Shown here: one piece after another, positions 1-64,000 of the stretch | Numbering within the stretch: the first letter of the stretch is position 1 | Layout: the number at the start of each line of letters is the position of its first letter | Made by a program: the position numbers and the translations under genes | Notes under the pieces: generated by a model | Seen by the model: only the letters and a program-made list of their open reading frames with translations | What the model was told of the DNA's origin: nothing | Database searches by the model: none | Assembly (NCBI GenBank): GCA_965601665.1 | Contig: OZ271833.1 | Span: 5,092 to 69,091, forward strand | DNA from: Gammaproteobacteria bacterium | GTDB lineage: Bacteria > Pseudomonadota > Gammaproteobacteria > Eutrophobiales > Eutrophobiaceae | Direction of reading: 5' to 3' | DNA length: 64,000 nt

Positions 1-1
1 A

Positions 2-913
2 AAGTGGTGGGAACTTAGAGCGAGCATTAAGCGTTCACGACGCACATACGTGACGGCGTGTATCGCATTTTTATTGCTGATCATATTCATCGTTCCCTGG
101 AAATCCACGGTTTCAATGCCGGCCATGTTGATGAGTGGACAAACCTTTACCGTCTTTGCACCCGGTGCAGCACAAATTCAAGTCAATAACATGCGAGAAG
201 GTCTGCGTGTTAGTAAAGGCGATATTTTAATTGAGCTAAGTGCGCAAGAGATTGATAAGGATATTGAGCTTACACGTTTACGTATTGAGCAGCTTAAACT
301 ACAGGCGAGACGTATCGCAGCCAGTGAGAAAGAGCTGGATAACGTACAGGTAATTATTCAGCAATTGCAGGAGAGTCGCTCACGCTTGAAATCGTTGCTC
401 GATCTGCAAAAGAAAATGCTGGTGCGTTCACCTATCAATGGTGTGCTGCAGGACGTGACCACCTCTTTGCACAACGGTCGCTGGATAGATCAAACATTAC
501 CACTTGCCAATATAGTCGTACCTAAAGACGTAGTGATCGAAGGCCTACTAGGTGAAGAACAGCTGCACCTGGTCAAGTTGCAGGCCCCGGCCAGGTTTGT
601 ACCGGACAACGCCCAGATCAAATCCATCTGGGGAATTGTTTTTGATATAGAAGAAGCGGACATGAAAGTACTGGATTTGCCGGCGTTGTCATCGGTAAAT
701 GGTGGTACGGTACCGTCTACACAGAATCAGGACGGCCAGCTAATACCCAATCGATCCATCTATCGATTGCGCGCCATGGTCAGCGAAGTAGAGCAGCTTG
801 AACTGGAACAGGTGTTAAGGGGCGTACTTCATGTTGAAGCAGAAAAAGAGAGTTTCCTGTCGCGAGCTTATAAACTGGTGATGACTGTGCTCATCAGGGA
901 GTCAGGCTTTTAA
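2..913 (+). CDS. HlyD-family membrane-fusion / secretion adaptor protein, C-terminal part (5' end outside window)
   Basis: ORF 50..913 stays open in frame back to position 2; coiled-coil stretch (IELTRLRIEQLKLQARRIAASEKEL) followed by beta-rich C-terminal region as in HlyD/MFP adaptors. Confidence 0.5.
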   Translation, partial: KWWELRASIKRSRRTYVTACIAFLLLIIFIVPWKSTVSMPAMLMSGQTFTVFAPGAAQIQVNNMREGLRVSKGDILIELSAQEIDKDIELTRLRIEQLKLQARRIAASEKELDNVQVIIQQLQESRSRLKSLLDLQKKMLVRSPINGVLQDVTTSLHNGRWIDQTLPLANIVVPKDVVIEGLLGEEQLHLVKLQAPARFVPDNAQIKSIWGIVFDIEEADMKVLDLPALSSVNGGTVPSTQNQDGQLIPNRSIYRLRAMVSEVEQLELEQVLRGVLHVEAEKESFLSRAYKLVMTVLIRESGF

Positions 914-926
914 AGCGAGTAATTGT

Positions 927-1403
927 CTAACCTTCGCTAATTTCATTCATATCAGGGGCAGTCTGCCAAATTCGATAATGCACTTCCGCTGCCTCCGGGA
1001 CATAGACGACAATGGGTAAACGGCTATTGTAACGCACCAGGAAGGGTTCCCCGCCAAGGCTTATAAATCGGTCTACCGATGCCGAATGGGGGTCAACAGC
1101 CATTAATGTGCCAATCATTTGACCAAGGTCAGGGACGATATAACGCGTATAGCCCCAGCCTTCGATGTTTTTCGATTCTATCTTGCCGGAAAAGAAATAG
1201 CGGTTTTGTGTGTCGGTTTTTACTGTCTTACCAATAATCAGTTCGACTTGATAGAGAGACTCGTCCTCCTGTTTTGGTAGTTCGAGGACATGCCTTGTCA
1301 TTCCCTGTGCGGCTTGCGGAAAGGCTTTCAAATTGTCTGCCGCATGTGCGGTCAGCATCGTAACGATCATCATGACCAGGGCGAATGTTATTTGTTTGTC
1401 CAT
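927..1403 (-). CDS. eco: ecotin, periplasmic serine-protease inhibitor
   Basis: 158 aa with signal peptide; matches E. coli ecotin, recalled from memory, along its length (PQAAQGM.RHV..LP.QEDES...VELIIGKT...GWGY..Y...RYNSRLPIVVYVP...V.YRIW). Confidence 0.9.
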   Translation of the reverse strand: MDKQITFALVMMIVTMLTAHAADNLKAFPQAAQGMTRHVLELPKQEDESLYQVELIIGKTVKTDTQNRYFFSGKIESKNIEGWGYTRYIVPDLGQMIGTLMAVDPHSASVDRFISLGGEPFLVRYNSRLPIVVYVPEAAEVHYRIWQTAPDMNEISEG

Positions 1404-1642
1404 GTTGGTTCCGTGTTTTAAAAGGTTAGTCCCGGGTTTGTTTTGTCAATCTTTCCTGTCCATCATACGTCTATCGGCTCTTGAAGTTAATAAGATACTG
1501 ATTTTAAATGTAAATACTCCTTGAAATAACGGCCGATTGTTGCTAAAGAATGATCAATATAGTCCGATAAAATACTAGTGGCTGCGCTTTACCAGAACAT
1601 GGATGTATGCCAGATTGTCAATCTTAAAAACAAATTGATTAC

Positions 1643-2899
1643 ATGTTTGTAAAAAACAAACCCGCGACGCTGGAAGGAACGAGAATCGGGCGCTACGATC
1701 TGAATAAAATCATTGGTAGCGGCACGTTTGGCGAAGTCTACAAGGCATTTGACCATGAACTGCGTAGGCACGTTGCAATAAAAGTACGTTCCGTGGACCT
1801 TGTTAATGGCAAATTTAACAAGGAATCGGTCATACGAGAGGCGCGTATACATGCCCTCGCCGAGCACTCCAATATTGTACCTGTGTATGACATCATCGAT
1901 TATAAAAAGTCAGTATTGATAGTCATGCGCCTCGTGAATGGTGGCGATCTGGACCAAATACTGGGCAACCAACGTCAACCGTTCAAGGTAAACCAGGCAT
2001 TAAAGATCATGCAAAAGATACTCTGGGCAATGGAGTATGCTCATAATCTGGGTATCGTTCATCTTGATCTCAAACCGGGTAATATCCGTATCAGTCTGAG
2101 TGGCGAAGTGCTCATTATGGATTTTGGTATTGCTACCTTTCTCGAAGAACAGTCCTTCCTGGACGGGAAACCGAACGGTACGCCGTCATATATGTCACCT
2201 GAGCATATCAATTGCGAGCATATGGATGCCCGCGCGGATATCTACTCTCTGGGCATTATTCTGTACAAGATGTTGACCGGCCGGCACCCGTTTACCAAGG
2301 CGAAAAATGTTAATGAAATGCTTAAAAGCCATCTGGAAACACCAGTTAGCAAACCTTCTGTTTTAGTTGACACAATACCGGACAAAGTTGATATGGTTTT
2401 GTTGAAGGCACTCGAAAAAAATCCACGTAAGCGCTTTCATTCCTGTCGAGAATTTGTGCAGGCACTTGAAAGGGCCGTGGGTATCGATACTGGCACTGAA
2501 GATATGGATAAGGAATTGCGCTGGGACCATCGCGCAGCCGTCACACTTAAAGTGCGAATTCAATGCCAGACTGATGCCGGTTTTATTTTTGCCGAAACAG
2601 TCAACCTGTCCGTTAGCGGCGCCAACTTGCGAGTAACATCCGACGTTGCAGTTGGCAGCCGGATCTTTCTCGAGTTTTACATCCCGTCAGATTCCGAGGA
2701 TGATTATTTAAAGGTGACGACCAACGCAACCGTACTATGGAAAGACATCAACCATGGCCAGGATGATATTTCTATTGGTGTCAGCTTCAATGATTTGCAG
2801 GACATGGAGCGTTACCGTATTAGTGTTTATGTACGTAATCGCATCATGGAAGGGGATATTGATGAATTACCTACTGAAAGAACAATGACGTATTCCTGA
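1643..2899 (+). CDS. Hanks-type Ser/Thr protein kinase fused to a C-terminal PilZ (c-di-GMP-binding) domain
   Basis: Glycine loop GSGTFGEV, VAIK lysine, catalytic loop HLDLKPGN (non-RD), DFG, SPE; C-terminal 120 aa carry the PilZ motifs RWDHR (RxxxR) and NLSVSG (D/NxSxxG). Confidence 0.8.
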   Translation: MFVKNKPATLEGTRIGRYDLNKIIGSGTFGEVYKAFDHELRRHVAIKVRSVDLVNGKFNKESVIREARIHALAEHSNIVPVYDIIDYKKSVLIVMRLVNGGDLDQILGNQRQPFKVNQALKIMQKILWAMEYAHNLGIVHLDLKPGNIRISLSGEVLIMDFGIATFLEEQSFLDGKPNGTPSYMSPEHINCEHMDARADIYSLGIILYKMLTGRHPFTKAKNVNEMLKSHLETPVSKPSVLVDTIPDKVDMVLLKALEKNPRKRFHSCREFVQALERAVGIDTGTEDMDKELRWDHRAAVTLKVRIQCQTDAGFIFAETVNLSVSGANLRVTSDVAVGSRIFLEFYIPSDSEDDYLKVTTNATVLWKDINHGQDDISIGVSFNDLQDMERYRISVYVRNRIMEGDIDELPTERTMTYS

Positions 2900-3200
2900 A
2901 AAACAGGCATATTCCGCAATTCCCTATCTAGCCTGCATCTCTTGATTTCTTGCCCTTGTAAAGAGCCCTTGACTTCAGCATTTAGCGAGGATAATTTAAG
3001 TTTAGATTGTTTCTAAATGTTTTATTAAAAATAGTAAAAACAATAAGTTATACATTTAGACGAGAGCGTAAATGGTGCAAAAACGCATACAATCTGAAGG
3101 GTAAATGTGAAAGTCAGTTTTATTGCTGCAAAATGCAACAAAATGCTTCCTTTGCCAGTTATTTCAATTAATGCATTGATTCTTAAACGATTTTATTACC

Positions 3201-3228
3201 TTGCATAAACAGGTTAAGGGTCTATAAT
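3201..3228 (+). promoter_or_regulatory. sigma70-type promoter TTGCAT-16-TATAAT for the small ORF at 3260
   Basis: ttgcat (3201-3206), 16-nt spacer, tataat (3223-3228), about 30 nt upstream of the ATG at 3260. Confidence 0.45.
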
Positions 3229-3259
3229 TTGTGCATTGCAACAATGGCCGTGATGTTTG

Positions 3260-3481
3260 ATGGATGCCAAAAGTCATATAAATACCGCTGAGCAACTCTC
3301 CGAGCTCAAGCAAAATATAGAGACGCTAATCTCTGATGTTCAGGATGTCAGGCTGGCGAATGAGCTAAGTAAACTTACCCAGGTAAGACTGGTTGATTTG
3401 CAATATTCTGCCAAGCTTGTCATTGAACAGTTAAAAGAGCACCTGGACGACGAGCAGGATGTCAGTAAAGATTGTGCCTGA
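3260..3481 (+). CDS. small helical protein of unknown function (73 aa)
   Basis: ORF with good upstream promoter; coiled-coil-like heptads; no recognisable domain (ORF track start 3257 is TTG; ATG at 3260). Confidence 0.35.
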   Translation: MDAKSHINTAEQLSELKQNIETLISDVQDVRLANELSKLTQVRLVDLQYSAKLVIEQLKEHLDDEQDVSKDCA

Positions 3482-3483
3482 GC

Positions 3484-4434
3484 TTATGCACTTTGCATAA
3501 GAAATTGATCATAACGTTTACAAAATTCATCCAGCATTTCAAAGTAAGATAAGGCGCCTGTTTCAAACACAGAAAATTGCCAATTGCTTTTCACTTGTAA
3601 CGTTTCTTTCCAGCAGTAGTTCGTGAAGTCTCCTCTTACGCCATGACTCATCCAGATTGGATGGGGCAGTGATTCGTAGATAGTATTAATATCCTGGCTA
3701 AACATAAAACCCGACAAAAAATAAAAGGGCGCATAGCATGCGCCGGGTTGCTTCGTCGATAGATACGAATATTCGTACATGACTTCGTCGATCTGCTTCG
3801 ACCCCCAGGTTTTTTGCAGGAAAAAACGCACGCTGCGACGGGATGTCAACAATGAGAATAGTGTCTCTCCGATGATGGAAAACCTAAGCACGCGCAGGAA
3901 GGCAGGCATGCCCCTGTTGCTTAAGGGTTCATCCTTGTATGGATATTGTTTATTAAAACCGGTAGGTGCTACGAATGCCAGGCTTTGGTAAGCGTCAGGT
4001 GATTCATGCGCTGCGCGTGCCAGGAATTCACAGGATGTCGAAACAGCGAGTGCATCGAGTGCCTTGCACTCATGATTTGACAGTATTCGGTTACAGATAG
4101 CGTGAACTGCATCAGTCATCAGGCGCGGAGTGTATTCTCGGTCGCTCCTTTCTGAAAAACCATAGCCAGGTAGGTCAATGGCATAAACAGGGCGCGTTTG
4201 ACGATAGTGCTCGTACAACGGCCTTATCTCATGCGCACCGGCAGCAGCATTAATAGTATGTATAAGTAATAGAGGCGTTGTATTCGCCGGGTTGTCGGGT
4301 GCGTCTGTGTAGTAACTAATGACGCCAGCGTCGGAGTCGAACGTCTCCCGTTTGCCCGGTAAAGCATGTTCAAGTGTCATGGTATTATGAAAACATGGCG
4401 TGGTCGCCAAGTTCCTGTCCGCTGTTACCTTCAT
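3484..4434 (-). CDS. alpha/beta-hydrolase fold protein (alternative start at 4380)
   Basis: 316-aa ORF; LLLIHTINAAAGAHE...YAIDLPGYGFSE is an alpha/beta-hydrolase N-terminal pattern; in apparent operon with the downstream NmrA-like gene (ATG at 4380 is 4 nt from its stop). Confidence 0.55.
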   Translation of the reverse strand: MKVTADRNLATTPCFHNTMTLEHALPGKRETFDSDAGVISYYTDAPDNPANTTPLLLIHTINAAAGAHEIRPLYEHYRQTRPVYAIDLPGYGFSERSDREYTPRLMTDAVHAICNRILSNHECKALDALAVSTSCEFLARAAHESPDAYQSLAFVAPTGFNKQYPYKDEPLSNRGMPAFLRVLRFSIIGETLFSLLTSRRSVRFFLQKTWGSKQIDEVMYEYSYLSTKQPGACYAPFYFLSGFMFSQDINTIYESLPHPIWMSHGVRGDFTNYCWKETLQVKSNWQFSVFETGALSYFEMLDEFCKRYDQFLMQSA

Positions 4435-5449
4435 CGATAACTCGCCTGTAGAAATCTTTCAACGTATCATTCCCATGGGAAGGGGTCATGTCAGCATCAT
4501 AACTGTTGGTTTCAGGATCCAGTAAGAGCATTGATTCTGTCGCGTAGTATTGACCGATTCGGGCAAATTCAATTTTGTCCCTGATCCTGGGTATAAGCCA
4601 TGACACGGGTGTTAATAAGGCAATGACTAACGTGAAAAGTTGCACCGGCACATGCCGGTAGCGAGGTGTTCGCTGACACAACTCAAACAGGAGTTGACCC
4701 TGTTCCAGCGGCGTAACGGCCGGGCCAGGCCCGCCAACAGGTAGTACTTGCCTGTGCTTGTTACTATCTTCCAGACAATCTGCGATGAAGCTTGCCAGAT
4801 CAGGTTCACTAATAGGTTTGCAGGAAGTGAGCTTGCCATCACCAAACACGATGAACGGTTTACCTTTCTTTACGGCCGCTACCTGCCCAGCGAGTGACTT
4901 AAAAAACGCGGTGGGACGCACAATGGAATAATTGATTCCCGAATCAACCAGTTCCTGTTCAAACCCAAGCTTGGCAAGTTGAAAGGCCAAGCGTGGTTTT
5001 TGTACGCAGATTGCAGATAGCAGGATGAACTGTGATATGCCACTTTGTTTAGCTGCAGCCAGTAATAAACTGTTTGCATGATAATCTATGCGGTTTGCAT
5101 CAGCGCTAGTACCGGTTCGTGAAGCAAGACAGGAGATAACCGCGTCAAAACCTTCATCGCAAAAACCCTGTTCAATAATCGATGACAGCTCACATACATT
5201 ACCAAACCGGACTTCAGAACCTTGCAGTTTTTCACGGGTCTGTTGCGGACCGCTCTTGCCGTTGATACCAGAGTGTTCGCGCGCAAAACTGACTACGTCG
5301 TAACCACGCTCAACCAGTTCCCTGACGACATGCCTGCCAATATAGCCGGTTGCCCCGGCTACGAATATTCGCTTTAACGGACGCTGGTTGTCTTTATGGA
5401 TTGGCATAATACTGCGTAATGTTATCGACAGAGTTGTAATAAAATACAA
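4385..5449 (-). CDS. NmrA-like NAD(P)H-binding protein resembling BciA-type 3,8-divinyl (proto)chlorophyllide 8-vinyl reductase (DVR); likely start at internal Met (5407)
   Basis: Rossmann motif IFVAGATGYIGRHVVRELVERGYDVVSFAREHSGINGK closely resembles the N-terminus of plant DVR / NmrA-family reductases as I recall them. Confidence 0.55.
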   Translation of the reverse strand: MYFITTLSITLRSIMPIHKDNQRPLKRIFVAGATGYIGRHVVRELVERGYDVVSFAREHSGINGKSGPQQTREKLQGSEVRFGNVCELSSIIEQGFCDEGFDAVISCLASRTGTSADANRIDYHANSLLLAAAKQSGISQFILLSAICVQKPRLAFQLAKLGFEQELVDSGINYSIVRPTAFFKSLAGQVAAVKKGKPFIVFGDGKLTSCKPISEPDLASFIADCLEDSNKHRQVLPVGGPGPAVTPLEQGQLLFELCQRTPRYRHVPVQLFTLVIALLTPVSWLIPRIRDKIEFARIGQYYATESMLLLDPETNSYDADMTPSHGNDTLKDFYRRVIDEGNSGQELGDHAMFS

Positions 5450-5571
5450 GTGCTAGTGTATTACTTCCTGCCCGTTACAAACAGGGGGCGACGATGCACT
5501 ATTTCCGTTCTATACTGATACTGAATACACAGTAATGATGTGGTCACAGAGGTTCAACATAAACATATCGG

Positions 5572-6000
5572 ATGATGAAGGGATTGGTATACATTAGCAG
5601 GGCTACAACCCCTTTTTCGGCTGAAGAGCTGAAGGCATTGGCGAAGCAGGCAGCTGCGAGAAATAGAAAGCATCATATTACCGGTTATCTTTCTTACGAT
5701 AGTGAAGACAGATTTATTCAGTATATTGAGGGCGAAGAAGAAGAGGTACAGCAACTGTTTGATCTTGTCTTCCGTGATAACCGCCATCGTATCACGCATT
5801 ATCTTCGCCACGATATTGAGACAAGGAAATTTTCCAGCTGGAACATGCACTTGATCATAGACAATGAGTTCAAGGATATTCATGATCTGATGATGAATCA
5901 TTTATTTCACATAACTTCTGCGCCGAGTATGGTCAACTTCAAGAACAGGCTTATCTGGAACACGGTTGATGCACTTGCCGAGGCCAGTGCCGTTCAATAA
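5572..6000 (+). CDS. BLUF-domain blue-light FAD photoreceptor (short, stand-alone)
   Basis: LVYISRA...ITGYLSY...QYIEG...RDNRH are the hallmark BLUF motifs (conserved Tyr, Gln, and N/RH). Confidence 0.85.
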
Positions 6001-6056
6001 TTACCGGTACCGGCAAGCACTGTATATCAGACCTACGTAGCAAATGGCATTTAACG

Positions 6057-8219
6057 ATGAGTGAATGCTGCCATCACAAGCATCAAGCTGAATCCGAACC
6101 GGTAGTCACTACTACCGGGTTTCTTTATATCTGTCCGATGTGCCCGGGCGTGGGCAGTATGAAGCCAGACAGTTGTCAAAAATGTGGCATGGCGCTTGAG
6201 CCCGCAGAGCCCTGGCTGGAACAGGACACGACAGAGTTAAGCGATATGTGGACCCGCTTGCTTGTGTGTTTGTTGTTGACCTTACCGGTTTTTATTAGCG
6301 CCATGTTTCCCCAGGTTTTGCAGGGAATATTTGAAGACAAGGCGAGGCAATGGCTTGAATTGGCCTTATCAATACCGGTGGTATTGTGGGGCGCATGGCC
6401 GTTTTTCAGGAAGGCATGGCTTTCCATAGTTTCGCGTCAACTGAATATGTTTACGCTCATTGGCCTCGGTGTCGGCGTGGCCTTTTTGTACAGCACAGCA
6501 GCGGTAATCATTCCTGACTCATTTCCAGCCACGGTGAAAAACGATGCTGGCCTGGTCATGGTGTACTTTGAAGCGGCAACCGTCATTACCTGCCTGGTCT
6601 TGCTTGGACAGGTACTTGAGTTACGTGCACGAGGTAAAACAAGTTCGGCAATACGGCAGTTACTGGCGCTGTCGCCACAGAGCGCGAACCTGCTTCACGA
6701 AGATGGTAGCGAGGAAACCATTGCCGTCTCTGCAGTTAAGGTTGCTGACAGGCTTCGCATTCGTCCCGGTGAAAAGATACCGGTAGATGGGGTCGTAGTT
6801 GAAGGCAGTAGCCATGTGGATGAATCCATGCTGAGCGGCGAACCGATGGCAATCGCGAAGCAACCGGGTGACAGGTTAATCGGCGCCACTATTAATGGTA
6901 GTGGCAGCCTGATCATGGAAGTAACCAGCATAGGTAAAGACACCTTGTTGGCGCAAATCGTGAAACTGGTAGCCGAGGCACAGCGTTCTCGTGCGCCTGT
7001 GCAGAAACTGGTTGATACAGTGGCAGCTTATTTTGTTCCTGCTGTTATTGTTGTGGCAGTGATAACGTTTTTTACCTGGTATCTTATTGGCCCGGAACCA
7101 GGACTGGCGTTTGCCGTTGTTAATGCTGTGGCCGTACTGATCATTGCCTGCCCCTGCGCGCTGGGACTGGCAACACCCATGTCTATCACGGTGGGGACAG
7201 GTCGTGGTGCAGAGATGGGTGTATTGATTCGTAATGGCGAAACGCTTGAGGCAATGGAAAAGATCGACACCGTGGTCGTGGATAAAACCGGTACGTTGAC
7301 CGAGGGCAAACCAGCATTGGTGAAAATACAAGTAGCAAGCGAGTTTTCAGAAGACGCCGTATTGCAACGACTCGCAAGCCTGGAAATGATAAGCGAACAT
7401 CCGCTTGCCGCTGCAATCGTATCTCATGCAAAACAGAAGGGACTAACGCTGTCGAGCTGTACTGAATTTGAGGCGCAGGCAGGGATTGGTATAAAGGGAA
7501 AGGTAGATGGTCACCTCGTTGCAGCAGGAAACGAACAAATGCTTGAAAGGTGTCGTATTGAGCAAAACAGGCTGACCAGGGATGCAGCGCAACTTCGCGA
7601 ACTTGGGCAAACCGTCGTGTATATACTTATTGACTCTTGCCTGGCTGGTCTCGTAAGCGTGACCGATCCGGTTAAACACTCAACACCTGCAGCAATTGAG
7701 CAACTACGTGCATCCGGAATAGATGTCGTCATGCTGACTGGTGATAATCACATAACGGCCCGTGCAGTAGCAAAGCAGCTGGATATTAAACATGTTTATG
7801 CCGACGTATTACCCACTGCCAAGGCAGACGTTATAAGGGACCTTCAGAATCAGGGACGCGTGGTGGCCATGGCGGGCGACGGCATCAATGATGCGCCGGC
7901 ATTGGCCAAGGCACAGGTTGGCATTGCCATGGGAACGGGTACCGATGTGGCGATAGAAAGTGCCGGTGTAACGCTGGTGAAAGGTGATTTGCTAGGTATC
8001 GTCAGGGCACAACACCTGAGCCGCGAGACCATGCGTAATATCAGGCAAAACCTGTTTTTTGCCTTTATCTATAATGCGATTGGTGTACCGGTTGCGGCAG
8101 GTGCCCTGTATCCATTGCTGGGTATCGTACTGTCGCCAATGCTCGCGGCATTGGCAATGAGCCTGAGTTCTATATCGGTAATCACCAACGCGCTGCGTTT
8201 GAAGACGGTGGCACTGTAG
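6057..8219 (+). CDS. copA: Cu(I)-translocating P1B-type ATPase
   Basis: CPC transmembrane motif ([13 protein letters not shown]), DKTGTLT phosphorylation site, GDGINDAP; N-terminal Cys-rich metal-binding region CPMCPG...CQKCGM. Confidence 0.9.
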
Positions 8220-8230
8220 GCCACCGGGCG

Positions 8231-9607
8231 CTAAATCATTTTAGAGAAACGTTTCGAAGGTTTGTCCTTACTCATATATTGGTCAAACACAGCGCATATA
8301 TTGCGAATAAAGAAGCGACCTGCTGCCATAATCCGAATTTTTTCATGATCAATGGTGAGCAAATTATCTTCTACCATAGGCGTAAGCCGCTCCAGCTCTC
8401 CTGCAAAGTATTCACGGAAGTCAATTCTGTAGAGCTTCTCTATCTCTGAGAAATAAACATTGAAATGACAGATTAATTGCGAAATCACATCACGTCGCAA
8501 CTCATCATCAAAGCTGAGTTGGTAGCCACGAAAAACCGGGATCTGTCCTTTCTCAATGGCGGCATGGTAGTCTTCCAGCGTGCGGTAATTCTGTGAGTAG
8601 CTGTTACCGATCTTGCTGATAGAAGTAACGCCCAGGCCTACGACGTCACAGTTTGCGTTGGTCGAATAGCCCTGGAAATTGCGATACAGGTGACCCTCGC
8701 GCTGTGCCACGGCCAATTCATCATCGGGTTTGGCAAAATGGTCCATACCGATATAGACGTAACCGGCGTCGGTGAGTGCGCGTATAGCCCGTTCAAGTAT
8801 TTCCAGTTTGATATCAGCCGTAGGCAGTTCAGCCTCGTTGATTTGTTTTTGTACCTTGAAGATATGTGGTAAGTGGGCGTAATTGTAAATCGCAATACGC
8901 TCCGGTGAGAGCGTAATGACCTTTTCAATAGTATCGGTGAATGTGGCGACTGTTTGTTTAGGCAAGCCATAAATCAGATCAATATTGACAGAATGAAAAC
9001 CAAACTCGCGGGCATCGTTGAACGCCGACAGGGTTTCCTCGTATGACTGGTTACGGTTAACGGCCGACTGCACTGCTGGATTAAAATCCTGCACACCAAG
9101 GCTCAATCGATTAAAGCCAAGGTTTCTTAACAGGGAGAGCGTTTTTGTGTCGACCTGGCGTGGATCAATCTCTATTGAATATTCACCTGTATCGTCTTCG
9201 AGGAATCTGAAATGCTTCTTTAGTTTCAACATCAAGCTCAGTATCTGCTCGTAGCTGATAAATGTTGGCGTACCGCCACCCCAGTGTAATTGCTTCACCA
9301 CGCGGTCGCCGTCGAACAGCCTGGCCTGCATCTCTATTTCACGGAACAGGTCCTGCAAATAGGGGCGGGCGCGCTCACGGTTTGCGGTAATAATCTTGTT
9401 ACAGGCACAGTAGTAACAAACGGTATTACAGAACGGCAGGTGAACGTATAGCGAAAGCGGCTTGGGTACAAGTTCCTCGTTGGTGCTTTCCGTCAGTTGC
9501 TGGTACTGGTCCATACCAAACTTTTCGTTGAATTCGAGCGCAGACGGGTAAGACGTGTAGCGTGGTCCGGATAAATCGTAGCGACCAATCAATTCCTTGT
9601 TAAACAT
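8231..9607 (-). CDS. hemN: oxygen-independent coproporphyrinogen III oxidase (radical SAM)
   Basis: 458 aa; N-terminus GPRYTSYPSALEF and CxxxCxxC cluster LPFCNTVCYYCACN, HemN-length protein. Confidence 0.93.
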   Translation of the reverse strand: MFNKELIGRYDLSGPRYTSYPSALEFNEKFGMDQYQQLTESTNEELVPKPLSLYVHLPFCNTVCYYCACNKIITANRERARPYLQDLFREIEMQARLFDGDRVVKQLHWGGGTPTFISYEQILSLMLKLKKHFRFLEDDTGEYSIEIDPRQVDTKTLSLLRNLGFNRLSLGVQDFNPAVQSAVNRNQSYEETLSAFNDAREFGFHSVNIDLIYGLPKQTVATFTDTIEKVITLSPERIAIYNYAHLPHIFKVQKQINEAELPTADIKLEILERAIRALTDAGYVYIGMDHFAKPDDELAVAQREGHLYRNFQGYSTNANCDVVGLGVTSISKIGNSYSQNYRTLEDYHAAIEKGQIPVFRGYQLSFDDELRRDVISQLICHFNVYFSEIEKLYRIDFREYFAGELERLTPMVEDNLLTIDHEKIRIMAAGRFFIRNICAVFDQYMSKDKPSKRFSKMI

Positions 9608-9668
9608 AGATCTCTTTACCTAAATCAAGGGTAGGATGAAAGTCTAGACAAGATTCAGCTTTGGCAGC

Positions 9669-9682
9669 TTGATTCAGATCAA
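9669..9682. promoter_or_regulatory. perfect FNR box TTGATTCAGATCAA upstream of hemN
   Basis: TTGAT-N4-ATCAA palindrome centred about 68 bp upstream of the hemN start codon; fnr gene present at 43574. Confidence 0.6.
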
Positions 9683-9904
9683 GTATTTGCCGCTCTGGAT
9701 GCTTTTCAGAGGCATTTTCGCCGGCTTCTATTGTGCTAGAATAGGGCGTAACTTCACCGGGTTACACACTGTGTCTGTAGCTCAACTGGATGACGTGCAG
9801 GATGCACGAATATCGCGAAGGCAGGACGCCGGGAGCGATGAGAGTATGCAGCGCGAAGCGCTGATAAATTCTTGTATAATGGCAGTAATGAAAACCTCTA
9901 TCGT

Positions 9905-9981
9905 GCGCCTGTAGCTCAACTGGATAGAGTATCGGGCTTCGAACCCGAGGGTTGGGGGTTCGAGTCCCTCCGGGCGCGCCA
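9905..9981 (+). tRNA. tRNA-Arg (anticodon read as UCG), 77 nt including encoded CCA
   Basis: Manual cloverleaf: acceptor GCGCCTG/CGGGCGC, D-arm GCTC..GAGT with GG in loop, anticodon stem TCGGG/CCCGA, loop C-U-UCG-A-A, T-arm GGGGG-TTCGAGT-CCCTC, CCA. The anticodon assignment should be confirmed with tRNAscan-SE. Confidence 0.8.
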
Positions 9982-10146
9982 TCCATAAAACAAGCCACCG
10001 TCAGGTGGTTTTTTTTATGGATTAGTATTGGTGGGACGAGAACGAAGTTCGACAAATCGGCAGGACAGCCGATTTGGGCAGACGCAGTCTGCACGAAGTG
10101 CGAGCTACACGGATGTAGCGAGTCAATCCCTCCGGGCGCGCCAATC
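9937..10146 (+). repeat. 210-bp direct repeat copy 1 (tRNA 3' half from the anticodon loop, plus terminator and about 160 bp downstream; ends with a second 18-nt copy of the tRNA 3' end)
   Basis: identical to 11129..11338. Confidence 0.85.
9991..10016 (+). terminator. rho-independent terminator directly after the tRNA
   Basis: hairpin CCACC-GTCA-GGTGG followed by T8. Confidence 0.7.
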
Positions 10147-10191
10147 GATTAATCAATCGACACTGACCCTATTGATTATCACAGTAAATTC

Positions 10192-10875
10192 TTACGTAAA
10201 TCTATACCGAGAGATGAGACTAAGTAGTGCGGAGAAAAAAAATATTAAAGATGATGGCAAAGGAACGGGTGATACTTCTATACGCATTGCTAATTCAGTA
10301 GCTAGCCCAGAATTGATAGTCCATTCTTCGCCAACAAACCTTTGAGCTATATACTCATCACCACAAGTAGTACCACAGCTATAAGCTCTAAAGTCTTCTT
10401 GAGCAATACGCCAACTACTAAAACCATCGATGGTTTTATTTTCAGCGATGATCCAATATTTTTCGTTTTCATTTAGTAGTGTCGTGTTTGTCCAATGAAA
10501 TTCGTACAAGGGCCAAGGGAATATTTGTTCTATTGTTGTTGGAGAAGAAATTTCTAAAATCGAACCTGGACTATTGTTATTATCATTCCATATCGACAGC
10601 TCAATTTCACTTTCATTTAAAAAACTACTCTCTGTGAAAGGCGCAATGATCTTGTCTAAATAGCCAGAAGCGGTTGGTATAAATTGCATGCCTGCTTGAA
10701 ATGGAGATGCATTTTCGCGAAACCACTCTGTGCCAGGGCCTGCAACAGCAAAGCCTCCGCGTACAGGGTTCGGAATAGTTGTCATAGTATTATCAAACAC
10801 TACCAAAGCTGCATCTGCTTTGGACGAAAAAAGCAATAAGATTAAAAGAAACTTAAAGCTGTCTTTCGCTTTCAT
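10192..10875 (-). CDS. secreted protein with PEP-CTERM-like (VPLP-type) C-terminal sorting signal
   Basis: signal peptide; C-terminus PVPLPSSLIFFFSALLSLISRYRFT has a proline motif, a TM helix and a basic tail; AT-rich cassette between tRNA-half repeats. Confidence 0.5.
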   Translation of the reverse strand: MKAKDSFKFLLILLLFSSKADAALVVFDNTMTTIPNPVRGGFAVAGPGTEWFRENASPFQAGMQFIPTASGYLDKIIAPFTESSFLNESEIELSIWNDNNNSPGSILEISSPTTIEQIFPWPLYEFHWTNTTLLNENEKYWIIAENKTIDGFSSWRIAQEDFRAYSCGTTCGDEYIAQRFVGEEWTINSGLATELAMRIEVSPVPLPSSLIFFFSALLSLISRYRFT

Positions 10876-11128
10876 GACTTGAGCATTAATCTCATATAGA
10901 TATAAAAGATAAGCATAATCTAGCTGCGTGTCATAATTGTTACAAACTGAATTTTAATAACGCTAGAGTCGATGATTTCATGCTTATACTATTATCCGCT
11001 TCTGGCCGATTTTTGACAAAAACTATGCAGCTAGATTGTGACTTATTTAGGCTTACTGTAGCTTTTCTTATAATATTGCGAGCGTTGCAAGTAGTTGAAA
11101 GTAATAAGATTGACTAATATTAGTTCCC

Positions 11129-11338
11129 CTTCGAACCCGAGGGTTGGGGGTTCGAGTCCCTCCGGGCGCGCCATCCATAAAACAAGCCACCGTCAGGTGG
11201 TTTTTTTTATGGATTAGTATTGGTGGGACGAGAACGAAGTTCGACAAATCGGCAGGACAGCCGATTTGGGCAGACGCAGTCTGCACGAAGTGCGAGCTAC
11301 ACGGATGTAGCGAGTCAATCCCTCCGGGCGCGCCAATC
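11129..11338 (+). repeat. 210-bp direct repeat copy 2 (tRNA-Arg 3' half plus downstream block); att-like
   Basis: identical to 9937..10146; preceded by the conserved arm (about 11076..11128). Confidence 0.85.
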
Positions 11339-11512
11339 ATACCAAAAGTTTAATGTAGTCTTATCCACTTATCGTCAATGACATGGTGGTTTGGCTGAGT
11401 TTCGTCCCGTGTTACTAGCACGGGGCATCTTGGTGCTCTCAATCGCTCGTATCCTCGCTCTGAATCGCACTAGATGCATACGAGAAATAAACATAAAAAA
11501 CAGTATTATTGA

Positions 11513-12100
11513 TTAAGGCTTTACAATTAAATGACAAAATAATGAAACTCCATCATATATTCTTTCAACTACTATTTGTTTAGATAAGGCAGATTGATCT
11601 GGTATTAATGAATCTGGATCATAAATAAAGAAAATCAGATTTCTACATGTAGGGTTATGCCTATAAGTTTCAATATCATCATGAAGTTCTTTTGTTATAT
11701 TTTTTCCATGGGAAGCATCTCTTATATATTTTACTTCAATAATAGTTTTTGCAGATGGGCTAATGAAATCTTTTATGGTGAATCTATTTGCAACTTTATC
11801 GGTAGGATTTTCTGGTGTTAGATCAAGTACCCAAGGCCTGAGCATTATATACAAAGCGTCTTGCACTGCTGCTTCAGAATCAAGTGTAAGTACTGTTTTT
11901 GTACTCCTGCGAGTATTCAAATACCGTACAACTTCTTGAAATTGTTCAAGCGCTGCAATAATTTGTGAAGTCTTTACAGTTCCAGCTTCTTCAGCATTGG
12001 GTTCAGATGAATGCTTTTTTGACAGTGTTGAAACAGCATTAGCTAATGCTGGTAAAGTTGATATATCAATCATCATTATTGCCTGAAACATCTCTGCCAA
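11513..12100 (-). CDS. hypothetical protein with a candidate PD-(D/E)xK nuclease motif
   Basis: 195 aa; D(FISPSAKTII)EVK fits D-x10-E-x-K; overlaps the upstream gene by 35 nt (operon); AT-rich cassette. Confidence 0.4.
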   Translation of the reverse strand: MAEMFQAIMMIDISTLPALANAVSTLSKKHSSEPNAEEAGTVKTSQIIAALEQFQEVVRYLNTRRSTKTVLTLDSEAAVQDALYIMLRPWVLDLTPENPTDKVANRFTIKDFISPSAKTIIEVKYIRDASHGKNITKELHDDIETYRHNPTCRNLIFFIYDPDSLIPDQSALSKQIVVERIYDGVSLFCHLIVKP

Positions 12101-12752
12101 AAATATAGCGAGCTATATCTTCAAAAATATATTCATAATCTCTTCTGCTTTTGTTTTCAGGTAAATGAATATGTAAATCAATATGAAACTGCGGACTATT
12201 GTCTTGACCAGGTGGATTATTTAAACCTGTTGCTCCAGAGTTTTGAGTACTAGAGGAGTTTACAGGTGCTATGCTTGCTCCAAAATCAGCATAATCACAT
12301 ATAGCTTTGAAAGTAGATATTTGATATTGAATAGCTCTGTCGCTACCACCTGAATGAACATTAAAATAATTTTTTAACGTATCATCAGACTCTCTATGAG
12401 GTTCATGTGAATTCTCAAAAATCGGTGCCCAGCAATTTTTTATTCCTTGAGCTAATATGCCTGGCCCAGATTCTGGCATCATAAACTGCTTATATTGATC
12501 TGTAGGTTCACCAGTTGAAGTTAATAAACCAACATTTTTGATAACTCGAAGTATTGTTGCATCGTTTGAATTTCTTAAACCCCATGACTTCAATGTCTCT
12601 CCTGTGATTTTGGTGGGTTTAGGTTTGGTTGGTACTAACTCTAAAAACCTTCTCAATGAGTTTGGGACGGTTGTATATGGAAATTTCGGGGTTGATATGC
12701 TTTCAGAACTTTTACTCCTTGTTTTCTTTTTAGCTACTTTTTTCTTTGCCAT
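12066..12752 (-). CDS. hypothetical protein with Lys-rich N-terminus (MAKKKVAKKKTRSK), partner of the nuclease-like gene
   Basis: 228-aa ORF, no recognisable domain; co-oriented and overlapping with 11513..12100. Confidence 0.4.
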   Translation of the reverse strand: MAKKKVAKKKTRSKSSESISTPKFPYTTVPNSLRRFLELVPTKPKPTKITGETLKSWGLRNSNDATILRVIKNVGLLTSTGEPTDQYKQFMMPESGPGILAQGIKNCWAPIFENSHEPHRESDDTLKNYFNVHSGGSDRAIQYQISTFKAICDYADFGASIAPVNSSSTQNSGATGLNNPPGQDNSPQFHIDLHIHLPENKSRRDYEYIFEDIARYIFGRDVSGNNDD

Positions 12753-12972
12753 ATCAATTCTCCATATCCATATTTATTTATGTTTCAAACGTATAGTGAA
12801 AGTATAACTAATAATAATTGTATGTCTTTAACAGATTTAATTTAACAAATTTGAGCGCTGCAATATGTTTTTAGAAAATGATTGTGAAAATTTCCTACAA
12901 AATTTTAACCAAAAGACGATGATTTGTATTTGTTACAAATAAGTTACATTAATATATGACCTAATCTGATCG

Positions 12973-13272
12973 TTATAACACCTTTTCAAATACCATTGTG
13001 GCTTGGATTTTATCTCCACCCAAAAATCCCTTTGAACCTGATGAAGTAGTCGAAATAGTATGTAATCTATATCCTTGAGCTACCTGCTTATTTATCGTCG
13101 ATTGTAAATTAGTGAGGCTGGTGCCTCCGGAGCCTGTTCCGACTAATTTTTCTGTCAAAACAACTTGTATGACTATATACATATCTCCTTTTTTTCCCTG
13201 TGCGGCAATCGCGTCTGCATCAAATCCAAATCCTGCCATTGTTATCTCCTGATTAATAATAAAATCTGCCAA
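12973..13272 (-). CDS. small hypothetical protein (99 aa)
   Basis: ORF in AT-rich cassette 2; no recognisable domain. Confidence 0.35.
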   Translation of the reverse strand: MADFIINQEITMAGFGFDADAIAAQGKKGDMYIVIQVVLTEKLVGTGSGGTSLTNLQSTINKQVAQGYRLHTISTTSSGSKGFLGGDKIQATMVFEKVL

Positions 13273-13395
13273 CGATAGTATTGTAGCTATTGTGCGTTTT
13301 AATAATACTTATTGTGACTTATTGTAGCTACAGTTGTACGAGTGCGAGCGTTGCAAGTCATTGAAATGTAATTAGATTGGATTTGCCGGGTTCCT

Positions 13396-13440
13396 CTTCG
13401 AACCCGAGGGTTGGGGGTTCGAGTCCCTCCGGGCGCGCCA
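13396..13440 (+). repeat. 45-nt direct repeat copy 3 of the tRNA-Arg 3' half (anticodon loop to CCA)
   Basis: cttcgaacccgagggttgggggttcgagtccctccgggcgcgcca identical to 9937..9981; preceded by the conserved arm (about 13343..13395); followed by its own hairpin aagccacc-ttgc-ggtggctt. Confidence 0.85.
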
Positions 13441-13492
13441 TAATTAACAAAGCCACCTTGCGGTGGCTTCGTTGTTTTACAAATTTAGTTCT

Positions 13493-14176
13493 CTAGAACC
13501 GATAACCAATTATTCCCATGGCTCTGAAAGTTTCAAATTCAGCTTCAGTGCCGGAAAAGTTAGCATCATACCTAAGGTAGGATGCATTAACTCCTATATA
13601 AGCATTCGCAGTAATGTCATAATCAAAGCCACCCATAAACTGGAATGCGAAATCTGAATCATCATCACTACCGCTTACACTAATGCCTGCAATATTTGCA
13701 CTAAGATCAACATCAGTAAATGCATAGCCAACACCGGCACCAATATAAGGATGAAAGCTGCTGTTGTTAAATGACGAGCCATCATTATCACGCCATAAAA
13801 AATTAACAGTGAACAAATCTGTTTCATACTCAATTTCAAGAGGAACCAATAAAACTAAATTAGCAAAAGTGTCACCAGGTGACCCTGAATAGTCAGCGTC
13901 AGTAATCCGATTATATTGGATGCCGAATGTAAATTCCGGATAAAGTGACCAGGCTTTATCGACATATAACCCGACGCCATATGAAAGTCCTTCATCTGTG
14001 TCAAGATCATCCGAAATACCAGCTTCGGAAAGCTCTGGGTCACCGGTAGCAATACCAAATTGACCCTCAAGTCTTGTCTCATATGCTGCAGTATTAAATG
14101 CAACAAGCGTTAGTATCGAACTTAACAACAAATATTTTTTTAATTTCACAACCCATCCCCTTTGAAAAAAAAACAA
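13493..14176 (-). CDS. OmpW-like 8-strand outer-membrane beta-barrel protein
   Basis: signal peptide (KLKKYLLLSSILTLVAFNTAA), alternating amphipathic strands, PYIGAGVGY and C-terminal GYRF as in OmpW. Confidence 0.55.
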   Translation of the reverse strand: MFFFQRGWVVKLKKYLLLSSILTLVAFNTAAYETRLEGQFGIATGDPELSEAGISDDLDTDEGLSYGVGLYVDKAWSLYPEFTFGIQYNRITDADYSGSPGDTFANLVLLVPLEIEYETDLFTVNFLWRDNDGSSFNNSSFHPYIGAGVGYAFTDVDLSANIAGISVSGSDDDSDFAFQFMGGFDYDITANAYIGVNASYLRYDANFSGTEAEFETFRAMGIIGYRF

Positions 14177-14329
14177 TACGGTAACACTCAGTGAAGGTAG
14201 CGTTGAATAGTAAGTAAGTACTATAAGAATATATTCAGGATATTTTCCTGTAGGACATGCTTACGAATTTGTTGCTGAGCGCGCCTTACAAATCATTGAA
14301 ATATAATAAGATTGAATTATCAGCCTTCT

Positions 14330-14448
14330 CTTCGAAACCGAGGGTTGGGGGTTCGACAACTTTGCAGGAGCAAAAGTTGAACCGCAGAAGGCGGGCCCCG
14401 TAGGGGTGGGGCACAAGGATGTGCCGAATAATACCTCCGGACGCGCCA
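14330..14448 (+). repeat. degenerate copy 4 of the tRNA-Arg 3' half, carrying a 76-nt structured insertion in the T-loop region
   Basis: cttcgaaAccgagggttgggggttcga + insertion (14358..14433) + cctccggAcgcgcca; preceded by the conserved arm (about 14276..14329). Confidence 0.75.
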
Positions 14449-14547
14449 TCTAGTTTTCTGGATATATAATTCCGTCAACTCATGTTTTTACATGGAACAG
14501 GAACCAACTGGCTTGATCTGGTTATATCCGGATTTGGAGAGGCGAAT

Positions 14548-14919
14548 ATGCGGTATTTATTGCTCATAATAGTTTTAACCCTTTCTTCTAATTTGAAGGC
14601 AGACTGGGTCGAGTATTCCACCAGGGTAAATGGTGATGTCTATTACTTTGATGATGCACGTGTACAAAAGAACGGTAGTCGGGTCACCGTTTGGAATAGG
14701 GCCCGGTACAAGACTTCGGTAATGGCCGCGTTCAGTTATCAAAGCCAGATTGTTATCGATTGTGCTACCTATTCAGTGGCAACAACAGAAAGTACCTTTT
14801 ACCTGGATAAGGATTGGCTCAAGCCTGCCATGGCGACTGACAGTACCGAGAAGCCCTGGGTAAGTATAGATGCTGAATCAGCAATCGGAGAACTGGCCAA
14901 CAAACTCTGCAAGGAATAG
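14548..14919 (+). CDS. small secreted protein of unknown function
   Basis: signal peptide MRYLLLIIVLTLSSNLKA; ORF track start 14482 probably too early. Confidence 0.4.
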   Translation: MRYLLLIIVLTLSSNLKADWVEYSTRVNGDVYYFDDARVQKNGSRVTVWNRARYKTSVMAAFSYQSQIVIDCATYSVATTESTFYLDKDWLKPAMATDSTEKPWVSIDAESAIGELANKLCKE

Positions 14920-15058
14920 GACTCCATACGGAGAGTTATGTCATAAAGGAAGGCTGAGTCTATTGATATAAACAAAATAAGTCTGTACTACAGCTTGCAA
15001 AAAAAATGCCCGCGCTATTTGCATAGCGCGAGCATCTTCTTTAGTAGGTTAGTTATAA

Positions 15059-16381
15059 TTACTTGGCTGTAATCTTATAAATTTCACCTTCATCGGTGGA
15101 CGCATACAGCGCATTATCCGGACCCATTACAAGCCCACGAAACCGCTTGGAAAAGCCGAGTGGCATGCGGACAACACTTTTGATCGATAAACCATCAGCT
15201 GCGATGTCATACATATCAATACGCGAGCCGGCTGGCGTGTCGCCAAAAGCGATGCCCATGATGCCCGCAGTTAAACGACCTTCATAGATACCCCAGTTAC
15301 TGCCTGTCAGGAACGCGGCAGATCCCGTGCCTTGAGAAAAACCGTTGTTATTCCATGCAGGCGGCATTAAATCCTTGAAGCGTGTATCACTCATGGGGGT
15401 GTACGCGGCACGTACGGCGGGATCCATCGCATCCATCTGATTAGGCTCGTAGCCACAGTACTGGTCCGGGCATTCACCTCTACCGCCTCTCTTTTCTGCA
15501 GGATCCCAGCCTGCGTTACCACCATTTACCAGGGCGGTAATCTCGTCGTTATGCCAGGGCCCATGCTCGGAAGTAAACGCTCTGCCGTCGCCAGGACGGA
15601 AATCGATACCTTGTACGTTTCTATGACCATAAGTATAGATACGCTTATCAAAACCAGCAGGTGGCTTGTTGCCTGAATGTGCTTTGCCATTACCATCGAT
15701 TCTGAGTACCTTGCCACATAGTAAGGTACCGTCCTGCGGACATACTCCTCTATGGCGATCACCGCCGGTTACCCACAGGTATCCTTCAGGACCAAAACGT
15801 AACCTGCCGCCATTATGCGCACCGGGGCCACCAAAGGGCTGGTTCGATTCGAACGGCTTATACTGGATGTCTGTGACGATATCTGTGCGGTTAGATACTT
15901 TCTTAAGATCCTTACTAACCTTGAATCTCATAACAATGTTGCCGTTGCATTTTTCAAAATTCGTCTTGCATCCATCGCCATGATATTTGTTAGAGGTGGA
16001 GTAAACATAGAGTGTGCGGTTCTTGGCAAACCCAGGATCGGCTACCACGCCCAACATGCCGGCCTGGCCATCACAAAAAAGATCATTGCCTGAAGCTTTG
16101 TAACCTTTAGAACCTTTCATTCCGTAAAGTGCATTCACATCACCGGATGCAGTTCTTACTGAAAGACCCTTACATTTTTCAGTGTAAAACATGGTACCGT
16201 CGGGCAAGAAGGCCATATCCCATGGGTTATCAAGTCCTTCCATTACCGCCGTTGATTCAATGGTTGGTACATTCATACCTTTATTTGCGTGTTCCTCTGC
16301 ATTGGCATTGGATGCCAATCCGACCAACATCACAGCAGACGCCGTGACTGTCGACAAAACCTTAGTAAATGATGGATTCAT
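15059..16381 (-). CDS. soluble PQQ-dependent sugar (aldose/sorbosone) dehydrogenase, beta-propeller
   Basis: signal peptide; GLDNPWDMAFLPDGTMFYTEK and repeated propeller blades typical of the sGDH/YliI family. Confidence 0.7.
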   Translation of the reverse strand: MNPSFTKVLSTVTASAVMLVGLASNANAEEHANKGMNVPTIESTAVMEGLDNPWDMAFLPDGTMFYTEKCKGLSVRTASGDVNALYGMKGSKGYKASGNDLFCDGQAGMLGVVADPGFAKNRTLYVYSTSNKYHGDGCKTNFEKCNGNIVMRFKVSKDLKKVSNRTDIVTDIQYKPFESNQPFGGPGAHNGGRLRFGPEGYLWVTGGDRHRGVCPQDGTLLCGKVLRIDGNGKAHSGNKPPAGFDKRIYTYGHRNVQGIDFRPGDGRAFTSEHGPWHNDEITALVNGGNAGWDPAEKRGGRGECPDQYCGYEPNQMDAMDPAVRAAYTPMSDTRFKDLMPPAWNNNGFSQGTGSAAFLTGSNWGIYEGRLTAGIMGIAFGDTPAGSRIDMYDIAADGLSIKSVVRMPLGFSKRFRGLVMGPDNALYASTDEGEIYKITAK

Positions 16382-16396
16382 CAGTTGTCTCCTTAA

Positions 16397-16720
16397 CTAA
16401 TTGTTATATTTCGCATCTTTTAAATACGCAGCCAGGTTTGCAATTTCTTCATCCGTCAGTGACTTGGCCATCATGATCATCAAGGCTGAATTAGGCCCAA
16501 TCTTTATCCCGTCTCTGTAAGTCTCTAGTTTTGATTTCACATAGGAAATCTCATTACCGGAAATTTTCGGGTAACTGGCCGCACCCTTGCCAGCAGGTCC
16601 GTGACAGTTGATGCAGGATTTTTTGTATCTTGCTTCGCCTGCCGCTTTATCACCAGCGACTGCAAACCCGGAAAAATTAAGAAAGAAAAAGATAAGAAAA
16701 AATTTAGCTAAGTTAACCAA
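16397..16720 (-). CDS. class I monoheme cytochrome c (likely electron acceptor of the dehydrogenase)
   Basis: signal peptide, single CINCH motif, Met ligand region; 16 nt downstream of the dehydrogenase gene. Confidence 0.7.
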   Translation of the reverse strand: MVNLAKFFLIFFFLNFSGFAVAGDKAAGEARYKKSCINCHGPAGKGAASYPKISGNEISYVKSKLETYRDGIKIGPNSALMIMMAKSLTDEEIANLAAYLKDAKYNN

Positions 16721-16913
16721 TGTCGGCCTTCCCTGATAAATAGAATTATTTACAAGTGTAGCTGGGACGTAATCTACAATAATGAGTAAGGTATTGAGTT
16801 AGGATTTATTCCTGAAATTGAGCCAATATGTGAACAGAATGTGAAAAGGAGAACTATTACCGTAACATAAAATTAGACTAACTTATTCGCGTCACAGCGG
16901 ACATGCCATCCAA

Positions 16914-17156
16914 TTGATGATCTGGACAAAGCTGGTCTCCTCCCCGTTATCTGAGGTCAAGAATAATAACGTTTACGTACGTGAATCGGCTAATATCAAC
17001 CTTGATAACGCCGTGCAGACCGATGAATCCGGTAGACGCCTGTTAGTCACTATTATTGAACCTGGCGACAACATTTATGGCTTCACAATTGATAAGTTTG
17101 AAGAATATTCTCGACAGTACATAATGAACAAGGCCGGCATATGCCGGCCTTGTTAA
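16914..17156 (+). CDS. hypothetical small protein
   Basis: 80-aa ORF followed by a palindromic hairpin (17128..17154); no domain recognised. Confidence 0.25.
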   Translation: MMIWTKLVSSPLSEVKNNNVYVRESANINLDNAVQTDESGRRLLVTIIEPGDNIYGFTIDKFEEYSRQYIMNKAGICRPC

Positions 17157-17188
17157 CTAAATTTAACTCTTTCAAGCTAATATTCAGT

Positions 17189-17722
17189 TTATGAAGCAGG
17201 TGGCAGAATTACGGTGTCAATCACGTGAATAACGCCGTTGGTTGCCATTACATCCGTCGCTACGACTGTTGCAGTATTGACCTTGACTGATTCCTGCTCT
17301 ACTGAAATAGATACATCTGCACCATTAACGGTTGTTGCACTATCCAGTTTGACCACGTCAGCTGCCATTACCTTACCTGAGACGACATGATAGGTCAGTA
17401 CAGCTTTCAGCTGCTCGATGTTTTCAGGCTTCAACAGGTTTTCAACGGTACCTGCTGGAAGTTTTGCAAATGCTTCGTCGGTCGGAGCAAATACGGTAAA
17501 AGGGCCATCCCCCTTTAAAACGTCGATTAAACCGCCAGCCTTCAGCGCGGCTGCCAGGGTATTAAAACTGCCATTTGCGACAGCAACATCAACGATGTCC
17601 TGGCTTTCTGCTTTTTTCTCAGCAGCACCTGCAACCATACTAATGGCAAGCAGGGAAGCCGCTATAGCACCTGACAGGACTCTCATCACGTTTGAACTGG
17701 TAATAGTAATTGAATTAGACAT
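17189..17722 (-). CDS. fasciclin (FAS1) domain secreted protein
   Basis: signal peptide; [11 protein letters not shown]...LTYHVV...[11 protein letters not shown]1 motifs. Confidence 0.8.
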
Positions 17723-18008
17723 ACAACACTCCGTTAATAAATAAACAAAAAGGAGCGGCGAAATTAAGAGTATTTATGTCAAAAAGATGTGTAAGAAATG
17801 GCTAAATTAAATCAAATTATTGATACCTGGATTGTAGTCTTTGTGTCACATTTCCTGTTAATGTTAACTTATTGATAATTATGAAGAATAATAATCTTTG
17901 AGCGTAATATATCAGCGCTTTATTTAGCGCCCTTTTTTACAATGATCTGAACAACGGAACCAACCATTTTAAAGTGACACCCAGTAGCTGCTTTATTACA
18001 CTTACATT

Positions 18009-18365
18009 ATGGATACAGAGGGCTTGAGTGAGCATATCTGTGCTCAGCTACAAATACTGGCACCGCAGATTAATGATGCCAGCTTGCTTGTTGAAGAGTG
18101 TCTTGCCAATGCAAGAAAATATTTAACGGACGATTTCATTGTAATGCTCAGTCCTCTTGCATGGGCAAAAATTACACTTACCTACCATAAACACTTTCTT
18201 GATAGTGGTGTTGACATCAGTATTGCAGAAATTATCACCGCTGTACTTCGCGATTCAATAACTACTAATAGAATGGATATGGTGACTTTATCTTTGGCAC
18301 AGCAGGCGCAGGAGATGAACAGGTCTGATGCTTCTACGCCCTCGCTTAAAGTCGTCAAAGAATAG
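18009..18365 (+). CDS. hypothetical protein
   Basis: 118-aa ORF, no recognisable domain. Confidence 0.35.
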   Translation: MDTEGLSEHICAQLQILAPQINDASLLVEECLANARKYLTDDFIVMLSPLAWAKITLTYHKHFLDSGVDISIAEIITAVLRDSITTNRMDMVTLSLAQQAQEMNRSDASTPSLKVVKE

Positions 18366-18366
18366 T

Positions 18367-19416
18367 TTAATTTAACCCATCCATTATTCCATTCTTGTTC
18401 GCATTGATTGTTTTAAGATAGTCAGCGTAGCCCAGAAATTCCTTTTCGTAACACTCCAGTGCCTTACGCAAATCATTGTCAGCAATTATCGGAGATAATG
18501 CCCGCGCCAGCACGTTACAGTTCCATAAGCCGATAACAGGTTGCTCTCCAAACGCGTAGCGTCCTTTCTCATCATTACTGCTGCTCACAAAGTTCGTATC
18601 GTGGTTCTCGGTAAAACTTGCTTCACCAAGATCCAGCGTGATCCCCAGTATGGATTGATTATCGGTATTCATCATGCCATGCGTGAAGCCAACATGTTGC
18701 CAATGAGCAATCAAACGCGCGGTACGTTTAACAACCTCTGAAAAAAAGTCTGCGTACTTATTTTTTTCATCATGAATGCAGTCTGAATAATAATAGTGGA
18801 TGACATAATCTGTTAATTGTGTGAGTGCCGCAGTATTTCGTTGAAAATAATAATTCTCAAAAGTACCAAAACGAATGAAGCCTGGGGCGACACGCGTAAT
18901 GATGGCCGCAGGCTCAAATTGACCTCTATAAACCTGTTCCTTGCCCGATATAACGCACAGGCTATGTGTACATGGCACGCCGAGCTTGATTAATTGCTGG
19001 CTTAAGTCGAATTCTCGTAAGCAACCGCTCAAGCTGGCACGGCCGTCAAAGTCTCGTGAGTAAGGTGTTTGTCCTGCGCCTTTCAGATGACATTCCCAAA
19101 AACCGGTTTCATTTTCTGTATCGAATAACAATATGGCCCGGCCATCGCCGAGCATCGGGTTGAAGTTGCCTAGCTGATGGCCTGCATAATCCTGTGCTAA
19201 TGGTTTGCTATCAGGAATTATCTTGTTCCCGCTAAACACCTGTAGAAATAGATCTGACTCGGTTTCATCTGCCGATAACCCTAACAATGTTGCCGTAATT
19301 GAATTAACAGTTTCGAACTCAGGATCGGTTAAACCCTGTGGCTGGAATTCGCAGTAGAAATGGTCGCCGAGTGAATAAAAGCGGTTTTTTACCGTGAGGT
19401 CTGTGAAAGAACCCAT
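18367..19416 (-). CDS. SelO/YdiU-family protein adenylyltransferase homologue, C-terminally short (349 aa against about 480)
   Basis: PLAQDYAGHQLGNFNPMLGDGRAILL and GFTHGMMNTDNQSILGITLD match SelO kinase-like core; ends near the position equivalent to about aa 365 of E. coli YdiU. Confidence 0.65.
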   Translation of the reverse strand: MGSFTDLTVKNRFYSLGDHFYCEFQPQGLTDPEFETVNSITATLLGLSADETESDLFLQVFSGNKIIPDSKPLAQDYAGHQLGNFNPMLGDGRAILLFDTENETGFWECHLKGAGQTPYSRDFDGRASLSGCLREFDLSQQLIKLGVPCTHSLCVISGKEQVYRGQFEPAAIITRVAPGFIRFGTFENYYFQRNTAALTQLTDYVIHYYYSDCIHDEKNKYADFFSEVVKRTARLIAHWQHVGFTHGMMNTDNQSILGITLDLGEASFTENHDTNFVSSSNDEKGRYAFGEQPVIGLWNCNVLARALSPIIADNDLRKALECYEKEFLGYADYLKTINANKNGIMDGLN

Positions 19417-19451
19417 ATGAATTACATCTGCGTCCTGCGAAAGCTATATAA

Positions 19452-19482
19452 AAAAAGGCCCCGGATTACCGGGGCCTTTTCC
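19452..19482. terminator. bidirectional intrinsic terminator
   Basis: GGCCCCGG-atta-CCGGGGCC flanked by A-run and T-run, between convergent SelO-like and aldehyde dehydrogenase genes. Confidence 0.7.
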
Positions 19483-19496
19483 AGAGTGTTGAAGAC

Positions 19497-21017
19497 CTAG
19501 AAGAAACCCAGTGGATTGATGTCGTAACTTACCAACATATTTTTTGTCTGTTGGTAATGGTCAAGCATCATCTTGTGTGTTTCACGACCAACGCCAGACT
19601 TTTTGTAACCACCAAAGGCAGCGTGAGCTGGATACTGGTGATAGCAGTTCATCCAAACTCGACCAGCCTGAATACCCCTGCCCATACGATAGGCCCGGTT
19701 GGTATCACGGGTCCAGACGCCGGCACCAAGACCAAACTCGGTGTCATTGGCGATAGCCAGTGCTTCTGCCTCGTCCTTGAACGTCGTTACTGAAACGACA
19801 GGTCCGAAGATTTCTTCCTGGAAAACGCGCATCTTGTTGTTGCCTTTAAGGAGCGTCGGCTTGATATAAAACCCGTCACATTGTGCACCTTCCAGAGATT
19901 CAGCTTCACCGCCTACCAGTACCTGCGCACCTTCGTCTCGGCCGATCTTGATATAGTTGAGGATCTGGTCGAATTGTTCCTGGGAGGCCTGTGCGCCTAC
20001 CATGACATCGGTATCAAGCGGGTTACCCCGTTTGATATCGCCAATGCGTTTTACAACCAGCTCGATGAACTGTTCGTAGATTGATTCCTGCACCAGCATA
20101 CGTGATGGGCACGTGCACACTTCGCCCTGGTTAAAGAAAGCGAGTACTGCGCCCTCTACAGCCTTACTGACGAAATCGTCTTCCTGGTCCATGATATCTT
20201 CAAAGAATACGTTCGGTGATTTACCACCCAGCTCCACGGTAGAAGGAATGATATTGTCAGCAGCATATTTCATGATCATGGAGCCTACCGGCGTAGAGCC
20301 GGTGAAAGCGATCTTGCTGATACGCGTACTCGTAGCCAGCGCCTTACCTGCCTCAGCACCAAAACCGTTTACAATATTCAGCACACCTTTTGGTAACAGG
20401 TCACTGATCAATTCGGCAAGAACCAGAATTGATGCCGGGGTTTGTTCTGCCGGTTTCATGATAATGCAGTTGCCTGCTGCAAGCGCGGGCGCCAGCTTCC
20501 ACGCTGCCATCAATAGTGGAAAGTTCCAGGGAATGATTTGACCTACGACGCCCAACGGTTCATGAAAGTGATAGGCAACCGTATTTTCATCAATTTCACT
20601 TAGGGAGCCTTCCTGTGACCTTAAGCATCCTGCGAAATAGCGGAAGTGGTCTGCAGACAGCGGCACATCGGCGTTGAGTGTTTCTCGAATTGCCTTCCCG
20701 TTGTCCCATGTTTCGGCGACAGCCAGCTTTTCCAGGTTTTCATCGATTCGGTCAGCAATTTTCAACAGTATATTTGAACGTGCTGCAGGTGAGGTACTCG
20801 CCCATTCGTCTTTCACTGCATGTGCCGCATCAAGCGCTTGTTCGATATCTTCATCGGTTGAGCGAGGTATTTTACAAAAGGCCTTGCCATTTACAGGGGA
20901 TATATTGTCAAAATATTCTCCCTTGGCAGGGGCTACCCATTCACCACCAATAAAGTTGTCATATTGCGGTTTGAAATCCACTACCGCGCCGTCTGTATTT
21001 GGATCAGAATAAATCAT
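19497..21017 (-). CDS. NAD(P)-dependent aldehyde dehydrogenase (AldB-like)
   Basis: 506 aa; ALDH family catalytic region (ELGGKSP, conserved Cys in VCTCPSR context). Confidence 0.85.
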
Positions 21018-21103
21018 GATTGCTATCCTCCTCTAATTACTCTGATAGTTATAGTTAACCGGTTTCTGGTGTCTTCAATAAACCAGAAGTGTTGCAAGGC
21101 CGA

Positions 21104-21403
21104 TTAATGTATTTTTCCGTCAGAATTTTTTATCTGCGTACAATTGAAGGCGCAACGAGCTCTCGCCTGGAGAAGTTCGTCACGCCAGATTGTTTGTGCC
21201 TGCATTACCACTACCTCAACGACCGGGTTGGCGGAAAACTCAGGATGTGTCTGTATTTGTTTCATCATATGCACCAGCGCCATGGCATGATTCACCGATG
21301 GTTCTTTGACGTAACAGGACATCAATCGTACTAGTGATGACAGAAGGGCACATAGATCTGGAAATTCGGCTGGGTCTTTATCTTTACTGAACTTATTTTG
21401 CAT
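21104..21403 (-). CDS. small Cys-containing hypothetical protein (99 aa), putatively Fur-regulated
   Basis: ORF with two Fur-box-like palindromes 45-130 bp upstream. Confidence 0.4.
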   Translation of the reverse strand: MQNKFSKDKDPAEFPDLCALLSSLVRLMSCYVKEPSVNHAMALVHMMKQIQTHPEFSANPVVEVVVMQAQTIWRDELLQARARCAFNCTQIKNSDGKIH

Positions 21404-21444
21404 ATTTACTGACGACGTCTTTTACATCGACATTCCTTATCTTA

Positions 21445-21460
21445 TTGATATTGTTATCAA
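21445..21460. promoter_or_regulatory. Fur-box-like palindrome TTGATATTGTTATCAA
   Basis: TGATA...TATCA inverted repeat resembling Fur 7-1-7 sites. Confidence 0.35.
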
Positions 21461-21521
21461 TATATTTTCTGAAACAGTTTTCAGCTTGCTCTATATTTTA
21501 ATGTACAAATATTAATATAAA

Positions 21522-21536
21522 TGATAATCGTTATCA
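21522..21536. promoter_or_regulatory. Fur box TGATAATCGTTATCA
   Basis: 14/15 match to the TGATAATnATTATCA Fur consensus. Confidence 0.5.
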
Positions 21537-21663
21537 ATATAAAGCAGTCGAAATGCAATAATTAGTTCTCTGTAGTGCCGGGAAAGAACAGCCGTAATCG
21601 GCATGATTACGGAGTTAAATGACAAAAGGATGGTTTTATTATGTCGTTGCAGTGTCTATTTCA

Positions 21664-21690
21664 AATATAAAAGATGACCGTCCCTGGTCA
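21664..21690 (-). terminator. intrinsic terminator of the heme operon (after the globin gene)
   Basis: hairpin TGACC-gtccct-GGTCA followed on the minus strand by TCTTTTATATTT. Confidence 0.55.
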
Positions 21691-21703
21691 CCATCATCTT
21701 GAT

Positions 21704-22117
21704 CTATGCGGCTTGTTTTGTTGCATCTATCATCACACCTGCAAGTGTCATGTAGGTTTCAGTCCATGCCGCTTTAACATCCTCGGTAAATCCATCTCCA
21801 AGCCCTTGCTCTAATGTCCATAATAACGCAGTGGCGACCTTGGCGTAGTCTTCTTCTTTTACACCGTAGCCGGCATGGCGTTTACCCATATCCTGTACCG
21901 CAGGAATGATGCTTTCCAGGTCATTCAGACTGCCTACGGCAGTATCAAGCATGGTCATGAGTTTCTTGCCTTGTTCCGTCATGTCATGGGTGAAAAGTGG
22001 TTTTACTTCAGGTGATAATTCAAACAACCTCGCATAAAACATTGCGGCCGCTTGTTCTGAAATCGGTTTTACCTGTGCCCATGTACTGGTAACCAGATCA
22101 ATTTGTTGTGGAGTCAT
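21704..22117 (-). CDS. single-domain bacterial hemoglobin (VHb-like, 3-on-3 globin), cytoplasmic
   Basis: 137 aa, no signal peptide; FYARLFELSPEVKPLF, distal Gln (QGKKL), proximal His (KRHAGYGV) align with Vitreoscilla hemoglobin, recalled from memory. Confidence 0.85.
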   Translation of the reverse strand: MTPQQIDLVTSTWAQVKPISEQAAAMFYARLFELSPEVKPLFTHDMTEQGKKLMTMLDTAVGSLNDLESIIPAVQDMGKRHAGYGVKEEDYAKVATALLWTLEQGLGDGFTEDVKAAWTETYMTLAGVMIDATKQAA

Positions 22118-22140
22118 TGTGTTGTCCTCGTAAGGTAGTT

Positions 22141-22506
22141 TTAAGGTTTGTGACTTTTTGCCAATTCGACCATGTAGTCCACAGCCGCCTTGACTTCTTC
22201 ATCTGTCAACTCAGGATTTCCACCGCGTTCGGGCATCATGCTGTCATCGGGACCAAAGAATCCATTGATAGCATGTTCGTAAAGTACTTCCTTGCCCTTA
22301 TCGATGCGAAAACCCCATTCTTCATAATCAAGGGGGATAGGTGCACCTGCTATCCCCCAGCCATGACAGCCCTCGCACGTGTCCATCCAGATTGCCTTTG
22401 CCTTGATTAAATGCGCGTCATCAAAATCCTTGTAACGGGATTTATCTTCAGCTTGAACAATCGAAGTAAAAAACAATATTGAAATAACAAGTGTGAGGGC
22501 ACGCAT
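22141..22506 (-). CDS. periplasmic class I monoheme cytochrome c (c5/c552-like)
   Basis: signal peptide, CEGCHG heme site, MPERGGNP Met-ligand region. Confidence 0.8.
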   Translation of the reverse strand: MRALTLVISILFFTSIVQAEDKSRYKDFDDAHLIKAKAIWMDTCEGCHGWGIAGAPIPLDYEEWGFRIDKGKEVLYEHAINGFFGPDDSMMPERGGNPELTDEEVKAAVDYMVELAKSHKP

Positions 22507-22510
22507 CGTA

Positions 22511-23098
22511 TTAACCCTTAACCGGTATACGAATCACGACGCCGCCCATGACATCGCCAAGTTTGAAATCACTCTTGGGCGTATCCTTGTGCTCGTTATG
22601 GCAACTGACACATACCGGTGCTACGGCGGGGTCAGCATAAACGGCAGTGAAATAAGTGGTACCACCAAGTTCTTCTACACCGTAGTAGTTCTCACCCTTG
22701 TTTTCGGCAACATAGGCAAGGCCAGCTTTTTCTACCTCCGTGCGTGGTGCATTTTGCTTGTTGATAGGCCACAACGATTGCAGCGAATAGGTGAACTGGT
22801 CGGTCTTTTTGGAAACTTCTTCAGCACCAAAACGGAACATCTGTGCCGGTAACACCAGTGCCTTGTCATCTTCGAAGTGTTCGCTGGCCTTGATGACCTT
22901 ATCTTTCTTGACTAGTCTGTTCACAATTTTTTTTGTGTAGACAGCGCGGTCAGTTGACATTACCAGGTGTAACCAGTCCGCCAATTGCTTGGGTGTGAAT
23001 GTAGGGGTTTCCGCGATTTCCGATGAAGCAGTTAGCGGTATAGCCAGAACTGCGACGATCGAACTCGTCAGTAACACTTTTTTTAGTCTAGACATCAT
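22511..23098 (-). CDS. periplasmic DUF3365 (Tll0287-like) PAS-like heme-c protein
   Basis: signal peptide; single CVSCH near the C-terminus; SLWPINKQNAPRTEVEKAGL and GDVMGGVVIRIPV resemble the DUF3365 signature (..SLKPRNP.N.PD.WE.. and ..GDLRGAISV.IP). Confidence 0.6.
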   Translation of the reverse strand: MMSRLKKVLLTSSIVAVLAIPLTASSEIAETPTFTPKQLADWLHLVMSTDRAVYTKKIVNRLVKKDKVIKASEHFEDDKALVLPAQMFRFGAEEVSKKTDQFTYSLQSLWPINKQNAPRTEVEKAGLAYVAENKGENYYGVEELGGTTYFTAVYADPAVAPVCVSCHNEHKDTPKSDFKLGDVMGGVVIRIPVKG

Positions 23099-23129
23099 AC
23101 TTCTCCTGTAGAAATGACAGTATTACGGT

Positions 23130-24566
23130 TTAAAACAATTCATTATTTTGCTGTTCACGAAGACGCTTTTTCTTTTCCTCTGCCTCAATCATCCGAACCT
23201 CGGCCATATCCATGCTTTCAATATGCACCGATGGTTGTCCGGAAAAATTATTTTTAATCAGTGCCAGATCAGCGAGTGCATCGATACTGAAGCCAAGGCT
23301 ATGGCAGTCCATGCAAACAGGTCTGATCATCTTTTCATTCGGTTTAAGCGTATCGTTCTGGTTATGCTGAACGATGCCCATATAAAACATGCCGTCCATG
23401 AATTCCTTTTCTATCCGTGGCATATGACAGGTAGCGCAGGTGACACCACTGTGTTCCGGTAGCTCGCCAACCTGTTCCTTTTTCCAGAGCTCGTGGTGCG
23501 GGGAATCGATATACGCCAGGCTATGTTCATCATTATGGCAACCCAGGCAGGCATCGATGGATGCGATTTTCGTATCGTAATCATGAGCACCATGACAGCT
23601 GTTGCAGGTTAGCTCCTCGTGTTTTGCGTCCTTTTTCATTGGCAGTTTTGCCATGGCAGGTGTCATGGGTGAAAGGTCGCGCTCCAGTTTTTCCACATCG
23701 AGACGCATACCGTGTTTACCTATGAGAAAGCCATCAACTTCTGGTGTGTGACAAGTTGCACAGGCCTTGTGGTCTGGCTTGTTCACCCAGACCGTTTCTT
23801 CCTCGATAGTTTGCTGATGGCAGGCATTACAATTCACACCGCTGTTGGCATGTGCAGTGTCGTACCAGGAATGGACGATCTCTATATCTACATCGATGTC
23901 CTGTGGGTAAACGGCTTCAACCAGTTTCAACCTCTCCAGTGGATAGTCCCTGCTGGGATAGTCGGGCAATACTGCTGCGTATTCAGCCAGGTTCAAATCA
24001 GGAGGTAGTTCCTGTCTATCCAGTATGTCGGGTTTATGCAGATGCTTGACCAGATAGTCTTCATACAGCGCCTGGTTGTCGTGATAATTGTGACAGCCGG
24101 CTGATGCACAGGTATCAAAGGCCATCCCTTCGTGGCTGGGTCTTTCCTTGGCAATGTCGTTGTGGCAAAGGTTGCAATAGTCCGGTGGCATGGTCAGGCC
24201 CATGTCCTGTGTGATTTCAGGATTGTGCTCCACGTGACAGGTGACGCAGTAGCGGGCGTCGAGTATTTCTACCCGGTCGGCATTCCTTGGATCGGTAAAT
24301 TTACTCTTTGGATGTTTATCCTTGTTTTCTTTCAATGCATCGCCATGGCAATTCATGCAGGCATTTTGTATCGCTTCTTCATCGGCGAACGATTCGCTAT
24401 GGCAGGCATTGCAGGCGAGTTCAATCTGGTGATGGCCATGGGTGGTTTCACCAGGAAGGAAAATGCTTTTATCTGCTGCCTTGTTATTAATCTTCATTAC
24501 CAGGTACGTTGTTAATGCAATCGTTAATAAAATCCATGTCAGCCATAGCCACGTGTTTCTTTTCAC
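23130..24566 (-). CDS. membrane-anchored multiheme c-type cytochrome (10 CxxCH plus one CX4CH-like CASAGCH)
   Basis: N-terminal TM anchor, then CNACH, CMNCH, CVTCH, CNLCH, CASAGCH, CNACH, CATCH, CNSCH, CLGCH, CATCH, CMDCH. Confidence 0.85.
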   Translation of the reverse strand: MKRNTWLWLTWILLTIALTTYLVMKINNKAADKSIFLPGETTHGHHQIELACNACHSESFADEEAIQNACMNCHGDALKENKDKHPKSKFTDPRNADRVEILDARYCVTCHVEHNPEITQDMGLTMPPDYCNLCHNDIAKERPSHEGMAFDTCASAGCHNYHDNQALYEDYLVKHLHKPDILDRQELPPDLNLAEYAAVLPDYPSRDYPLERLKLVEAVYPQDIDVDIEIVHSWYDTAHANSGVNCNACHQQTIEEETVWVNKPDHKACATCHTPEVDGFLIGKHGMRLDVEKLERDLSPMTPAMAKLPMKKDAKHEELTCNSCHGAHDYDTKIASIDACLGCHNDEHSLAYIDSPHHELWKKEQVGELPEHSGVTCATCHMPRIEKEFMDGMFYMGIVQHNQNDTLKPNEKMIRPVCMDCHSLGFSIDALADLALIKNNFSGQPSVHIESMDMAEVRMIEAEEKKKRLREQQNNELF

Positions 24567-24588
24567 CTAACTTGAATCCTTTCAATGC

Positions 24589-26604
24589 CTAGAAGTAATA
24601 GGTTTTGAAGATGTGAAAACCAAGCAAAACGGGGATTGGCCAGAACAACAGGATATGCAACCAGTTACCAAGGCTTCGAACCTGTCTGACTGTCCTGGCT
24701 TCCAGTTTGTGTTCAAGCGCTATGACCGAACCAACCACGGTGCCCACCAGTAGCAGCGCGGTAAAACTCATCATCAACAGGAAATTAATGTTGTCGCCAA
24801 GGCGAAAGCCGGTATGCACGAGTAAAGCAAAGATCGCAGAACCGCCTAACAAGGCATGCAGCAGTCTCCAGATTGGAAAGTCACCCCAACTGAACCATTT
24901 AATTCGTTTGCGCAATGAAAGGATTAACACCAACGTGGTCATGCCCAGTAGCGTAAAGCCGCTGATTTGTTTAAACAGGCTATCTGTCCACAGCATGTCC
25001 CAGCGCCAGGGAACCTGTACGGTGCTGTTATACGGCACCGCGGGTAACAGGTAGGCAATAGCACACATGATGAAAATTACTGCCGAGCCATACCACAAGG
25101 GTTTCCATGCCCTGACAGGTTCGATATCTTTCTGGCCCAGCATGTTAACCAGCAAAGGTTTGCATGACCCGCATACCGTCGATGCGCCTGTTTTTTCAGC
25201 CAGCGCCTGTACCGTGCTGCATCCGTTCTCAATCTCCTTAGCTAGATAGCCGCGGGACAGGCCATTGCAGGAACAAATGGTTGCCTCGGCTGGCCAAAGG
25301 TTTACTTCTTCAAGACTGTCACTGTCCCACAGCTCGCCAGTTTCAACGAAGTGTTTTAGTTGCCAGGGGAAGAGTAATTTGCCTTTCTTTACATGTTCTT
25401 TAAGTTGAATCAGCTCGGCCCATTCACCAATGGCGATCACGCCGAGCAGCTGACCACGATATACATTCAGGCGTCGATAGAGTTTGTCCTTTTGGAAAAT
25501 ATACTGCGTGTAGGTACGCGTGCTTTCGTCAACGTCGCCCATGCTAAATACTGGCAGACCAACAACTTTAAGGCTGGTTGCCAGTACCGTGCCCTTGTAC
25601 TTACTGGGTATACTGGCGATATTGCGGGCAGCAATGCCTGCCTGTTCAAAACCGGGCGCAACAATGCCGTACACTTCGCCCAGGTGTTCACAACATTCAC
25701 CAATAGCATAAATATCGGGATCGCTGGTCTGCATACTGTCATTGACCTTGATGCCACGACCAAAGGCCAGTTTTGACTGCCTGGCCAATTCAATGTTGGG
25801 TCGAATCCCGGTTGACACAATAAGCGTGTCGCAATGAATGGTTTCTCCAGATCGCAGTTCTATTGATCGGATTCGGTTTTCACTATCACCGTGTATCGCT
25901 TTGACACTATCTTGCAGATAGACATGAATACCCATGCTAATGACGTGCTGTTTGAATAGCTCTGCGGCTGTTTCATCAAGTTGACGGAACATTAAATAGC
26001 GGTTGTGTTCGATGACACTGACATCAGTACTATATCTTTGCATTGCCCTGGCTGCTTCCAGGCCAAGTAGCCCGCCACCCAGCACAACGGTACGGCGACT
26101 GCGGACGCGGCGCGCGATGAGTTTTTCTGCATCATCCATGCTGCGAAACTGGTAGATGCCTTCGAGATCGATGCCTGGTATTTCAGGAATGAATGGACTG
26201 GAACCAGTAGCAAGGATTAGTTGCTCGTATTCCTGTACATTGCCATATTCATCCTCAATAAGTTTGTTCTCACGGTCTATGCGCTCTACACGGCAATTAA
26301 AACGCTGGATGAGTAGACTTGAATCAGTATTCGCACCGGTAATGACGATGTCTTCGTGGTTTACCTCACCGGCAAGCAAAGACGATAACCTCACACGGTT
26401 GTAAGGGACCCATGATTCATCACCATAAATAACGACAGGTTGCCCGGTTGAATAATCAAGCAACTCACTGACGAAACGCATACCAACCGGGCCACTGCCA
26501 ATGATGACAATGGGCTTTTGGCCATTCATAAGAATGCTTTCCGCTTGTCTTGTATCCAGTTTTAATGCTGTATTCACAATTTTCTGACCCAAAAAAAACG
26601 CCAC
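24589..26604 (-). CDS. fusion of a NirB-type FAD/NAD(P)H oxidoreductase, a BFD-like [2Fe-2S] domain and a C-terminal 5-TM di-heme-b (ferric-reductase-like) membrane domain
   Basis: IVIIGSGPVGMRF dinucleotide fold, GGGLLGLEAA second Rossmann, CSCNG...CGSCKP BFD motif, then 5 predicted TM helices with His pairs H-x13-H in two helices (LLHALLGGSAIFALLVH; WLHILLFWPIPVLLGFH). Confidence 0.75.
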   Translation of the reverse strand: MAFFLGQKIVNTALKLDTRQAESILMNGQKPIVIIGSGPVGMRFVSELLDYSTGQPVVIYGDESWVPYNRVRLSSLLAGEVNHEDIVITGANTDSSLLIQRFNCRVERIDRENKLIEDEYGNVQEYEQLILATGSSPFIPEIPGIDLEGIYQFRSMDDAEKLIARRVRSRRTVVLGGGLLGLEAARAMQRYSTDVSVIEHNRYLMFRQLDETAAELFKQHVISMGIHVYLQDSVKAIHGDSENRIRSIELRSGETIHCDTLIVSTGIRPNIELARQSKLAFGRGIKVNDSMQTSDPDIYAIGECCEHLGEVYGIVAPGFEQAGIAARNIASIPSKYKGTVLATSLKVVGLPVFSMGDVDESTRTYTQYIFQKDKLYRRLNVYRGQLLGVIAIGEWAELIQLKEHVKKGKLLFPWQLKHFVETGELWDSDSLEEVNLWPAEATICSCNGLSRGYLAKEIENGCSTVQALAEKTGASTVCGSCKPLLVNMLGQKDIEPVRAWKPLWYGSAVIFIMCAIAYLLPAVPYNSTVQVPWRWDMLWTDSLFKQISGFTLLGMTTLVLILSLRKRIKWFSWGDFPIWRLLHALLGGSAIFALLVHTGFRLGDNINFLLMMSFTALLLVGTVVGSVIALEHKLEARTVRQVRSLGNWLHILLFWPIPVLLGFHIFKTYYF

Positions 26605-27228
26605 AAGTCAATTGATAGCCAATCAACCATGTGACGCCTTTGTCCCTTAAATAATCGAGTAACTAAAACGTTACTGTTTCTACATATATCAATCCCGCCA
26701 TTAGGATCGCTAATTAGTTTGCAGAATTTATGCCATTAACTCATTCCCGTTTAAGTAATTGTTTTTCATGTAAATGAAAAATTTGTTATGTGCGTAAGCA
26801 GTATTTTTCTGCACTGTTTTGATTAACGCTGCATCATTATTGAACAAGACGAGTCTGCAAACGTGCTGCCAGTTTGACTTAATAATAAAAATGACAAGCA
26901 CAAAAATGCACATGTTTTTATCTGACCATTACTCTTTAACCTTCTACAACAAAATTTTAAGCCTGAAGTTGACCATGCATTAGCGTTAATAACGTGTTGT
27001 TGAAAATGTTTGGCACTTAAATCGGGCAAACAGGTTTAATTACGTTCTATTGTTGTGCATGACAAACTGGTCTTATTAAGGTTTGAAAATAAAAAATACA
27101 GGAATATCAGCTTGATATAATGTTGGCCTGGAATTTGCTGATTAGGATTACAAAACGTGGGAGTAATTATTTATTGCCCAGCGTTAAGTTGATTACAAAG
27201 GCGTAGTCACCGTATTGAATTGGTAAAG

Positions 27229-27268
27229 GAGCCACGCACAGCGTCATGTCTGTGCTGGCTTTTTTTTT
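27229..27268 (+). terminator. intrinsic terminator in the leader of the porin gene (candidate NasT/ANTAR-controlled attenuator)
   Basis: AGCCA-CGCACAG-cgtcatgt-CTGTG-CTGGCT followed by T9, 25 nt before the porin start; no upstream + strand gene to terminate. Confidence 0.6.
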
Positions 27269-27293
27269 GCTTTTTAAAAATGGGAGAACTTAA

Positions 27294-28565
27294 GTGAACT
27301 ACATAAAAACAAAACGGAGACTCATTGTTACCGGATTAATGAGTATCCTGTTGTTCGGACAGGCCAATGCAGAAGATGATTTTATTTCTGCCCTGAAGGG
27401 AGGCACGTTTAATTTTCAATCTAACACGCGTTACGAATATATAGATGATGAGTTCAGGGCTGCAGGGAACCAGGAGGCCGATGCCTTAACAACCAGGACG
27501 GCCCTCGGTTACAAAACCGGCGACTTTTACAACCTGTTTGGCTTCCTCGAGTTTGAAAACGTAACGAACATCACCAATGATAAGCAATACAACGATACGC
27601 AAAATGGTTTGACCCAGTTGCCGGTTATTGCCGACCCTGCCGGTACCGAGGTCAACCAGGCCTACCTGGGCATGAAGCTACTGGAAGGTTCGACGGTTAT
27701 CAAAACCGGAAGACAGCAGATTACGCCGCGTAAGGCGCCGTTCCACCGCTTCCTCGGTACAGTCTTATGGCGTCAGAACTACATGATGCAGGATGCGGTG
27801 ACGATCACTAATACGTCGTTGCCTTCTACAAAAATAATGGCTGGATACATATGGAATAACAATTTCATCACTGGTGATGACCGGGACATGAGCGCTCCTA
27901 TTGTTAACGTCCAATACAGTGGCTTTAAGTATGCAAAACTGGAAGGCTACTACTATGATCTTGAATTCGATGATCTTACTGCCTTGTCAACAACGACTTA
28001 TGGTTTCCGCGCCAGTGGTGGTGTCCCTGTTTTCAATGACAAAACAAAGTTTATTTATGCTGGTGAGTATGCCAGACAGGAAGAGGGTGATAATGCCCCG
28101 GTCGCCTACGATGCTGACTACTACCTTGTCGAAGCAGGGTTTAAAATGGGCTTCGACAATGAGTATCTGAAATCAGTATTGTTCAAGGCAAGCTATGAAG
28201 TACTCGGCAGTGACAACGGCGTACAGTCGTTCCGTACACCGCTAGGTACCAACCATGCCTTCCAGGGCTGGGCTGATTTGTTCCTGAACACGCCAGCGGC
28301 TGGTATTGAGGATACTTACTTTACGATTGTTGCCACCGGTAAATACCAGACAAAAATCATACTAAGATACGACATGTTTGAAGCGGATGAGGGTGGCTTT
28401 GATTACGGTGATGAAATCGGTGTCTGGTTTACCAAGAAGTTTGCCAAGAACTACACGTTGGGTATCAAGTATGCCGGTTACATGGGTGATTCCAATGCCG
28501 GAAATGCGCCCAGGTTTGCCGCTGATCTAACCCGGTTCTGGACCTACTTCACGATCGATTTCTAG
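27294..28565 (+). CDS. outer-membrane porin (probably anion-selective) linked to the nitrate-assimilation locus
   Basis: signal peptide, beta-barrel periodicity, C-terminal aromatic (TIDF). Confidence 0.6.
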   Translation: MNYIKTKRRLIVTGLMSILLFGQANAEDDFISALKGGTFNFQSNTRYEYIDDEFRAAGNQEADALTTRTALGYKTGDFYNLFGFLEFENVTNITNDKQYNDTQNGLTQLPVIADPAGTEVNQAYLGMKLLEGSTVIKTGRQQITPRKAPFHRFLGTVLWRQNYMMQDAVTITNTSLPSTKIMAGYIWNNNFITGDDRDMSAPIVNVQYSGFKYAKLEGYYYDLEFDDLTALSTTTYGFRASGGVPVFNDKTKFIYAGEYARQEEGDNAPVAYDADYYLVEAGFKMGFDNEYLKSVLFKASYEVLGSDNGVQSFRTPLGTNHAFQGWADLFLNTPAAGIEDTYFTIVATGKYQTKIILRYDMFEADEGGFDYGDEIGVWFTKKFAKNYTLGIKYAGYMGDSNAGNAPRFAADLTRFWTYFTIDF

Positions 28566-28593
28566 TTAGTGACCGGGTAAACCGTTCTGTCAT

Positions 28594-28630
28594 AAACCTC
28601 CCCCGTTTGTTGCGGGAGAGGTTTATTTTT
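28594..28630 (+). terminator. intrinsic terminator after the porin gene
   Basis: AACCTCCCCCG-tttgtt-GCGGGAGAGGTT followed by T-run. Confidence 0.55.
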
Positions 28631-28676
28631 AATCAATATAAATATACTGTGCGTTTTTCATTCACGAATTACCTGT

Positions 28677-29273
28677 TTGATGAGCAAGGAAAAACAACAG
28701 TTAAATATCATGCTAATAGACGAGCTACCAGAGCGGTCTATGGCTATGGAGAAGCTGCTCACCAACCTGGGGCATAAAATAGTAGCTACTGTATCGGCAG
28801 GCGATGACCTGGCTGGCATGGTTAACCGCTATTCGCCTGACATCATCATTATCGATATGGACTCTCCTGATCGCGATACGATCGAACATATGCAAAGTAT
28901 CAGCGCAGAAAAACCGCGTCCGATCGTCATGTTTACCAATGATGATGATAGCAACACGATACAAAAGGCGGTAAAGGCCGGTGTAACGGCATACGTTGTT
29001 GATGGCATGCATCCAAACCGGGTCATGCCTATTCTTGATACGGCCATGGCACGGTTCAACGAGTACCAGGCGATCCGAAATGAACTGGAGAAGACCAGGA
29101 ACACGCTGGAGGAAAGAAAACTCATCGAGCGTGCCAAGGGCATCGTCATGAAGCAGACGAACCAGGATGAAGAAGCGGCCTTTAAGTCAATGCAACAAAC
29201 GGCAATGAGTAGAAACATGAAACTGGTCGAACTGGCGCGCAGCATTATCGCTGCAGCTGAACTCTTGAAATAG
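28677..29273 (+). CDS. nasT: nitrate/nitrite-responsive antiterminator, response-regulator receiver plus ANTAR domain
   Basis: receiver domain (IIIIDMDSPD...) and C-terminal ANTAR helix pair (LEERKLIERAKGIVM...AFKSMQQTAMSRNMKLVELARSII). Confidence 0.85.
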   Translation: MMSKEKQQLNIMLIDELPERSMAMEKLLTNLGHKIVATVSAGDDLAGMVNRYSPDIIIIDMDSPDRDTIEHMQSISAEKPRPIVMFTNDDDSNTIQKAVKAGVTAYVVDGMHPNRVMPILDTAMARFNEYQAIRNELEKTRNTLEERKLIERAKGIVMKQTNQDEEAAFKSMQQTAMSRNMKLVELARSIIAAAELLK

Positions 29274-29288
29274 AAACCGGAAATTAGC

Positions 29289-30581
29289 ATGCCTCAACAA
29301 CACTTTCCTATTCCAGAAAAAAGCGAATTGAAACTGGGATTTATTCCACTTATCGATTGCTGTGTTCTCGTTGCAGCGAAAGAAAAAGGGTTTTTTGACA
29401 AGTACGGCCTTGATGTTTCACTGTCGCGCGAGGCCTCATGGGCGAATATTCGCGACAAGGTGTGCGTGGGCGCACTTGATGGTGCGCAAATGCTGGCGGG
29501 TATGAGCATCGCAACTACGCTGGGACTGGGTTTTACAAAAAAACCCATGGTCACGTCATTCAGCATGAATCTTAACGGCAACGCTATTACGGTATCGAAT
29601 TCCCTGTATGAGCGCCTGTTAAAGGTCGATGCCGAGATCGAAACCGACCCCAATCGTTCTGCATTGGCCTTGAAGCAGCTGATAGAACAGGAACGTGTCG
29701 ACGGAAAACCCGCGATCACCTTCGCGATGGTGTACCCGTATTCTAACCATAATTATGAACTACGTTACTGGATGGCCAGTGCCGGCATTGATCCGGATCA
29801 GGACGTCGAACTCAGGGTGATTCCACCGCAGTATATGGTTGATAACCTGAAAGATGGTGTGATTGATGGATTCTGTGTCGGTGAACCCTGGAACAGCGCG
29901 GCTATCAACAAAGGTGTTGGTCATTTAATTACCAGTGGTTATCAAATCTGGAATAACTCACCGGAAAAGATCTTTGGTGTAACGCGGCAATGGGCTGGCA
30001 ATAACCCCAATACACATCTGAGTATCATCATGGCACTGATTGAAGCGGCGGCGTGGATAGACGATTTGCAGAATCGCCATGAGTTTGCCGAGGTACTGGC
30101 GGAGAGTCGATACATTGGTATCGAAGTAGATATTATTCGCAGCTCACTGGCAGGCGAATTTAACAATGCCAATAGCGTTAACGTAAGACAGATTAGCGAC
30201 ATGAATGTGTATCATCGCTACCTGTCAAATTTCCCCTGGTGTTCCCATGCCTGCTGGATCATTAGCCAGATGTACCGCTGGGGACAGTTACAGGATGTGA
30301 TTGATATCAAGCAAATAGCAGAAGCGGTTTACCGCCCGGATGTATATCGACTGGCAGCAACGCAGCTTGGCGTTTTGTACCCGTCGTTTAATTACAAGGA
30401 TGAGGGTATACATGGCTCCAACTGGGCCATGCAGGATGGTAACCAGTCATTTGAAATGGGTGCAGACAGCTTTATGGATGGTGTGACTTTCGATCCAGAT
30501 AACATTGTCAGCTACTTGTCAGGGTTCAGGATCAATCACTGCGACATCGAACTGGCGCAGTTGGAAAAGTTGAACTGTTAA
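29289..30581 (+). CDS. nasS: cytoplasmic NrtA-like nitrate-binding sensor partner of NasT
   Basis: no signal peptide; homologous to the nrtA gene downstream (LKLGFIPLIDC..., [12 protein letters not shown]). Confidence 0.8.
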   Translation: MPQQHFPIPEKSELKLGFIPLIDCCVLVAAKEKGFFDKYGLDVSLSREASWANIRDKVCVGALDGAQMLAGMSIATTLGLGFTKKPMVTSFSMNLNGNAITVSNSLYERLLKVDAEIETDPNRSALALKQLIEQERVDGKPAITFAMVYPYSNHNYELRYWMASAGIDPDQDVELRVIPPQYMVDNLKDGVIDGFCVGEPWNSAAINKGVGHLITSGYQIWNNSPEKIFGVTRQWAGNNPNTHLSIIMALIEAAAWIDDLQNRHEFAEVLAESRYIGIEVDIIRSSLAGEFNNANSVNVRQISDMNVYHRYLSNFPWCSHACWIISQMYRWGQLQDVIDIKQIAEAVYRPDVYRLAATQLGVLYPSFNYKDEGIHGSNWAMQDGNQSFEMGADSFMDGVTFDPDNIVSYLSGFRINHCDIELAQLEKLNC

Positions 30582-30797
30582 CTTGCGCCCAAGTTGTGCA
30601 CGAAATGCGCGCTAGCGAATATTTTGGTGCATCTCAAGTCGGTAACAGTCGATGTGCATTTCGAAAAATATAAGCAATATCAACATGTTTTCTTATTTAT
30701 CGCGATTGGCACACGTCTTGCGATATAGAATTGAGATTTAAGTATGAGGTTACGTTAGCCTCAAATTCATTACTGACAAATTGGTAATAAAGGGCAA

Positions 30798-30836
30798 AGG
30801 CGTCCTGAAGCTATCAGCTTCTGGACGCTTTTTTTA
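30798..30836 (+). terminator. leader terminator upstream of nrtA (likely NasT antitermination target)
   Basis: GGCGTCC-TGAAGC-tatca-GCTTC-TGGACGC followed by T7, 30 nt before the nrtA start. Confidence 0.65.
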
Positions 30837-30867
30837 TGCCTGAAATTCATAACTGGAGTAGGTATCA

Positions 30868-32232
30868 ATGAAACATTTATTTAAAGGGAAGGCGATAGGG
30901 CTTGTCATCTCGGCATCTTTAGCGCTGTTTACAACCTTGTCTGTGCAGGCGGTTGATGACCTGGAAAAAGAAGACTTGAAGTTTGGTTTTATCAAACTGA
31001 CTGATATGGCACCTCTGGCTATCGCCTATGAAAAGGGTTACTTCGAGGACGAGGGCCTGTATGTCACGTTGGAGCCCCAGGCTAACTGGAAGGTATTACT
31101 GGATCGCGTTATCGATGGTGAACTTGATGGTGCGCATATGCTTGCAGGACAGCCACTGGGCGCGACGATTGGTTTCGGTACCAAGGCCGATGTTATTACC
31201 GCGTTTAGTATGGACTTGAATGGTAACGGCATCACCGTATCCAACGACATCTGGGAACAGATGAAAGCCAACGTTCCCATGGGTGATGATGGTAAACCCG
31301 TGCATCCAATCAAGGCCGATTACCTGAAACCTGTTGTTGAAAAATACAAGGCTGAAGGTAAGCCGTTCAATATGGGCATGGTATTTCCGGTATCTACCCA
31401 TAACTATGAATTACGTTACTGGCTTGCCGCAGGTGGAATTCACCCTGGTTATTACTCTGCAACCGATATCACCGGTCAGATTAGTGCCGATGCATTGTTA
31501 TCTGTTACACCACCACCACAAATGCCGGCCACGCTTGAAGCAGGTACGATTTACGGCTACTGCGTAGGAGAGCCCTGGAACCAGCAGGCCGTGTTCAAGG
31601 GCATCGGTGTTCCGGTTATTACTGACTATGAAATCTGGAAAGACAATCCGGAAAAAGTATTTGGTGTGAGTAAGGCGTGGGCTGATGCCAACCCGAATAC
31701 ACACAAGGCGGTAGTAAAGGCGTTAATACGTGCCGGACAGTGGCTGGACGCGGACAACGGTGCTAACCGTAAAGAGGCAGTGGAAATATTATCGCGTTCG
31801 GAATACGTCGGTGCTGACTTTGACGTTATCGCCAACAGCATGACCGGTACTTTCGAATATGAAAAAGGCGATAAACGTTCGCTACCCGATTTCAACGTGT
31901 TCTACCGTTACTATGCAACCTATCCGTTTTACAGCGATGCAATCTGGTATCTAACCCAGATGCGACGTTGGGGCCAGATCACCGAGGGTAAACCTGACGA
32001 GTGGTACCACGATGTTGCAAAGAAAGTATATCGCCCGGATATCTACCTGGCTGCTGCCGAAGAACTGGTTGCGGATGGTCTCATCAAGAAAGAGGACATC
32101 CCATGGGATACCAGCGGTTACAAGCCGCCACAGACCGAGTTTATCGACAATATTACGTTTGATGGTAGTAAACCCAATGATTACCTCTCGCAGTTCCCGA
32201 TTGGTTTGAAAGGTGATGACAAGGTCGAGTGA
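30868..32232 (+). CDS. nrtA: nitrate ABC transporter periplasmic substrate-binding protein
   Basis: signal peptide; NrtA/TauA fold motifs ([25 protein letters not shown]). Confidence 0.85.
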
Positions 32233-32316
32233 CTTTCCCCCTCCGATAAAGACACTCTGCTCCGGCGCCTGCAATTGGGCAGGCGCCATAACAGTTTTAT
32301 AAACACATAGAGAAAG

Positions 32317-33435
32317 ATGATGGAAACAAATACGGCAATCAAACAGGAAGACCTGGCGGCTGAACCTGTTAGTGCACAAAAAGAACAGGTGACTGAAACC
32401 ATGCCTGCAGGTGTCGCCATGCCGACCCGGCTATGTAATTTTTTTGAACTGGTCGGGCTGACCTGGTTTATTCCCTTGGTCAAGCTGGGCGTTGGTGAAG
32501 ATCCCCAGGAACAATTCAAGCAGCTAATGCTATTGATTGGCGTGCCAGTCGTTGCCTTTGCGTTATTCCTGGCCTTGTGGAACTGGTCCGCTGCCAAGGT
32601 CGAGACCAGCCTGGGTGCGATACCCGGTCCGGCTGCGGTTTGGGAGCAGGCAGGTAACCTGGTAAGCGATCATTATCGCGAACGTGAAAAGGAAGCGGCT
32701 TTTTATCAGCGCCAGGTGGAACGTAACGAAAAGAAACTGGCCAAGAACCCTGATGCCGAAGTAAAGATCAGGCCTTATACCGGCCCACCGACGTATTTCG
32801 ATCAGATCGTAACAAGTCTATACACAGTATTTACAGGTTTCGTGCTGGCTACGCTGGTTGCTGTACCGTTGGGAATCCTCTGTGGCTTAAGCTCCATCAT
32901 CAACACAGCGTTGAATCCATTAATTCAAATATTCAAACCGGTATCGCCACTGGCGTGGTTGCCTATCGTTACCCTGGTCGTCAGTGCTACCTATGAGATC
33001 AATGACGACTCCTGGTTTGACAAGTCATTTTTGACCTCTGCGATTACCGTCACTTTGTGTTCATTATGGCCAACACTGATTAATACGGCCGTCGGTGTGG
33101 CATCAATTGATAAAGACCTGATGAATGTATCCAGGGTCTTGAAGCTAAGCTGGCTTAAGACGGTAACCAAAATTGTTTTGCCCAGCGCGTTGCCTTTGAT
33201 TTTTACCGGTCTGCGCCTGTCTCTGGGTGTGGGCTGGATGGTATTGATCGCGGCTGAAATGCTGGCGCAAAACCCGGGGCTGGGTAAATTTGTCTGGGAT
33301 GAATTCCAGAATGGTAGCTCGCAGTCACTGGGCAAGATCATGGTCGCTGTATTTACCATCGGTTTCATTGGTTTTCTGCTCGACCGCATCATGCTGACGC
33401 TGCAAAAGTTTTTCACTTTTGGCGAAAGTCGCTAG
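32317..33435 (+). CDS. nrtB: nitrate ABC transporter permease
   Basis: binding-protein-dependent transport inner-membrane component (EAA-like loop around LIAAEMLAQNPGLG). Confidence 0.85.
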   Translation: MMETNTAIKQEDLAAEPVSAQKEQVTETMPAGVAMPTRLCNFFELVGLTWFIPLVKLGVGEDPQEQFKQLMLLIGVPVVAFALFLALWNWSAAKVETSLGAIPGPAAVWEQAGNLVSDHYREREKEAAFYQRQVERNEKKLAKNPDAEVKIRPYTGPPTYFDQIVTSLYTVFTGFVLATLVAVPLGILCGLSSIINTALNPLIQIFKPVSPLAWLPIVTLVVSATYEINDDSWFDKSFLTSAITVTLCSLWPTLINTAVGVASIDKDLMNVSRVLKLSWLKTVTKIVLPSALPLIFTGLRLSLGVGWMVLIAAEMLAQNPGLGKFVWDEFQNGSSQSLGKIMVAVFTIGFIGFLLDRIMLTLQKFFTFGESR

Positions 33436-33445
33436 GAGAAGCTAA

Positions 33446-35122
33446 ATGTCATTTCTTAGTGTAACGAATCTAAATAAATCCTACGGTCATGGTAGCAATG
33501 CCACCCATGTGCTCAAGGACATTAACCTGACGATTACTGAAGGCGAGTTTGTCGCTATTGTTGGTTTTTCCGGTAGCGGCAAGACCACGCTGATCTCTGC
33601 CATCGCCGGTTTAATCCAGGGTGATGCAGGTAGTGTCATGCTGGATGGCAAGCAGGTTAAGGAACCCGGGCCAGAGCGTGGCGTGGTTTTCCAGAATTAT
33701 TCCCTCATGCCCTGGTTGACAGTGTATGGCAACGTCGCCCTGTCGGTAGATGCCATATACACGGACTGGTCGGCAGGACAGCGCCGCGCCCATACTGAAA
33801 AATATGTTGAAATGGTAGGTCTCTCTCACGCCACCAATCGAAGACCGGCTGAACTGTCCGGTGGTATGCGGCAGCGTGTGAACGTGGCGCGTGCCCTGGC
33901 TGCCAGTCCTGACGTGTTATTACTGGACGAACCCTTAAGCGCACTGGATGCACTGACACGGGCCAAGCTACAGGATGAAATTATTCGCATATGGGAGCAG
34001 GAAAAGAAAACCGTCATCCTGATTACCAACGACGTGGATGAGGGTCTCATCATGGCGGACCGCATTATTCCCCTGAATCCGGGACCGGATGCGACATTCG
34101 GGCCAGAGTTCATTGTCGATCTGGATCGGCCTCGTGATCGCAGCGCGATGAACCATGACGAAAAGTTTAAAAAACTGCGTGGCGAGATAACGCAGTATCT
34201 GATGAAGGTTGGCATCGATGAAACAGGTGGCAACACGGATAACGTCATACAACTGCCACCGGTAAAACCCATCGATCGTAGTGCCGAGGCAAGTAAAAGT
34301 ACCGTGCCAGGTGTTTTGCAGTCATATATGAAAAACCGCGGCGAACCCAAGTACCTGGAATTTTATAACCTGACCAAGGTGTACCCAACGCCGAAGGGGC
34401 CATTGACCGTTGTGGATGGCTTTAACCTGAACATGAATAAGGGTGAATTCATTTCCGTTATCGGTCACTCCGGTTGTGGTAAATCGACAGTGCTGTCAAT
34501 GACGGCAGGGCTGAATGACATCAGTGATGGTGGCATTGTGCTTGATAAACGTGAAATAGATGGCGCCGGTCCTGACCGCGCTGTCGTATTCCAGGCTCCC
34601 AGTCTATTCCCATGGATGACCGCATCAGAAAACGTGGCACTGGGTGTGGAAAGCGTTTATCCACATGCAACGTTAAAGGAGCGCAATGAAATCGTTGAAT
34701 ACTACCTGACCCGGGTTGGTCTTGGTGATGCATTACATAAAAAAGCATCAGAGCTTTCCAATGGCATGAAGCAACGCGTCGGCATAGCTCGCGCCTTCGC
34801 GCTGTCGCCAAAACTGTTATTACTGGATGAACCTTTCGGCATGTTGGACTCGTTAACACGCTGGGAATTACAGGAGGTGTTAATGGAAGTCTGGGCGCGC
34901 ACGCAGGTAACGGCCATCGTTGTTACCCATGATGTGGATGAGGCCATTCTCCTTGCCGACCGCGTGGTCATGATGACTAATGGACCCAACGCCAAAGTGG
35001 GGAAAGTCATGGAAGTTGACTTGCCACGCCCACGCAGCCGCAAGGCGTTGGTTTCGCACCCGGATTATTACCGCTACCGGGAAGAGTTAATTACGTTCCT
35101 TGCTGAATGTGACAACCATTAA
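33446..35122 (+). CDS. nitrate ABC transporter ATPase with two fused ATP-binding domains (NrtC/NrtD-like)
   Basis: two Walker A motifs (GFSGSGKTT; GHSGCGKST), two LSGG signatures. Confidence 0.85.
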
Positions 35123-35143
35123 TGTTGTGGATGTTAAAACGCT

Positions 35144-37657
35144 ATGAGTAAAAGTCGTATTGTCGTGATAGGTAATGGCATGGTTGGTCATTACTATGTC
35201 GAAAAATTGCTGCAGACCGAACTTGATGTTGCCATCACCGTGATTGGGGCCGAACCCAGGCCTGCCTACGATCGTGTTCATCTATCTGAATTTTTTGCCG
35301 GTAAAAAACCGGAAGAACTGGCCTTAACGACCCGTGAGTTTTACGAGGAACACAACGTTGAAGCCTGTTTTGGTGATCCGGTTACGGCGATCGATACTGA
35401 ACAAAAATCGGTATGCACTAAAAGCGGACGTTCATTCAGCTACGATAAACTGGTACTGGCAACCGGTTCCTATCCGTTTGTGCCGCCAATGCCCGGCCAT
35501 GACCTGCCTCATTGCCTGACCTACCGCACAATTGATGACCTGGGTGATATCAAGGCCAGTGCCCGGAAAAGTAAGGTTGGTGTTGTCGTGGGTGGTGGTT
35601 TACTGGGACTCGAATGCGCCAATGCATTAGTCAACCTTGGCCTTGAGACGCATGTTATCCAGATTTCATCGGGTTTGATGAACGTGCAGCTGGATGAGGG
35701 CGGTAGCCAGATGCTGAAAACCAAAATCGAGGACCTGGGTGTCAAGGTTCATACCAGTACGGTTACCGAGAAGATCGTTGAAGGCGATCAGCACCGTTTA
35801 AAAATGTGTTTTGCCGACGGCGGTGAACTGGAAACCGACATGATTGTGTTCTCAGCCGGGATTCGTCCCAACGATCAGCTGGCCGAGCCAAGCGGGCTGG
35901 AAAAGGGAGAGCGCGGCGGGTTTGTCGTTGATTACCATTGTCGTACCAGTAACAGTGATATTTATGCCATTGGTGAATGTGCAAACTGGGGCGGACAAAC
36001 GTTTGGTCTTGTTGGGCCGGGCTATCGTATGGCCGATGTGGCCATTAGCCAGTTACTGGATGAAAAAGTATTTTTCCAGGGTGCAGATATGAGCACCAAG
36101 TTAAAACTTCTTGGTGTAGATGTTGGATCGATTGGCGACTCGCTTGGTAACACAGCTGGAAGTCAACGCTATGTTTATTGCAACCCGCGTGAACAGGTAT
36201 ATAAAAGCATCGTAGTCCGTGCCGATGGCAAGAAATTATGGGGTGCCGTACTGGTTGGTGATACTTCCGATTACGATAACCTGTTGCAATATTACCTGAA
36301 CGGTATTGACCTTCCTGCAGAGCCTGAATCACTCATCCTGCCAACAATCGAAGGCAACAGTGCGGCGCTCGGGCCAGATCTATTACCGGATACAGCGACA
36401 ATATGTTCATGCCATAACGTCAGTAAAGGTGCGATCATCTCGGCAATGGACAATGGCTGTTGCTCTGTTGCTGACGTCAAAGCAGAAACGGCAGCTTCTA
36501 CCGGCTGCGGTGGTTGTGCCGCATTATTAAAGTCCATTGTCGATCTTGAAATGGAAAAACGCGGTATGGAAGTCAATCGTGATATCTGCGAACACTTTCC
36601 TTATACACGCCAGGATCTGTACATGCTCATCCGAGCAGAAGGAACCAAAACGTTCGAGGAACTGATTGCCAAACATGGTAAGGGCAAGGGCTGCGATATT
36701 TGCAAGCCCGCCGTGGGCTCTATCCTCGCATCATGCTGGAATGACTTTGTATTGAAAAACTCTCTTGCGCAGTTACAGGATACCAACGATCACTTCCTTG
36801 CCAATATGCAAAAGAACGGCACTTATTCCGTCGTACCGCGTGTTGCGGGGGGAGAGATAACGCCGGATAAATTGATTGTGCTCGGTGAAGTAGCGAAGAA
36901 ATACCAGCTCTATACCAAGATTACCGGTGGTCAGCGCATTGACTTATTCGGTGCCAGGGTCGACCAGTTGCCATCGATCTGGGAAGAACTGATTGCAGCC
37001 GGTTTCGAGTCAGGCCATGCCTATGCCAAGGCCCTGCGAACGGTCAAATCATGTGTTGGTAGCACCTGGTGTCGATATGGCGTACAGGATAGTGTGAAGA
37101 TGGCTATCGATCTCGAAAACCGTTACAAGGGCTTACGTTCACCGCATAAGATGAAGATGGCGGTATCCGGTTGCACGCGCGAATGTGCCGAAGCGCAAAG
37201 TAAGGATGTGGGTGTGATTGCAACCGAGAACGGCTGGAATCTATATGTCTGTGGTAACGGCGGCATGAAACCGCGTCACGCTGACTTGTTTGCCTCTGAT
37301 CTCGATGATGAAACCTTGATCAAATACATCGATCGGTTTTTCATGTTTTACATACGTACGGCAGATCGACTGCAACGAACAGCCACATGGATGGATAACC
37401 TGGAAGGTGGTCTGGATTATCTCAGGGAAGTGATTATTGACGATAAGCTGGGAATCTGCGCCGAGCTTGAAAAAGAAATGCTCAATATTATTGATACCTA
37501 CCAATGCGAATGGAAGACAACCATAGAAGACGAGCAAAAAGTAAAACGTTTCCGACATTTTGTTAACAGTGATAAGAAAGATAACAAGGTGGTTTTTGTT
37601 CAGGAACGTAACCAGGTACGCCCGGCAACAGAAGAAGAACTGGCCGAAACAGCATAG
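35144..37657 (+). CDS. nirB: assimilatory NAD(P)H nitrite reductase large subunit
   Basis: 837 aa; FAD/NAD fold, two BFD-like 2Fe-2S motifs, sirohaem/4Fe-4S region (CVGSTWCRYG, SGCTRECAEA). Confidence 0.92.
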   Translation: MSKSRIVVIGNGMVGHYYVEKLLQTELDVAITVIGAEPRPAYDRVHLSEFFAGKKPEELALTTREFYEEHNVEACFGDPVTAIDTEQKSVCTKSGRSFSYDKLVLATGSYPFVPPMPGHDLPHCLTYRTIDDLGDIKASARKSKVGVVVGGGLLGLECANALVNLGLETHVIQISSGLMNVQLDEGGSQMLKTKIEDLGVKVHTSTVTEKIVEGDQHRLKMCFADGGELETDMIVFSAGIRPNDQLAEPSGLEKGERGGFVVDYHCRTSNSDIYAIGECANWGGQTFGLVGPGYRMADVAISQLLDEKVFFQGADMSTKLKLLGVDVGSIGDSLGNTAGSQRYVYCNPREQVYKSIVVRADGKKLWGAVLVGDTSDYDNLLQYYLNGIDLPAEPESLILPTIEGNSAALGPDLLPDTATICSCHNVSKGAIISAMDNGCCSVADVKAETAASTGCGGCAALLKSIVDLEMEKRGMEVNRDICEHFPYTRQDLYMLIRAEGTKTFEELIAKHGKGKGCDICKPAVGSILASCWNDFVLKNSLAQLQDTNDHFLANMQKNGTYSVVPRVAGGEITPDKLIVLGEVAKKYQLYTKITGGQRIDLFGARVDQLPSIWEELIAAGFESGHAYAKALRTVKSCVGSTWCRYGVQDSVKMAIDLENRYKGLRSPHKMKMAVSGCTRECAEAQSKDVGVIATENGWNLYVCGNGGMKPRHADLFASDLDDETLIKYIDRFFMFYIRTADRLQRTATWMDNLEGGLDYLREVIIDDKLGICAELEKEMLNIIDTYQCEWKTTIEDEQKVKRFRHFVNSDKKDNKVVFVQERNQVRPATEEELAETA

Positions 37658-37665
37658 GAAAAAAG

Positions 37666-38031
37666 ATGGAAGCAGCAGCTAACTGTAACACAGGCGAACA
37701 ACAATCAGATGACTGGGTCTCTGTATGTAGAATTAACGACGTGATCGATAACATCGGGATCTGTGCGTTACTGGAAAGTGAACAGGTGGCAGTCTTCAAG
37801 TTCAGCGACGGTTCACTGTACGCCATCGATAATTACGACCCTTTTAGCAACGCTAATGTGATATCCAGGGGAATCAGCGGCGATCTGCAAGGTCAGCCCG
37901 TTGTTGCGTCGCCAATTTACAAGCAACACTTCAACCTGGAAACCGGTCAATGCCTTGAAGACGAATCCGTGACGCTGACGACTTACTTGGTTAGCGTGAT
38001 TGACGGAGTAGTTCATATCGCCAGGAAATAA
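37666..38031 (+). CDS. nirD: nitrite reductase small subunit (Rieske-like)
   Basis: 121 aa immediately after nirB, NirD-like beta-sandwich sequence. Confidence 0.85.
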   Translation: MEAAANCNTGEQQSDDWVSVCRINDVIDNIGICALLESEQVAVFKFSDGSLYAIDNYDPFSNANVISRGISGDLQGQPVVASPIYKQHFNLETGQCLEDESVTLTTYLVSVIDGVVHIARK

Positions 38032-38038
38032 ACAGGGC

Positions 38039-39304
38039 ATGTCGATGTCGGGTAAAAAAATTATCGTAATCGGCAATGGCATGGCCGCGATTCGATTCCT
38101 CGAGCAGCTATTTGAAGATGACGCATCTACGTGTCGCGTTACCGTCTTTGGCCAGGAGCCCCACGCGGGTTATAACCGGATACTGTTATCACCATTGTTA
38201 AGCGGTGAGCAAACACTGGAAGACGTCATTACACACCCTCGTAGTTGGTATCAGGATAGAAATATCGAATTAATTACCAACACGCGTATTGACAACATCG
38301 ATAGCGAAAACAAATGCATTACGGACCATAATGGCGACATACATCATTATGACCAGTTGATTATTGCGACAGGCTCCAGGCCATTTGTCCCTGATTTACC
38401 GGGTACGGATCTTGATGGCGTATTTACCTATCGTACGATTGATGATGTAGATGCCATGCTGACTGCTGGCAATCAGGGTAAACATGCCGTTGTAATCGGT
38501 GGAGGATTACTTGGACTGGAAGTTGCCTATGGTCTTAAAGCCAGGGGTTTGGATGTCAGCGTTTGCCATCGGCACTGTACACTAATGGAAAAACAGCTGG
38601 ATGACACCGCCTCCCGGCATCTTTCGTCCATACTGGCACAAAAAGATATAGAGATACTTACCGAGGCCAACACCTTGAAACTGGAAGGTGATGCGCGAGT
38701 AAAGTCTGTCGTGCTCGATGATGGCAGGCAATTACCCGCGGATATAGTCGTGTTTGCTGTTGGCATTGTGCCCGACATCACGCTGGCAACGGCTGCGGGT
38801 ATCGACTGTGAGAAAGGCATACTGGTAGATGAAAAAATGCAAACCTCGGTGCCTGATATTTTTGCTATTGGTGAATGTGCTCAGCATGATGGCGTTACCT
38901 ACGGGCTGGTAGCGCCTCTCTATGAGCAGGCAACAGTACTCGCCAGCTATCTTAACGGCGATAGACAGGCGGCCTACCAGGGCTCAATCAATGCAACAGG
39001 TTTAAAAGTAACCGGTGTCCATCTCTATTCTGCCGGTCAATTTAACGAAGACGAACAATGTAAAACCATGCAGCTGAGTGATGCTGCCAATAGGCTCTAC
39101 CGTAAGCTTGTTTTCAAAAACAGCAGGTTGATTGGTGTGCTGTTGTTTGGTGATATACGCGGCTCCAACTGGTTCCATGAACTTATCGAAACCGGGCAAA
39201 CTATCGACAACATTGATCCGTTAATGATCTTTGGCGAACCGGAATGGTTGTTACCCCTCTCGAATGAAGATGACATGACGCTGGCCGAGGCGAGCTATGC
39301 CTGA
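38039..39304 (+). CDS. NasC-like FAD/NAD(P)H oxidoreductase (electron-transfer subunit for assimilatory nitrate reductase), paralogous to the NirB N-terminal domain
   Basis: 421 aa; IIVIGNGMAAIRF, GGGLLGLEVA, GECAQHDG; overlaps the nasA start by 8 nt. Confidence 0.8.
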   Translation: MSMSGKKIIVIGNGMAAIRFLEQLFEDDASTCRVTVFGQEPHAGYNRILLSPLLSGEQTLEDVITHPRSWYQDRNIELITNTRIDNIDSENKCITDHNGDIHHYDQLIIATGSRPFVPDLPGTDLDGVFTYRTIDDVDAMLTAGNQGKHAVVIGGGLLGLEVAYGLKARGLDVSVCHRHCTLMEKQLDDTASRHLSSILAQKDIEILTEANTLKLEGDARVKSVVLDDGRQLPADIVVFAVGIVPDITLATAAGIDCEKGILVDEKMQTSVPDIFAIGECAQHDGVTYGLVAPLYEQATVLASYLNGDRQAAYQGSINATGLKVTGVHLYSAGQFNEDEQCKTMQLSDAANRLYRKLVFKNSRLIGVLLFGDIRGSNWFHELIETGQTIDNIDPLMIFGEPEWLLPLSNEDDMTLAEASYA

Positions 39305-41969
39305 CAACAAATCCTGTGCAGTGAAAACAACCTGTCCCTACTGCGGTGTTGGCTGTGGTGTCATAGCAACGGTGAATGAGAAGGGTAACGTCTCTATACA
39401 GGGGGACAAGGATCATCCTGCAAATTTTGGTCGGCTGTGCTCCAAGGGATCGGCACTGGGCGAGACCGTTGATCTCGACCATCGATTGTTAAGACCGCAG
39501 GTGAATCAACAGGTTGTCAGTTGGGAACAGGCACTGGATGAGGTGGCAGAACGATTCAGGGAAACGATCGCAATGCACGGCAAGGAATCCGTTGCGTTTT
39601 ACGTGTCAGGCCAGTTGTTGACCGAAGACTACTATGTTGCCAATAAACTCATGAAGGGCTTTATTGGCAGTGGCAATATTGATACGAACTCACGCCTTTG
39701 CATGTCTTCTGCTGTTGCCGGGCATAAACGTGCCTTCGGTAACGACACCGTAGGTCTTTGTTATGAAGACCTGGAACAGGCAGACGTTATTACGCTCATC
39801 GGCTCGAACGTAGTCTGGTGCCACCCGGTACTGTATCAGCGCATTGAAGCGGCGAGAAAAAAACATAATACGAAGATAGTTGTTGTTGATCCCAGGCAGA
39901 CCCACAGTTGTGAAGGGGCCGATCTGCATCTACCGATTAAGCCGGGAACAGATGCCACGTTATTCAACGGACTGTTAAGTTATCTGGCTGAAAACGAGCT
40001 GCTGGATAACGATTATATAAAAAACCATACCAACGGTTTTGATGCTGCTATAGACGTAGCCAGGAAAACTGCAGGCGATATCGACACCGTGGCAAGGTGC
40101 TGTGATATTGGAGTTGGTGATTTGCTTCAGTTTTACAAGCTATTTGCAGCCACAGAAAAAAACATCAGCTTTTTTTCCATGGGCATCAACCAGTCGTCCA
40201 GCGGCGTCGACAAGGTGAATACCATTATTAATGTGCACCTTGCCACCGGTCGCATTGGCAAACCGGGTATGGGCGCCTTTTCGATCACCGGGCAACCTAA
40301 TGCAATGGGTGGCAGGGAAGTTGGCGGGCTGGCATCGACGTTGGCAGCCCATATGGATTTCACCGACACACATATTGATCGGGTTGGCCGTTTCTGGGGA
40401 ACTGACAACGTTGCCACAGGACCCGGATTGAAAGCCGTAGACCTGTTTCGCAACATTGACGAGGGCAAGGTCAAGGCACTATGGGTGATGGCAACCAATC
40501 CGGCAGTGAGTATCCCTGATGCCAGCGCGGTAGAGCGTGCCATTAGCAAATGTAATTTTGTTGTGGTCTCGGATTGTATTAGTAATACAGATACGACGCG
40601 ACATGCTGATGTACTGTTGCCGGCGCTGGGCTGGGGAGAAAAATCCGGCACGGTGACCAATTCGGAAAGACGTATTTCAAGACAGCGAACATTCCTGTCG
40701 CCGCCTGCAGAGGCAAAACCGGACTGGTGGATCATCTGCCAGGTAGCGCGTCGACTTGGCTTTGAGGACGGGTTTGATTTCCGGTCAGAAGCCGATATTT
40801 TTCGTGAACATGCAGCCTTGTCGGGTTATGAAAACCAGGGCACAAGGGATTTCGATATTAGTGCTTACACCAATATTGATGATAACGCCTATGATAACCT
40901 GGTGCCGGTGCAATGGCCTGTAAATGATTCACACCCGGAAGGCACACAGCGTCTGTTGACCAATGGTCATTTTTATACTGCCGATAATAAGGCCTGCTTT
41001 ATTGCTGTTACTCCAAGACTGCCAGTTGAAATTACCAGTAACAGCTATCCCCTGGTGTTAAATACCGGTCGTGTCAGGGACCACTGGCATACAATGACAC
41101 GCACTGCAAAATCAAAGCGATTGTCACGTCACATACGCGAACCCTTTGCGCAGTTGCATCCTGCGACGGCTGCCGATTACAACATCAGCCACGATCAACT
41201 GGTAGAGATTACAAGTCAATGGGGTAGCGTGGTAGTGCGTGCCGACATTACCAATAGACAGCGCAGAGGTGAAATATTCGTTCCACTGCACTGGAATGAT
41301 CAATTTTCTGCAAGGGCGCGCGTAGATACGGTGGTGAATCCACATGTCGATCCTGTCTCCGGACAACCTGAGTTCAAACACACGCCGGTTAACATCACAC
41401 CTGTACAACATCAGTGGTTTGGTTTCATGTTGAGCCGCAAGGAATATTCACTACCCATGATTTACTGGACGAAACTACGCGAGGAAAAAAGCTGGCGTTA
41501 CGAGTTTTCGGATACTTGCCCGTATACAATTGACTGGTTTAAGCAACGGATGCGAAATGGCCGCGACTACGATTGGGTCGAGTTTGTCGATGAGATCAAT
41601 AATGTAACACGCTATCTATGGTTCGATGAGCAGGAATTGCAGGGCTGCATATTCACAGCAGACAGCTACGAGGCATTACCTGCAAGAAACTGGTTATCCA
41701 GTCAATTTTCCCGGTTAGAACTGGCAATGTCACAACGAACGCAGTTACTAACTGCTTCAGGCGAGAACAACATTGAAGATCAGGGTGAAGTGATCTGTTC
41801 CTGCTTTAACGTGGGTAAAAACGCCATACTTGATTGCATTAATAAATCCTGTTCATCCAGTGTTGATACGATAGGTGTGGCTTTAAAGGCCGGAACCAAC
41901 TGTGGCAGTTGTAAGCCGGAGATCAAGCATCTCATCAGTAACAGCAACAGGCAGCAATCACCTGATTAA
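39297..41969 (+). CDS. nasA: assimilatory nitrate reductase catalytic subunit (molybdopterin, 4Fe-4S, C-terminal BFD 2Fe-2S)
   Basis: N-terminal CPYCGVGCG cluster, MopB domains, C-terminal ICSCFNVG...CGSCKPEI. Confidence 0.92.
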   Translation: MPDNKSCAVKTTCPYCGVGCGVIATVNEKGNVSIQGDKDHPANFGRLCSKGSALGETVDLDHRLLRPQVNQQVVSWEQALDEVAERFRETIAMHGKESVAFYVSGQLLTEDYYVANKLMKGFIGSGNIDTNSRLCMSSAVAGHKRAFGNDTVGLCYEDLEQADVITLIGSNVVWCHPVLYQRIEAARKKHNTKIVVVDPRQTHSCEGADLHLPIKPGTDATLFNGLLSYLAENELLDNDYIKNHTNGFDAAIDVARKTAGDIDTVARCCDIGVGDLLQFYKLFAATEKNISFFSMGINQSSSGVDKVNTIINVHLATGRIGKPGMGAFSITGQPNAMGGREVGGLASTLAAHMDFTDTHIDRVGRFWGTDNVATGPGLKAVDLFRNIDEGKVKALWVMATNPAVSIPDASAVERAISKCNFVVVSDCISNTDTTRHADVLLPALGWGEKSGTVTNSERRISRQRTFLSPPAEAKPDWWIICQVARRLGFEDGFDFRSEADIFREHAALSGYENQGTRDFDISAYTNIDDNAYDNLVPVQWPVNDSHPEGTQRLLTNGHFYTADNKACFIAVTPRLPVEITSNSYPLVLNTGRVRDHWHTMTRTAKSKRLSRHIREPFAQLHPATAADYNISHDQLVEITSQWGSVVVRADITNRQRRGEIFVPLHWNDQFSARARVDTVVNPHVDPVSGQPEFKHTPVNITPVQHQWFGFMLSRKEYSLPMIYWTKLREEKSWRYEFSDTCPYTIDWFKQRMRNGRDYDWVEFVDEINNVTRYLWFDEQELQGCIFTADSYEALPARNWLSSQFSRLELAMSQRTQLLTASGENNIEDQGEVICSCFNVGKNAILDCINKSCSSSVDTIGVALKAGTNCGSCKPEIKHLISNSNRQQSPD

Positions 41970-42165
41970 CGCTTTTATCGAAGTCATACCCGGCTCGATA
42001 GTGTTTGTATGTGCCGGGTAACAAACCATGACATTGCGTTAATCGTAACAATCATACTGTGCCAGCACAGGCCCTGATTTTGTAACCTGGTTCACTTATT
42101 TTTTCCGGAAAGAATCGCTACACTTGCGGTCTGATTCAGTGTGTACATTAATTAAACGAGGCAAT

Positions 42166-42825
42166 ATGAATACTGTAAAAAAACAACAAGCGTTTGTATT
42201 AGCAATGCTGGTTTCACTGTCAGCATGTACCACCACTAATCCGAACACGGGCGAGAAAGAGGCCTACCGTACCGGTACCGGGGCACTGGTCGGGGCTGCG
42301 GCGGGTGCGCTTGCCGGCGGGTTGATTGGCGATAGCAAGAAAGCCGCAATCATCGGCGCAGGTATCGGTGCTATTGGCGGCGCTGCCGTGGGTGCTTACA
42401 TGGATAAACAGGAGGCCGCACTGAGAAAGAACCTGGAAGGCACCGGCGTCGAAGTTGTACGCCAGGGTGACAATATCAAGCTGAATATGCCATCTTCGAT
42501 TACGTTTGATACCAACCAGTCCCGGATCAAACCGGGTTTTTACCCCATCCTTAACGAAATCAGTGGCACGCTTGCCGACTATGAGTCGACTATCGTTTAC
42601 ATTGCCGGGCATACCGATAGCACCGGGTCCGATGACTATAACCAGCAGTTATCAATGAGTCGTGCAAACAGCGTGAGTTATTACATGGTCAATAACGGTG
42701 TTATTGAGGAAAGGATAGTCAGTACCGGTTATGGAGAATCACTCCCGGTTGCTGAAAATTCAACAGCATCTGGCCGACAGGCTAACCGACGTGTTGAAAT
42801 CACGCTGCAGCCGCTGACAGAGTAA
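42166..42825 (+). CDS. OmpA-family lipoprotein with glycine-zipper region
   Basis: lipobox LSAC, Gly-zipper GAAAGALAGGLIG, C-terminal OmpA domain (GHTDSTGSDDYNQQLSMSRA...RRVEI); ORF track start 42124, RBS favours 42166. Confidence 0.8.
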   Translation: MNTVKKQQAFVLAMLVSLSACTTTNPNTGEKEAYRTGTGALVGAAAGALAGGLIGDSKKAAIIGAGIGAIGGAAVGAYMDKQEAALRKNLEGTGVEVVRQGDNIKLNMPSSITFDTNQSRIKPGFYPILNEISGTLADYESTIVYIAGHTDSTGSDDYNQQLSMSRANSVSYYMVNNGVIEERIVSTGYGESLPVAENSTASGRQANRRVEITLQPLTE

Positions 42826-42844
42826 GCTGCAAAAAACCCAAAAA

Positions 42845-42869
42845 AAACCCGCCGCCTGCGGGTTTTTTT
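42845..42869 (+). terminator. intrinsic terminator
   Basis: CCCGCCGC-ctgc-GGG (as CCCGC...GCGGG) followed by T7. Confidence 0.6.
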
Positions 42870-42882
42870 ATCCAGCTGCCTG

Positions 42883-43395
42883 TCAGGCGGGGGCAGTTTC
42901 ATGCTGTTTACCGATATTGTTTATTTTTTGCTGCAGGCTTAATGCATCCAGCTTATCCAGGGGCAGGGCGGTAAGCAGTTTGATACGCGAATCTAGTTCC
43001 CAGTAGGTCTTTTTCATCAGCCTGATCTGCATATCATCTGGCATGTCAGGACGATCCGGATCTTCAATATCCCAGTGCGCTGTCATCGGTTGCCCGGGCC
43101 ATACCGGGCAGGGTTCATTGGCAGCGTTATCACAAACGGTAATGACAAAATCGAGGTCAATGCCAGGCAGAGCCGCTATTTCATTCCAGCTTTTGCTGCG
43201 CAAGTCACTGGTCGGGTGATTGTTTTCCTGCAGGATCCGCAGTGCGAGGGGGTTTACTTGTCCGCGCGGTCTGCTACCGGCACTGTAGACCACGAAGTCG
43301 CCAAGACCCTGGCGCTGCAACAACGCCTCTGCCATGATGCTGCGGCAGGAATTACCGGTACAAAGGAAGAGGGTTTCAAAACGGCCGTTATTCAT
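42883..43395 (-). CDS. LMW-PTP-family protein: thioredoxin-coupled arsenate reductase ArsC or low-molecular-weight protein tyrosine phosphatase
   Basis: P-loop CTGNSCRS at N-terminus; two further Cys as in Bacillus-type ArsC. Confidence 0.7.
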   Translation of the reverse strand: MNNGRFETLFLCTGNSCRSIMAEALLQRQGLGDFVVYSAGSRPRGQVNPLALRILQENNHPTSDLRSKSWNEIAALPGIDLDFVITVCDNAANEPCPVWPGQPMTAHWDIEDPDRPDMPDDMQIRLMKKTYWELDSRIKLLTALPLDKLDALSLQQKINNIGKQHETAPA

Positions 43396-43573
43396 GTTTT
43401 GACTCCATTTGTAGACAACCTAATACTAAAGAATAAATATGTAAGATTTGTTACCGGTATGGTCTGATTAGTGTTGTGTAAACCGGGAGCAGGGTTATAC
43501 AATGCATTAAATTGCTGATGTAATCCCATCAATTCATTGTATCTACTGTCTGGTTGAAGCGACTGAATAGAGT

Positions 43574-44341
43574 ATGAGCAAACACGAGCAACTCATCGAC
43601 TTTTCCAGGATCAAGGCGTCCTGTTCGAATTGCAATATGCAGGAGCTCTGTTTGCCGCGGGGACTGGACCCGGAAGATCTTGAGCAACTCGAACACGTGG
43701 TCAAGGGCTCTCGCCCGGTGCACAAGGGCGAGCATCTATTCAGAACGAATGACGAATTTACTGCTTTTTACGCGGTACGTAGTGGTTCAGTTAAATCCTA
43801 TATTATTGATGAAAACGGCGACGAGCAGGTTACCGGTTTTTATTTTCCCGGTGAGATAATGGGGTTTGATGCCATCGAAAACCACAAGCACAGTTGTTCT
43901 GTAGTTGCCATGGAAACGACGACCTACTGCACATTACCATACAACAAGCTGAACGAGATTAGTCAGAGTATTCCCGATCTGCAGAATCAGTTATTCCGTT
44001 TGTTGAGTCGCGAATTCACCAAGGAAAACCAGCTGCTACTGTCCATCAATCGCCGCTCTGCAGAAGAACGTATCGCCACGTTTTTGGTTAGCCTGTCCGG
44101 TCGTTTCAAGCGCATGGGCTATTCAGAGTGTGCATTTAATCTTCCCATGTCCCGCCAGGAGATTGGTAATTATCTTGGCCTTACAATCGAAACGGTCAGC
44201 CGTTTTTTGAGTCGTTTCCAGAGTAACGGTTTGATTGATATCAATCGCAAGGAAATACGCATCAATGATTTGCCTGCACTGCATGAAATCTGTGATGGCA
44301 ACCGTTCATTGAGTGCCAAGAAAAATAATTCCGCTGCCTGA
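43574..44341 (+). CDS. fnr: FNR, oxygen-sensing Crp/Fnr-family transcription regulator
   Basis: N-terminal Cys cluster C-x2-C-x5-C (CSNCNMQELC) plus the fourth Cys (CSVVAM), cNMP-like fold, C-terminal HTH EIGNYLGLTIETVSR. Confidence 0.85.
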   Translation: MSKHEQLIDFSRIKASCSNCNMQELCLPRGLDPEDLEQLEHVVKGSRPVHKGEHLFRTNDEFTAFYAVRSGSVKSYIIDENGDEQVTGFYFPGEIMGFDAIENHKHSCSVVAMETTTYCTLPYNKLNEISQSIPDLQNQLFRLLSREFTKENQLLLSINRRSAEERIATFLVSLSGRFKRMGYSECAFNLPMSRQEIGNYLGLTIETVSRFLSRFQSNGLIDINRKEIRINDLPALHEICDGNRSLSAKKNNSAA

Positions 44342-44377
44342 TTACCGCCAGTTTTTCTTTTCGCAGGATTCATTACT

Positions 44378-45112
44378 GTGTGGTTAAGTTCACTCGTTGC
44401 TTTCAACCTTGGCCTGATTAGTAGTTTGCACTGTATTGCCATGTGTGGCGGTATCATTACATTGCTGATGCGTCAGGCAGCAGACGAACAGTCAAGCAAA
44501 AAGCAATTGTTAGGCTTCAGCCTGCTCTACAATCTTGGCAGGATCAGCAGTTATACATTGGCAGGTATTGTGGCCGGTGTGTTTGGTGCGACATTTATCC
44601 AGGTGTTTCAGGACTATAAAGCGCATTTTTACCTGCAGCTAATCGCTGCACTGGTATTAATAATGATAGCGTTGAATATTCTTGGCATTGCCTTGTTTAC
44701 ACGTCGCCTGGAAAGCGTCGGTCAATTGTTATGGAGTAAACTACAGCTGCTGGGCCGGAAACTTGCGCCGTTGAATAGCCCGCTAAAGATTTTTTCGTTC
44801 GGCATGGTGTGGGGCTGGTTGCCATGTGGCCTGGTTTATTCTGCATTGCTGTACAGTATGACTACCGCCGACCCCACGCACGCAGCAGTCGCGATGTTGT
44901 GTTTTGGGCTGGGCACGTTGCCATCAATGCTATCTGCCGGTTATTTGTTTGAATACCTGCAACAACTCTCAAGTAAAAAACAGTTGCGCGTATTGTCGGC
45001 ACTGCTGTTAATAGTTATCGCGATTAGTCTACCGGTATCATCATGGTATTTTTCCAACCATCATGACCATGGTAGCCATCAGCAAGAACATTCGCATTCT
45101 CATCATCACTAA
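44378..45112 (+). CDS. DsbD_2/TauE-like 6-TM membrane protein with HCxxMCGG motif and C-terminal His-rich tail (putative metal transporter associated with cbb3 assembly genes)
   Basis: LHCIAMCGG in TM1, tail HHDHGSHQQEHSHSHHH. Confidence 0.5.
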   Translation: MWLSSLVAFNLGLISSLHCIAMCGGIITLLMRQAADEQSSKKQLLGFSLLYNLGRISSYTLAGIVAGVFGATFIQVFQDYKAHFYLQLIAALVLIMIALNILGIALFTRRLESVGQLLWSKLQLLGRKLAPLNSPLKIFSFGMVWGWLPCGLVYSALLYSMTTADPTHAAVAMLCFGLGTLPSMLSAGYLFEYLQQLSSKKQLRVLSALLLIVIAISLPVSSWYFSNHHDHGSHQQEHSHSHHH

Positions 45113-45282
45113 TCGCCCTGCTTTTTTTCAGTGCCCTGGGTATCGTCATCGTCCATCAATATCTGGTGCCCCTGTCTTTCAACGTCATCATATTGGCCTG
45201 ATTTAATTGACCAGTAAAAAATGCCGGCTATCAACAAGACGAACACCAGCGAGACAAGAATGAGTAAAAAAATGACTTCCAT
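45109..45282 (-). CDS. ccoS: cbb3 oxidase maturation protein CcoS/FixS (57 aa; below the ORF-track cutoff)
   Basis: manual translation [47 protein letters not shown]...; ATG overlaps the ccoI stop (ATGA). Confidence 0.75.
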   Translation of the reverse strand: MEVIFLLILVSLVFVLLIAGIFYWSIKSGQYDDVERQGHQILMDDDDTQGTEKKQGD

Positions 45283-47726
45283 CAGCGTTTAACTGTTTTT
45301 GCAATACGTGTAGCGTTCAATACTACAACCAGTGAACTCAAAGACATACCCAGTGCCGCCATCCATGGTGCGAGCCAGCCTGCTATCGCAAACGGTAATG
45401 CAACAAGATTATAACCAATGGCCCAGCCGAAGTTGGCACGTATCGTCGTTGATGCCTTTCTGGCGATAGTCAGTAAATTGCCAATACTATTTATATCCTG
45501 GTTTAGTAACAGGATGTCTGCATTCAACTTTGTCAGGTCACTGGCCTCGGTCATAGCAATAGCCACGTTGGCCTGAGCAAACGCCGGCGCGTCGTTGATT
45601 CCGTCCCCGACTATGCAGACTATATGTCCCTGTTGTTGCAGTGCGGCAAGCTGGGCAAGCTTGTCATCGGGTTTGAGCTCGGCCAGGTAATTTTCTATGC
45701 CCAGGTTTTCCGCACACTGCTGTACAGCACTGTGATGATCGCCGCTCATGAGCATAACCTGGTAGCCCTTGCGCTGTAATGATGACACCAGCTCAGCACT
45801 GTTTTGCCTGAGCGTATCCTCGAAGTACAGGCTGGCGACAATTTCAGTATCGGTGGCCATGACGATTCGACGTAAATCCGGTTCAGCATGTTGCAGCTGC
45901 GCTGATTCTTCACGACAACATGAACGTACAAACTGCTCGGTACCTATATACCAGTTTTGGCCATCAATGTTGCCGGCGATACCCTCGCCCGGAAAGTTGC
46001 GTAACTCGTCGTTGATTAGGTTGCCCTTGATATCACTTGCATTAAGTATGGCTTTTGCCAGTGGATGTTCAGAGCCTGATTCCAGTCTTGCAGCAAGATT
46101 AACGATTGCTTCCCTGCTATACCCGTCTGCGTAAATGTCGATATGTTTTAATTCAAGCTGTCCGGTAGTCAACGTGCCGGTTTTGTCGAATACGAAACAA
46201 TCAACCTTGGTTAACGATTCCAGCGCATTACGTTCCAGCAGCGCCATGCCTTTTTGTATCAGCGTACTTGCTGCAACCGACATCGCGGTAGGCATGGCCA
46301 GGGACAACGCGCACGGGCAACTGACCACCAGTACCGCCACCGTAATCGGCAACCACCTGGCAGGGTCAGAGATGTACCAGTAACTGGCAACTGCTGCAGC
46401 GATAGAAAGGATGGCGATGATAAATATTGACACAAGCCGATCGGCAAACTGTATCGTGCGTGTTTTTTGTGAGCCAGCCGCTTCGATCATCCTTGTCACG
46501 CCTGATAAAAACGTGGCCTCGCCAATCTGTTTTACCTGTACCGTCAGGGGTGATTCGATATTGACGCTTCCGCCGATCACATTCATGCCCGAACGCTTTT
46601 CAAGTGGCAGGCTTTCACCTGAAAGTATTGATTCATCAACGGTTGAATGCCCGGAGACGACCGTGCCGTCTACCGGTATTACTTCACCAGGCTTGACGAG
46701 GATGAGTTCATCTACTGCCAACCTGCCGATATCAATTGCCTCGGTTTCCCCGTCCTCACCAAGTCGGGTGGCATAGGCCGGTAGTACAGACAGGATATTA
46801 TCGAGATAGGCCACAGACTTTTTACGGGACATAAATTCAAAGTAACGACCGGCAAGCACGAAAAACACAAACATGACGATGGAATCATAATAAACATGCC
46901 CGCTTCCCTTGAGGGTTGCCGTAATGCTGCCCACCATCGCAATCAGTAACCCGAGTGATATGGGAATATCCATACCTGGATGCCGGTTCCTGATATCCCG
47001 AAATGCACCCATGAAGATCTTTCTTGCCGAGTAAAGCAATACAGGCAGTGTCAACACCAGGCTGATCCAGGACAGGAAGCGTCGATAAACATCTTCGATG
47101 CCCGAGTATTCGCCGAAATATAGCGCGATGGCAATCATCATGACCTGCATACCAAACAGGCCGGCGATACCCAGACTGATAAGCTGTGATTTGCGTTCGT
47201 CCTCGTAGAACTGTTCGCGCTGTTGATGATTGTAAGGCTGGCTTTTATAGCCGAGCCGGAGAATGGCAGCGAGAATATCACTTAAGCGTATTTTTTGTTC
47301 CTGCCAGCTAACGCGGCAGCGCTGGGTGGTGAAGTTGACCTGGATTGCGTCGATCCCTTCCATGGCCGCAATGCGCGATTCGATCAGCCATGTGCAGGCA
47401 GGACAGCTGATGCCATCGATGATTAACGAGGCTTCTTTTGAATCAGCATTGAGCGCCTGCACGAACCCGTCCTGTACCTGCGGCAGATTAAATACATCCA
47501 GCTTGCGCAGTTCGTCCGGTACCAGTTCAGATGGCTTCTCGGGTAGTTCTGTCCGGTGACGATAATAATCCGTTAATCCCATAGTAATTATCTGCTCGGC
47601 AACGGCCTGACAGCCAGGGCAGCACATGGGTTGCGGCGTATTCTCTATAGTCACGCTCAGTTTTATTGAGCTAGGCACGGGTTCGCCGCAGTGAAAACAG
47701 GTGTTTAGGCGCTGATCCATAATCAC
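45282..47726 (-). CDS. ccoI: Cu-translocating P1B-type ATPase for cbb3 oxidase assembly (CcoI/FixI)
   Basis: N-terminal CxxC and HMA (GISCPACTW), [18 protein letters not shown]. Confidence 0.9.
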
Positions 47727-47838
47727 GAAAAAAGCTTGATCTCCTGCTGCAGTGCAATATAATGTTGCAATGCAATATGAAAACGCAAAAATATAGTTAA
47801 CTTACTGATATTAATAAAATTATTTAAGGGTCAATACA

Positions 47839-47967
47839 ATGTCACTAGTCTCAGCTACTTTGCTTACTGCCATATCAGGCACTCTGGTTATCTCAACCTT
47901 ACTACTCACAAGGGCCATTATTGACAATCTTCGCTCCGGTGATACGGACAATAACGTCACACTGTAA
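47839..47967 (+). CDS. putative 42-aa hydrophobic peptide gene
   Basis: ATG with AAGGG 9 nt upstream, single predicted TM segment, followed within 25 nt by a strong terminator. Confidence 0.25.
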   Translation: MSLVSATLLTAISGTLVISTLLLTRAIIDNLRSGDTDNNVTL

Positions 47968-47990
47968 ACCCCGCCCTACTGTTACAACAT

Positions 47991-48019
47991 CAAAAGCCGA
48001 ATCGAGTTCGGCTTTTTTT
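47991..48019 (+). terminator. intrinsic terminator
   Basis: GCCGAA-tcgagt-TTCGGC followed by T7. Confidence 0.7.
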
Positions 48020-48074
48020 ATGGCCGCCTAGTATACGGTCTACCATTACCCGTTTTGTTGCAATGCCGTATTTT

Positions 48075-48088
48075 TTGATCTGGATCAA
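48075..48088. promoter_or_regulatory. perfect FNR box TTGATCTGGATCAA
   Basis: TTGAT-N4-ATCAA, centred about 67 bp upstream of the ATG at 48149; possible -10 tatagataat. Confidence 0.6.
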
Positions 48089-48148
48089 GATACCTTGCGC
48101 ATGGGTATAGATAATGTCCTCACTGATAAAAACACAGATAAAGACATT

Positions 48149-48514
48149 ATGAACCTAGTATCTATCTTAATCATTGCTATCCCGGTGCTGACACTGGTGG
48201 TAGTCACCGTACAGTTGGTGCGTGCACTGGCTGGAAACGTTACCAACGGCAAACGGGTCCGCGAGGATCTGGCCGATCAGATTAACGGATTGCCCTTTGG
48301 CAACATGCTTGCTGTAGAGGGAGTTGACCAGAACACCTTATTACATCGTGTTTCCCTGGTTGATGTCAGGCAGGACATTGTTCGCTGTCGCGGATGTGAA
48401 GAAAAGCAGGCCTGCAAGACTGTACTGGATGACGCGGAACAGGGCGGCAATGCTGAAATACCTGATTTTTGCGCTAACCAGAACGCCATTCAACAACACA
48501 AGCTATCTATGTAA
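48149..48514 (+). CDS. FNR-box-associated membrane-anchored protein with Cys cluster (hypothetical)
   Basis: N-terminal TM helix (LVSILIIAIPVLTLVVVTV), C-terminal CRGCEEKQAC...C; ORF track start 48095 would overlap the FNR-dependent promoter. Confidence 0.45.
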   Translation: MNLVSILIIAIPVLTLVVVTVQLVRALAGNVTNGKRVREDLADQINGLPFGNMLAVEGVDQNTLLHRVSLVDVRQDIVRCRGCEEKQACKTVLDDAEQGGNAEIPDFCANQNAIQQHKLSM

Positions 48515-48548
48515 TTAATTTTCACATTAAAGACAGAGGATTTTTCTA

Positions 48549-49259
48549 ATGAAAAACAACAATAAATTGCTACTCACTACAGGCCTTGTTTTGGCTACGC
48601 TGCTTACCAGCACCATTTCCACCAGCGCTTACGCTGTCGATGAAAAATGGAAAGTACGTTTTCGCGGTATTGGTATTATTCCTGATGATTCAAGTAATAA
48701 TATTACCGCAAATGGTACGACGGGATTGAATGCCGGCGTGGAAGTAAATGAAGCATTCGTGCCGGAGTTCGATATTACCTACATGATAACGCCGCACTGG
48801 GGTGTTGAAGCTATAGCGGGAATAGCAAAACATGATGTATCAATAGAAGGCAGCGACGGTGTCTTGTTGACCGGTCTTGGTATTAATGACGGGTTCGAGA
48901 TTTTTGACACCTGGGTTCTACCGCCGACAGTAACACTGCAATATCACTTCATGCCAGAGAGTAACATTCGCCCTTATGTAGGCGTGGGTGTTAACTACAC
49001 GGCAACCCTGTTTGATGATGCGACGGATCAATTAGAGGCTATATTGGGCCCGGTTGATGTCTCTACTAGCAATAGCTGGGGTTATGCGCTTCAGGCAGGT
49101 CTCGATTACGACATCAACGACAGCTGGTTTTTCAACGTCGATGTAAAATACATAGATATCAATACCACAGCCAAACTGGGATTCACCGGCGGCAACCTGG
49201 AAGTCGACCTGGACATCAATCCATTTGTCGTGGGCGCTGGTGTTGGTTATCGTTTCTAG
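48549..49259 (+). CDS. ompW: outer-membrane protein W
   Basis: signal peptide, 8-strand barrel periodicity, C-terminal GVGYRF. Confidence 0.8.
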   Translation: MKNNNKLLLTTGLVLATLLTSTISTSAYAVDEKWKVRFRGIGIIPDDSSNNITANGTTGLNAGVEVNEAFVPEFDITYMITPHWGVEAIAGIAKHDVSIEGSDGVLLTGLGINDGFEIFDTWVLPPTVTLQYHFMPESNIRPYVGVGVNYTATLFDDATDQLEAILGPVDVSTSNSWGYALQAGLDYDINDSWFFNVDVKYIDINTTAKLGFTGGNLEVDLDINPFVVGAGVGYRF

Positions 49260-49273
49260 ATTAAACCTTTGAG

Positions 49274-49306
49274 CAAGGCTTGGTACAAAATATTTACCAA
49301 GCCTTG
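49274..49306 (+). terminator. hairpin after ompW (weak terminator / attenuator before ccoN)
   Basis: CAAGGCTTGGTA-caaaatattt-TACCAAGCCTTG, T-poor tail. Confidence 0.4.
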
Positions 49307-49387
49307 TGGTAATTATTAATTCAGGGTTTATACTACGAATCATAACTATAAAAAGATGTATTTACAGATACCAAGTAGGAGTGTTTT

Positions 49388-50845
49388 ATGTCTGAGAGTG
49401 TAGCCGCGCAGGCCTCTACAATTTTGGACGACAGTTCGACTTATAACTACAAAGTAGTACGACAGTTTGCCATTATGACCATTGTTTGGGGATTGGTCGG
49501 CATGCTTGTCGGAGTCTTACTTGCCGCCCAGCTGGCATGGCCAGTTCTTAACTTTGATATACCTTACCTGACGTTCAGCCGACTTCGGCCCTTGCATACC
49601 AATGCGGTGATATTTGCGTTTGGTGGTTGTGCCTTGTTTGCCACGTCATATTACGTTGTGCAGCGCACAGCACATGCGCGATTGTTCAGTGACAAACTTG
49701 CCGCATTTACCTTTTGGGGTTGGCAGGCTGTTATCGTTTCCGCGGCAATTACCCTGCCGCTAGGCATAACGACCTCAAAGGAATACGCAGAGCTTGAATG
49801 GCCCATTGATATTCTGATTGCCGTCGTCTGGGTCGCGTATGCCATCAACTTTTTTGGCACGCTGGTCATGCGCAAGGTTAAACATATTTACGTGGCTAAC
49901 TGGTTTTTCGGTGCATTTATTATCACCGTAGCCGTTCTGCATATATTTAACAGCATGGCCTTGCCGGTCAGCCTGACCAAATCCTACTCTGCGTATGCCG
50001 GCGTACAGGACGCCATGGTGCAGTGGTGGTACGGACATAACGCGGTTGGGTTCTTCCTGACAGCCGGCTTCCTTGGCATGATGTACTACTTCGTGCCCAA
50101 GCAGGCCAACCGTCCTGTGTTTTCGTATCGACTTTCTATTGTGCATTTCTGGGCGTTGACGTTTACCTATATCTGGGCTGGTCCGCACCATTTGCATTAC
50201 ACAGCATTACCGGACTGGACCCAGTCACTGGGTATGGTGATGTCGATTATCCTGCTGGCGCCATCATGGGGCGGTATGATTAACGGTATCATGACGCTAT
50301 CAGGCGCCTGGCATAAGTTACGCACCGACCCGGTATTACGACTGTTAATTGTTTCGCTGTCTTTCTATGGCATGTCGACGTTTGAAGGTCCGATGATGTC
50401 GATTAAGACGGTTAACGCGTTATCGCATTTCACCGACTGGACCATTGGTCACGTGCATTCCGGTGCCCTGGGGTGGGTGGCATTCATCAGCCTGGGTGCC
50501 ATTTATTACCTGATGCCACGACTATACGGCCGTGAAATTTACAGTGTGAAGCTGATTGAAGTTCACTTCTGGGTTTCAACCATCGGCATCGTTCTTTACA
50601 TCGTTGCGATGTGGGTGGCGGGTATCATGCAAGGTTTGATGTGGCGCGCAGTGAATGATGATGGCACGCTGACATACAGCTTTATTGAGTCTGTTGAAGC
50701 GATGCATCCTTTTTATATCTTACGTTTCCTGGGTGGCTTGTTATTCCTGCTGGGTACAGCAGTAATGGCCTACAACCTGTGGATGACAGTCAAGGGAAGC
50801 AAACCGGTGACGGCCGCAATACCGCAGCCAGCCGGTGCGCACTAG
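49388..50845 (+). CDS. ccoN: cbb3-type cytochrome c oxidase subunit I
   Basis: 485 aa, 12 TM, heme-copper oxidase His ligands. Confidence 0.93.
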
Positions 50846-50855
50846 GGGGTGAATC

Positions 50856-51470
50856 ATGGCTTTTAATCACTCGGTTATCGAAAAGAATATCGGCCTGATG
50901 ATAATCCTGATTGTGCTCACGATTAGCGTGGGTGCCCTGGTGCAAATCGTGCCACTGTTTTTCCAACATTCAACCACTGAACCGGTCGAGGGGCTTGAGC
51001 CTTATTCACCACTTGAAATTGTTGGTCGAGATGTCTATGTGCGCGAGGGTTGTTACACATGCCACTCACAGATGATTCGACCCTTCCGTGCAGAGGTGGA
51101 ACGCTACGGACACTACTCACTGGCAGGCGAATTTGTCTATGACCGTCCTTTCCAGTGGGGTTCAAAGCGTACCGGTCCTGACCTGCATCGAGTCGGCGGT
51201 CGTTATAGTGATGATTGGCATCGGGTGCATTTGATTAATCCACGCGATGTGGTGCCTGAATCTATCATGCCGGGTTATCCATGGCTGCAAACGGCTGAAC
51301 TGGATGACAGGAACATTCAGAAAAAGATGGAAGTGTTGCGTACATTAGGCGCGCCTTACACTGACGAGCAAATAGCAAAGGCCCCGGAGGAACTGGTAGG
51401 TAAAACCGAGATGGATGCCATCATCGCTTATCTACAAGACCTGGGCACTTCAGTTACGACGAGGCGTTAG
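50856..51470 (+). CDS. ccoO: cbb3 oxidase monoheme subunit II
   Basis: N-terminal TM, single CYTCH. Confidence 0.92.
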
Positions 51471-51472
51471 GC

Positions 51473-51643
51473 ATGAGTACGATTCTTTCTATCTGGACTG
51501 TCGCGGTCTTTGTGATCTTCGTCGGTATCGTCTTCTGGGTCTTGTCCAAAAGCAAAGAAGACTTCGATGAACAGGCCAATATACCGTTCAACGAAGAAGA
51601 TAATCCTGAAAAAAAATTAACAAATAAGGAGGCGCAGCATGGC
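51473..51643 (+). CDS. ccoQ: cbb3 oxidase subunit CcoQ (56 aa; below ORF-track cutoff)
   Basis: manual translation MSTILSIWTVAVFVIFVGIVFWVLSKSKEDFDEQANIPFNEED...; stop overlaps the ccoP start. Confidence 0.7.
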
Positions 51644-52553
51644 TGATTTTACCAGTGATATATGGTCCTGGTTTATAGCCCTGACGACCATCATAAGCAT
51701 CGTTGTTCTATTTATAATGGTGTTTATCCTATCCTCCGGCAAAAAACCCACGGATAAGGACGGCAACGTTGAAACCATGGGGCATGTCTGGGATGAGAAC
51801 CTGGAAGAGTACAACAATCCGTTGCCACGCTGGTGGTTATACATGTTTATCGTCACCTTGGTTTGGGGTTGCGCCTACCTGATCTTCTATCCGGGACTCG
51901 GCGCCTATGCCGGTGTAGGCGAATGGACTTCAAAGGGGCAGTATGAAAACGAAAAGGCCCAGGCCGATGAAAAATACAGCCCTATCTTTGAGCAGTATCA
52001 CAATACTGATATGAAACAGCTGGTCGGTAATGCAGATGCCATGGAAATAGGTGAAAGATTGTATGCCAGTTACTGTACACAATGTCACGGTTCCGATGCA
52101 CGTGGTGCCAGGGGCTATCCAAACTTGCGTGATGATGACTGGTTGTACGGGGGTGAACCTGACAATATATACAAGACCATTGTCAATGGCCGCAAGGCAG
52201 CAATGCCTGCATGGGCCGATCTTCTCAGCAATGAAGATATTTTCAATGTCGTGAGTTATGTTGAGTCAATGTCAGGCAGAACTGTTGATGGCAAGCATGC
52301 AGCGCTGGGTAAGGACATTTATAACACTAACTGTGCGATTTGCCATGGCGGAGACGGCAAGGGCAACTACATGTTTGGAGCACCAAACCTGACTGATGAT
52401 ATCTGGTTATATGGTGGTTCGCAGAAGAAAATAACGGAATCTGTTGTTAAAGGACGGAACGGTATCATGCCTGCGCACAAGGAGTTCCTGGGCGAAGCCA
52501 AGATACATATTCTTTCAGCTTACATATATAGCCTGTCTAACGAAACCAACTAG
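51639..52553 (+). CDS. ccoP: cbb3 oxidase diheme subunit III
   Basis: N-terminal TM, CTQCHG and CAICHG. Confidence 0.92.
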   Translation: MADFTSDIWSWFIALTTIISIVVLFIMVFILSSGKKPTDKDGNVETMGHVWDENLEEYNNPLPRWWLYMFIVTLVWGCAYLIFYPGLGAYAGVGEWTSKGQYENEKAQADEKYSPIFEQYHNTDMKQLVGNADAMEIGERLYASYCTQCHGSDARGARGYPNLRDDDWLYGGEPDNIYKTIVNGRKAAMPAWADLLSNEDIFNVVSYVESMSGRTVDGKHAALGKDIYNTNCAICHGGDGKGNYMFGAPNLTDDIWLYGGSQKKITESVVKGRNGIMPAHKEFLGEAKIHILSAYIYSLSNETN

Positions 52554-52556
52554 ATA

Positions 52557-52844
52557 ATGGAAATCATTGCTGGCATCGGCAAGACCGCAACGTTTTACCG
52601 GGTCGCCGCTGTCATGTGGCTTTCATTCCTGATGGCGGGCGTTGCCACAGGTGCCTTTTTTTCGGCGATTGACCCGCTGCAGTTGAAACCCTGTGTTGAT
52701 TTTCCGGAAGTGGGCCGCACCGCGGCCTATTCGATTGGCTTCTTGTTATTCTGGTTATTGACATCGTCTTCCAGTCTACTGTCGGTATTTTTCCTATACC
52801 CGACAAAAGACGATAAATCATCGGCTCAAGAAAACGATCATTAG
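52557..52844 (+). CDS. small membrane protein between ccoP and ccoG (hypothetical)
   Basis: 95 aa, two predicted TM helices. Confidence 0.4.
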   Translation: MEIIAGIGKTATFYRVAAVMWLSFLMAGVATGAFFSAIDPLQLKPCVDFPEVGRTAAYSIGFLLFWLLTSSSSLLSVFFLYPTKDDKSSAQENDH

Positions 52845-52859
52845 TTGTAACGTGTTGCT

Positions 52860-54266
52860 ATGAGCATGCAGGACCCATCAGTTTCCAGCGCGGCATCAGC
52901 CGCGCAAAAAGAATCCGAGCTTCTTTACGAGAAGCGCGAGAAGATTTATCCGCGAGAAGTACATGGTATTTTTGCACGGCTGCGTTCTTCTGCTGCGATG
53001 GCCATGCTCGCGCTGTATTTTGTACAACCGTGGATAGATTTAAAAGGTGAACAAATTGTATTGTTTGATTTACCGGCCAGGAAATTTCATATCTATGGCC
53101 TGACTTTCTGGCCGCAGGATTTCCTGTTTCTTGCATTCATACTGATTATTCTTGCTTTTAGCCTGTTTTTTTTTACTGCATTGGCCGGTCGCCTATGGTG
53201 CGGATATGCCTGCCCGCAAACCGTATGGACGGAAGTCTATTTCTGGGTTGAACGTAAGCTGGAGGGTACACCTAACCAGCAACGCAAGCTGGATAAAAGT
53301 TCATTGTCAGGCAAGAAAGCCTTGCTAAAGGCGAGTAAACATTTTATCTGGTTAGCGATTGCCTTTTTGACCGCGTTTACATTTGTCGCTTACTTCAGCC
53401 CGGCCAAGGAATTAAGTCGGGACTTGATGACGTTTGATGCGCACGGTTGGGAAGTGTTCTGGATTTTCTTCTTCACTATGGCCACCTATGTGAATGCCGG
53501 CTGGATGCGCGAGCAGGTTTGTAAATATATGTGTCCCTATGCGCGTTTCCAGAGTGCCATGTTCGACGACGAAACATTGATCATTTCCTACGATGAGAAG
53601 CGCGGTGAACCAAGGGGCTCACGTCGATCTGATTCTGCTAAAGAAGGGCTGGGTGACTGCATCAACTGTACGATGTGCGTGCAGGTTTGCCCGACCGGCA
53701 TAGATATACGTGATGGCTTGCAATACGAGTGTATTGGCTGTTCTGCCTGTGTCGACGTTTGTGATCAGGTCATGGAGAAAATGAATTATCCGAAGGGGCT
53801 GATACGCTACACAACACAAAATGCGATGGAAGGTAAGAAAAGTCGGATCATCAGACCGCGTATTGTGATCTACTTTTGTATCCTGTCGTTACTCAGTACG
53901 ATTTTCCTTGTTACCATACTGACGCGCTCGGTGATTGATCTGAATATTATTCGTGACAGAAACCAGTTGTTCCGTGAAACCCAGGGTTATATTGAGAATA
54001 TCTATACCTTGAAATTGATTAATATGGATAACGTTGCCCATCAATTCGTCGTTACTGCAGATGGTATTGATGGTCTGATTCTCATGAAGGACAAGGAGGC
54101 AGTGCAGGTCGCTGCCGGTGACGTGGTTGAGCTACCGGTACGGCTGCGGGCCCGCGAAGATGAACTTGCAGGTCAGCGCACAGAGGTGTTCTTTAACCTG
54201 GTTGCTGAAGACACGGAAGATATGTCTATCAGGCAAAAAGCCGCTTTTATTGGACCATTACCATGA
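52860..54266 (+). CDS. ccoG: cbb3 oxidase assembly ferredoxin-like membrane protein CcoG/FixG
   Basis: TM helices plus two 4Fe-4S motifs CINCTMCVQVCP and CIGCSACVDVCD. Confidence 0.9.
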   Translation: MSMQDPSVSSAASAAQKESELLYEKREKIYPREVHGIFARLRSSAAMAMLALYFVQPWIDLKGEQIVLFDLPARKFHIYGLTFWPQDFLFLAFILIILAFSLFFFTALAGRLWCGYACPQTVWTEVYFWVERKLEGTPNQQRKLDKSSLSGKKALLKASKHFIWLAIAFLTAFTFVAYFSPAKELSRDLMTFDAHGWEVFWIFFFTMATYVNAGWMREQVCKYMCPYARFQSAMFDDETLIISYDEKRGEPRGSRRSDSAKEGLGDCINCTMCVQVCPTGIDIRDGLQYECIGCSACVDVCDQVMEKMNYPKGLIRYTTQNAMEGKKSRIIRPRIVIYFCILSLLSTIFLVTILTRSVIDLNIIRDRNQLFRETQGYIENIYTLKLINMDNVAHQFVVTADGIDGLILMKDKEAVQVAAGDVVELPVRLRAREDELAGQRTEVFFNLVAEDTEDMSIRQKAAFIGPLP

Positions 54267-54742
54267 GCCGCACTAACGACGAACATCCGGTCAAACCCTG
54301 GCACAGGGAATACTATGTCTGGATGGTGATATTTTTCCCAATGCTCGCCGTAGTTGCGGGTGTTTATACAATCCATCTTGCGATCACTTCCGATGATGGA
54401 CTGGTTGTTGATGACTATTACAAGAAGGGCCTGGAAATTAACCGCACGCTTGAGCGTGATCAGATTGCCAGTAGTTATGATCTTAAAGCGGATGTCAGTT
54501 TTGAGCCCGCACTCAAGGAAGTCATCATCGTACTCTCTGCTAACAATGAATTTTCTTACCCCGAAACGATTGAAGCCGTATTTCTTAACGCAACCCGTGC
54601 CGGTCTTGATGAAACAGCGAGGCTTATACATACCGGTGACCATGTTTACCGGGGGCAACTTCCCGCGCTGACAACAGGTAAATGGTATCTGCAATTACAA
54701 GATAATAACTGGCGTCTGAGCCAGGAATTACTCGTAGACTAG
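54263..54742 (+). CDS. ccoH: CcoH/FixH cbb3 assembly protein
   Basis: 159 aa, N-terminal TM, overlaps ccoG stop. Confidence 0.75.
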   Translation: MSRTNDEHPVKPWHREYYVWMVIFFPMLAVVAGVYTIHLAITSDDGLVVDDYYKKGLEINRTLERDQIASSYDLKADVSFEPALKEVIIVLSANNEFSYPETIEAVFLNATRAGLDETARLIHTGDHVYRGQLPALTTGKWYLQLQDNNWRLSQELLVD

Positions 54743-54905
54743 GCATATCCGATAGCAGTCGGCAGTCTTCTTTGCCGTCATGAAAATTCCCGGTAAAAGC
54801 CCCGAAAGGAACTGTTTGTGTTCGGCTTCATTCATAATTAGTTGTTATTTCTCAATAAGCAACCTATTATAATTAATTCTGATTCTTTAAATATAACATA
54901 ACTAT

Positions 54906-55250
54906 TTGTTTATTATGAATAATATAGCCAAAGATATCCCGGCAATCGCGCTAATCCTGTTTATGGCTGCCGGCTGTATGCAAAAAATACATGAGCCGCA
55001 ACTAACCGCTGGCAATGACAAGGTGCTGTATATCTATGAAGACGGGCAGATGGTGTTTCGTTCCAGGTTCGTGCATCAAAGTGATGTTTATTTATATGAT
55101 GATGGCCTTGGTGGTGAACGAGCTGCAATCAAGGTACGTAGTCCGTTGCATCCGGATTTCTATCGTGACTCAACGGTGATCAGGATGACGAGTCAGGAAG
55201 GCAGCAGCATCAGGAAAAATGATGCAGTGAAGCAATATCAAATAAATTAA
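54906..55250 (+). CDS. small lipoprotein of unknown function
   Basis: signal peptide with lipobox AAGC. Confidence 0.4.
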   Translation: MFIMNNIAKDIPAIALILFMAAGCMQKIHEPQLTAGNDKVLYIYEDGQMVFRSRFVHQSDVYLYDDGLGGERAAIKVRSPLHPDFYRDSTVIRMTSQEGSSIRKNDAVKQYQIN

Positions 55251-55398
55251 CACTTTATCGACCGCCCTTTTGAATAGCTGCTTTTTTTCTGGAAGCGGCT
55301 GAATGAATCGTCTATCCTTTAATTGGTATTGCCTGATCAAGACAATAATTATTCGGGCAATATTTACATTACATTAAGAAGTAGGGGAGTTGTTAAGT

Positions 55399-55605
55399 AT
55401 GATAAGTGGCAAAGTGAAATGGTTTAGTGAGTCCAAAGGTTATGGATTCATCGAACCAGAGGGAGGTGGCGAAGACATATTCGTTCATTATTCGTCTATC
55501 AAGGTAGACGGCTTCAAAACCTTAAACGAGGGCCAGGCTGTTACCTATAACGCAGAGAAAGGTCCGAAGGGTATGCATGCGGTAGAGGTGGAAGTAGCAT
55601 CCTGA
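55399..55605 (+). CDS. cold-shock protein (CspA family)
   Basis: MISGKVKWFSESKGYGFIEPEGGGEDIFVHYSSI, RNP1/RNP2 motifs. Confidence 0.92.
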   Translation: MISGKVKWFSESKGYGFIEPEGGGEDIFVHYSSIKVDGFKTLNEGQAVTYNAEKGPKGMHAVEVEVAS

Positions 55606-55623
55606 TACTAAAATGTTATCCGA

Positions 55624-55651
55624 AAAAAACCCTGCCATGCAGGGTTTTTTT
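55624..55651 (+). terminator. intrinsic terminator after csp
   Basis: CCCTG-ccatg-CAGGG followed by T7. Confidence 0.75.
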
Positions 55652-55896
55652 ATGTCCAGGGATGGACTGTATATCGCGAGAGGACAGGAAGTCCGGAGCG
55701 ATGAATGTACATGATTGTAATGGTCGGTAATAGCTCCTGCATTACCGACATTCCCGCCATCCATGGCGGTCATATGCCGGTTTTGCACAACTGCATGGAT
55801 GCAGTTGGTAGAACGACACAGGATTCAAAGCCGAGGAACAAAAAACCGGCGAATGTCCATTGCAGCAAGCGATCAATTTCCAGGGATATGGATTGC

Positions 55897-57870
55897 CTAA
55901 CCTTCCAGCATGAACCGTTCAGCATTAATTAATGCCCCGGGTCGGCCCTCAATAACCACGGTGTCACCAGCCTCGAAATGAAAATCCTGATTAACGGGTT
56001 CGATACGATTCGGCCCACGACGTACCGCAATCAATGTCGCACCCATCGGCTCCAGTTCAAGTTCTGCCGGAGTTTTTCCGATGGCAAAACAGTCTTCCAA
56101 CAACGTGACATTATGAAAGCGCAGTGCCTGCGTCTCATCTACGCCAAACGCTTCCTCACCTCGAAAAAAGCCCCTGAGTTTCTTGTAATCATCTTTTCTT
56201 GCCTGGTCCACAAAGGCCATGCAGCGCGATGCAGATATACCCAGGTGCTGTAATAAGTGTATAGCCAGCACCATGCTTGCTTCAAAACTTTCCGGAACCA
56301 CGTTGGTCGCGCCCTGGTCATGCAGCTGATCCATATGTCTGTCATCCTTACTCCTGACAATGACAGGTATTGTTTTATTAAGACTGCGCGTGGCAAGAAT
56401 CACTTTTTCCGCAATTTGTGGATCATGAAAGGTTATGATTAAGGCGCTGGCCCGTTCAACCTCGGCTTTATCCAGTATTTCACTATGCGTGCTGTCACCA
56501 TAGAACACCTGTTCACCGGCTTCCCAGGCCTCTCTGATAATACTGTGATCCAGGTCCAGCGCAATGTAGCTGATATCCAATTCATTGAGAATGTTCGCCA
56601 GGTTTTGGCCTATACGACCAAAGCCGCAAATGATGACGTGGTTGCGAATCGATATACAGGCCTGTTCCAGATCCTTGGGTGGTACGTTGGCGCCCATGGT
56701 ATAGCGGCCCCTGAATAGCCATTCGGCCAGCTGACTGTTATAGCGGATTAGCACAGGACTGATGATCATACTTAACAGGGCCGAAGCCATAATGGGTTGC
56801 GTTTGTTGTAAGCTGATCAAACCATTACTGATTGCAAGGATTAATATCGCGAAGCCAAATTCACCGGCTTGTCCAAGTACCAGACCGGTCCGAAAAGCAA
56901 CCGGTGGTTGGTAGCCAAACAGGCGGGTTAATATCATGATAACCACGCCTTTACCAACGATTAGGCCCGAAGTCAGTAAACCAATCCAGAACCATTCCCG
57001 AATAATGACAGTCATGTCCAGCTGCGCCCCGATACTGATAAAAAACAGTCCCATCAATACATCCCGGAATGGCCTTATGTCTGTTTCAATCTGGTGTTTA
57101 TATTCGGTTTCACTCAGCATCAGTCCGGCCAGGAAAGCGCCCAGTGCCAACGATAATTCCAGCGCGTGTGTTAACCAGGCCGCGGCCAATACGACAAGTA
57201 ATGTGGCCAGTGTAAATATTTCCGATGAGCGCGTACTGGCGACCAGGTGATAAAAAGGTCGTAATAGATGGCGGCCAATTTGAAATAACAGTACAAATGC
57301 GAGCAAGCCCTTGGCCAGTGCCAGCAGGATAGGCATGGTCATGGATTGATCGCTATTAACCGTAAGGATAGGGATGATGACCAACAACGGAACCACGGCA
57401 AGGTCCTGGAATAGCAGAATACCGATGGCAAGCAGGCCATGGCGGCCTTGCATTTCCAGCTGATCAGAGAGTTGTTTGGCAACGATGGCCGTTGATGACA
57501 ATGCCAGCGCACCACCCACAACCAGTGCTGCCTGCCATTCAATGCCTGTCATCCAGGCAATCGTTCCGCCCGACATGGAAGAAATGATGACCTGAATGCT
57601 ACCAAGTCCAAACACCGTGTTGCGCATGGCAATCAGGCGGGAGATGGCAAACTCCAGCCCAATCATAAACAGCAGGAATACGACGCCTATCTCGGCCAGC
57701 AGCTGAATACTGTCAAGTTCGGGAATCCAGCCCAGTGCGTTTGGCCCTACCAGAATGCCAACAAACAGGTAGCCGAGTATCGGGGTAAACTTTAATCTTT
57801 TCAGTATCCATACCATCAATACGGATAGCGAAAGTAAAATCAGGCCTTCATTAAGTGCGCTATGGTCCAT
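55897..57870 (-). CDS. CPA2-family K+(Na+)/H+ antiporter with RCK (TrkA-N/TrkA-C) domains, KefB/KefC-like
   Basis: 657 aa; N-terminal Kef-type membrane domain, GxGxxG Rossmann in RCK (ICGFGRIGQ), C-terminal TrkA-C. Confidence 0.85.
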   Translation of the reverse strand: MDHSALNEGLILLSLSVLMVWILKRLKFTPILGYLFVGILVGPNALGWIPELDSIQLLAEIGVVFLLFMIGLEFAISRLIAMRNTVFGLGSIQVIISSMSGGTIAWMTGIEWQAALVVGGALALSSTAIVAKQLSDQLEMQGRHGLLAIGILLFQDLAVVPLLVIIPILTVNSDQSMTMPILLALAKGLLAFVLLFQIGRHLLRPFYHLVASTRSSEIFTLATLLVVLAAAWLTHALELSLALGAFLAGLMLSETEYKHQIETDIRPFRDVLMGLFFISIGAQLDMTVIIREWFWIGLLTSGLIVGKGVVIMILTRLFGYQPPVAFRTGLVLGQAGEFGFAILILAISNGLISLQQTQPIMASALLSMIISPVLIRYNSQLAEWLFRGRYTMGANVPPKDLEQACISIRNHVIICGFGRIGQNLANILNELDISYIALDLDHSIIREAWEAGEQVFYGDSTHSEILDKAEVERASALIITFHDPQIAEKVILATRSLNKTIPVIVRSKDDRHMDQLHDQGATNVVPESFEASMVLAIHLLQHLGISASRCMAFVDQARKDDYKKLRGFFRGEEAFGVDETQALRFHNVTLLEDCFAIGKTPAELELEPMGATLIAVRRGPNRIEPVNQDFHFEAGDTVVIEGRPGALINAERFMLEG

Positions 57871-57996
57871 TCATCTCTCTTGGTACGAAACCCGGCAGTG
57901 TAAAGTAATCGACTTCACGCTTGAATAGTTTAACAATGACGCAATCTGATTAGTAAAGATATGAAACAAATCAACTAAACCGGAGATCGATCTACG

Positions 57997-58185
57997 ATGT
58001 CTACTTGGGAACAGGTGCTGCTGGGTATCGCGGCAGTAGCGATACTCTTTTTCTTCTGGCCGGGCGCAAAAAAAATGCTGGAGCAGAGCCAGCAGGCCGA
58101 AAACAAGGACTGGCAGGGTGCGCTGGTACCGCTTGGTTTTGTCGTGCTATTCGTTATCGTGTTGATCGCACTCGCCAGAGGCTAG
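57997..58185 (+). CDS. small membrane protein (62 aa)
   Basis: two hydrophobic helices; low confidence. Confidence 0.3.
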   Translation: MSTWEQVLLGIAAVAILFFFWPGAKKMLEQSQQAENKDWQGALVPLGFVVLFVIVLIALARG

Positions 58186-58327
58186 CTTTTTTCCGGAACC
58201 CTTTTCGCCAAACTCCCTCAAAAATCATTCAAGACCTCGTCTTGCTATATCGTGCGGTGCCGCTGCCAACGGCGACGAGGAATGATACACTGATATTTGC
58301 CACGCTGTGGCTTCCAGAGGATTTACA

Positions 58328-58711
58328 ATGACATATTTCAAAAAATTACCTGCTATTTTCGCCATCGTTTTGGTAACGCTATGCCAGCCAGCAATGGCAG
58401 AGGAAGAAGAGTTGATGACCGCCGGCGAATTACTCAACAACTGCAACGAAGGCTACAGTCCTGGTTCCCCAACACCATTCTGCATGAAATACGTAGGTGA
58501 CTTTGTGTTTATGATGATGGCGCTACAACAGGCAGAGCAGAGTCCACCAATATTCTGTATTAATCCGCAGATGCATCCATTGGAAGAAGTGACCGAGAAA
58601 GTCCATGGTTACCTGCGGGCCAAGACATCACGTGCGAGCCAGCCGGCACAGGACCTCGTTATAGAAGCGCTCAACAAGGGCTATCCTTGTTCCCTGAATA
58701 ATCAGACCTGA
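58328..58711 (+). CDS. small secreted Cys-containing protein (hypothetical)
   Basis: signal peptide [24 protein letters not shown], 4 Cys. Confidence 0.4.
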
Positions 58712-58721
58712 AACTATCCAG

Positions 58722-59576
58722 ATGGCCGCGCCAGCGCAAAAGCAGCAATACAACCATAACAAGCTACACAAGCGACTGCGTCGCAACGTGGGCAAGGCGA
58801 TTGCAGATTACAACATGATCGAGCAGGGTGATCGCGTCATGGTATGTTTATCTGGAGGCGCGGATTCCTACACCATGCTTGATGTCCTGCTAAGCATGCA
58901 GAAAACGGCGCCGGTCGACTTTGAACTGGTCGCCGTTAACCTGGATCAGAAGCAGCCTGACTTTCCTGAACATGTGTTGCCTGCTTACCTGGATGAGCTT
59001 GGCATCGATTACCACATACTTGAAGAAGACACTTATAGTGTAGTGAAGCGCGTTATTCCCGAGAATAAAACGTTTTGTGGTCTTTGTTCTCGCTTGCGCC
59101 GCGGAGTACTGTACCGGTTTGCTAAAGAACAGGGTTTTACCAAAATTGCGCTGGGCCATCATCGTGAAGATATTATCGAGACGCTGTTTCTCAACATGTT
59201 TTATGGTGGCAAGCTAAAATCGATGCCACCCAAATTGAAGAGCGATGATGGTGAAAATATCGTAATTCGTCCATTGGCGTACTGCGCTGAAAAAGATATC
59301 AAGGCCTATGCAGAAGCACAGCAATTTCCGATTATTCCTTGCAACCTTTGTGGGTCGCAGGACAACCTGCAACGCCAGGCTATCAAGCAAATGCTGTCTG
59401 AATGGGGGCGCAAACATCCTGGCCGGGTACAAACTATTTTTTCCAGTCTGCAAAACATTGTGCCTTCTCACTTGCTCGATACCAACGCCTATGACTTCAA
59501 GCATTTCGCCCGGGATGATGCATCCACGCCCGATGGCGGTGCGTGGTTGCTTGGCAAGCAAGACCAGCAACAATAA
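58722..59576 (+). CDS. ttcA: tRNA 2-thiocytidine(32) synthetase
   Basis: [34 protein letters not shown]-loop and [10 protein letters not shown] Fe-S Cys motifs, full-length similarity to E. coli TtcA, recalled from memory. Confidence 0.9.
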
Positions 59577-59588
59577 GTCCTCACTGCC

Positions 59589-60385
59589 ATGCGAGACCTT
59601 CCTGTTTTGTATCAAATCCTGATCTGGAGCGTGCCGGTACTGTTTGCCATTACGCTACACGAGGTGGGTCATGGCTGGGCTGCCCGGCAACTGGGCGATC
59701 CGACTGCTGAACAGCAGGGCAGGCTGTCACTAAACCCACTGAAACACATTGATCCAATGGGCACGGTTGTCGTACCGCTGATTGCTTTTTTTGTTAGCGG
59801 CTTCATCTTTGGCTGGGCGAAACCGGTACCTGTGAACTGGGCCAGGTTGAGAAACCGTAAACGCGATATCGCGCTGGTCGCGCTGGCAGGGCCTGCAGCC
59901 AATCTGGGCATGATTATCATCTGGTTATTACTCGCCATGCTGTTTATGGACGGTGCTGAACAGCAAAACATCTTTGCCATGGTGGTAGTGTGGATGGCAT
60001 GGGCTGGCATTATCATCAATAGTTTGCTGATGATATTGAACCTCTTTCCCATACCTCCGCTCGATGGCAGCCGCGTAGTGTACGCGATGTTACCTGAACC
60101 AATGGCAAGACAGTATCTGCGACTGGAACCTTATGGTTTGATTATCCTGGTGATATTGTTGGTCAGCGGCATCCTGTACCTCCGCTCGATGGCAGCCGCG
60201 TAGTGTACGCGATGTTACCTGAACCAATGGCAAGACAGTATCTGCGACTGGAACCTTATGGTTTGATTATCCTGGTGATATTGTTGGTCAGCGGCATCCT
60301 GTTCAAAATCATGGGGCCGATACTCATTGGATTTCAGCAGCTGATGTTCTCTTTATTGATCTGGCCCTTGTCATGGACAAAATGA
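59589..60385 (+). pseudogene. M50-family (site-2 protease-like) zinc metalloprotease disrupted by a 125-bp tandem duplication (frameshift; fragments 59589..60203 and 60203..60385)
   Basis: HEVGH zinc site in TM helix; removal of one 125-bp copy restores a continuous 223-aa ORF. Confidence 0.7.
60052..60301 (+). repeat. perfect 2 x 125-bp tandem duplication
   Basis: 60052..60176 identical to 60177..60301, verified base by base. Confidence 0.9.
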
Positions 60386-60450
60386 CTGGTCTGAATTTAT
60401 CCGTCATGCCATGGTCATAGCAACATAATAAATATACTCTGGAAATTCCA

Positions 60451-61254
60451 ATGCCAAAATTTGCTACCTTATTTGCCTTACTACTATTCCCGCTCGCCGT
60501 ATTCGCTGTCGATTATAATGAGACCTACCAGGCCTATAAAAATGAGGATTACACCAAGGCACTGGCGGGTTTCACAGAGCTTGCCGAGCGGAACCATATG
60601 AAGGCCCAGTTTTACCTGGGCACGATGTATCGTGAAGGCCTGGGTGTTGAAAAGAGTTATGCCACTTCACTGGAATGGTATCGTAAGGCCGCCGAACATG
60701 GTGAACCAAAGGCCATGCACAACGTGGCAATGTTTTACCACAATGGCATCGTGGTAAAACGTAGTTTCCCAACCGCCGCCGAATGGTATGAACAGGCAGC
60801 CGAAAAGGATTACGTGCCCTCCATGACGAATGTGGCACGCTTGTATTACAAGGGTGATGGCATCGAGAAAGATATTCCGCGTGCTATCCACTGGTGGCAA
60901 CGTGCCGCAGAGTTAGGCAGCAAGGGTGCCCAGCACAATATGGGTCTGATGTATTTCCTGGGCGAGGGTGGCTTTGAAAAAGACTATGCCAGGGCAGCGG
61001 AGTGGTATCGCAAGGCCGCCCAAAACGGTTCCAAGGAAGCGCAGAACAGTTTGGGCACCATGTATTTCGATGGTAACGGTGTCGAAAAAGACATCAACGA
61101 AGCCTATGCCTGGTTTAAACTGGCCGCACGTGCCGAGTTTGAACAAGCTATATTAAACGTGTCTGTCATCGAGGCCAATCTCAACGAAGAAGAATTGGCG
61201 GCAGCGATGGCAAAAGCAGAAGACTACCTGGCAAAATATCCGTCTGAAAAATAA
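60451..61254 (+). CDS. Sel1-repeat (TPR-like) secreted protein
   Basis: signal peptide; six repeats of the ...A..WYRKAAEQG...A...LG.MY..G.GV.KD pattern. Confidence 0.85.
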   Translation: MPKFATLFALLLFPLAVFAVDYNETYQAYKNEDYTKALAGFTELAERNHMKAQFYLGTMYREGLGVEKSYATSLEWYRKAAEHGEPKAMHNVAMFYHNGIVVKRSFPTAAEWYEQAAEKDYVPSMTNVARLYYKGDGIEKDIPRAIHWWQRAAELGSKGAQHNMGLMYFLGEGGFEKDYARAAEWYRKAAQNGSKEAQNSLGTMYFDGNGVEKDINEAYAWFKLAARAEFEQAILNVSVIEANLNEEELAAAMAKAEDYLAKYPSEK

Positions 61255-61423
61255 GGTTTCAGGCTGGCAGCAGGATGCCAGCTTCTAAATAACTGTTGCT
61301 TAAAAGCAGCGAAATCATACTTTTTATGATCTTGCTCTGGCTATGAATTTGCTGATGACTGCTTTTCTGTATCAGCGTATCTTGGCGACATTGTGATAGT
61401 ACTGTTGATTACAAGCATCCGCG

Positions 61424-62332
61424 ATGATTAAAACCCTGCTGCTTTCGCTAGGTTTGTTTCAGGTTAGTTGCCTGGTGTCTGCGGATACCAACTGTGCTGA
61501 TTCCGGTATATCGGTACAGATATTGGGTTCCGGTGGGCCAGAGCTTGATGATGCACGGGCATCCAGTGGTTATATCCTGTGGTATAACGGTAGAGCCAGG
61601 CTGCTTGTTGATATAGGTAGCGGCAGTCTGTTACGTTTCGAACAAAGTGGCGCATCATTGGAAAATCTGGATGCCATTCTCATCAGTCATTTGCACGTCG
61701 ATCACACCAGCGATTTGCCAGCCTTAATCAAGGCGTCGTATTTTACTGAACGTAATCGTGACCTGAACCTGTATGGTCCTGAAGGCAATGCGTTAATGCC
61801 GTCTACAAGCAGCTTCATTCAAGGACTGTTCGGCCCGGATGGTGTTTACCGTTATCTACGTCAATATCTTTCCGGCGTCGAAGATTACCGGCTGATACCG
61901 AATGATATTGATATCAAGAATAAATCAGCACAGCTTGTCATTTCTGACAGTAGCTATCAGGTTCATGCCTTATCCGTGCATCATGGGCCGTTACCGGCTT
62001 TGGCCTGGCGGGTGAACATAGACGGTAAACGAATTGTGTTCAGTGGCGATATGAACAATGAATACGGCACTTTATCTGGATTTGCAAAAAATGCAGACAT
62101 GCTGATAGCACATCATGCTATTCCTGAAGGCGCCAGTGGTGTAGCCAGAAACTTACACATGCCACCATCAGAAATAGGACGCATTGCTAAAGAGGCCGGC
62201 GTCAAGCGTCTTGTTCTATCTCACCGAATGAATCGTTCAATTGGCAAGGAATCATTTACACTCGAGGAAATACGTAAACGTTTTGATGGTGTCGTTAAGT
62301 TTGCCGAAGACTTACAGTGTTACAGTCTATAA
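61424..62332 (+). CDS. secreted MBL-fold metallo-hydrolase
   Basis: signal peptide; HLHVDHTSD (HxHxDH) motif. Confidence 0.75.
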   Translation: MIKTLLLSLGLFQVSCLVSADTNCADSGISVQILGSGGPELDDARASSGYILWYNGRARLLVDIGSGSLLRFEQSGASLENLDAILISHLHVDHTSDLPALIKASYFTERNRDLNLYGPEGNALMPSTSSFIQGLFGPDGVYRYLRQYLSGVEDYRLIPNDIDIKNKSAQLVISDSSYQVHALSVHHGPLPALAWRVNIDGKRIVFSGDMNNEYGTLSGFAKNADMLIAHHAIPEGASGVARNLHMPPSEIGRIAKEAGVKRLVLSHRMNRSIGKESFTLEEIRKRFDGVVKFAEDLQCYSL

Positions 62333-62399
62333 TTCATTAATTGAGCTAAATAAAACGTATTGTCTTTGTATTTTTATCCTGATTTTACAGGAATAAATC

Positions 62400-62843
62400 A
62401 TGTATGGTTGGGTTTTACTTTTTCATGTACTGGGGGCGACCATATGGACAGGCGGGCATATTGTTTTAAGTGTCGTCATTCTGCCAAAAGTGCTACGCGA
62501 GAAATCGCCGGAAAAACTGATTGAATTTGAGTCAGTCTACGAGAAAATTGGCATGCCAGCACTCATTATACAGATACTTAGTGGATTATATCTTGCCAAA
62601 GCCATGATCCCCGACGTCTCTGCATGGTTTGATCTTGACCAATCAGTATCGCGTGTTGTTTTGATCAAGTTAGCGTTGCTAATGCTAACCTTTGCATTTG
62701 CATTAGACGCAAAGTTAAGAGTAATACCAAAATTGAATGAAGATAATCTGACAGATATGGCGTTTCATATTATTCCTGTAACAGTATTATCAATTCTGTT
62801 TGTAATCACCGGGGTTTCTTTTCGAACTGGATGGTTTTATTAG
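62400..62843 (+). CDS. 4-TM membrane protein of unknown function
   Basis: hydrophobicity pattern only. Confidence 0.4.
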   Translation: MYGWVLLFHVLGATIWTGGHIVLSVVILPKVLREKSPEKLIEFESVYEKIGMPALIIQILSGLYLAKAMIPDVSAWFDLDQSVSRVVLIKLALLMLTFAFALDAKLRVIPKLNEDNLTDMAFHIIPVTVLSILFVITGVSFRTGWFY

Positions 62844-62894
62844 TTTGTAGTTTAAATAGCCGAAACAGCAATCAATCGTATTGACAAACGTAAT

Positions 62895-63347
62895 ATGCAT
62901 ATCTGGATCGATGCCGATGCCTGCCCCGGAGTAATCAAGGACATCCTGTTTCGTGCATCTGAACGCAGCGGCATTCCATTAACACTGGTAGCAAACCACG
63001 TGCTATCGCATCCCCGTTCGTCACTTATCAGGATGCTGGTGGTATCGCATGGTTTTGATGTGGCAGACAACGAGATTGTGCGGCAGGTCAATCATGGCGA
63101 TCTGGTTATTACCAGTGATATTCCGTTGGCTGCTGAGGTAATTAACAAGGGTGCCCTGGCACTTAATCCTCGTGGCGAACTTTACACGACAGACACGATA
63201 AAGGCACGATTGACCATGCGTGATTTTATGGATACGTTGCGTTCAAGCGGTATACAAACAGGCGGACCGTCTTCATTGAACCAGCGTGACAGGCAACGAT
63301 TTGCCAATCAGCTGGATAAATGGTTACAACAGGCAAACCGACAATGA
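62895..63347 (+). CDS. yaiI: UPF0178 protein YaiI (DUF188)
   Basis: [21 protein letters not shown]...[12 protein letters not shown]...[14 protein letters not shown]...[21 protein letters not shown] aligns along full length with E. coli YaiI, recalled from memory. Confidence 0.85.
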
Positions 63348-63350
63348 ACC

Positions 63351-63827
63351 ATGGAAATTATTGACCTTAGTGAACAACCTGAGCATATTCCTCTACTTGC
63401 GAGCTGGCACCATGCACAGTGGCGCGATATCAACCCTGGCCAGACACTGCGGCATCGAATTGACAAAATGCAGGCCTACCTTGATGACAACCTTGTGCCC
63501 AGTACTTTTGTCGCCATGAAAGATGACCGTGTACTTGGCTCTGCGGCAATTGTTGAATACGATTTGAAGATAGAGGGCTGCAGCCCATGGTTGGCGAGTG
63601 TGTATGTTTACCCTGACTACAGGAAACAGGGAATAGGTTCAACACTGGTGAGGCACGCGACAACCGAGGCACGCAATGCGGGCGTAAAAGAGATTTATCT
63701 GTTTACGCCGGATAAGGCCGGTTTTTACCAACGTCTTGGTTGGGATGTTATGTCTAAAGAATCTTACCATGGTCGTAATATCACGATAATGAAATACAGG
63801 TTGACTACACCGGGAGGGGATTCATGA
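63351..63827 (+). CDS. GNAT-family N-acetyltransferase
   Basis: acetyl-CoA binding motif YRKQGIGSTLVRHA. Confidence 0.75.
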   Translation: MEIIDLSEQPEHIPLLASWHHAQWRDINPGQTLRHRIDKMQAYLDDNLVPSTFVAMKDDRVLGSAAIVEYDLKIEGCSPWLASVYVYPDYRKQGIGSTLVRHATTEARNAGVKEIYLFTPDKAGFYQRLGWDVMSKESYHGRNITIMKYRLTTPGGDS

Positions 63828-64000
63828 CCACAGCAATCTATGCCTGCATCCTTGCATTACTGATTTGCCATTTATCGATTAATGTCATTAAAGCAAGACG
63901 CAAAAACAGGGTTAAATATGCAGATGGTGATTGCGAGGAGTTGATCATTGCCCGCTCGGCGCAGTCCAACGCAGTCGATTATTGTCCTGTTGCTATTATG
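63824..64000 (+). CDS. MAPEG-family inner-membrane protein YecN-like, N-terminal part (runs off the window)
   Basis: MTTAIYACILALLICHLSINVIKARRKNRVKYADG...AVDYCPVAI resembles the YecN N-terminus. Confidence 0.5.
   Translation, partial: MTTAIYACILALLICHLSINVIKARRKNRVKYADGDCEELIIARSAQSNAVDYCPVAIM

Follow-up and report, generated by a model that had tools for sequence, protein, structure and literature searches.

A conserved haem-protein operon associated with nitrate assimilation: a possible trans-membrane electron export chain

What might a bacterium do with five adjacent genes encoding a flavoprotein fused to a membrane domain, a multihaem cytochrome c, a haem-c protein, a small cytochrome c and a globin? 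The question is raised by a locus in the window analysed here, a stretch of 64,000 nucleotides of contig OZ271833.1 from a gammaproteobacterium. A sequence-only reading had described five co-oriented genes with short gaps and a terminator, and had known of no characterised system with such a composition; both claims held. The open reading frames occupy positions 24589-26604, 23130-24566, 22511-23098, 22141-22506 and 21704-22117 of the minus strand (g1 to g5, respectively), they are separated by gaps of 22, 31, 4 and 23 nt, and g2 to g5 are each preceded by a Shine-Dalgarno-like sequence. No minus-strand terminators were found between the operon genes; an intrinsic-terminator-like hairpin with a T-run lies directly 3' of g5 (21673-21692, minus strand), and a second terminator-like hairpin is present downstream of g5 at 21592-21612. 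The tight gaps, the Shine-Dalgarno-like sequences and the recurrence of this gene arrangement across about 70 further genomes make it likely that g1-g5 form a real operon. No published description of the five-gene operon was found in the literature searched, and it has apparently not yet been described.

The gene-neighbourhood check proposed in the same reading was carried out on 68 loci from other species, and homologues do co-localise. The order g1-g2-g3 is kept in 67 of the 68, the lone exception being an N-masked stretch, and hence in 67/67 informative loci; g2 was found in 67/68, as was g3. This arrangement is far beyond chance. The two remaining genes are frequent but not universal members of the operon, with g4 found in 40/68 loci (absent in 41%) and g5 in 55/68 (absent in 13, or 19%).

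The first gene encodes the putative entry point of electrons. Its mechanical reading frame reaches a GTG at 26604 (671 aa), taken at first as the start. Because this GTG falls within the leader terminator described below, and because a database protein of 646 aa (P0001) is 100% identical to g1, the start was corrected to the likely ATG at 26529 (M26), which places g1 at 24589-26529 of the minus strand. The product joins a FAD/NAD(P)H reductase resembling the N-terminal part of NirB, a BFD-type [2Fe-2S] domain and a five-helix, putative di-haem-b membrane domain (Pfam Pyr_redox_2 at 1.3e-56, Rubredoxin_C and Fer2_BFD, followed by the 5 TM helices). The resemblance to NirB is restricted to that N-terminal part, since the match to TIGR02374 is confined to positions 1-468 of the 794-position model, with a score of 399.6 against a cutoff of 578. 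The BFD-like domain (PF04324; 25138-25281, minus strand; residues 442-489 of the 671-aa frame) matches Pseudomonas aeruginosa Bfd (4e6k) at 1e-8 and carries Cys444, Cys446, Cys478 and Cys481, invariant in 120 homologues. The membrane domain (24607-25092, minus strand; residues 505-666) matched no Pfam family. It contains two Hx13H pairs, H583/H597 on TM3 and H650/H664 on TM5, whose four histidines are likewise invariant in 120 homologues. The positively charged loops (RKR 565-567; 625-647) face the cytoplasmic flavoprotein side, from which it is inferred that one histidine of each pair lies near each membrane face. The motifs and their invariance are shown; that the domain binds two b haems is inferred, as haem occupancy has not been demonstrated.

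The membrane domain belongs to a small family (810 of 1.84 billion clusters formed at 50% identity). In each of the 150 best matches, an NAD(P)H-flavin reductase and BFD precede it, leaving the domain at the C-terminal side. Together with the invariant BFD cysteines and TM histidines, this constant fusion supports, by inference, the trans-membrane electron path that had been proposed. Two reductase types precede the domain, the pyridine-nucleotide-disulphide type and an FNR type accompanied by cNMP or EF-hand domains. The FNR-type variants have g2 orthologues downstream (47-50% identity), and the sole contig long enough, L087, also has a g3 orthologue (65%); therefore, the constant core consists of the TM domain, g2 and g3. 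No nas genes were seen with the cNMP/EF-hand variants on the short contigs recovered, and these variants suggest that the core may serve a wider purpose than nitrate assimilation.

Such an architecture invites a different explanation, namely a NOX-like NAD(P)H oxidase whose substrate is O2 in the periplasm, not nitrogen oxides. Its reduction to superoxide, H2O2 or water would serve signalling, protect O2-sensitive assimilatory enzymes by respiration or dispose of excess reductant. In favor of this idea, the path from NAD(P)H through flavin and two trans-membrane b haems to the outside follows NOX/FRE logic, structural matches of the g1 membrane domain include that of NOX5, the EF-hand or cNMP-binding domains before the FNR-type reductase resemble Ca2+-regulated NOX5, and the haem-Cache proteins studied readily make superoxide with O2. 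However, it leaves unexplained the ANTAR leader and the tight nas linkage, the 11-haem HAO-superfamily protein and the frequent NO-dioxygenase-type globin, and we consider it unlikely.

The second gene (23130-24566, minus strand) encodes a periplasmic cytochrome c held by an N-terminal TM anchor. It had been called decahaem, which failed: ten CXXCH motifs and one CX4CH (CASAGCH, residue 153) make it undecahaem, and the full set of 11 is kept throughout 121 sequences, save for Ser in place of Cys321 in one homologue. Its N-terminal half is c3-like, although modelled with low confidence, whereas the C-terminal half has the HAO/ONR/NrfA superfamily fold. This fold relationship is shown, HAO, IhOCC, ONR and NrfA being the sole meaningful structural matches. 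Sequence-profile matches are mostly to the same family, with weaker ones to other multihaem cytochromes, and the ones with NrfA and ONR span only short di-haem modules, leaving out the active-site region. Twelve conserved non-motif histidines are available for the 11 haems, so all of them could be bis-His and g2 might be a mere wire. No catalytic site was identified.

The product of g3 (22511-23098, minus strand) is a secreted single-haem-c Cache protein with a signal-peptide-like N-terminus and one CXXCH (CVSCH, residue 163). Its assignment to DUF3365 held (PF11845 at 1.7e-20, now Tll0287-like and also called sCache_haem), while its description as PAS-like did not, since the fold is now placed with Cache and no longer with PAS (bioRxiv 10.64898/2026.02.01.703092). 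None of the other four proteins is as well conserved: its median identity across loci is 66%, at least 93% of 75 orthologues agree at about 70 positions, and invariant Arg, Tyr, His and Asp residues are numerous. Unlike the redox-type Tll0287 class, which has an axial Cys, g3 has no conserved third Cys among these orthologues. Haem-Cache family members without stable Cys ligation bind NO; the sole stand-alone member studied so far displays redox behaviour and no NO binding, but it has a Cys/His ligation that is absent from g3.

The fourth gene (22141-22506, minus strand) encodes a secreted class-I monohaem cytochrome c of the c5/c555/ScyA-like type with His/Met ligation (Pfam Cytochrome_CBB3 and Cytochrom_C; invariant C44, C47, H48 and M91), whose nearest structures in the PDB are those of cytochrome c-556 (8hn3, 2e-13), c-555 and ScyA. 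The fifth (21704-22117, minus strand) encodes a single-domain globin (Pfam Globin) of the flavohaemoglobin lineage. As had been claimed, it is cytoplasmic, lacking a signal peptide, and has no reductase domain; it matches the NO-inducible flavohaemoprotein model in its N-terminal part only, and in the PDB 3wfw (2.7e-29), 3s1i and VHb (7e-15). Y28 (B10), F42 (CD1), Q49 (E7) and H81 (F8) occur in 100% of 60 orthologues, from which a distal pocket typical of NO dioxygenases is inferred, in the absence of activity data.

A globin without its own reductase raises the possibility that g1 is chiefly its cognate reductase, as Flp is for Bjgb, the periplasmic haem proteins being a non-catalytic sensor or redox buffer. 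The Bjgb-Flp precedent, the membership of g3 in a sensor-domain superfamily and the possible bis-His ligation of all g2 haems speak for it. Against it, what stays constant is the core of the TM domain with g2 and g3, not the globin; no globin gene was called on the (short) variant contigs; and g3 lacks a signalling output domain. This explanation appears improbable.

Regulatory evidence comes from the spacer upstream of g1, which had been read as an AT-rich promoter region. This held only in part: its GC fraction is 0.33-0.37, and it also contains ANTAR-type leader elements for both divergent units. The operon leader (26588-26709, minus strand) shows, from sequence and fold, an ANTAR/NasT-type antitermination architecture. 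A first hairpin, CGATCCU-AAUGGC-GGGAUUG (26709-26690), and the next one (26675-26658) are followed by GAC-AAAGGC-GUC (26644-26633), whose 3' side is the 5' arm of a terminator (~26639-26599) ending in U8 (26598-26591). In keeping with the rule for ANTAR targets (PMC3369931), a dual hairpin plus terminator precedes g1 by about 100-130 nt in 26 loci and is also present upstream of nrtA in 9; its P1 hairpin covaries, 5/6 pairs being compensatory. A covariance model (R1) gave 34 hits in 1.4 Mb of loci, assigned by position to the upstream regions of g1 (21) or of nrtA/porin-type genes (11-13); its best match in the window is the P2 hairpin of the g1 leader, with an E of 0.19 and for the second hairpin only. 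The divergent porin-nasT-nasS unit has its own leader (27190-27265, plus strand), with GAUUAC-AAAGGC-GUAGUC, CAAAGGCGT at 27196-27204 and a terminator at 27236-27257 with U9. In the nrtA leader (30788-30845, plus strand), which lies within a weak Rfam P11 match (30695-30829), GGGC-AAAGGC-GUCC overlaps a terminator with U7. The g1, porin and nrtA leaders all carry the motif CAAAGGCGT, of which the window has 4 matches versus 0.67 expected. This leader architecture is shown; that the operon is switched on together with the nitrate-assimilation genes, and depends on NasT, is inferred from it without expression data.

The genomic link to nitrate assimilation is also shown. Of the 51 loci whose flanks are complete, 36 have genes for this pathway within 10 kb, frequently in one transcription unit with the operon, and many loci have the one-strand order nasT-g1..g5-nrtABC or g1-g2-g3-nirBD. 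The nitrogen-oxide context proposed from the divergent nas regulon is thus strengthened, as g1 shares its leader type with nrtA and the porin and sits inside the nas operon in many genomes. The microoxic context suggested from nearby fnr and cbb3 genes found no support, as these are 17-25 kb from the operon in the window and were not found beside the module in two loci with annotated flanking genes. Sulphur oxidation or methylotrophy is the lifestyle of many carriers (Thiogranum, Thiohalobacteraceae, Ectothiorhodospiraceae, Halochromatium, Tenderia, Methylophilaceae), and this, with the presence of the operon in nas clusters, would fit an inward flow. In that case, donors in the periplasm, for example cytochrome c that has received electrons from the oxidation of sulphur, iron or methanol, would feed g4, g3, g2, the b haems and the [2Fe-2S]/FAD of g1 to supply NasA/NirB of chemolithotrophs with reductant. 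However, electrons would have to move uphill both from the positive to the negative membrane side and toward the NAD(P)+ potential, Halieaceae, Ketobacter and Noviherbaspirillum are ordinary heterotroph carriers, and NasA has its own NasB-like reductase in the window, making this option very unlikely.

A more serious competitor, possible but not likely, is a productive assimilatory route analogous to the reverse-HURM/epsilon-Hao route of Nautilia. Here, either g2 or g3 would catalyse an NAD(P)H-driven periplasmic reduction of nitrite (or NO/hydroxylamine), the cell would take up the resulting ammonium or hydroxylamine, and the globin would be an accessory. This route is favored by the HAO/ONR/NrfA fold of g2, by the reduction of nitrite, NO and NH2OH by HAO-family members without the Tyr cross-link (PMC8042395), by the precedent of a HAO-type cytochrome in nitrate assimilation (PMC3701875), by the electrons that eleven haems could store for multi-electron reduction, by the enzyme-like conservation of g3, and by the gene order in several Betaproteobacteria, from which a common transcript of the module with nirBD or nrtABC is inferred. 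On the other hand, canonical nirBD already accounts for the nitrite reductase genes in the fetched flanks, including the window, which also has NasA. Moreover, g2 has no CXXCK motif and no evidence of a five-coordinate haem, and its inter-motif stretch (about 33 residues versus about 190 in TvNiR) is too short for an ONR/NrfA catalytic domain; extracellular ammonium would also be costly when NADH is spent and membrane potential dissipated.

Our best reading, held with slightly more doubt than confidence, is a nitrate/nitrite-inducible trans-membrane electron export chain, combined with a NO-dioxygenating globin, that handles NO, nitrite or hydroxylamine. Cytoplasmic NAD(P)H would reduce the FAD in the NirB-like region of g1, and electrons would pass through the [2Fe-2S] cluster of g1 and cross the membrane over two stacked b haems, the cytoplasmic-side one held by H583/H650 and the periplasmic-side one by H597/H664. 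They would then enter the membrane-anchored g2, with its C-terminal half related to nitrogen-oxide-converting cytochromes, and reach g3, with g4 as an optional side partner. The periplasmic end would reduce a reactive nitrogen oxide, most likely NO, with nitrite or hydroxylamine as alternatives; the direction of flow and the substrate are inferred, not shown. In the cytoplasm, the TyrB10/GlnE7 globin would dioxygenate NO and might plausibly be re-reduced by the g1 flavoprotein. A precedent is the NasT-dependent narK-bjgb-flp-nasC operon of Bradyrhizobium, in which a globin and a flavoprotein are tied to nitrate assimilation and NO detoxification (PMC4724949). Weighing against this reading are the lack of an identified catalytic site, the non-universal g4 and g5, the weak leader match in the window and the presence there of NirBD, which leaves no obvious need for a second nitrite reductase. 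If the export chain is confirmed, the operon would constitute a two-compartment safeguard against the NO produced by nitrate and nitrite reduction.

The five genes lie on the minus strand at 24589-26604 (g1, a flavoprotein/BFD/membrane fusion), 23130-24566 (g2, a multihaem cytochrome c), 22511-23098 (g3, a haem-c Cache protein), 22141-22506 (g4, a monohaem cytochrome c) and 21704-22117 (g5, a globin). The sequence-only reading had described five co-oriented reading frames separated by gaps of 22, 31, 4 and 23 nt, and both the frames and the gaps were confirmed at these positions. Shine-Dalgarno-like sites precede g2, g3, g4 and g5, no minus-strand terminator was found between g1 and g5, and a terminator-like hairpin with a T-run stands directly after g5 (21692-21673, minus strand). 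The spacer upstream of the operon has a GC fraction of 0.33-0.37. The start of g1 is likely to be the ATG at 26529, given that the mechanically assigned GTG at 26604 falls within the leader terminator and that the 646-aa database protein agrees with the ATG. On the downstream side, a 690-bp AT-rich spacer (21017-21703) separates the operon from an ExaC-type acetaldehyde dehydrogenase gene (19497-21017); it holds a 99-aa open reading frame without any family match (21104-21403, minus strand) and a second terminator-like hairpin at 21592-21612.

The divergent nitrate-assimilation side claimed by the same reading was also confirmed in its gene content, namely a porin-like protein, NasT (receiver plus ANTAR), NasS, NrtA, NrtB, NrtCD, NirB, NirD, a NasB-like reductase and NasA. 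The NasB/NasC-type protein is a separate 421-aa FAD reductase resembling the NirB N-terminus (38039-39304, plus strand) whose gene overlaps the start of nasA (39297-41969, plus strand), and the C-terminal region of NasA matches the Rubredoxin_C/BFD part of NirB, so that the reductase or BFD module appears in four paralogous uses in the window: g1, NirB, the NasB-like protein and the NasA tail. The proposed proximity to fnr and cbb3 oxidase genes held in part. The genes are real: fnr at 43574-44341, a CcoI-type Cu P-type ATPase gene at 45282-47726 (minus strand), OmpW at 48549-49259, ccoN, ccoO and ccoP at 49388-52553 and ccoG at 52860-54266. However, a distance of 17-25 kb separates them from the operon, and fnr, ccoNOP and the Cu-ATPase do not adjoin the module in the two other loci with annotated flanking genes, and their proximity was consequently rejected as a clue.

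The distribution of the system was addressed with an alignment of the g1 BFD plus membrane part as query against 185,579 species, one genome each. A g1 relative is encoded in 467 of these genomes, mostly from Gamma- and Betaproteobacteria and including Thiogranum, Thiohalobacteraceae, Ectothiorhodospiraceae, Halochromatium glycolicum, Halieaceae, Ketobacter, Tenderia and Methylophilaceae; 80 of the loci were retrieved for study. Among the 68 informative ones, whose sequence continues for 3.3 kb or more past g1, g2 is present in 67, g3 in 67, g4 in 40 and g5 in 55 (it is absent in 19%), while all four accompany g1 in 38. Compared with the window proteins, the g3 orthologues have a median identity of 66%, and those of g1, g2, g4 and g5 have 48-58%. 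Co-localisation in other genomes, which the sequence-only reading had named as a check on the operon, was therefore borne out for g1-g2-g3, with g4 and g5 being frequent but not universal. One locus (L065) was considered as a true case without g2 and g3 and was rejected as an artefact due to a run of masked N. Nitrate-assimilation (nas) genes lie within the flanks of 36 of the 51 loci having full 10-kb flanks. Many loci read nasT-g1-g2-g3-(g4)-g5-nrtABC on a single strand, several Betaproteobacteria show nasT-g1-g2-g3-nirBD, and in some genomes the five genes stand isolated amid unrelated genes. Local departures were also recorded. Two tandem copies of g2 occur in each of two loci (L027 and L082), and two others (L030 and L056) have two globin genes or an altered order, the former reading g1-g2-g4-g5-g3-g5. 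In Noviherbaspirillum sedimenti (L001, 12829-17974), the cytochrome c maturation genes ccmABCDEF directly follow the five-gene operon, an adjacency that fits the haem-c load of 13 haems per protein set. A JetABCD (Wadjet) defence locus found a few kb upstream of the operon in another genome (L083, 1-6292) is unrelated to the finding.

At the protein level, g1 carries the NirB-type N-terminal FAD/NAD(P)H domains and a BFD-type [2Fe-2S] domain (Pyr_redox_2, Pyr_redox, Rubredoxin_C and Fer2_BFD, all above Pfam cutoffs), with five hydrophobic helices at residues 505-666, downstream of Fer2_BFD. Its N-terminal 490 residues align with the FAD/NAD plus BFD parts of NirB (3e-119) and with NorW (5e-51), and all three proteins belong with NADH-dependent donors for nitrogen-oxide reduction. 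In g1, the membrane domain takes the place of the sirohaem/[4Fe-4S] half of NirB. Databases label g1 as 'nitrite reductase large subunit', and this label is wrong, for the protein fails the NirB family test: TIGR02374 covers positions 1-468 of 794 with a score of 399.6 against a cutoff of 578.35, and NF011565 gives 294 against 883. With the same two models, the true NirB of the window reaches 1097 and 1300, respectively.

The four BFD cysteines and four histidines of the membrane domain are invariant in 120 homologues with 46-100% identity. The histidines form two Hx13H pairs, H583/H597 on TM3 and H650/H664 on TM5. Basic loops (RKR 565-567 and 625-647) lie on the same side as the flavoprotein, which is cytoplasmic, and it is inferred from this topology that one histidine of each pair sits near each membrane face, an arrangement fitting two stacked trans-membrane haems. 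The features expected of a di-haem cytochrome b, that is, four conserved trans-membrane histidines on two helices with 13-14 residue spacing in a bundle, are satisfied, and the modelled membrane part is a helical bundle like those of CybB, HyaC, NOX5-TM, cytochrome b6 and a designed di-haem bundle. The domain is therefore a putative di-haem cytochrome b, its bound haem b being inferred from the histidines. None of 20 members scanned matched a Pfam family in this part at threshold. Below threshold, DUF6713 appeared in 7 of the 20, and DUF4405, DUF4079, Ferric_reduct and Ni_hydr_CYTB in one or two each, PepSY_TM being also among the faint matches; apart from DUF6713, we take these families to belong to the di-haem cytochrome clan. 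No relative of the membrane part was found among PDB sequences, in which the BFD part alone has solved relatives. A profile of the membrane domain searched against 1.84 billion cluster representatives recovered just 810 proteins. The domain is C-terminal in every one of the best 150 matches listed, most of which are g1-like fusions of about 640-690 aa. Short matches of about 150-500 aa were rejected as stand-alone forms since their lengths form a continuum, and most likely they represent gene fragments. At the other extreme, three homologues of 927-1256 aa (P0391, P0396 and P0326) contain a Pro/Ser/Ala-rich low-complexity linker of about 250-570 residues between the BFD and membrane domains.

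The architecture of g1 follows the same logic as NOX/ferric-reductase-domain enzymes and MsrQ-Fre, in which NAD(P)H electrons pass through flavin and two trans-membrane b haems to an outside acceptor, and it shares with NOX/FRD proteins two histidine pairs on two helices with about 13-residue spacing. One could therefore propose that the operon carries out NOX-like reduction of O2. We regard this as very unlikely. In its build, g1 differs from those enzymes: the domain order is reversed (reductase N-terminal), there are five helices instead of six, an extra [2Fe-2S] BFD domain and a pyridine-nucleotide-disulphide-type reductase are present, and Pfam Ferric_reduct is unmatched. The predicted acceptor of g1 is a multihaem cytochrome c, in contrast to the O2, Fe(III) or Moco enzyme of the known systems.

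Three g1 variants were identified in which cNMP-binding or EF-hand domains are followed by BFD, FNR-type FAD_binding_6/NAD_binding_1 and the membrane domain. The proteins (P0314, P0374 and P0257, from loci L085, L086 and L087) bear two to three cNMP-binding domains or EF-hands, and share EF-hand and FNR-type modules with NOX5, constituting a NOX5-like regulatory design in bacteria. The variant genes are followed by g2 orthologues (47-50% identity) and, in L087, where the contig is long enough, by a g3 orthologue (65%). The fact that variants with an FNR-type reductase keep g2 (and g3) implies that the constant core of the system consists of the membrane domain, g2 and g3, around which both the type of reductase and the mode of regulation are interchangeable. 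These variants suggest that cyclic nucleotides or Ca2+ may act on the core as post-translational switches. The constant core also provides the strongest argument for the membrane domain being the exit of NAD(P)H electrons towards g2 and g3, and it speaks against the idea that the operon is a mere globin reductase with an attached sensor; we hold this alternative to be very unlikely, the globin being dispensable in 19% of loci.

The second gene of the core, g2, encodes a protein with a single N-terminal trans-membrane helix, ten CXXCH motifs and one CX4CH (CASAGCH-153), a motif type also permitted in the HAO family. All eleven motifs are conserved in 121 sequences, with Ser replacing Cys321 in one homologue. 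The decahaem assignment of the sequence-only reading thus failed, and g2 is an undecahaem cytochrome. Identity with the DmsE/MtrA decahaem proteins was likewise rejected, given the 11 haems and a TIGR03508 score of 42.2 where the cutoff is 192.2. When solved structures were searched with g2, both as a single sequence and as a profile, the matches were mainly NrfA, TvNiR (octahaem nitrite reductase), HAO-like proteins and IhOCC, with weaker matches to other multihaem cytochromes. The comparison values were 9.4 and 8.6 for two HAO entries, 8.1 for IhOCC, 7.6 for the reducing HAO-like Kustc0458, 5.8 for ONR, 4.6 for NrfA, 4.0 for OcwA and 3.1 for MccA, and no resemblance of the C-terminal half to MtrA or OmcS types was found. 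These values place the origin of the C-terminal half of g2 in the superfamily of multihaem enzymes acting on nitrogen and sulphur oxides. The fold and the haem-packing modules of that superfamily are met, the matching stretches being di-haem modules shared with HAO, ONR and NrfA, including HAOr, epsilon-Hao and IhOCC; the haem count is not (11 against eight in HAO/ONR or five in NrfA), and catalysis remains open.

Further comparison with these enzymes yielded both likenesses and differences. Like HAO, ONR and NrfA, g2 is periplasmic and tied to nitrogen-oxide metabolism. Unlike them, it has an N-terminal trans-membrane anchor and a c3-like domain, its chain is far more compact near the position of the catalytic haem, and its predicted donor is the fused NAD(P)H-flavoprotein/cytochrome b instead of a quinol dehydrogenase (NrfH, cM552 or NapC). 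Enzymes of the superfamily carry a single five-coordinate catalytic haem with a distal pocket, bound at CXXCK in NrfA/ONR and His-ligated in HAO, where a Tyr cross-link may or may not be present. No CXXCK motif is present in g2. CLGCH-344 aligns weakly with the catalytic CLNCK of TvNiR, with about 33 residues to the next motif, and a five-coordinate haem is undemonstrated: twelve non-motif histidines are conserved for eleven haems, a number that is ambiguous as an indicator. An ancestry shared with reductive HAO-like enzymes raises the alternative that the system performs productive periplasmic reduction of nitrite or hydroxylamine, like the reverse-HURM route (PMC3701875; PMC8042395). We consider this unlikely. 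The Tenderia 'uet' undecahaem cluster and the globins of iron oxidisers were examined as instances of the same system and rejected as unrelated.

The third member of the core, g3, belongs to PF11845 (Tll0287-like, formerly DUF3365; 74.4 bits, with the cutoff at 24.1). Its N-terminus resembles a signal peptide, its single CXXCH is found in 75 of 75 orthologues, and about 70 positions are conserved in at least 93% of them, many being Arg, Tyr, His, Asp, Glu, Asn or Gln. Like the Tll0287/sCache_haem proteins (bioRxiv 10.64898/2026.02.01.703092), it is a stand-alone, secreted protein with a strictly conserved CXXCH. Unlike Tll0287 and the P. putida protein, it has no axial cysteine: 48 of the 75 orthologues lack any Cys outside CXXCH, and a third Cys is never conserved, from which it is inferred that g3 does not have the Cys/His axial ligation of those two. 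The Cys/His-ligated Tll0287 and P. putida protein act as redox proteins, and a family member without stable Cys ligation binds NO tightly (bioRxiv 10.64898/2026.02.01.703092). That description does not include the setting of g3, an invariant set of three genes that brings its own electron supply. A PDB sequence search with g3 returned no match, Tll0287 included.

The two remaining proteins are of more ordinary type. g4 is a common secreted class-I cytochrome c of His/Met type, whose nearest solved relatives are cytochromes c-556, c-555, ScyA and c5. g5 is a 137-aa globin without signal peptide or reductase domain. Its TyrB10, PheCD1, GlnE7 and HisF8 are kept in 60 of 60 orthologues, and this combination is the distal pocket of NO-dioxygenating flavohaemoglobins. 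Assignment as a flavohaemoglobin (Hmp) proper was rejected, as there is no fused FNR-like reductase and the match covers positions 3-139 of 399 with a score of 82 against 432. g5 is thus a single-domain globin of the flavohaemoglobin lineage.

At the regulation level, the leader of the operon has, across the family, the features of an ANTAR target. Such RNAs are defined by a pair of hairpins, each with a stem of 3 bp or more and a hexaloop that has A as its first and G as its fourth nucleotide; the second of the pair and an intrinsic terminator exclude each other (PMC3369931). In loci with nasT before g1, a strong terminator with a U-run closes the spacer, about 100-130 nt ahead of the g1 start. 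This terminator is preceded by a conserved GGAC-AAMGRC-GUCC hairpin (P2) whose 3' side is the 5' arm of the terminator, and farther upstream lies a covarying hairpin (P1) with the hexaloop AxxGxx. Motif and U-run together precede g1 in 26 loci and nrtA in 9. In an alignment of 18 sequences, compensatory changes were observed in five of the six P1 pairs, and 92% of cells were paired versus 25-49% when the partner was slid. The sequences were partly selected for having P1, which biases the pairing percentage; the variety of pair types is unbiased. A covariance model recovered 34 sites with E < 0.1 in 1.4 Mb of loci, 21 of which are assigned by position upstream of g1 and 11-13 upstream of nrtA or porin-type genes. 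Leaders upstream of g1 across the family therefore meet the definition of ANTAR targets, with P1, P2 and terminator in many loci.

The g1 leader of the window itself is not a clean member of the covariance model. Although it is the best match in the window (E 0.19), its second hairpin alone fits. This P2 is GAC-AAAGGC-GUC, overlapping the terminator; the hairpin adjacent to it has the loop GUUUUA, and a hairpin with a canonical AAUGGC hexaloop lies about 45 nt farther upstream. A TTGAT..ATCAA palindrome upstream of g1 was evaluated as an FNR box and rejected, since its halves are spaced by 5 nt instead of 4 and it makes up the stem of the terminator. Four copies of the 9-mer CAAAGGCGT were counted in the window, where 0.67 would be expected; three of them fall in the g1, porin and nrtA leaders, all in sense orientation and with a terminator behind them. 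The nrtA leader (30695-30845, plus strand) contains a GGGC-AAAGGC-GUCC hairpin overlapping a terminator with U7. Rfam P11 (RF00625), which we take to be the Pseudomonas nas leader, matches it weakly, with 31.6 bits, a score that does not reach gathering. This leader is likely the NasT target of the nrt-nirBD-nasA unit, an inference made without binding data. In the leader of the porin-like gene (27190-27265, plus strand), a GAUUAC-AAAGGC-GUAGUC hairpin accompanies a terminator with U9, leaving open the possibility that the porin-nasT-nasS unit is also under antitermination control, that is, autoregulated. An Rfam scan of the region gave nothing at gathering score, the weak P11 match upstream of nrtA standing alone, and in a related locus the scan returned a weak narK-RNA match, again below gathering score. 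Taken together, the RNA evidence leads us to infer that the operon is part of the NasS-NasT regulon; NasT binding and read-through in response to nitrate or nitrite are inferred as well.

In the mechanism that we propose, electrons would pass from NAD(P)H to FAD, the [2Fe-2S] centre, the two b haems, g2 (11 haems) and finally g3, with g4 as an optional partner in the chain. The opposite possibility, in which the system supplies electrons inward, is very unlikely, being disfavoured by both redox potential and membrane potential, which favour outward flow. The proposed outward path would have a reactive nitrogen oxide as its target, as suggested by the nas linkage together with the leader, by the descent of g2, by the traits of the family to which g3 belongs and by the frequent presence of an NO-dioxygenase-type globin. 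A direct precedent is found in Bradyrhizobium, where in the NasT-dependent narK-bjgb-flp-nasC cluster a globin and a flavoprotein clear the NO arising from nitrate assimilation (PMC4724949). Like the operon described here, the Bjgb-Flp system combines a single-domain globin with a FAD/NAD(P)H flavoprotein encoded with nitrate-assimilation genes; it is under NasS-NasT control and serves to remove by-product NO. Flp, unlike the g1 operon, is soluble and comes without a membrane b-haem domain or periplasmic cytochromes. By this reasoning, the operon may constitute a two-compartment safeguard against NO or nitrogen oxides, a reading whose substrate is inferred and to which we give slightly less than even weight. 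A bolder reading, which we put forward as no more than a possibility, is that the membrane domain, g2 and g3 form an unknown NAD(P)H-driven, trans-membrane-wired periplasmic nitrogen-oxide reductase, with g3 or an HAO-derived g2 haem as catalytic site, and that hundreds of species of Gamma- and Betaproteobacteria contain it as an overlooked standard part of their nitrate assimilation.

Every component of the operon is of a known class, and its overall logic resembles that of NOX, FRE and MsrQ. The distinctive feature is the set: a NirB-/FNR-type reductase with BFD, an unclassified di-haem membrane domain, an HAO-derived undecahaem cytochrome, a haem-Cache protein and ANTAR control. No published description of the five-gene combination was found in the literature searched. 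Databases enter g1 as 'nitrite reductase large subunit' and g2 as 'NrfA' or 'cytochrome c3 family'; if the proposal is confirmed, the misuse of the first name and of 'NrfA', which is widespread, would be put right.

In the usual account, bacterial nitrate assimilation consists of a transporter, NasA and NirBD, all cytoplasmic. A haem-protein operon lying in or beside nas clusters in at least 467 species genomes, with a leader suggesting the same RNA switch, is predicted to spend NAD(P)H and to export electrons to the periplasm. Being widespread, linked to a textbook pathway and directly testable, it is of interest in several respects. If the proposal is true, the membrane domain would define a new family of membrane cytochrome b, multihaem cytochromes would be powered without quinols in a new way, and a stand-alone haem-Cache protein would acquire its first physiological role. 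A periplasmic redox step, probably in the handling of NO, nitrite or hydroxylamine, would then join the assimilatory pathway, with a bearing on the release of NO and N2O from aerobic nitrate-assimilating bacteria.

Follow-up and report, generated by a model that had tools for sequence, protein, structure and literature searches.

A flavo-iron-sulfur protein with a predicted di-heme membrane domain, encoded with periplasmic cytochromes near nitrate-assimilation genes

Gene A and its three-part product

Gene A lies on the minus strand of the 64,000-nucleotide stretch of DNA analysed here (the window), at positions 24589 to 26529 including the stop codon, and is followed on the same strand by genes B to E. 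Its product of 646 amino acids is 100% identical to the database protein P0001. The first-pass annotation had placed an open reading frame at 24589–26604 without stating the strand; the frame exists and belongs to the minus strand, and a plus-strand reading of the interval was rejected as it is full of stop codons. The GTG codon at 26604 was rejected as a start because it falls within the leader terminator (CAAAGGCGTCAC...GTGGCGTTTTTTTT, 26591–26642), which makes the ATG at 26529 the real start of gene A.

Residues 1–464 comprise a NirB-type FAD/NAD(P)H domain and a BFD [2Fe-2S] domain, and residues 475–646 form five transmembrane (TM) helices. The three-part architecture described earlier is thereby borne out, with a flavodomain of the NirB/ferredoxin-reductase type first, the BFD [2Fe-2S] domain next and five membrane helices at the C-terminus. 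A Pfam scan returned Pyr_redox_2, Pyr_redox, Rubredoxin_C and Fer2_BFD. The FAD/NAD(P)H domain of the pyridine-nucleotide-disulfide-oxidoreductase type occupies residues 6–286 (25672–26514, minus strand; Pyr_redox_2, E 1e-56) and is followed by the Rubredoxin_C-type C-terminal domain of the reductase at residues 317–383 (25381–25581, minus strand; PF18267, E 7e-12). Foldseek aligned about 400 residues of the flavodomain with putidaredoxin reductase, BphA4 and others (E 1e-33, target TM-score 0.85–0.91), and its FAD, NAD and C-terminal parts are all folded as in the NADH-dependent ferredoxin reductases PdR, BphA4 and TodA, which are flavoproteins with two dinucleotide-binding domains. Within the window, NirB shares 32% identity with gene A over residues 7–464, the BFD domain included (E 9e-62), and a 421-residue, Flp-like reductase encoded at 38039 next to NasA shares 37% (E 8e-81). 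The flavodomain is thus present three times in the window, as had been claimed.

The BFD-like [2Fe-2S] domain spans residues 417–464 (25138–25281, minus strand; Fer2_BFD, PF04324, E 1e-9). The CSC...CGSC pattern by which it had been recognised corresponds to Cys419, Cys421, Cys453 and Cys456, all of which are invariant in the homologue alignment, and a profile search gave a match to the bacterioferritin-associated ferredoxin 4e6k.

The gene A family comprises 842 cluster representatives from about 186 species. Its hosts include Thiogranum, Sedimenticola, Ca. Tenderia, Thiohalocapsa, Sulfuricaulis, Spongiibacter and Noviherbaspirillum, and those of the partner cytochrome B include Halioglobus and Haliea. 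An apparent EAL fusion among the relatives (P0146) looks chimeric and was set aside. Our literature search found no paper on the family or its architecture.

The membrane domain

The five-helix membrane domain (residues 475–646; 24592–25107, minus strand) is predicted to be a di-heme b domain. The AlphaFold2 model (pLDDT 94.8) places its helices at residues 475–494, 518–541, 551–573, 580–604 and 611–645, with the chain ending at most five residues after TM5, and so bears out the five hydrophobic C-terminal helices proposed before. Both histidine-pair strings quoted in the first-pass annotation, LLHALLGGSAIFALLVH and WLHILLFWPIPVLLGFH, are present in the product and constitute two H-x13-H pairs, H558/H572 on TM3 and H625/H639 on TM5, each with i,i+14 spacing; the two helices run parallel in a bundle that the model predicts with high confidence. 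On the predicted cytoplasmic side lie His558 (codon 24856–24858, minus strand; 100% conserved) and His625 (24655–24657, minus strand; 99–100%), and on the periplasmic side His572 (24814–24816, minus strand) and His639 (24613–24615, minus strand), each conserved to 100%.

The four histidines are invariant in 120 close homologues and 99–100% conserved in 151 representatives with a median identity of 39%, which amounts to 99–100% conservation across more than 270 homologues overall. Loss of these residues in orthologues had been named as the finding that would speak against a heme domain, and they are retained. This conservation is far beyond chance. The membrane helices also hold many invariant glycine, arginine and proline residues. 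With K+R counts of 10.8 on the predicted cytoplasmic loops versus 3.1 on the periplasmic loops, the positive-inside rule gives an N-in orientation.

Pfam assigns no family above threshold to the last approximately 180 residues. The DUF4405 profile (PF14358) gave recurrent sub-threshold matches in 13 of the 27 members scanned, always over TM2–TM3, with all 27 staying below the Pfam gathering threshold (best 19.6 bits, E about 1e-3, against 26.7 bits). DUF4405 and the ferric reductase domain (FRD) superfamily belong to the same Pfam clan of 2-heme cytochromes. Given this kinship, an independent invention of the membrane part is a possibility and no more. Four centrally placed, highly conserved histidines are a trait of the DUF4405 family, for one member of which experiments have demonstrated heme b binding (PMC11334425), and the membrane domain of gene A displays the same trait.

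The proposed bis-His pattern of the ferric-reductase/NOX/MsrQ type stands as far as the arrangement is concerned, because two histidine pairs with the spacing typical of FRD proteins (H-x13-H / H-x12/13-H) are found on the third and fifth helices of an N-in domain; homology to FRD proteins was not demonstrated, and the domain has five helices versus the six of that superfamily. Among the 27 members, Ferric_reduct (PF01794) gave no significant match (best E 0.11, in four members) and Ni_hydr_CYTB (PF01292) none either (E 0.22, in two). In hhalign comparisons, the probability was 0.1% with E. coli MsrQ and 0.4% with CybB; both reference sequences were validated by their profile scores (MsrQ as Ferric_reduct at 60.5 bits, CybB at 87.5 bits). 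Homologues of MsrQ and CybB are absent from 86 gene A loci. Single-sequence and profile searches of PDB sequences with the membrane domain matched no membrane protein and no FRD chain, and a Foldseek search of the PDB gave no match with E < 0.1. The NOX5 TM domain and SpNOX were among the fold matches, and a word-indexed search with the membrane domain by itself recovered only fragments of gene A's own family. DUF4405 is the only family with recurrent, albeit sub-threshold, matches, and no Pfam heme-b family reached its threshold.

Partner genes and nitrate-assimilation context

Gene B (23130–24566, minus strand) follows gene A in 69 of 71 loci and encodes a 478-residue cytochrome c with an N-terminal membrane anchor, ten CXXCH motifs and one CX4CH motif. 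Gene C (22511–23098, minus strand; 67 of 68 loci) specifies a periplasmic Tll0287-like (sCache_heme) mono-heme c protein (PF11845, E 2e-20), gene D (22141–22506, minus strand; 33 of 64 loci) a periplasmic class-I monoheme cytochrome c (Cytochrome_CBB3, Cytochrom_C), and gene E (21704–22117, minus strand; 50 of 64 loci) a cytoplasmic single-domain globin (Globin, E 1e-15). The order A-B-C is kept in 67–69 of about 70 loci from Gamma-, Beta- and Alphaproteobacteria.

Similarity of gene B to NrfA and octaheme nitrite reductase (ONR) is modular and confined to di-heme modules. As it has 12 conserved non-motif histidines for 11 hemes and no CXXCK motif, B may be a pure wire in which no catalytic site was identified. 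A role as a catalytic nitrite reductase of the NrfA/ONR type was considered and found unsupported, given that CXXCK is missing, that the histidines suffice for all hemes to be bis-His ligated, and that only di-heme modules are similar. The "undecaheme" UetJ cluster of Ca. Tenderia is a different system. The globin encoded by gene E has conserved Tyr28 (B10), Gln49 (E7) and His81 (F8), and gene C contains no cysteine outside its CXXCH motif. The lack of a cysteine ligand in gene C, alongside the TyrB10/GlnE7 globin, matches the NO-binding class of sCache_heme proteins (bioRxiv 10.64898/2026.02.01.703092).

In rare variants of gene A the NirB-type domain is replaced by BFD and FNR-type FAD/NAD modules, with the membrane domain and its histidines kept; one variant carries EF-hands, and cNMP variants exist as well. 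The FNR-type variants retain not only the membrane domain but also orthologous partners B (47–50% identity) and C (65% identity), which makes the dehydrogenase an input module that can be exchanged.

The gene A operon adjoins nasT/nrtABC/nirBD. Nitrate-assimilation genes are located no more than 8 kb away in 36 of 55 loci, and one third of the loci have no nas genes within that distance. Upstream of gene A lies a σ54-type promoter-like element (TGGCATAAATTCTGCA; 26720–26735, minus strand), and the corresponding TGGC-N8-TGC motif occurs upstream of A in 56 of 78 loci versus 9% of background windows. Between this element and the start codon, a leader hairpin with a U-run resembles an intrinsic terminator (26591–26642, minus strand); such structures precede gene A in 45 of 78 loci versus 7% of background windows. 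Across loci, the promoter and terminator motifs are 8-fold enriched upstream of A. The leaders of A, the porin gene and nrtA have a σ54-like promoter followed by a terminator leader in common. Because it shares AAAGGCGTC with the nrtA leader, the leader of gene A is a presumed target of antitermination by NasT (ANTAR). An Rfam scan of the whole window at gathering thresholds detected only one tRNA.

Proposed electron path, alternatives and known systems

The near-constant position of gene B after gene A and the retention of membrane domain and partners in the FNR-type variants strengthen the earlier idea of a transmembrane NAD(P)H electron conduit. The domain identities, the conserved ligands, the topology, the synteny, the regulatory motifs and the swap of the dehydrogenase module are established; heme binding, the direction of electron flow, direct transfer from A to B and the terminal substrate are inferred. 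We propose, with a probability of roughly 0.6, that the product of gene A belongs to the nitrate-assimilation regulon and passes electrons from cytoplasmic NAD(P)H via FAD, the [2Fe-2S] cluster and a pair of hemes in the membrane to multi-heme cytochromes of the periplasm. Gene A would then encode the subunit through which electrons enter a periplasmic cytochrome system, one regulated together with nitrate assimilation. At the cytoplasmic face, the ferredoxin-reductase-type domain would oxidise NAD(P)H on FAD and hand single electrons to the [2Fe-2S] cluster of the BFD domain, which a tether of about 10 residues links to TM1. Two b-type hemes between TM3 and TM5, one near the cytoplasm with H558 and H625 as predicted ligands and one near the periplasm with H572 and H639, would carry the electrons across the membrane. 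From the outer heme they could reach the membrane-anchored 11-heme cytochrome B, and from there protein C with its heme-c Cache domain, the monoheme cytochrome D, or both. Such a route would avoid the quinone pool and run with the membrane potential. While nitrate is being assimilated, it might provide the electrons with which a nitrogen oxide (NO, nitrite or hydroxylamine) is reduced or detoxified in the periplasm, with the co-encoded globin dealing with NO in the cytoplasm.

The membrane domain might instead be quinone-linked: like the di-heme anchors NarI, FdnI or SdhC it could feed a quinone site, and B would be a quinol dehydrogenase in its own right, comparable to NrfH or CymA. Such a site within the membrane domain is possible. 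Yet no profile match to Ni_hydr_CYTB or other anchors was obtained, NADH:quinone transfer is already served by NDH-1 and NDH-2, and the near-obligate A-B-C synteny outlasts the exchange of the dehydrogenase, which points to a dedicated physical partnership; we consider this model unlikely. Still less probable is a membrane domain that merely anchors the protein or holds a metal other than heme iron, with the flavo-[2Fe-2S] part acting as a cytoplasmic reductase for the globin (an NO dioxygenase resembling Flp-Bjgb) or for NasA/NirB. This would fit the paralogy of the flavodomain to the Flp-like reductase next to NasA, the frequent co-occurrence of the globin gene, and the finding that Flp of Bradyrhizobium is the partner of both nitrate reductase and globin (PMC4724949). 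However, four invariant, depth-matched histidines and many invariant glycine, arginine and proline residues are not expected in a passive anchor, the globin is missing from about 20% of loci whereas B and C are near-universal, and a soluble Flp-like reductase is already encoded in the window.

We give very little credence to two further models. A NOX-like oxidase, whose outer heme reduces O2 to periplasmic superoxide and whose cytochromes are accessory or scavenging partners of a ROS generator, would follow the same electron logic from NAD(P)H via flavin to two hemes, and the EF-hand variant as well as the NOX5 and SpNOX fold matches are reminiscent of it. Against it, no FRD profile match was significant, and both the constant company of an 11-heme cytochrome gene and the regulation shared with nitrate assimilation argue for cytochromes as acceptors. 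Inward flow, by which periplasmic cytochromes fed by lithotrophy would donate via the hemes to [2Fe-2S]/FAD and thereby generate NAD(P)H or supply cytoplasmic nitrate and nitrite reductases, is suggested by the many hosts that are sulfur or iron lithotrophs or relatives of electrotrophs (Thiogranum, Sedimenticola, Ca. Tenderia, Thiohalocapsa, Sulfuricaulis). Such flow would, however, run uphill in redox potential and against the membrane potential with no coupling-ion module, and many other hosts appear, by taxon name alone, to be aerobic heterotrophs (Spongiibacter and Noviherbaspirillum for A, Halioglobus and Haliea for B).

Taking outward transfer to the cytochromes further, it is tempting to speculate, although the odds are against it, that genes A–E form an unrecognised, quinone-independent and NAD(P)H-powered periplasmic system that reduces or detoxifies NO, hydroxylamine or nitrite. 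In many Proteobacteria of sea and soil, this system would add a third enzymatic branch to the NtrC/NasT nitrate-assimilation regulon, and gene A would represent a new class of bacterial transmembrane NAD(P)H:cytochrome c oxidoreductase whose dehydrogenase modules can be exchanged. To our knowledge, periplasmic multi-heme enzymes of Gram-negative bacteria receive their electrons from the quinone pool via NrfH, CymA, NapC or bc1. The path from NAD(P)H via FAD, [2Fe-2S] and two b hemes to cytochrome c would, if true, be a new way of bringing reductant of low potential from the cytoplasm to the periplasm. It would account for hundreds of genes that now bear the wrong name "nitrite reductase large subunit", and it would add a five-gene heme-protein module to the nitrate-assimilation regulon, with a bearing on how widespread environmental Proteobacteria deal with NO and nitrite. 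Nature's own experiment in swapping dehydrogenase modules onto one membrane conduit would be seen in the FNR-type, EF-hand and cNMP variants.

In its predicted electron path from NAD(P)H via flavin to two stacked bis-His b hemes and across the membrane, gene A resembles NOX5, SpNOX and FRE, and would be a bacterial counterpart of NOX/STEAP logic made from other building parts. The N-in orientation, the histidine pairs on TM3 and TM5, and the variant with EF-hands and an FNR-type module add to this likeness. Unlike NOX/FRD proteins, gene A has a flavodomain of the ferredoxin-reductase type with two dinucleotide folds located N-terminal to the membrane domain, an inserted [2Fe-2S] relay, and five instead of six helices; its acceptor is probably not O2 or Fe(III) but a multi-heme cytochrome c. 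The statement that known FRD proteins always carry a C-terminal FNR-type flavodomain overlooks STEAP, in which a cytoplasmic NADPH-binding domain is N-terminal to the heme-containing membrane domain, as is the dehydrogenase domain of gene A. STEAP proteins differ in being eukaryotic, in having six helices and in lacking an Fe-S cluster; their dehydrogenase domain is F420-oxidoreductase-like, and they use a single heme together with an FAD inside the membrane. The superoxide oxidase CybB, a cytochrome b561 of E. coli (5oc0), shows no profile similarity to gene A, is not fused to a dehydrogenase, and has its heme ligands distributed differently among the helices. DUF4405, MsrQ-like and PepSY-like cytochromes likewise have four central histidines on membrane helices, but they are stand-alone six-TM proteins tied to ApbE flavinylation or ferrosomes (PMC11334425), whereas the five-helix domain of gene A forms one chain with a flavo-Fe-S dehydrogenase and has c-type cytochromes as partners. 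Neither ApbE nor any flavinylation protein was present among the Pfam-labelled neighbours at two loci (L001 and L002) and the scanned open reading frames of the window; the 80-locus survey covered homologues of 17 window proteins.

The N-terminal 464 residues of gene A are homologous to NirB and Flp-type reductases, with which gene A also shares neighbourhood and regulation. It matches positions 1–468 of the 794 in the NirB model TIGR02374 (399.6 bits versus a cut-off of 578), and the Pfam scan found neither NIR_SIR nor NIR_SIR_ferr. Since the siroheme/[4Fe-4S] NIR_SIR catalytic half of NirB is absent and a membrane domain takes its place, gene A is not a nitrite reductase, despite its database names. 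In its proposed role of feeding electrons from the membrane into periplasmic multi-heme cytochromes built from NrfA/ONR-family modules, gene A would have functional analogues in NrfH/CymA/NapC and NrfBCD; those systems are quinol-fed and respiratory, whereas gene A would draw directly on NAD(P)H without a quinone.

Domain structure of the gene A product

Gene A, the minus-strand gene for the flavo-[2Fe-2S] membrane protein under study, lies in a 671-codon open reading frame (24589..26604), the first 25 codons of which are non-coding and overlap a strong leader hairpin and U-run (26591–26642). The window product is identical to the database protein P0001, which comprises 646 aa starting at ATG 26529 and provides the residue numbers used throughout. 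Pfam recognized Pyr_redox_2 (E 1e-56), Pyr_redox, Rubredoxin_C and Fer2_BFD, and found no above-threshold family in the last ~180 residues. The NCBIfam NirB model matched below its cut-off and only over model positions 1–468 of 794. The first-pass annotation was correct in counting the flavodomain three times in the window, as the product aligns with the window's NirB (32% identity over residues 7–464 including the BFD domain; E 9e-62) and with the 421-aa reductase encoded beside NasA (37%; E 8e-81). In Foldseek, the flavodomain groups with NADH-dependent [2Fe-2S]-ferredoxin reductases, among them putidaredoxin reductase, BphA4 and TodA, at E 1e-33 and a target TM-score of 0.85–0.91; none of the matched solved structures covers the C-terminal part. 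The four BFD cysteines are invariant among homologues, and the linker from the BFD domain to the first transmembrane helix (TM1) is only ~10 residues long.

Confident AlphaFold2 models built with 107–132 homologues (full length: pLDDT 88.4, pTM 0.75; C-terminal domain: pLDDT 94.8) contain five transmembrane helices at residues 475–494, 518–541, 551–573, 580–604 and 611–645. Lysine plus arginine averages 10.8 on the predicted cytoplasmic segments versus 3.1 on the periplasmic ones over 120 homologues, a bias that fits an N-in topology with a cytoplasmic NAD(P)H domain. H558 in TM3 and H625 in TM5 are located near the cytoplasmic helix ends, H572 (TM3) and H639 (TM5) near the periplasmic ends, and both pairs show i,i+14 spacing. 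All four histidines are invariant in 120 close homologues and 99–100% conserved across 151 cluster representatives (median identity 39%). Similarly conserved in this domain are G524, R540-K541-R542, R555, T573-G574, G578, G596 and P631/P633.

The membrane domain shares its ligand pattern and topology with FRD, MsrQ and DUF4405-type cytochromes, yet FRD membership failed on sequence and on the six-helix test. When 27 members were scanned individually against Pfam, 13 gave a sub-threshold match to DUF4405, always over TM2–TM3 (best 19.6 bits; cut-off 26.7), and weak matches were obtained to DUF4079 (4/27), Ferric_reduct (4/27; best E 0.11), DUF6713 (3/27) and Ni_hydr_CYTB (2/27). A single-sequence search of PDB sequences gave no match, a profile search returned only bacterioferritin-associated ferredoxin, matching the BFD part, and Foldseek against the PDB found nothing significant. 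Alignment by hhalign to Pfam-validated MsrQ and CybB sequences was also negative. Because sequence, profile and fold searches gave no significant match, we call the membrane domain an orphan family. Heme b binding has been demonstrated experimentally for a DUF4405 protein, whose four central histidines were described as resembling those in MsrQ and PepSY-like proteins (PMC11334425).

Conserved partners and exchange of the dehydrogenase module

Four genes, B to E, follow A on the same strand. Gene B (23130–24566) encodes a multi-heme cytochrome c with an N-terminal hydrophobic anchor, ten CXXCH motifs and one CX4CH motif, all of which are kept in 69/75 homologues. It has di-heme modules in common with NrfA, octaheme nitrite reductase and a HAO-like protein (E 3e-9 to 3e-6). 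No CXXCK motif occurs in B, and 12 histidines outside the motifs are conserved against a heme count of 11; B may therefore serve as a wire and not as a catalyst. Gene C (22511–23098) specifies a Tll0287-like (sCache_heme) protein that bears a signal peptide and, at 50–91% identity, is better conserved than any other product of the cluster. It has no cysteine outside CXXCH, and the axial cysteine of Tll0287 is absent; conserved His44, His74, Met47, Met87 and several tyrosines are candidate distal ligands. Gene D (22141–22506) encodes a monoheme cytochrome c and gene E (21704–22117) a globin with conserved TyrB10, GlnE7 and HisF8, the signature of NO-dioxygenase-type globins. A 99-aa open reading frame of no matching family is present 3' of E (21104–21403, minus strand). 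Among fetched loci with enough sequence, B is found 3' of A in 69/71, C in 67/68, D in 33/64 and E in 50/64. Locus L032 has no detectable B or C and L041 no B, and the globin gene occurs as a tandem triplet at L081 and in two copies at L024 and L077.

Searching 1.84 billion representatives exhaustively with HMMER yielded 842 proteins at E <= 1e-3 (414 at E <= 1e-30), nearly all of ~660 aa and with the same architecture. Their sources give them no name beyond "FAD-dependent oxidoreductase" or "nitrite reductase large subunit". When one genome per species was scanned for the motif, the family was detected in 186 genomes. Uncultured Gamma- and Betaproteobacteria account for most of these, and some Alphaproteobacteria and a single Phycisphaera MAG are also among them; the MAG (L049) carries the cluster outside the Proteobacteria. 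Cultured hosts include Spongiibacter thalassae, Sedimenticola hydrogenitrophicus and Noviherbaspirillum sedimenti.

Three representatives are rare variants of divergent architecture (loci L083–L086), with EF-hand or cNMP-binding domains in place of the NirB-type domain. P0165 is arranged as EF-hand, BFD, FAD_binding_6, NAD_binding_1 and membrane domain, whereas P0235 and P0286 begin with two or three cNMP-binding domains followed by BFD, an FNR module and the membrane domain. The position of the FNR-type FAD/NAD module between BFD and membrane domain gives an 'inverted NOX5-like' layout. All three proteins keep the four histidines and are followed by an orthologue of B (47–50% identity) and, where the contig allows, by a Tll0287-like gene (65% identity). 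Thus, two unrelated NAD(P)H-flavin modules have become joined to one membrane domain with one periplasmic partner set.

Association with nitrate assimilation

The A–E cluster and a porin-like gene are divergently oriented; on the far side of the latter lie nasT (ANTAR), a NasS-like gene, nrtABC(D), nirB, nirD, a Flp-like reductase gene and nasA. Nitrate-assimilation genes are located <=8 kb from A in 36/55 loci with full flanks, and nasT-A-B-C-D-E-nrtA is a frequent gene order. Common to the leaders of A (26591–26735, minus strand), the porin gene (27124–27270, plus) and nrtA (30707–30840, plus) are a sigma54-type element (TGGCAT-N5-CTGCA, TGGCCT-N5-TTGCT and TGGCAC-N5-TTGCG, respectively) and a terminator hairpin after AAAGG(C/A)G. 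Across 78 loci, the TGGC-N8-TGC motif precedes A in 72% and a terminator-like structure does so in 58%; in random windows drawn from these loci, the frequencies are 9% and 7%, respectively. NtrC/sigma54 control together with NasT antitermination is typical of nitrate-assimilation operons, and from these leader features we infer that the A–E operon belongs to that regulon. The A leader further contains a small hairpin with an AAUGGC hexaloop (26690–26709), reminiscent of ANTAR targets.

Several neighboring genes deserve mention. For the 423-aa protein encoded at 27294–28565 (plus), which carries a signal peptide, neither Pfam nor NCBIfam gave a match; many loci have genes for its homologues, two of them flagged Alginate_exp-like, beside nas/nrt genes, and the protein is a possible outer-membrane channel related to nitrate or nitrite. 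The nitrate ABC-transporter ATPase (33446–35122, plus; 558 aa) has two ABC_tran stretches in a fused NrtC/NrtD-like arrangement, and nirB starts 22 nt 3' of its gene. The reading frame of the Flp-like NAD(P)H reductase (421 aa) runs into the start of the one for NasA, an 890-aa protein with a C-terminal BFD domain (38039–41969, plus), which suggests that nitrate reductase and its reductase are translationally coupled. Genes for a Crp/Fnr-type regulator, a DsbD_2 protein, a CcoI-like P-type ATPase, OmpW, the cbb3 oxidase (ccoNOP) and ccoG occupy 43574–54742; thus, the host has a high-affinity oxidase adjoining the nitrate cluster. Elsewhere in the window are a Ser/Thr protein kinase with a C-terminal PilZ domain (1643–2899, plus), a DpnII/MboI-type restriction endonuclease domain protein overlapping a DUF5343 protein (11513–12752, minus) and a SelO/YdiU-like frame of only 349 aa (18367–19416, minus), which matches positions 2–328 of a 466-position profile and may be truncated or frameshifted.

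Proposed electron path and relation to known systems

That the gene A system is real, conserved and uncharacterised is well supported. Alongside the domain identities, ligand invariance, topology, synteny, module swap and regulatory motifs established here, we propose a mechanism with moderate confidence. Electrons would pass from NAD(P)H via FAD to the [2Fe-2S] cluster, then to an inner heme b (H558/H625) and an outer heme b (H572/H639), presumably both occupied, and from there, by probable direct contact of A with B, to the 11-heme cytochrome and via C and/or D to a periplasmic acceptor. The substrate, assigned with low confidence, would be an N-oxide (NO, nitrite or hydroxylamine), as suggested by the nitrate setting, the NO-type globin and the cysteine-less sCache_heme protein; no catalytic site for it was identified.

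The strongest comparative argument that the membrane domain is a conduit from a cytoplasmic dehydrogenase to its partners is the module swap with B and C constant. We consider it less probable that this domain is a mere membrane tether for the globin or the NasA reductase, or a quinone-reactive anchor, and a NOX-like oxidase likewise ranks lower. Electron flow is probably outward, because this direction would be downhill in redox potential and along the membrane potential; inward flow is less probable.

As a proposed NAD(P)H-driven di-heme transmembrane exporter, the gene A product functionally resembles NOX, FRE and STEAP, and in its proposed role of feeding periplasmic multi-heme cytochromes it resembles NrfH and CymA. 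Membership in any of these families could not be demonstrated for it, and literature searches found no description of its architecture. Unlike all of them, it combines a NirB/ferredoxin-reductase-type dehydrogenase and an Fe-S relay with a five-helix orphan membrane domain, and its route would bypass quinones.

Follow-up and report, generated by a model that had tools for sequence, protein, structure and literature searches.

Reversible tandem duplications inside reading frames have been described for the pneumococcal genes cap3A, cap8E/wchA, and tts (Waite et al. 2001, 2003, cited in PMC4243769 and PMC4022640), and intragenic duplication is listed among the classes of localised hypermutation (PMC4235727). 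As the citing papers portray them, the pneumococcal loci are marked by many independent duplications, the occurrence of both alleles, measured switching, and a selectable capsule phenotype. The 64-kb stretch of DNA analysed here (the window) contains a gene for a protease of the M50 family that is interrupted in a similar way, by a perfect tandem duplication within the ORF whose length is not divisible by 3, which truncates the product and from which precise reversion is possible. Unlike the cap3A type, however, it was seen once, in one assembly, and neither a second allele nor recurrence was found in the collections and orthologous loci described below. Simple-sequence repeat (SSR) contingency loci, which vary by slipped-strand mispairing, are alike in that the copy number of a repeat produces a reversible frameshift, but their units measure 1-7 nt, are present in many copies, and change at high rates in both directions, whereas the locus described here is a unique coding segment of 125 nt present twice, without any SSR. 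The duplication is of an already-known kind and is not a new type of element or switch; since reversible intragenic duplications have been described before, even the most favourable reading would make it another instance of that kind.

Exact direct duplications also arise during genome assembly. Assemblers have been documented to duplicate the start and end of circular contigs (Wick & Holt, PMC6966772), and in that benchmark of circularisation Flye loses tens of bases while Canu and NextDenovo duplicate thousands. Such overlap and join artefacts resemble the present case in being exact direct duplications with arbitrary breakpoints in otherwise correct sequence. They differ in lying at contig ends, unless the contig was later rotated or joined, and in their sizes, which are mostly tens or thousands of bases.

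The interrupted gene is related to the M50 or site-2 proteases represented by 3B4R, SpoIVFB, and RseP, with which it shares an HExxH motif in a membrane helix, an N..P...LDG motif, the Pfam domain PF02163, and structural matches to 3b4r and 8vjl. The subgroup to which it belongs consists of small "Zn-dependent proteases" of ~216 aa without PDZ or CBS domains. The copy in the window is unlike the described proteases in lacking the last helix, and its reconstructed ORF runs beyond the conserved stop.

Structure of the duplication

The segments at 60052-60176 and 60177-60301 do not differ at any position (0/125) and form two copies of a 125-bp unit (Table 1). Tandem Repeats Finder (TRF) reports the repeat as 60052-60302 with a period of 125, 2.0 copies, 100% matches, and a score of 502, while its other rows in the 64 kb have periods of 12-18 bp and scores of 41-53, leaving the 125-bp repeat as the sole one of its kind. 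A perfect 125-bp tandem duplication at 60052-60301 had been proposed in a first-pass annotation of this DNA, and both the base-by-base comparison and TRF confirm it. A 49-nt probe of the unit had no match in 100 dinucleotide-preserving shuffles, so chance does not explain the repeat. The unit is found at these two positions only in the window, and a dispersed repeat or mobile element was therefore rejected as its origin.

The duplication starts at the codon for I155, inside the NLFPIPPLDG motif. The new junction, between 60176 and 60177, reads …GGCATCCTG/TACCTCCG… (also written GGCATCCTG/TACCTCCGCTCG), and the single-copy sequence would read CTCTTTCCCA-TACCTCC…GGCATCCTG-TTCAAAATC. The match between the copies extends 1 bp rightward (T 60177 = T 60302) and 0 bp leftward, which sets the microhomology at the junction at 1 bp. 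A slippage hot spot was considered and rejected: besides this short microhomology, the nearest longer direct repeats, of 12 nt (CTGATGATATTG / CTGGTGATATTG), are spaced 120 bp apart and are thus out of register with the 125-bp unit, and no hairpin was found at the breakpoints of the duplication. TRF and a repeat scan likewise found no simple-sequence repeat in or near the M50 gene. The gene does contain a perfect 9-bp tandem repeat (TCGCGCTGG x2) at 59869-59886, which encodes part of an invariant ALVALAG; this repeat is in frame and orthologues have it too, so it is not a variable tract.

Table 1. Coordinates of the duplicated unit and of the M50 gene features it affects, numbered along the window
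Feature	Position	Strand	Description	Source
Truncated M50/site-2-protease-family ORF	59589..60203	+	204 aa: 196 native + YLRSMAAA + stop	ORF list
HEVGH zinc-binding/catalytic motif, residues 24-28	59658..59672	+	Retained	Sequence
NLFPIPPLDG, residues 151-160, with third zinc ligand Asp159	60039..60068	+	Retained in frame	Sequence
Copy 1 of 125-bp unit	60052..60176	+	Native reading frame; ends at codon boundary, residue 196	TRF and sequence
Copy 2 of 125-bp unit	60177..60301	+	100% identical; out of frame for ribosomes from copy 1	
Premature TAG stop from frameshift	60201..60203	+	Last base is the first of the downstream ORF's GTG (TAGTG)	
60-codon ORF, remnant 3' end of gene	60203..60385	+	Native frame	ORF list

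Family membership and predicted structure of the protease

Assignment of the gene to the M50 family, which the first-pass annotation had given together with an HEVGH active site, is borne out by a match to PF02163 (Peptidase_M50) of 37.7 bits (E = 1.8e-9; gathering cut-off 27.2) and by the HEVGH motif itself at residues 24-28. PF02163 is present in every homologue among the matches listed. In an alignment of 36 homologues, H24, E25, and H28 are invariant, as are N151, P154, P156, P157, L158, D159, and G160, and NLFPIPPLDG aligns with the LDG motif of RseP (7w6x/7w6y). HEVGH lies inside the first membrane helix, predicted at residues 6-34.

An AlphaFold model of the closest intact orthologue (P0001) is of good confidence, with a pLDDT of 87 and a pTM of 0.81. 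Its best Foldseek matches in the PDB are 3b4r (the M. jannaschii S2P) and 8vjl (SpoIVFB), the former with a probability of 1.00 and a TM score of 0.45, which is moderate. The last helix of the model is predicted to span residues 195-213, and the frameshift at residue 196 removes exactly that helix. The lost segment holds G201, P202, and I215, each at least 90% conserved. In the mjS2P structure the terminal helices are involved in substrate gating.

Effect of the duplication on the gene

A unit of 125 bp is not a whole number of codons, and the reading frame of the M50 gene therefore shifts at the junction. The first-pass annotation had given this frameshift as ending the protein 8 codons into the second copy and had described the original C-terminus as surviving in a separate 60-aa ORF, and both statements hold: the TAG follows YLRSMAAA directly, and the downstream ORF lies in the native frame of copy 2, where it corresponds to residues ~164-223 of the reconstructed protein, last helix included. 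With one copy deleted in silico, the ORF is again 223 aa long and can be aligned with orthologues over its whole length. Whether real or artefactual, the duplication calls for annotation of the locus as one gene, for a 223-aa M50 protease disrupted by 125 duplicated bp, and not as two separate genes.

The 204-aa product keeps both catalytic motifs, and its sole loss is the last conserved predicted transmembrane helix. The same annotation had called the event inactivating. Absence of that helix, from residue 197 onward, speaks for this, but with HEVGH and N..P...LDG both kept it is overstated as fact. Since a conserved transmembrane helix is missing, the truncated product is probably non-functional or badly impaired, and from its sequence loss of function appears likely.

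It could be argued that the duplication is real and yet not a null mutation, with 2 polypeptides, one consisting of residues 1-196 plus 8 further residues and the other a C-terminal piece of 57-60 aa, reassembling into a working split protease. Synthesis of the second piece would depend on re-initiation at the overlapping TAGTG stop/start or at an ATG 9 nt downstream, and the sequence does offer both, since the TAG at 60201-60203 overlaps a GTG at 60203 and an in-frame ATG is present at 60212. All catalytic residues are in the N-terminal fragment, and the downstream ORF encodes the complete missing helix together with a duplicate of the preceding one. We nevertheless regard a split protease as very improbable. 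No Shine-Dalgarno-like sequence is found upstream of the 60203..60385 ORF, and the public collection has no protein call that matches its 60-aa peptide exactly. Given the native codons CGC GTA GTG, the TAGTG overlap was bound to arise, and it is thus a coincidence of the frameshift.

The end of the gene carries another difference from its orthologues. The reconstructed M50 ORF extends 7 codons (WPLSWTK) beyond their conserved stop (window 60360-60385), and the orthologous TGA is TGG here (ATCTGATCC to ATCTGGCCC). This change of TGA to TGG and the WPLSWTK tail it opens point to a second, older change at the same end of the gene.

Ancestral state and age

The first-pass annotation had proposed comparing orthologues for a single-copy form, and this form is what all available relatives contain. 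The nearest of these are three contigs encoding P0001 (L001-L003) and one metagenome contig (L084), which share 89-90% DNA identity and 95% protein identity with the window; 4/4 are single-copy. The orthologue alignment has a clean 125-column gap at the duplication, and in BLAST searches against the relatives the window yields two HSPs, both of which include the same ~130-bp stretch of the subject. A metagenome scan with a 29-nt probe, able to detect either allele, returned a single contig, the metagenome contig named above, which is single-copy and belongs to another species, and a scan of the genome collection gave relatives of at most 69% identity among the matches listed. Nearly all of the best 120 homologues listed are 215-216 aa long, and none of these 120 has a similar truncation. 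No comparable repeat was found by TRF in the 84 orthologous loci (0/84; 0.52 Mb). With a single copy in all available relatives, the ancestral state is single-copy and the duplication is unique to this assembly.

Comparison of the reconstructed gene with that of L001 over 216 codons gave a dN/dS of 0.054 at a dS of 0.42, and the lost tail alone also has a dN/dS of about 0.05, on few sites. A ratio this low at such a dS indicates that the M50 gene has been under strong purifying selection and was functional through essentially all of the divergence. Together with the absence of any difference between the copies (0/125), this places the duplication as very recent on the scale of the divergence. 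An earlier suggestion that the event was very recent is in this way upheld by the single-copy ancestry, by the contrast of dN/dS 0.05 with dS 0.42, and by the identity of the copies.

Spontaneous mutation or assembly artefact

The event has one of two explanations, an ordinary mutation of recent date or an error in the assembly. To the first of these, a genuine, very recent, and spontaneous tandem duplication in this lineage that was not programmed in any way, we give an even chance. From the structure of the junction we infer a slippage mechanism, in which a nascent strand would have moved 125 bp upstream during replication and primed synthesis anew at 1 bp of microhomology, either by illegitimate strand slippage or by sister-strand misalignment, and 60052-60176 would then have been copied a second time. 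Translation of the M50 gene would shift frame at residue 196 and stop 8 codons on, and the product would retain the catalytic motifs without the conserved last transmembrane helix. Precise reversion would be possible by recombination or slippage between the copies, and this reversibility would be a by-product and not an evolved function. Direct repeats that are perfect over 125 bp can be expected to collapse at an appreciable rate, through recombination between the copies or through slippage, which makes the duplicated allele revertible.

We infer that the duplication exists in cells and not in the assembly alone, and the surrounding sequence is consistent with this. Over the 64 kb, the assembly contains neither Ns nor a further repeat of this type. 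The ~45 ORFs of the window are mostly full-length matches to their Pfam profiles, and the neighbours of the M50 gene have the lengths found in relatives. Such clean surroundings argue against a sloppy assembly.

The second possibility, an assembly artefact, which the first-pass annotation had also raised, is that the organism is single-copy and that, in assembly or finishing, two sequence ends sharing 125 bp were strung together without their overlap being merged. This could have come about where a k-mer or read-length overlap was left untrimmed as contigs were joined or a gap was closed, where a contig had been circularised imperfectly and was rotated afterwards, or through an error of local reassembly or polishing. 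We consider an artefact of this sort a serious possibility, though short of an even chance. The copies are perfectly identical, and the gene they disrupt is strongly constrained (dN/dS 0.05) and intact in every relative. A length of 125 is a common, standard Illumina read length and an odd number usable as a k-mer, and so could fit an overlap-join error. The source is moreover one 2.85-Mb contig without an independent replicate: the 204-aa product is identical to a database protein (P0002) on one contig of 2,852,178 bp (NCBI, ENA), P0002 and five other window proteins come from that single contig and never from Logan, and the single-copy 223-aa form is absent from the collection of 15 billion proteins. 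On the other side, though not decisively, the duplication is internal to the window and away from a contig end, so that the artefact route needs an extra rotation or join. No N-run lies near the junction between 60176 and 60177 or elsewhere in the window, and no second artefact of this type or frameshift cluster was found in the 64 kb. Sizes in the circularisation benchmark are tens of bases lost or thousands duplicated, against ~125 bp here (PMC6966772).

Reversibility and phase variation

Since the duplicated allele would be revertible, the locus might be read as an evolved ON/OFF phase switch, in which the M50 gene toggles at high frequency between a duplicated (OFF) and a single-copy (ON) state as a form of adaptive bet-hedging. 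A perfect direct repeat could indeed collapse precisely and restore the gene, and the reversible intragenic duplications documented for pneumococcal cap3A, cap8E, and tts, as these are presented in PMC4243769, provide a precedent. The pattern of occurrence nonetheless argues against a switch. There is no recurrence at the 84 orthologous loci (0/84), no similar truncation among the 120 homologues listed, and no second allele of the strain in the 15-billion-protein collection. The gene has neither an SSR tract nor long flanking homology that would raise the forward rate, that of duplication, and the microhomology is 1 bp. It also encodes a housekeeping-type membrane protease and is not a surface or contingency gene. 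The phase-variable on/off switch suggested in the first-pass annotation thus finds no positive support in the orthologous loci, the listed homologues, or the search for a second allele, and we hold it to be very improbable. Even taken broadly, a duplication that is both real and functional, through a population flipping between OFF and ON or through two complementing fragments linked by TAGTG, has only a slim chance. If true, the OFF/ON or split form would be the first such case in an M50 protease of an environmental gammaproteobacterium.

Genomic context

The window is an ordinary stretch of gammaproteobacterial chromosome, with genes for nitrate and nitrite assimilation, a cbb3 oxidase (ccoNOP with ccoGH), and P-type metal ATPases. 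The best named relatives among the matches listed are MAGs labelled "Gammaproteobacteria bacterium" and "Thiotrichaceae bacterium." A ttcA-like PP-loop gene (58722-59576) ends 12 nt before the M50 gene, and a Sel1-repeat gene (60451-61254) follows it, an arrangement common to the closest relatives only. Conserved ttcA-M50 operon linkage was considered as a clue to function and rejected, since the adjacency occurs in 5/84 loci, all from the closest relatives. The only RNA element in the window is one tRNA (tRNA-Arg), and none was found near the M50 locus.

Between the Sel1 and DUF188 genes (window 61255-62894) are an MBL-fold (Lactamase_B_2) gene at 61424..62332 and a low-GC spacer, with a GC content of 0.37-0.40 at 62150-62900. 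In L001, L002, and L084 the Sel1 gene is directly next to the DUF188 gene, with no MBL gene. Judged from this gene order, the segment is a lineage-specific insertion, ~1 kb from the duplication.

An ORF for SelO (protein adenylyltransferase) at 18367..19416 on the minus strand encodes 349 aa and covers positions 2-328 of a Pfam profile of 466 positions. It looks like a C-terminally truncated gene and is possibly a second damaged gene in the window. The ~640 bp downstream of it (window 17723-19416) are AT-rich, with a GC content of 0.31-0.40, and inspection by eye of three frames revealed no SelO-like frame there. A frameshifted C-terminal remnant of SelO was considered as a sign of error-prone assembly, and none was found.

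The tRNA-Arg(TCG) at 9905-9981 is followed by minus-strand ORFs up to 12752, among them one without a Pfam match (10192..10875), one with a DpnII/MboI-type restriction endonuclease domain (11513..12100), and one with a DUF5343 domain (12066..12752); the region from 9905 to 12752 may be a small island that integrated beside the tRNA. A 418-aa protein encoded at 1643-2899 on the plus strand, in a gene that adjoins an ecotin gene (927..1403), has a Ser/Thr protein kinase domain of the eukaryotic type (residues 18-269) and, at its C-terminus, a c-di-GMP-binding PilZ domain (residues 293-392). This combination of a Ser/Thr kinase and a PilZ domain is uncommon. Two ORFs have no Pfam match at E <= 0.001, at 27294-28565 (plus strand, 423 aa) and 10192-10875 (minus strand, 227 aa), the former located just upstream of an ANTAR response-regulator gene and the cluster of nitrate-assimilation genes.

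Significance

The duplication is of little importance beyond annotation. Should it prove an artefact, the public record would have to be corrected by 125 bp, and P0002, the 204-aa protein, would be a spurious entry. A real duplication would give this strain a fresh, revertible, and probably null allele of a conserved small M50 protease, which as a natural knock-out would be mildly useful for the study of this protein family.
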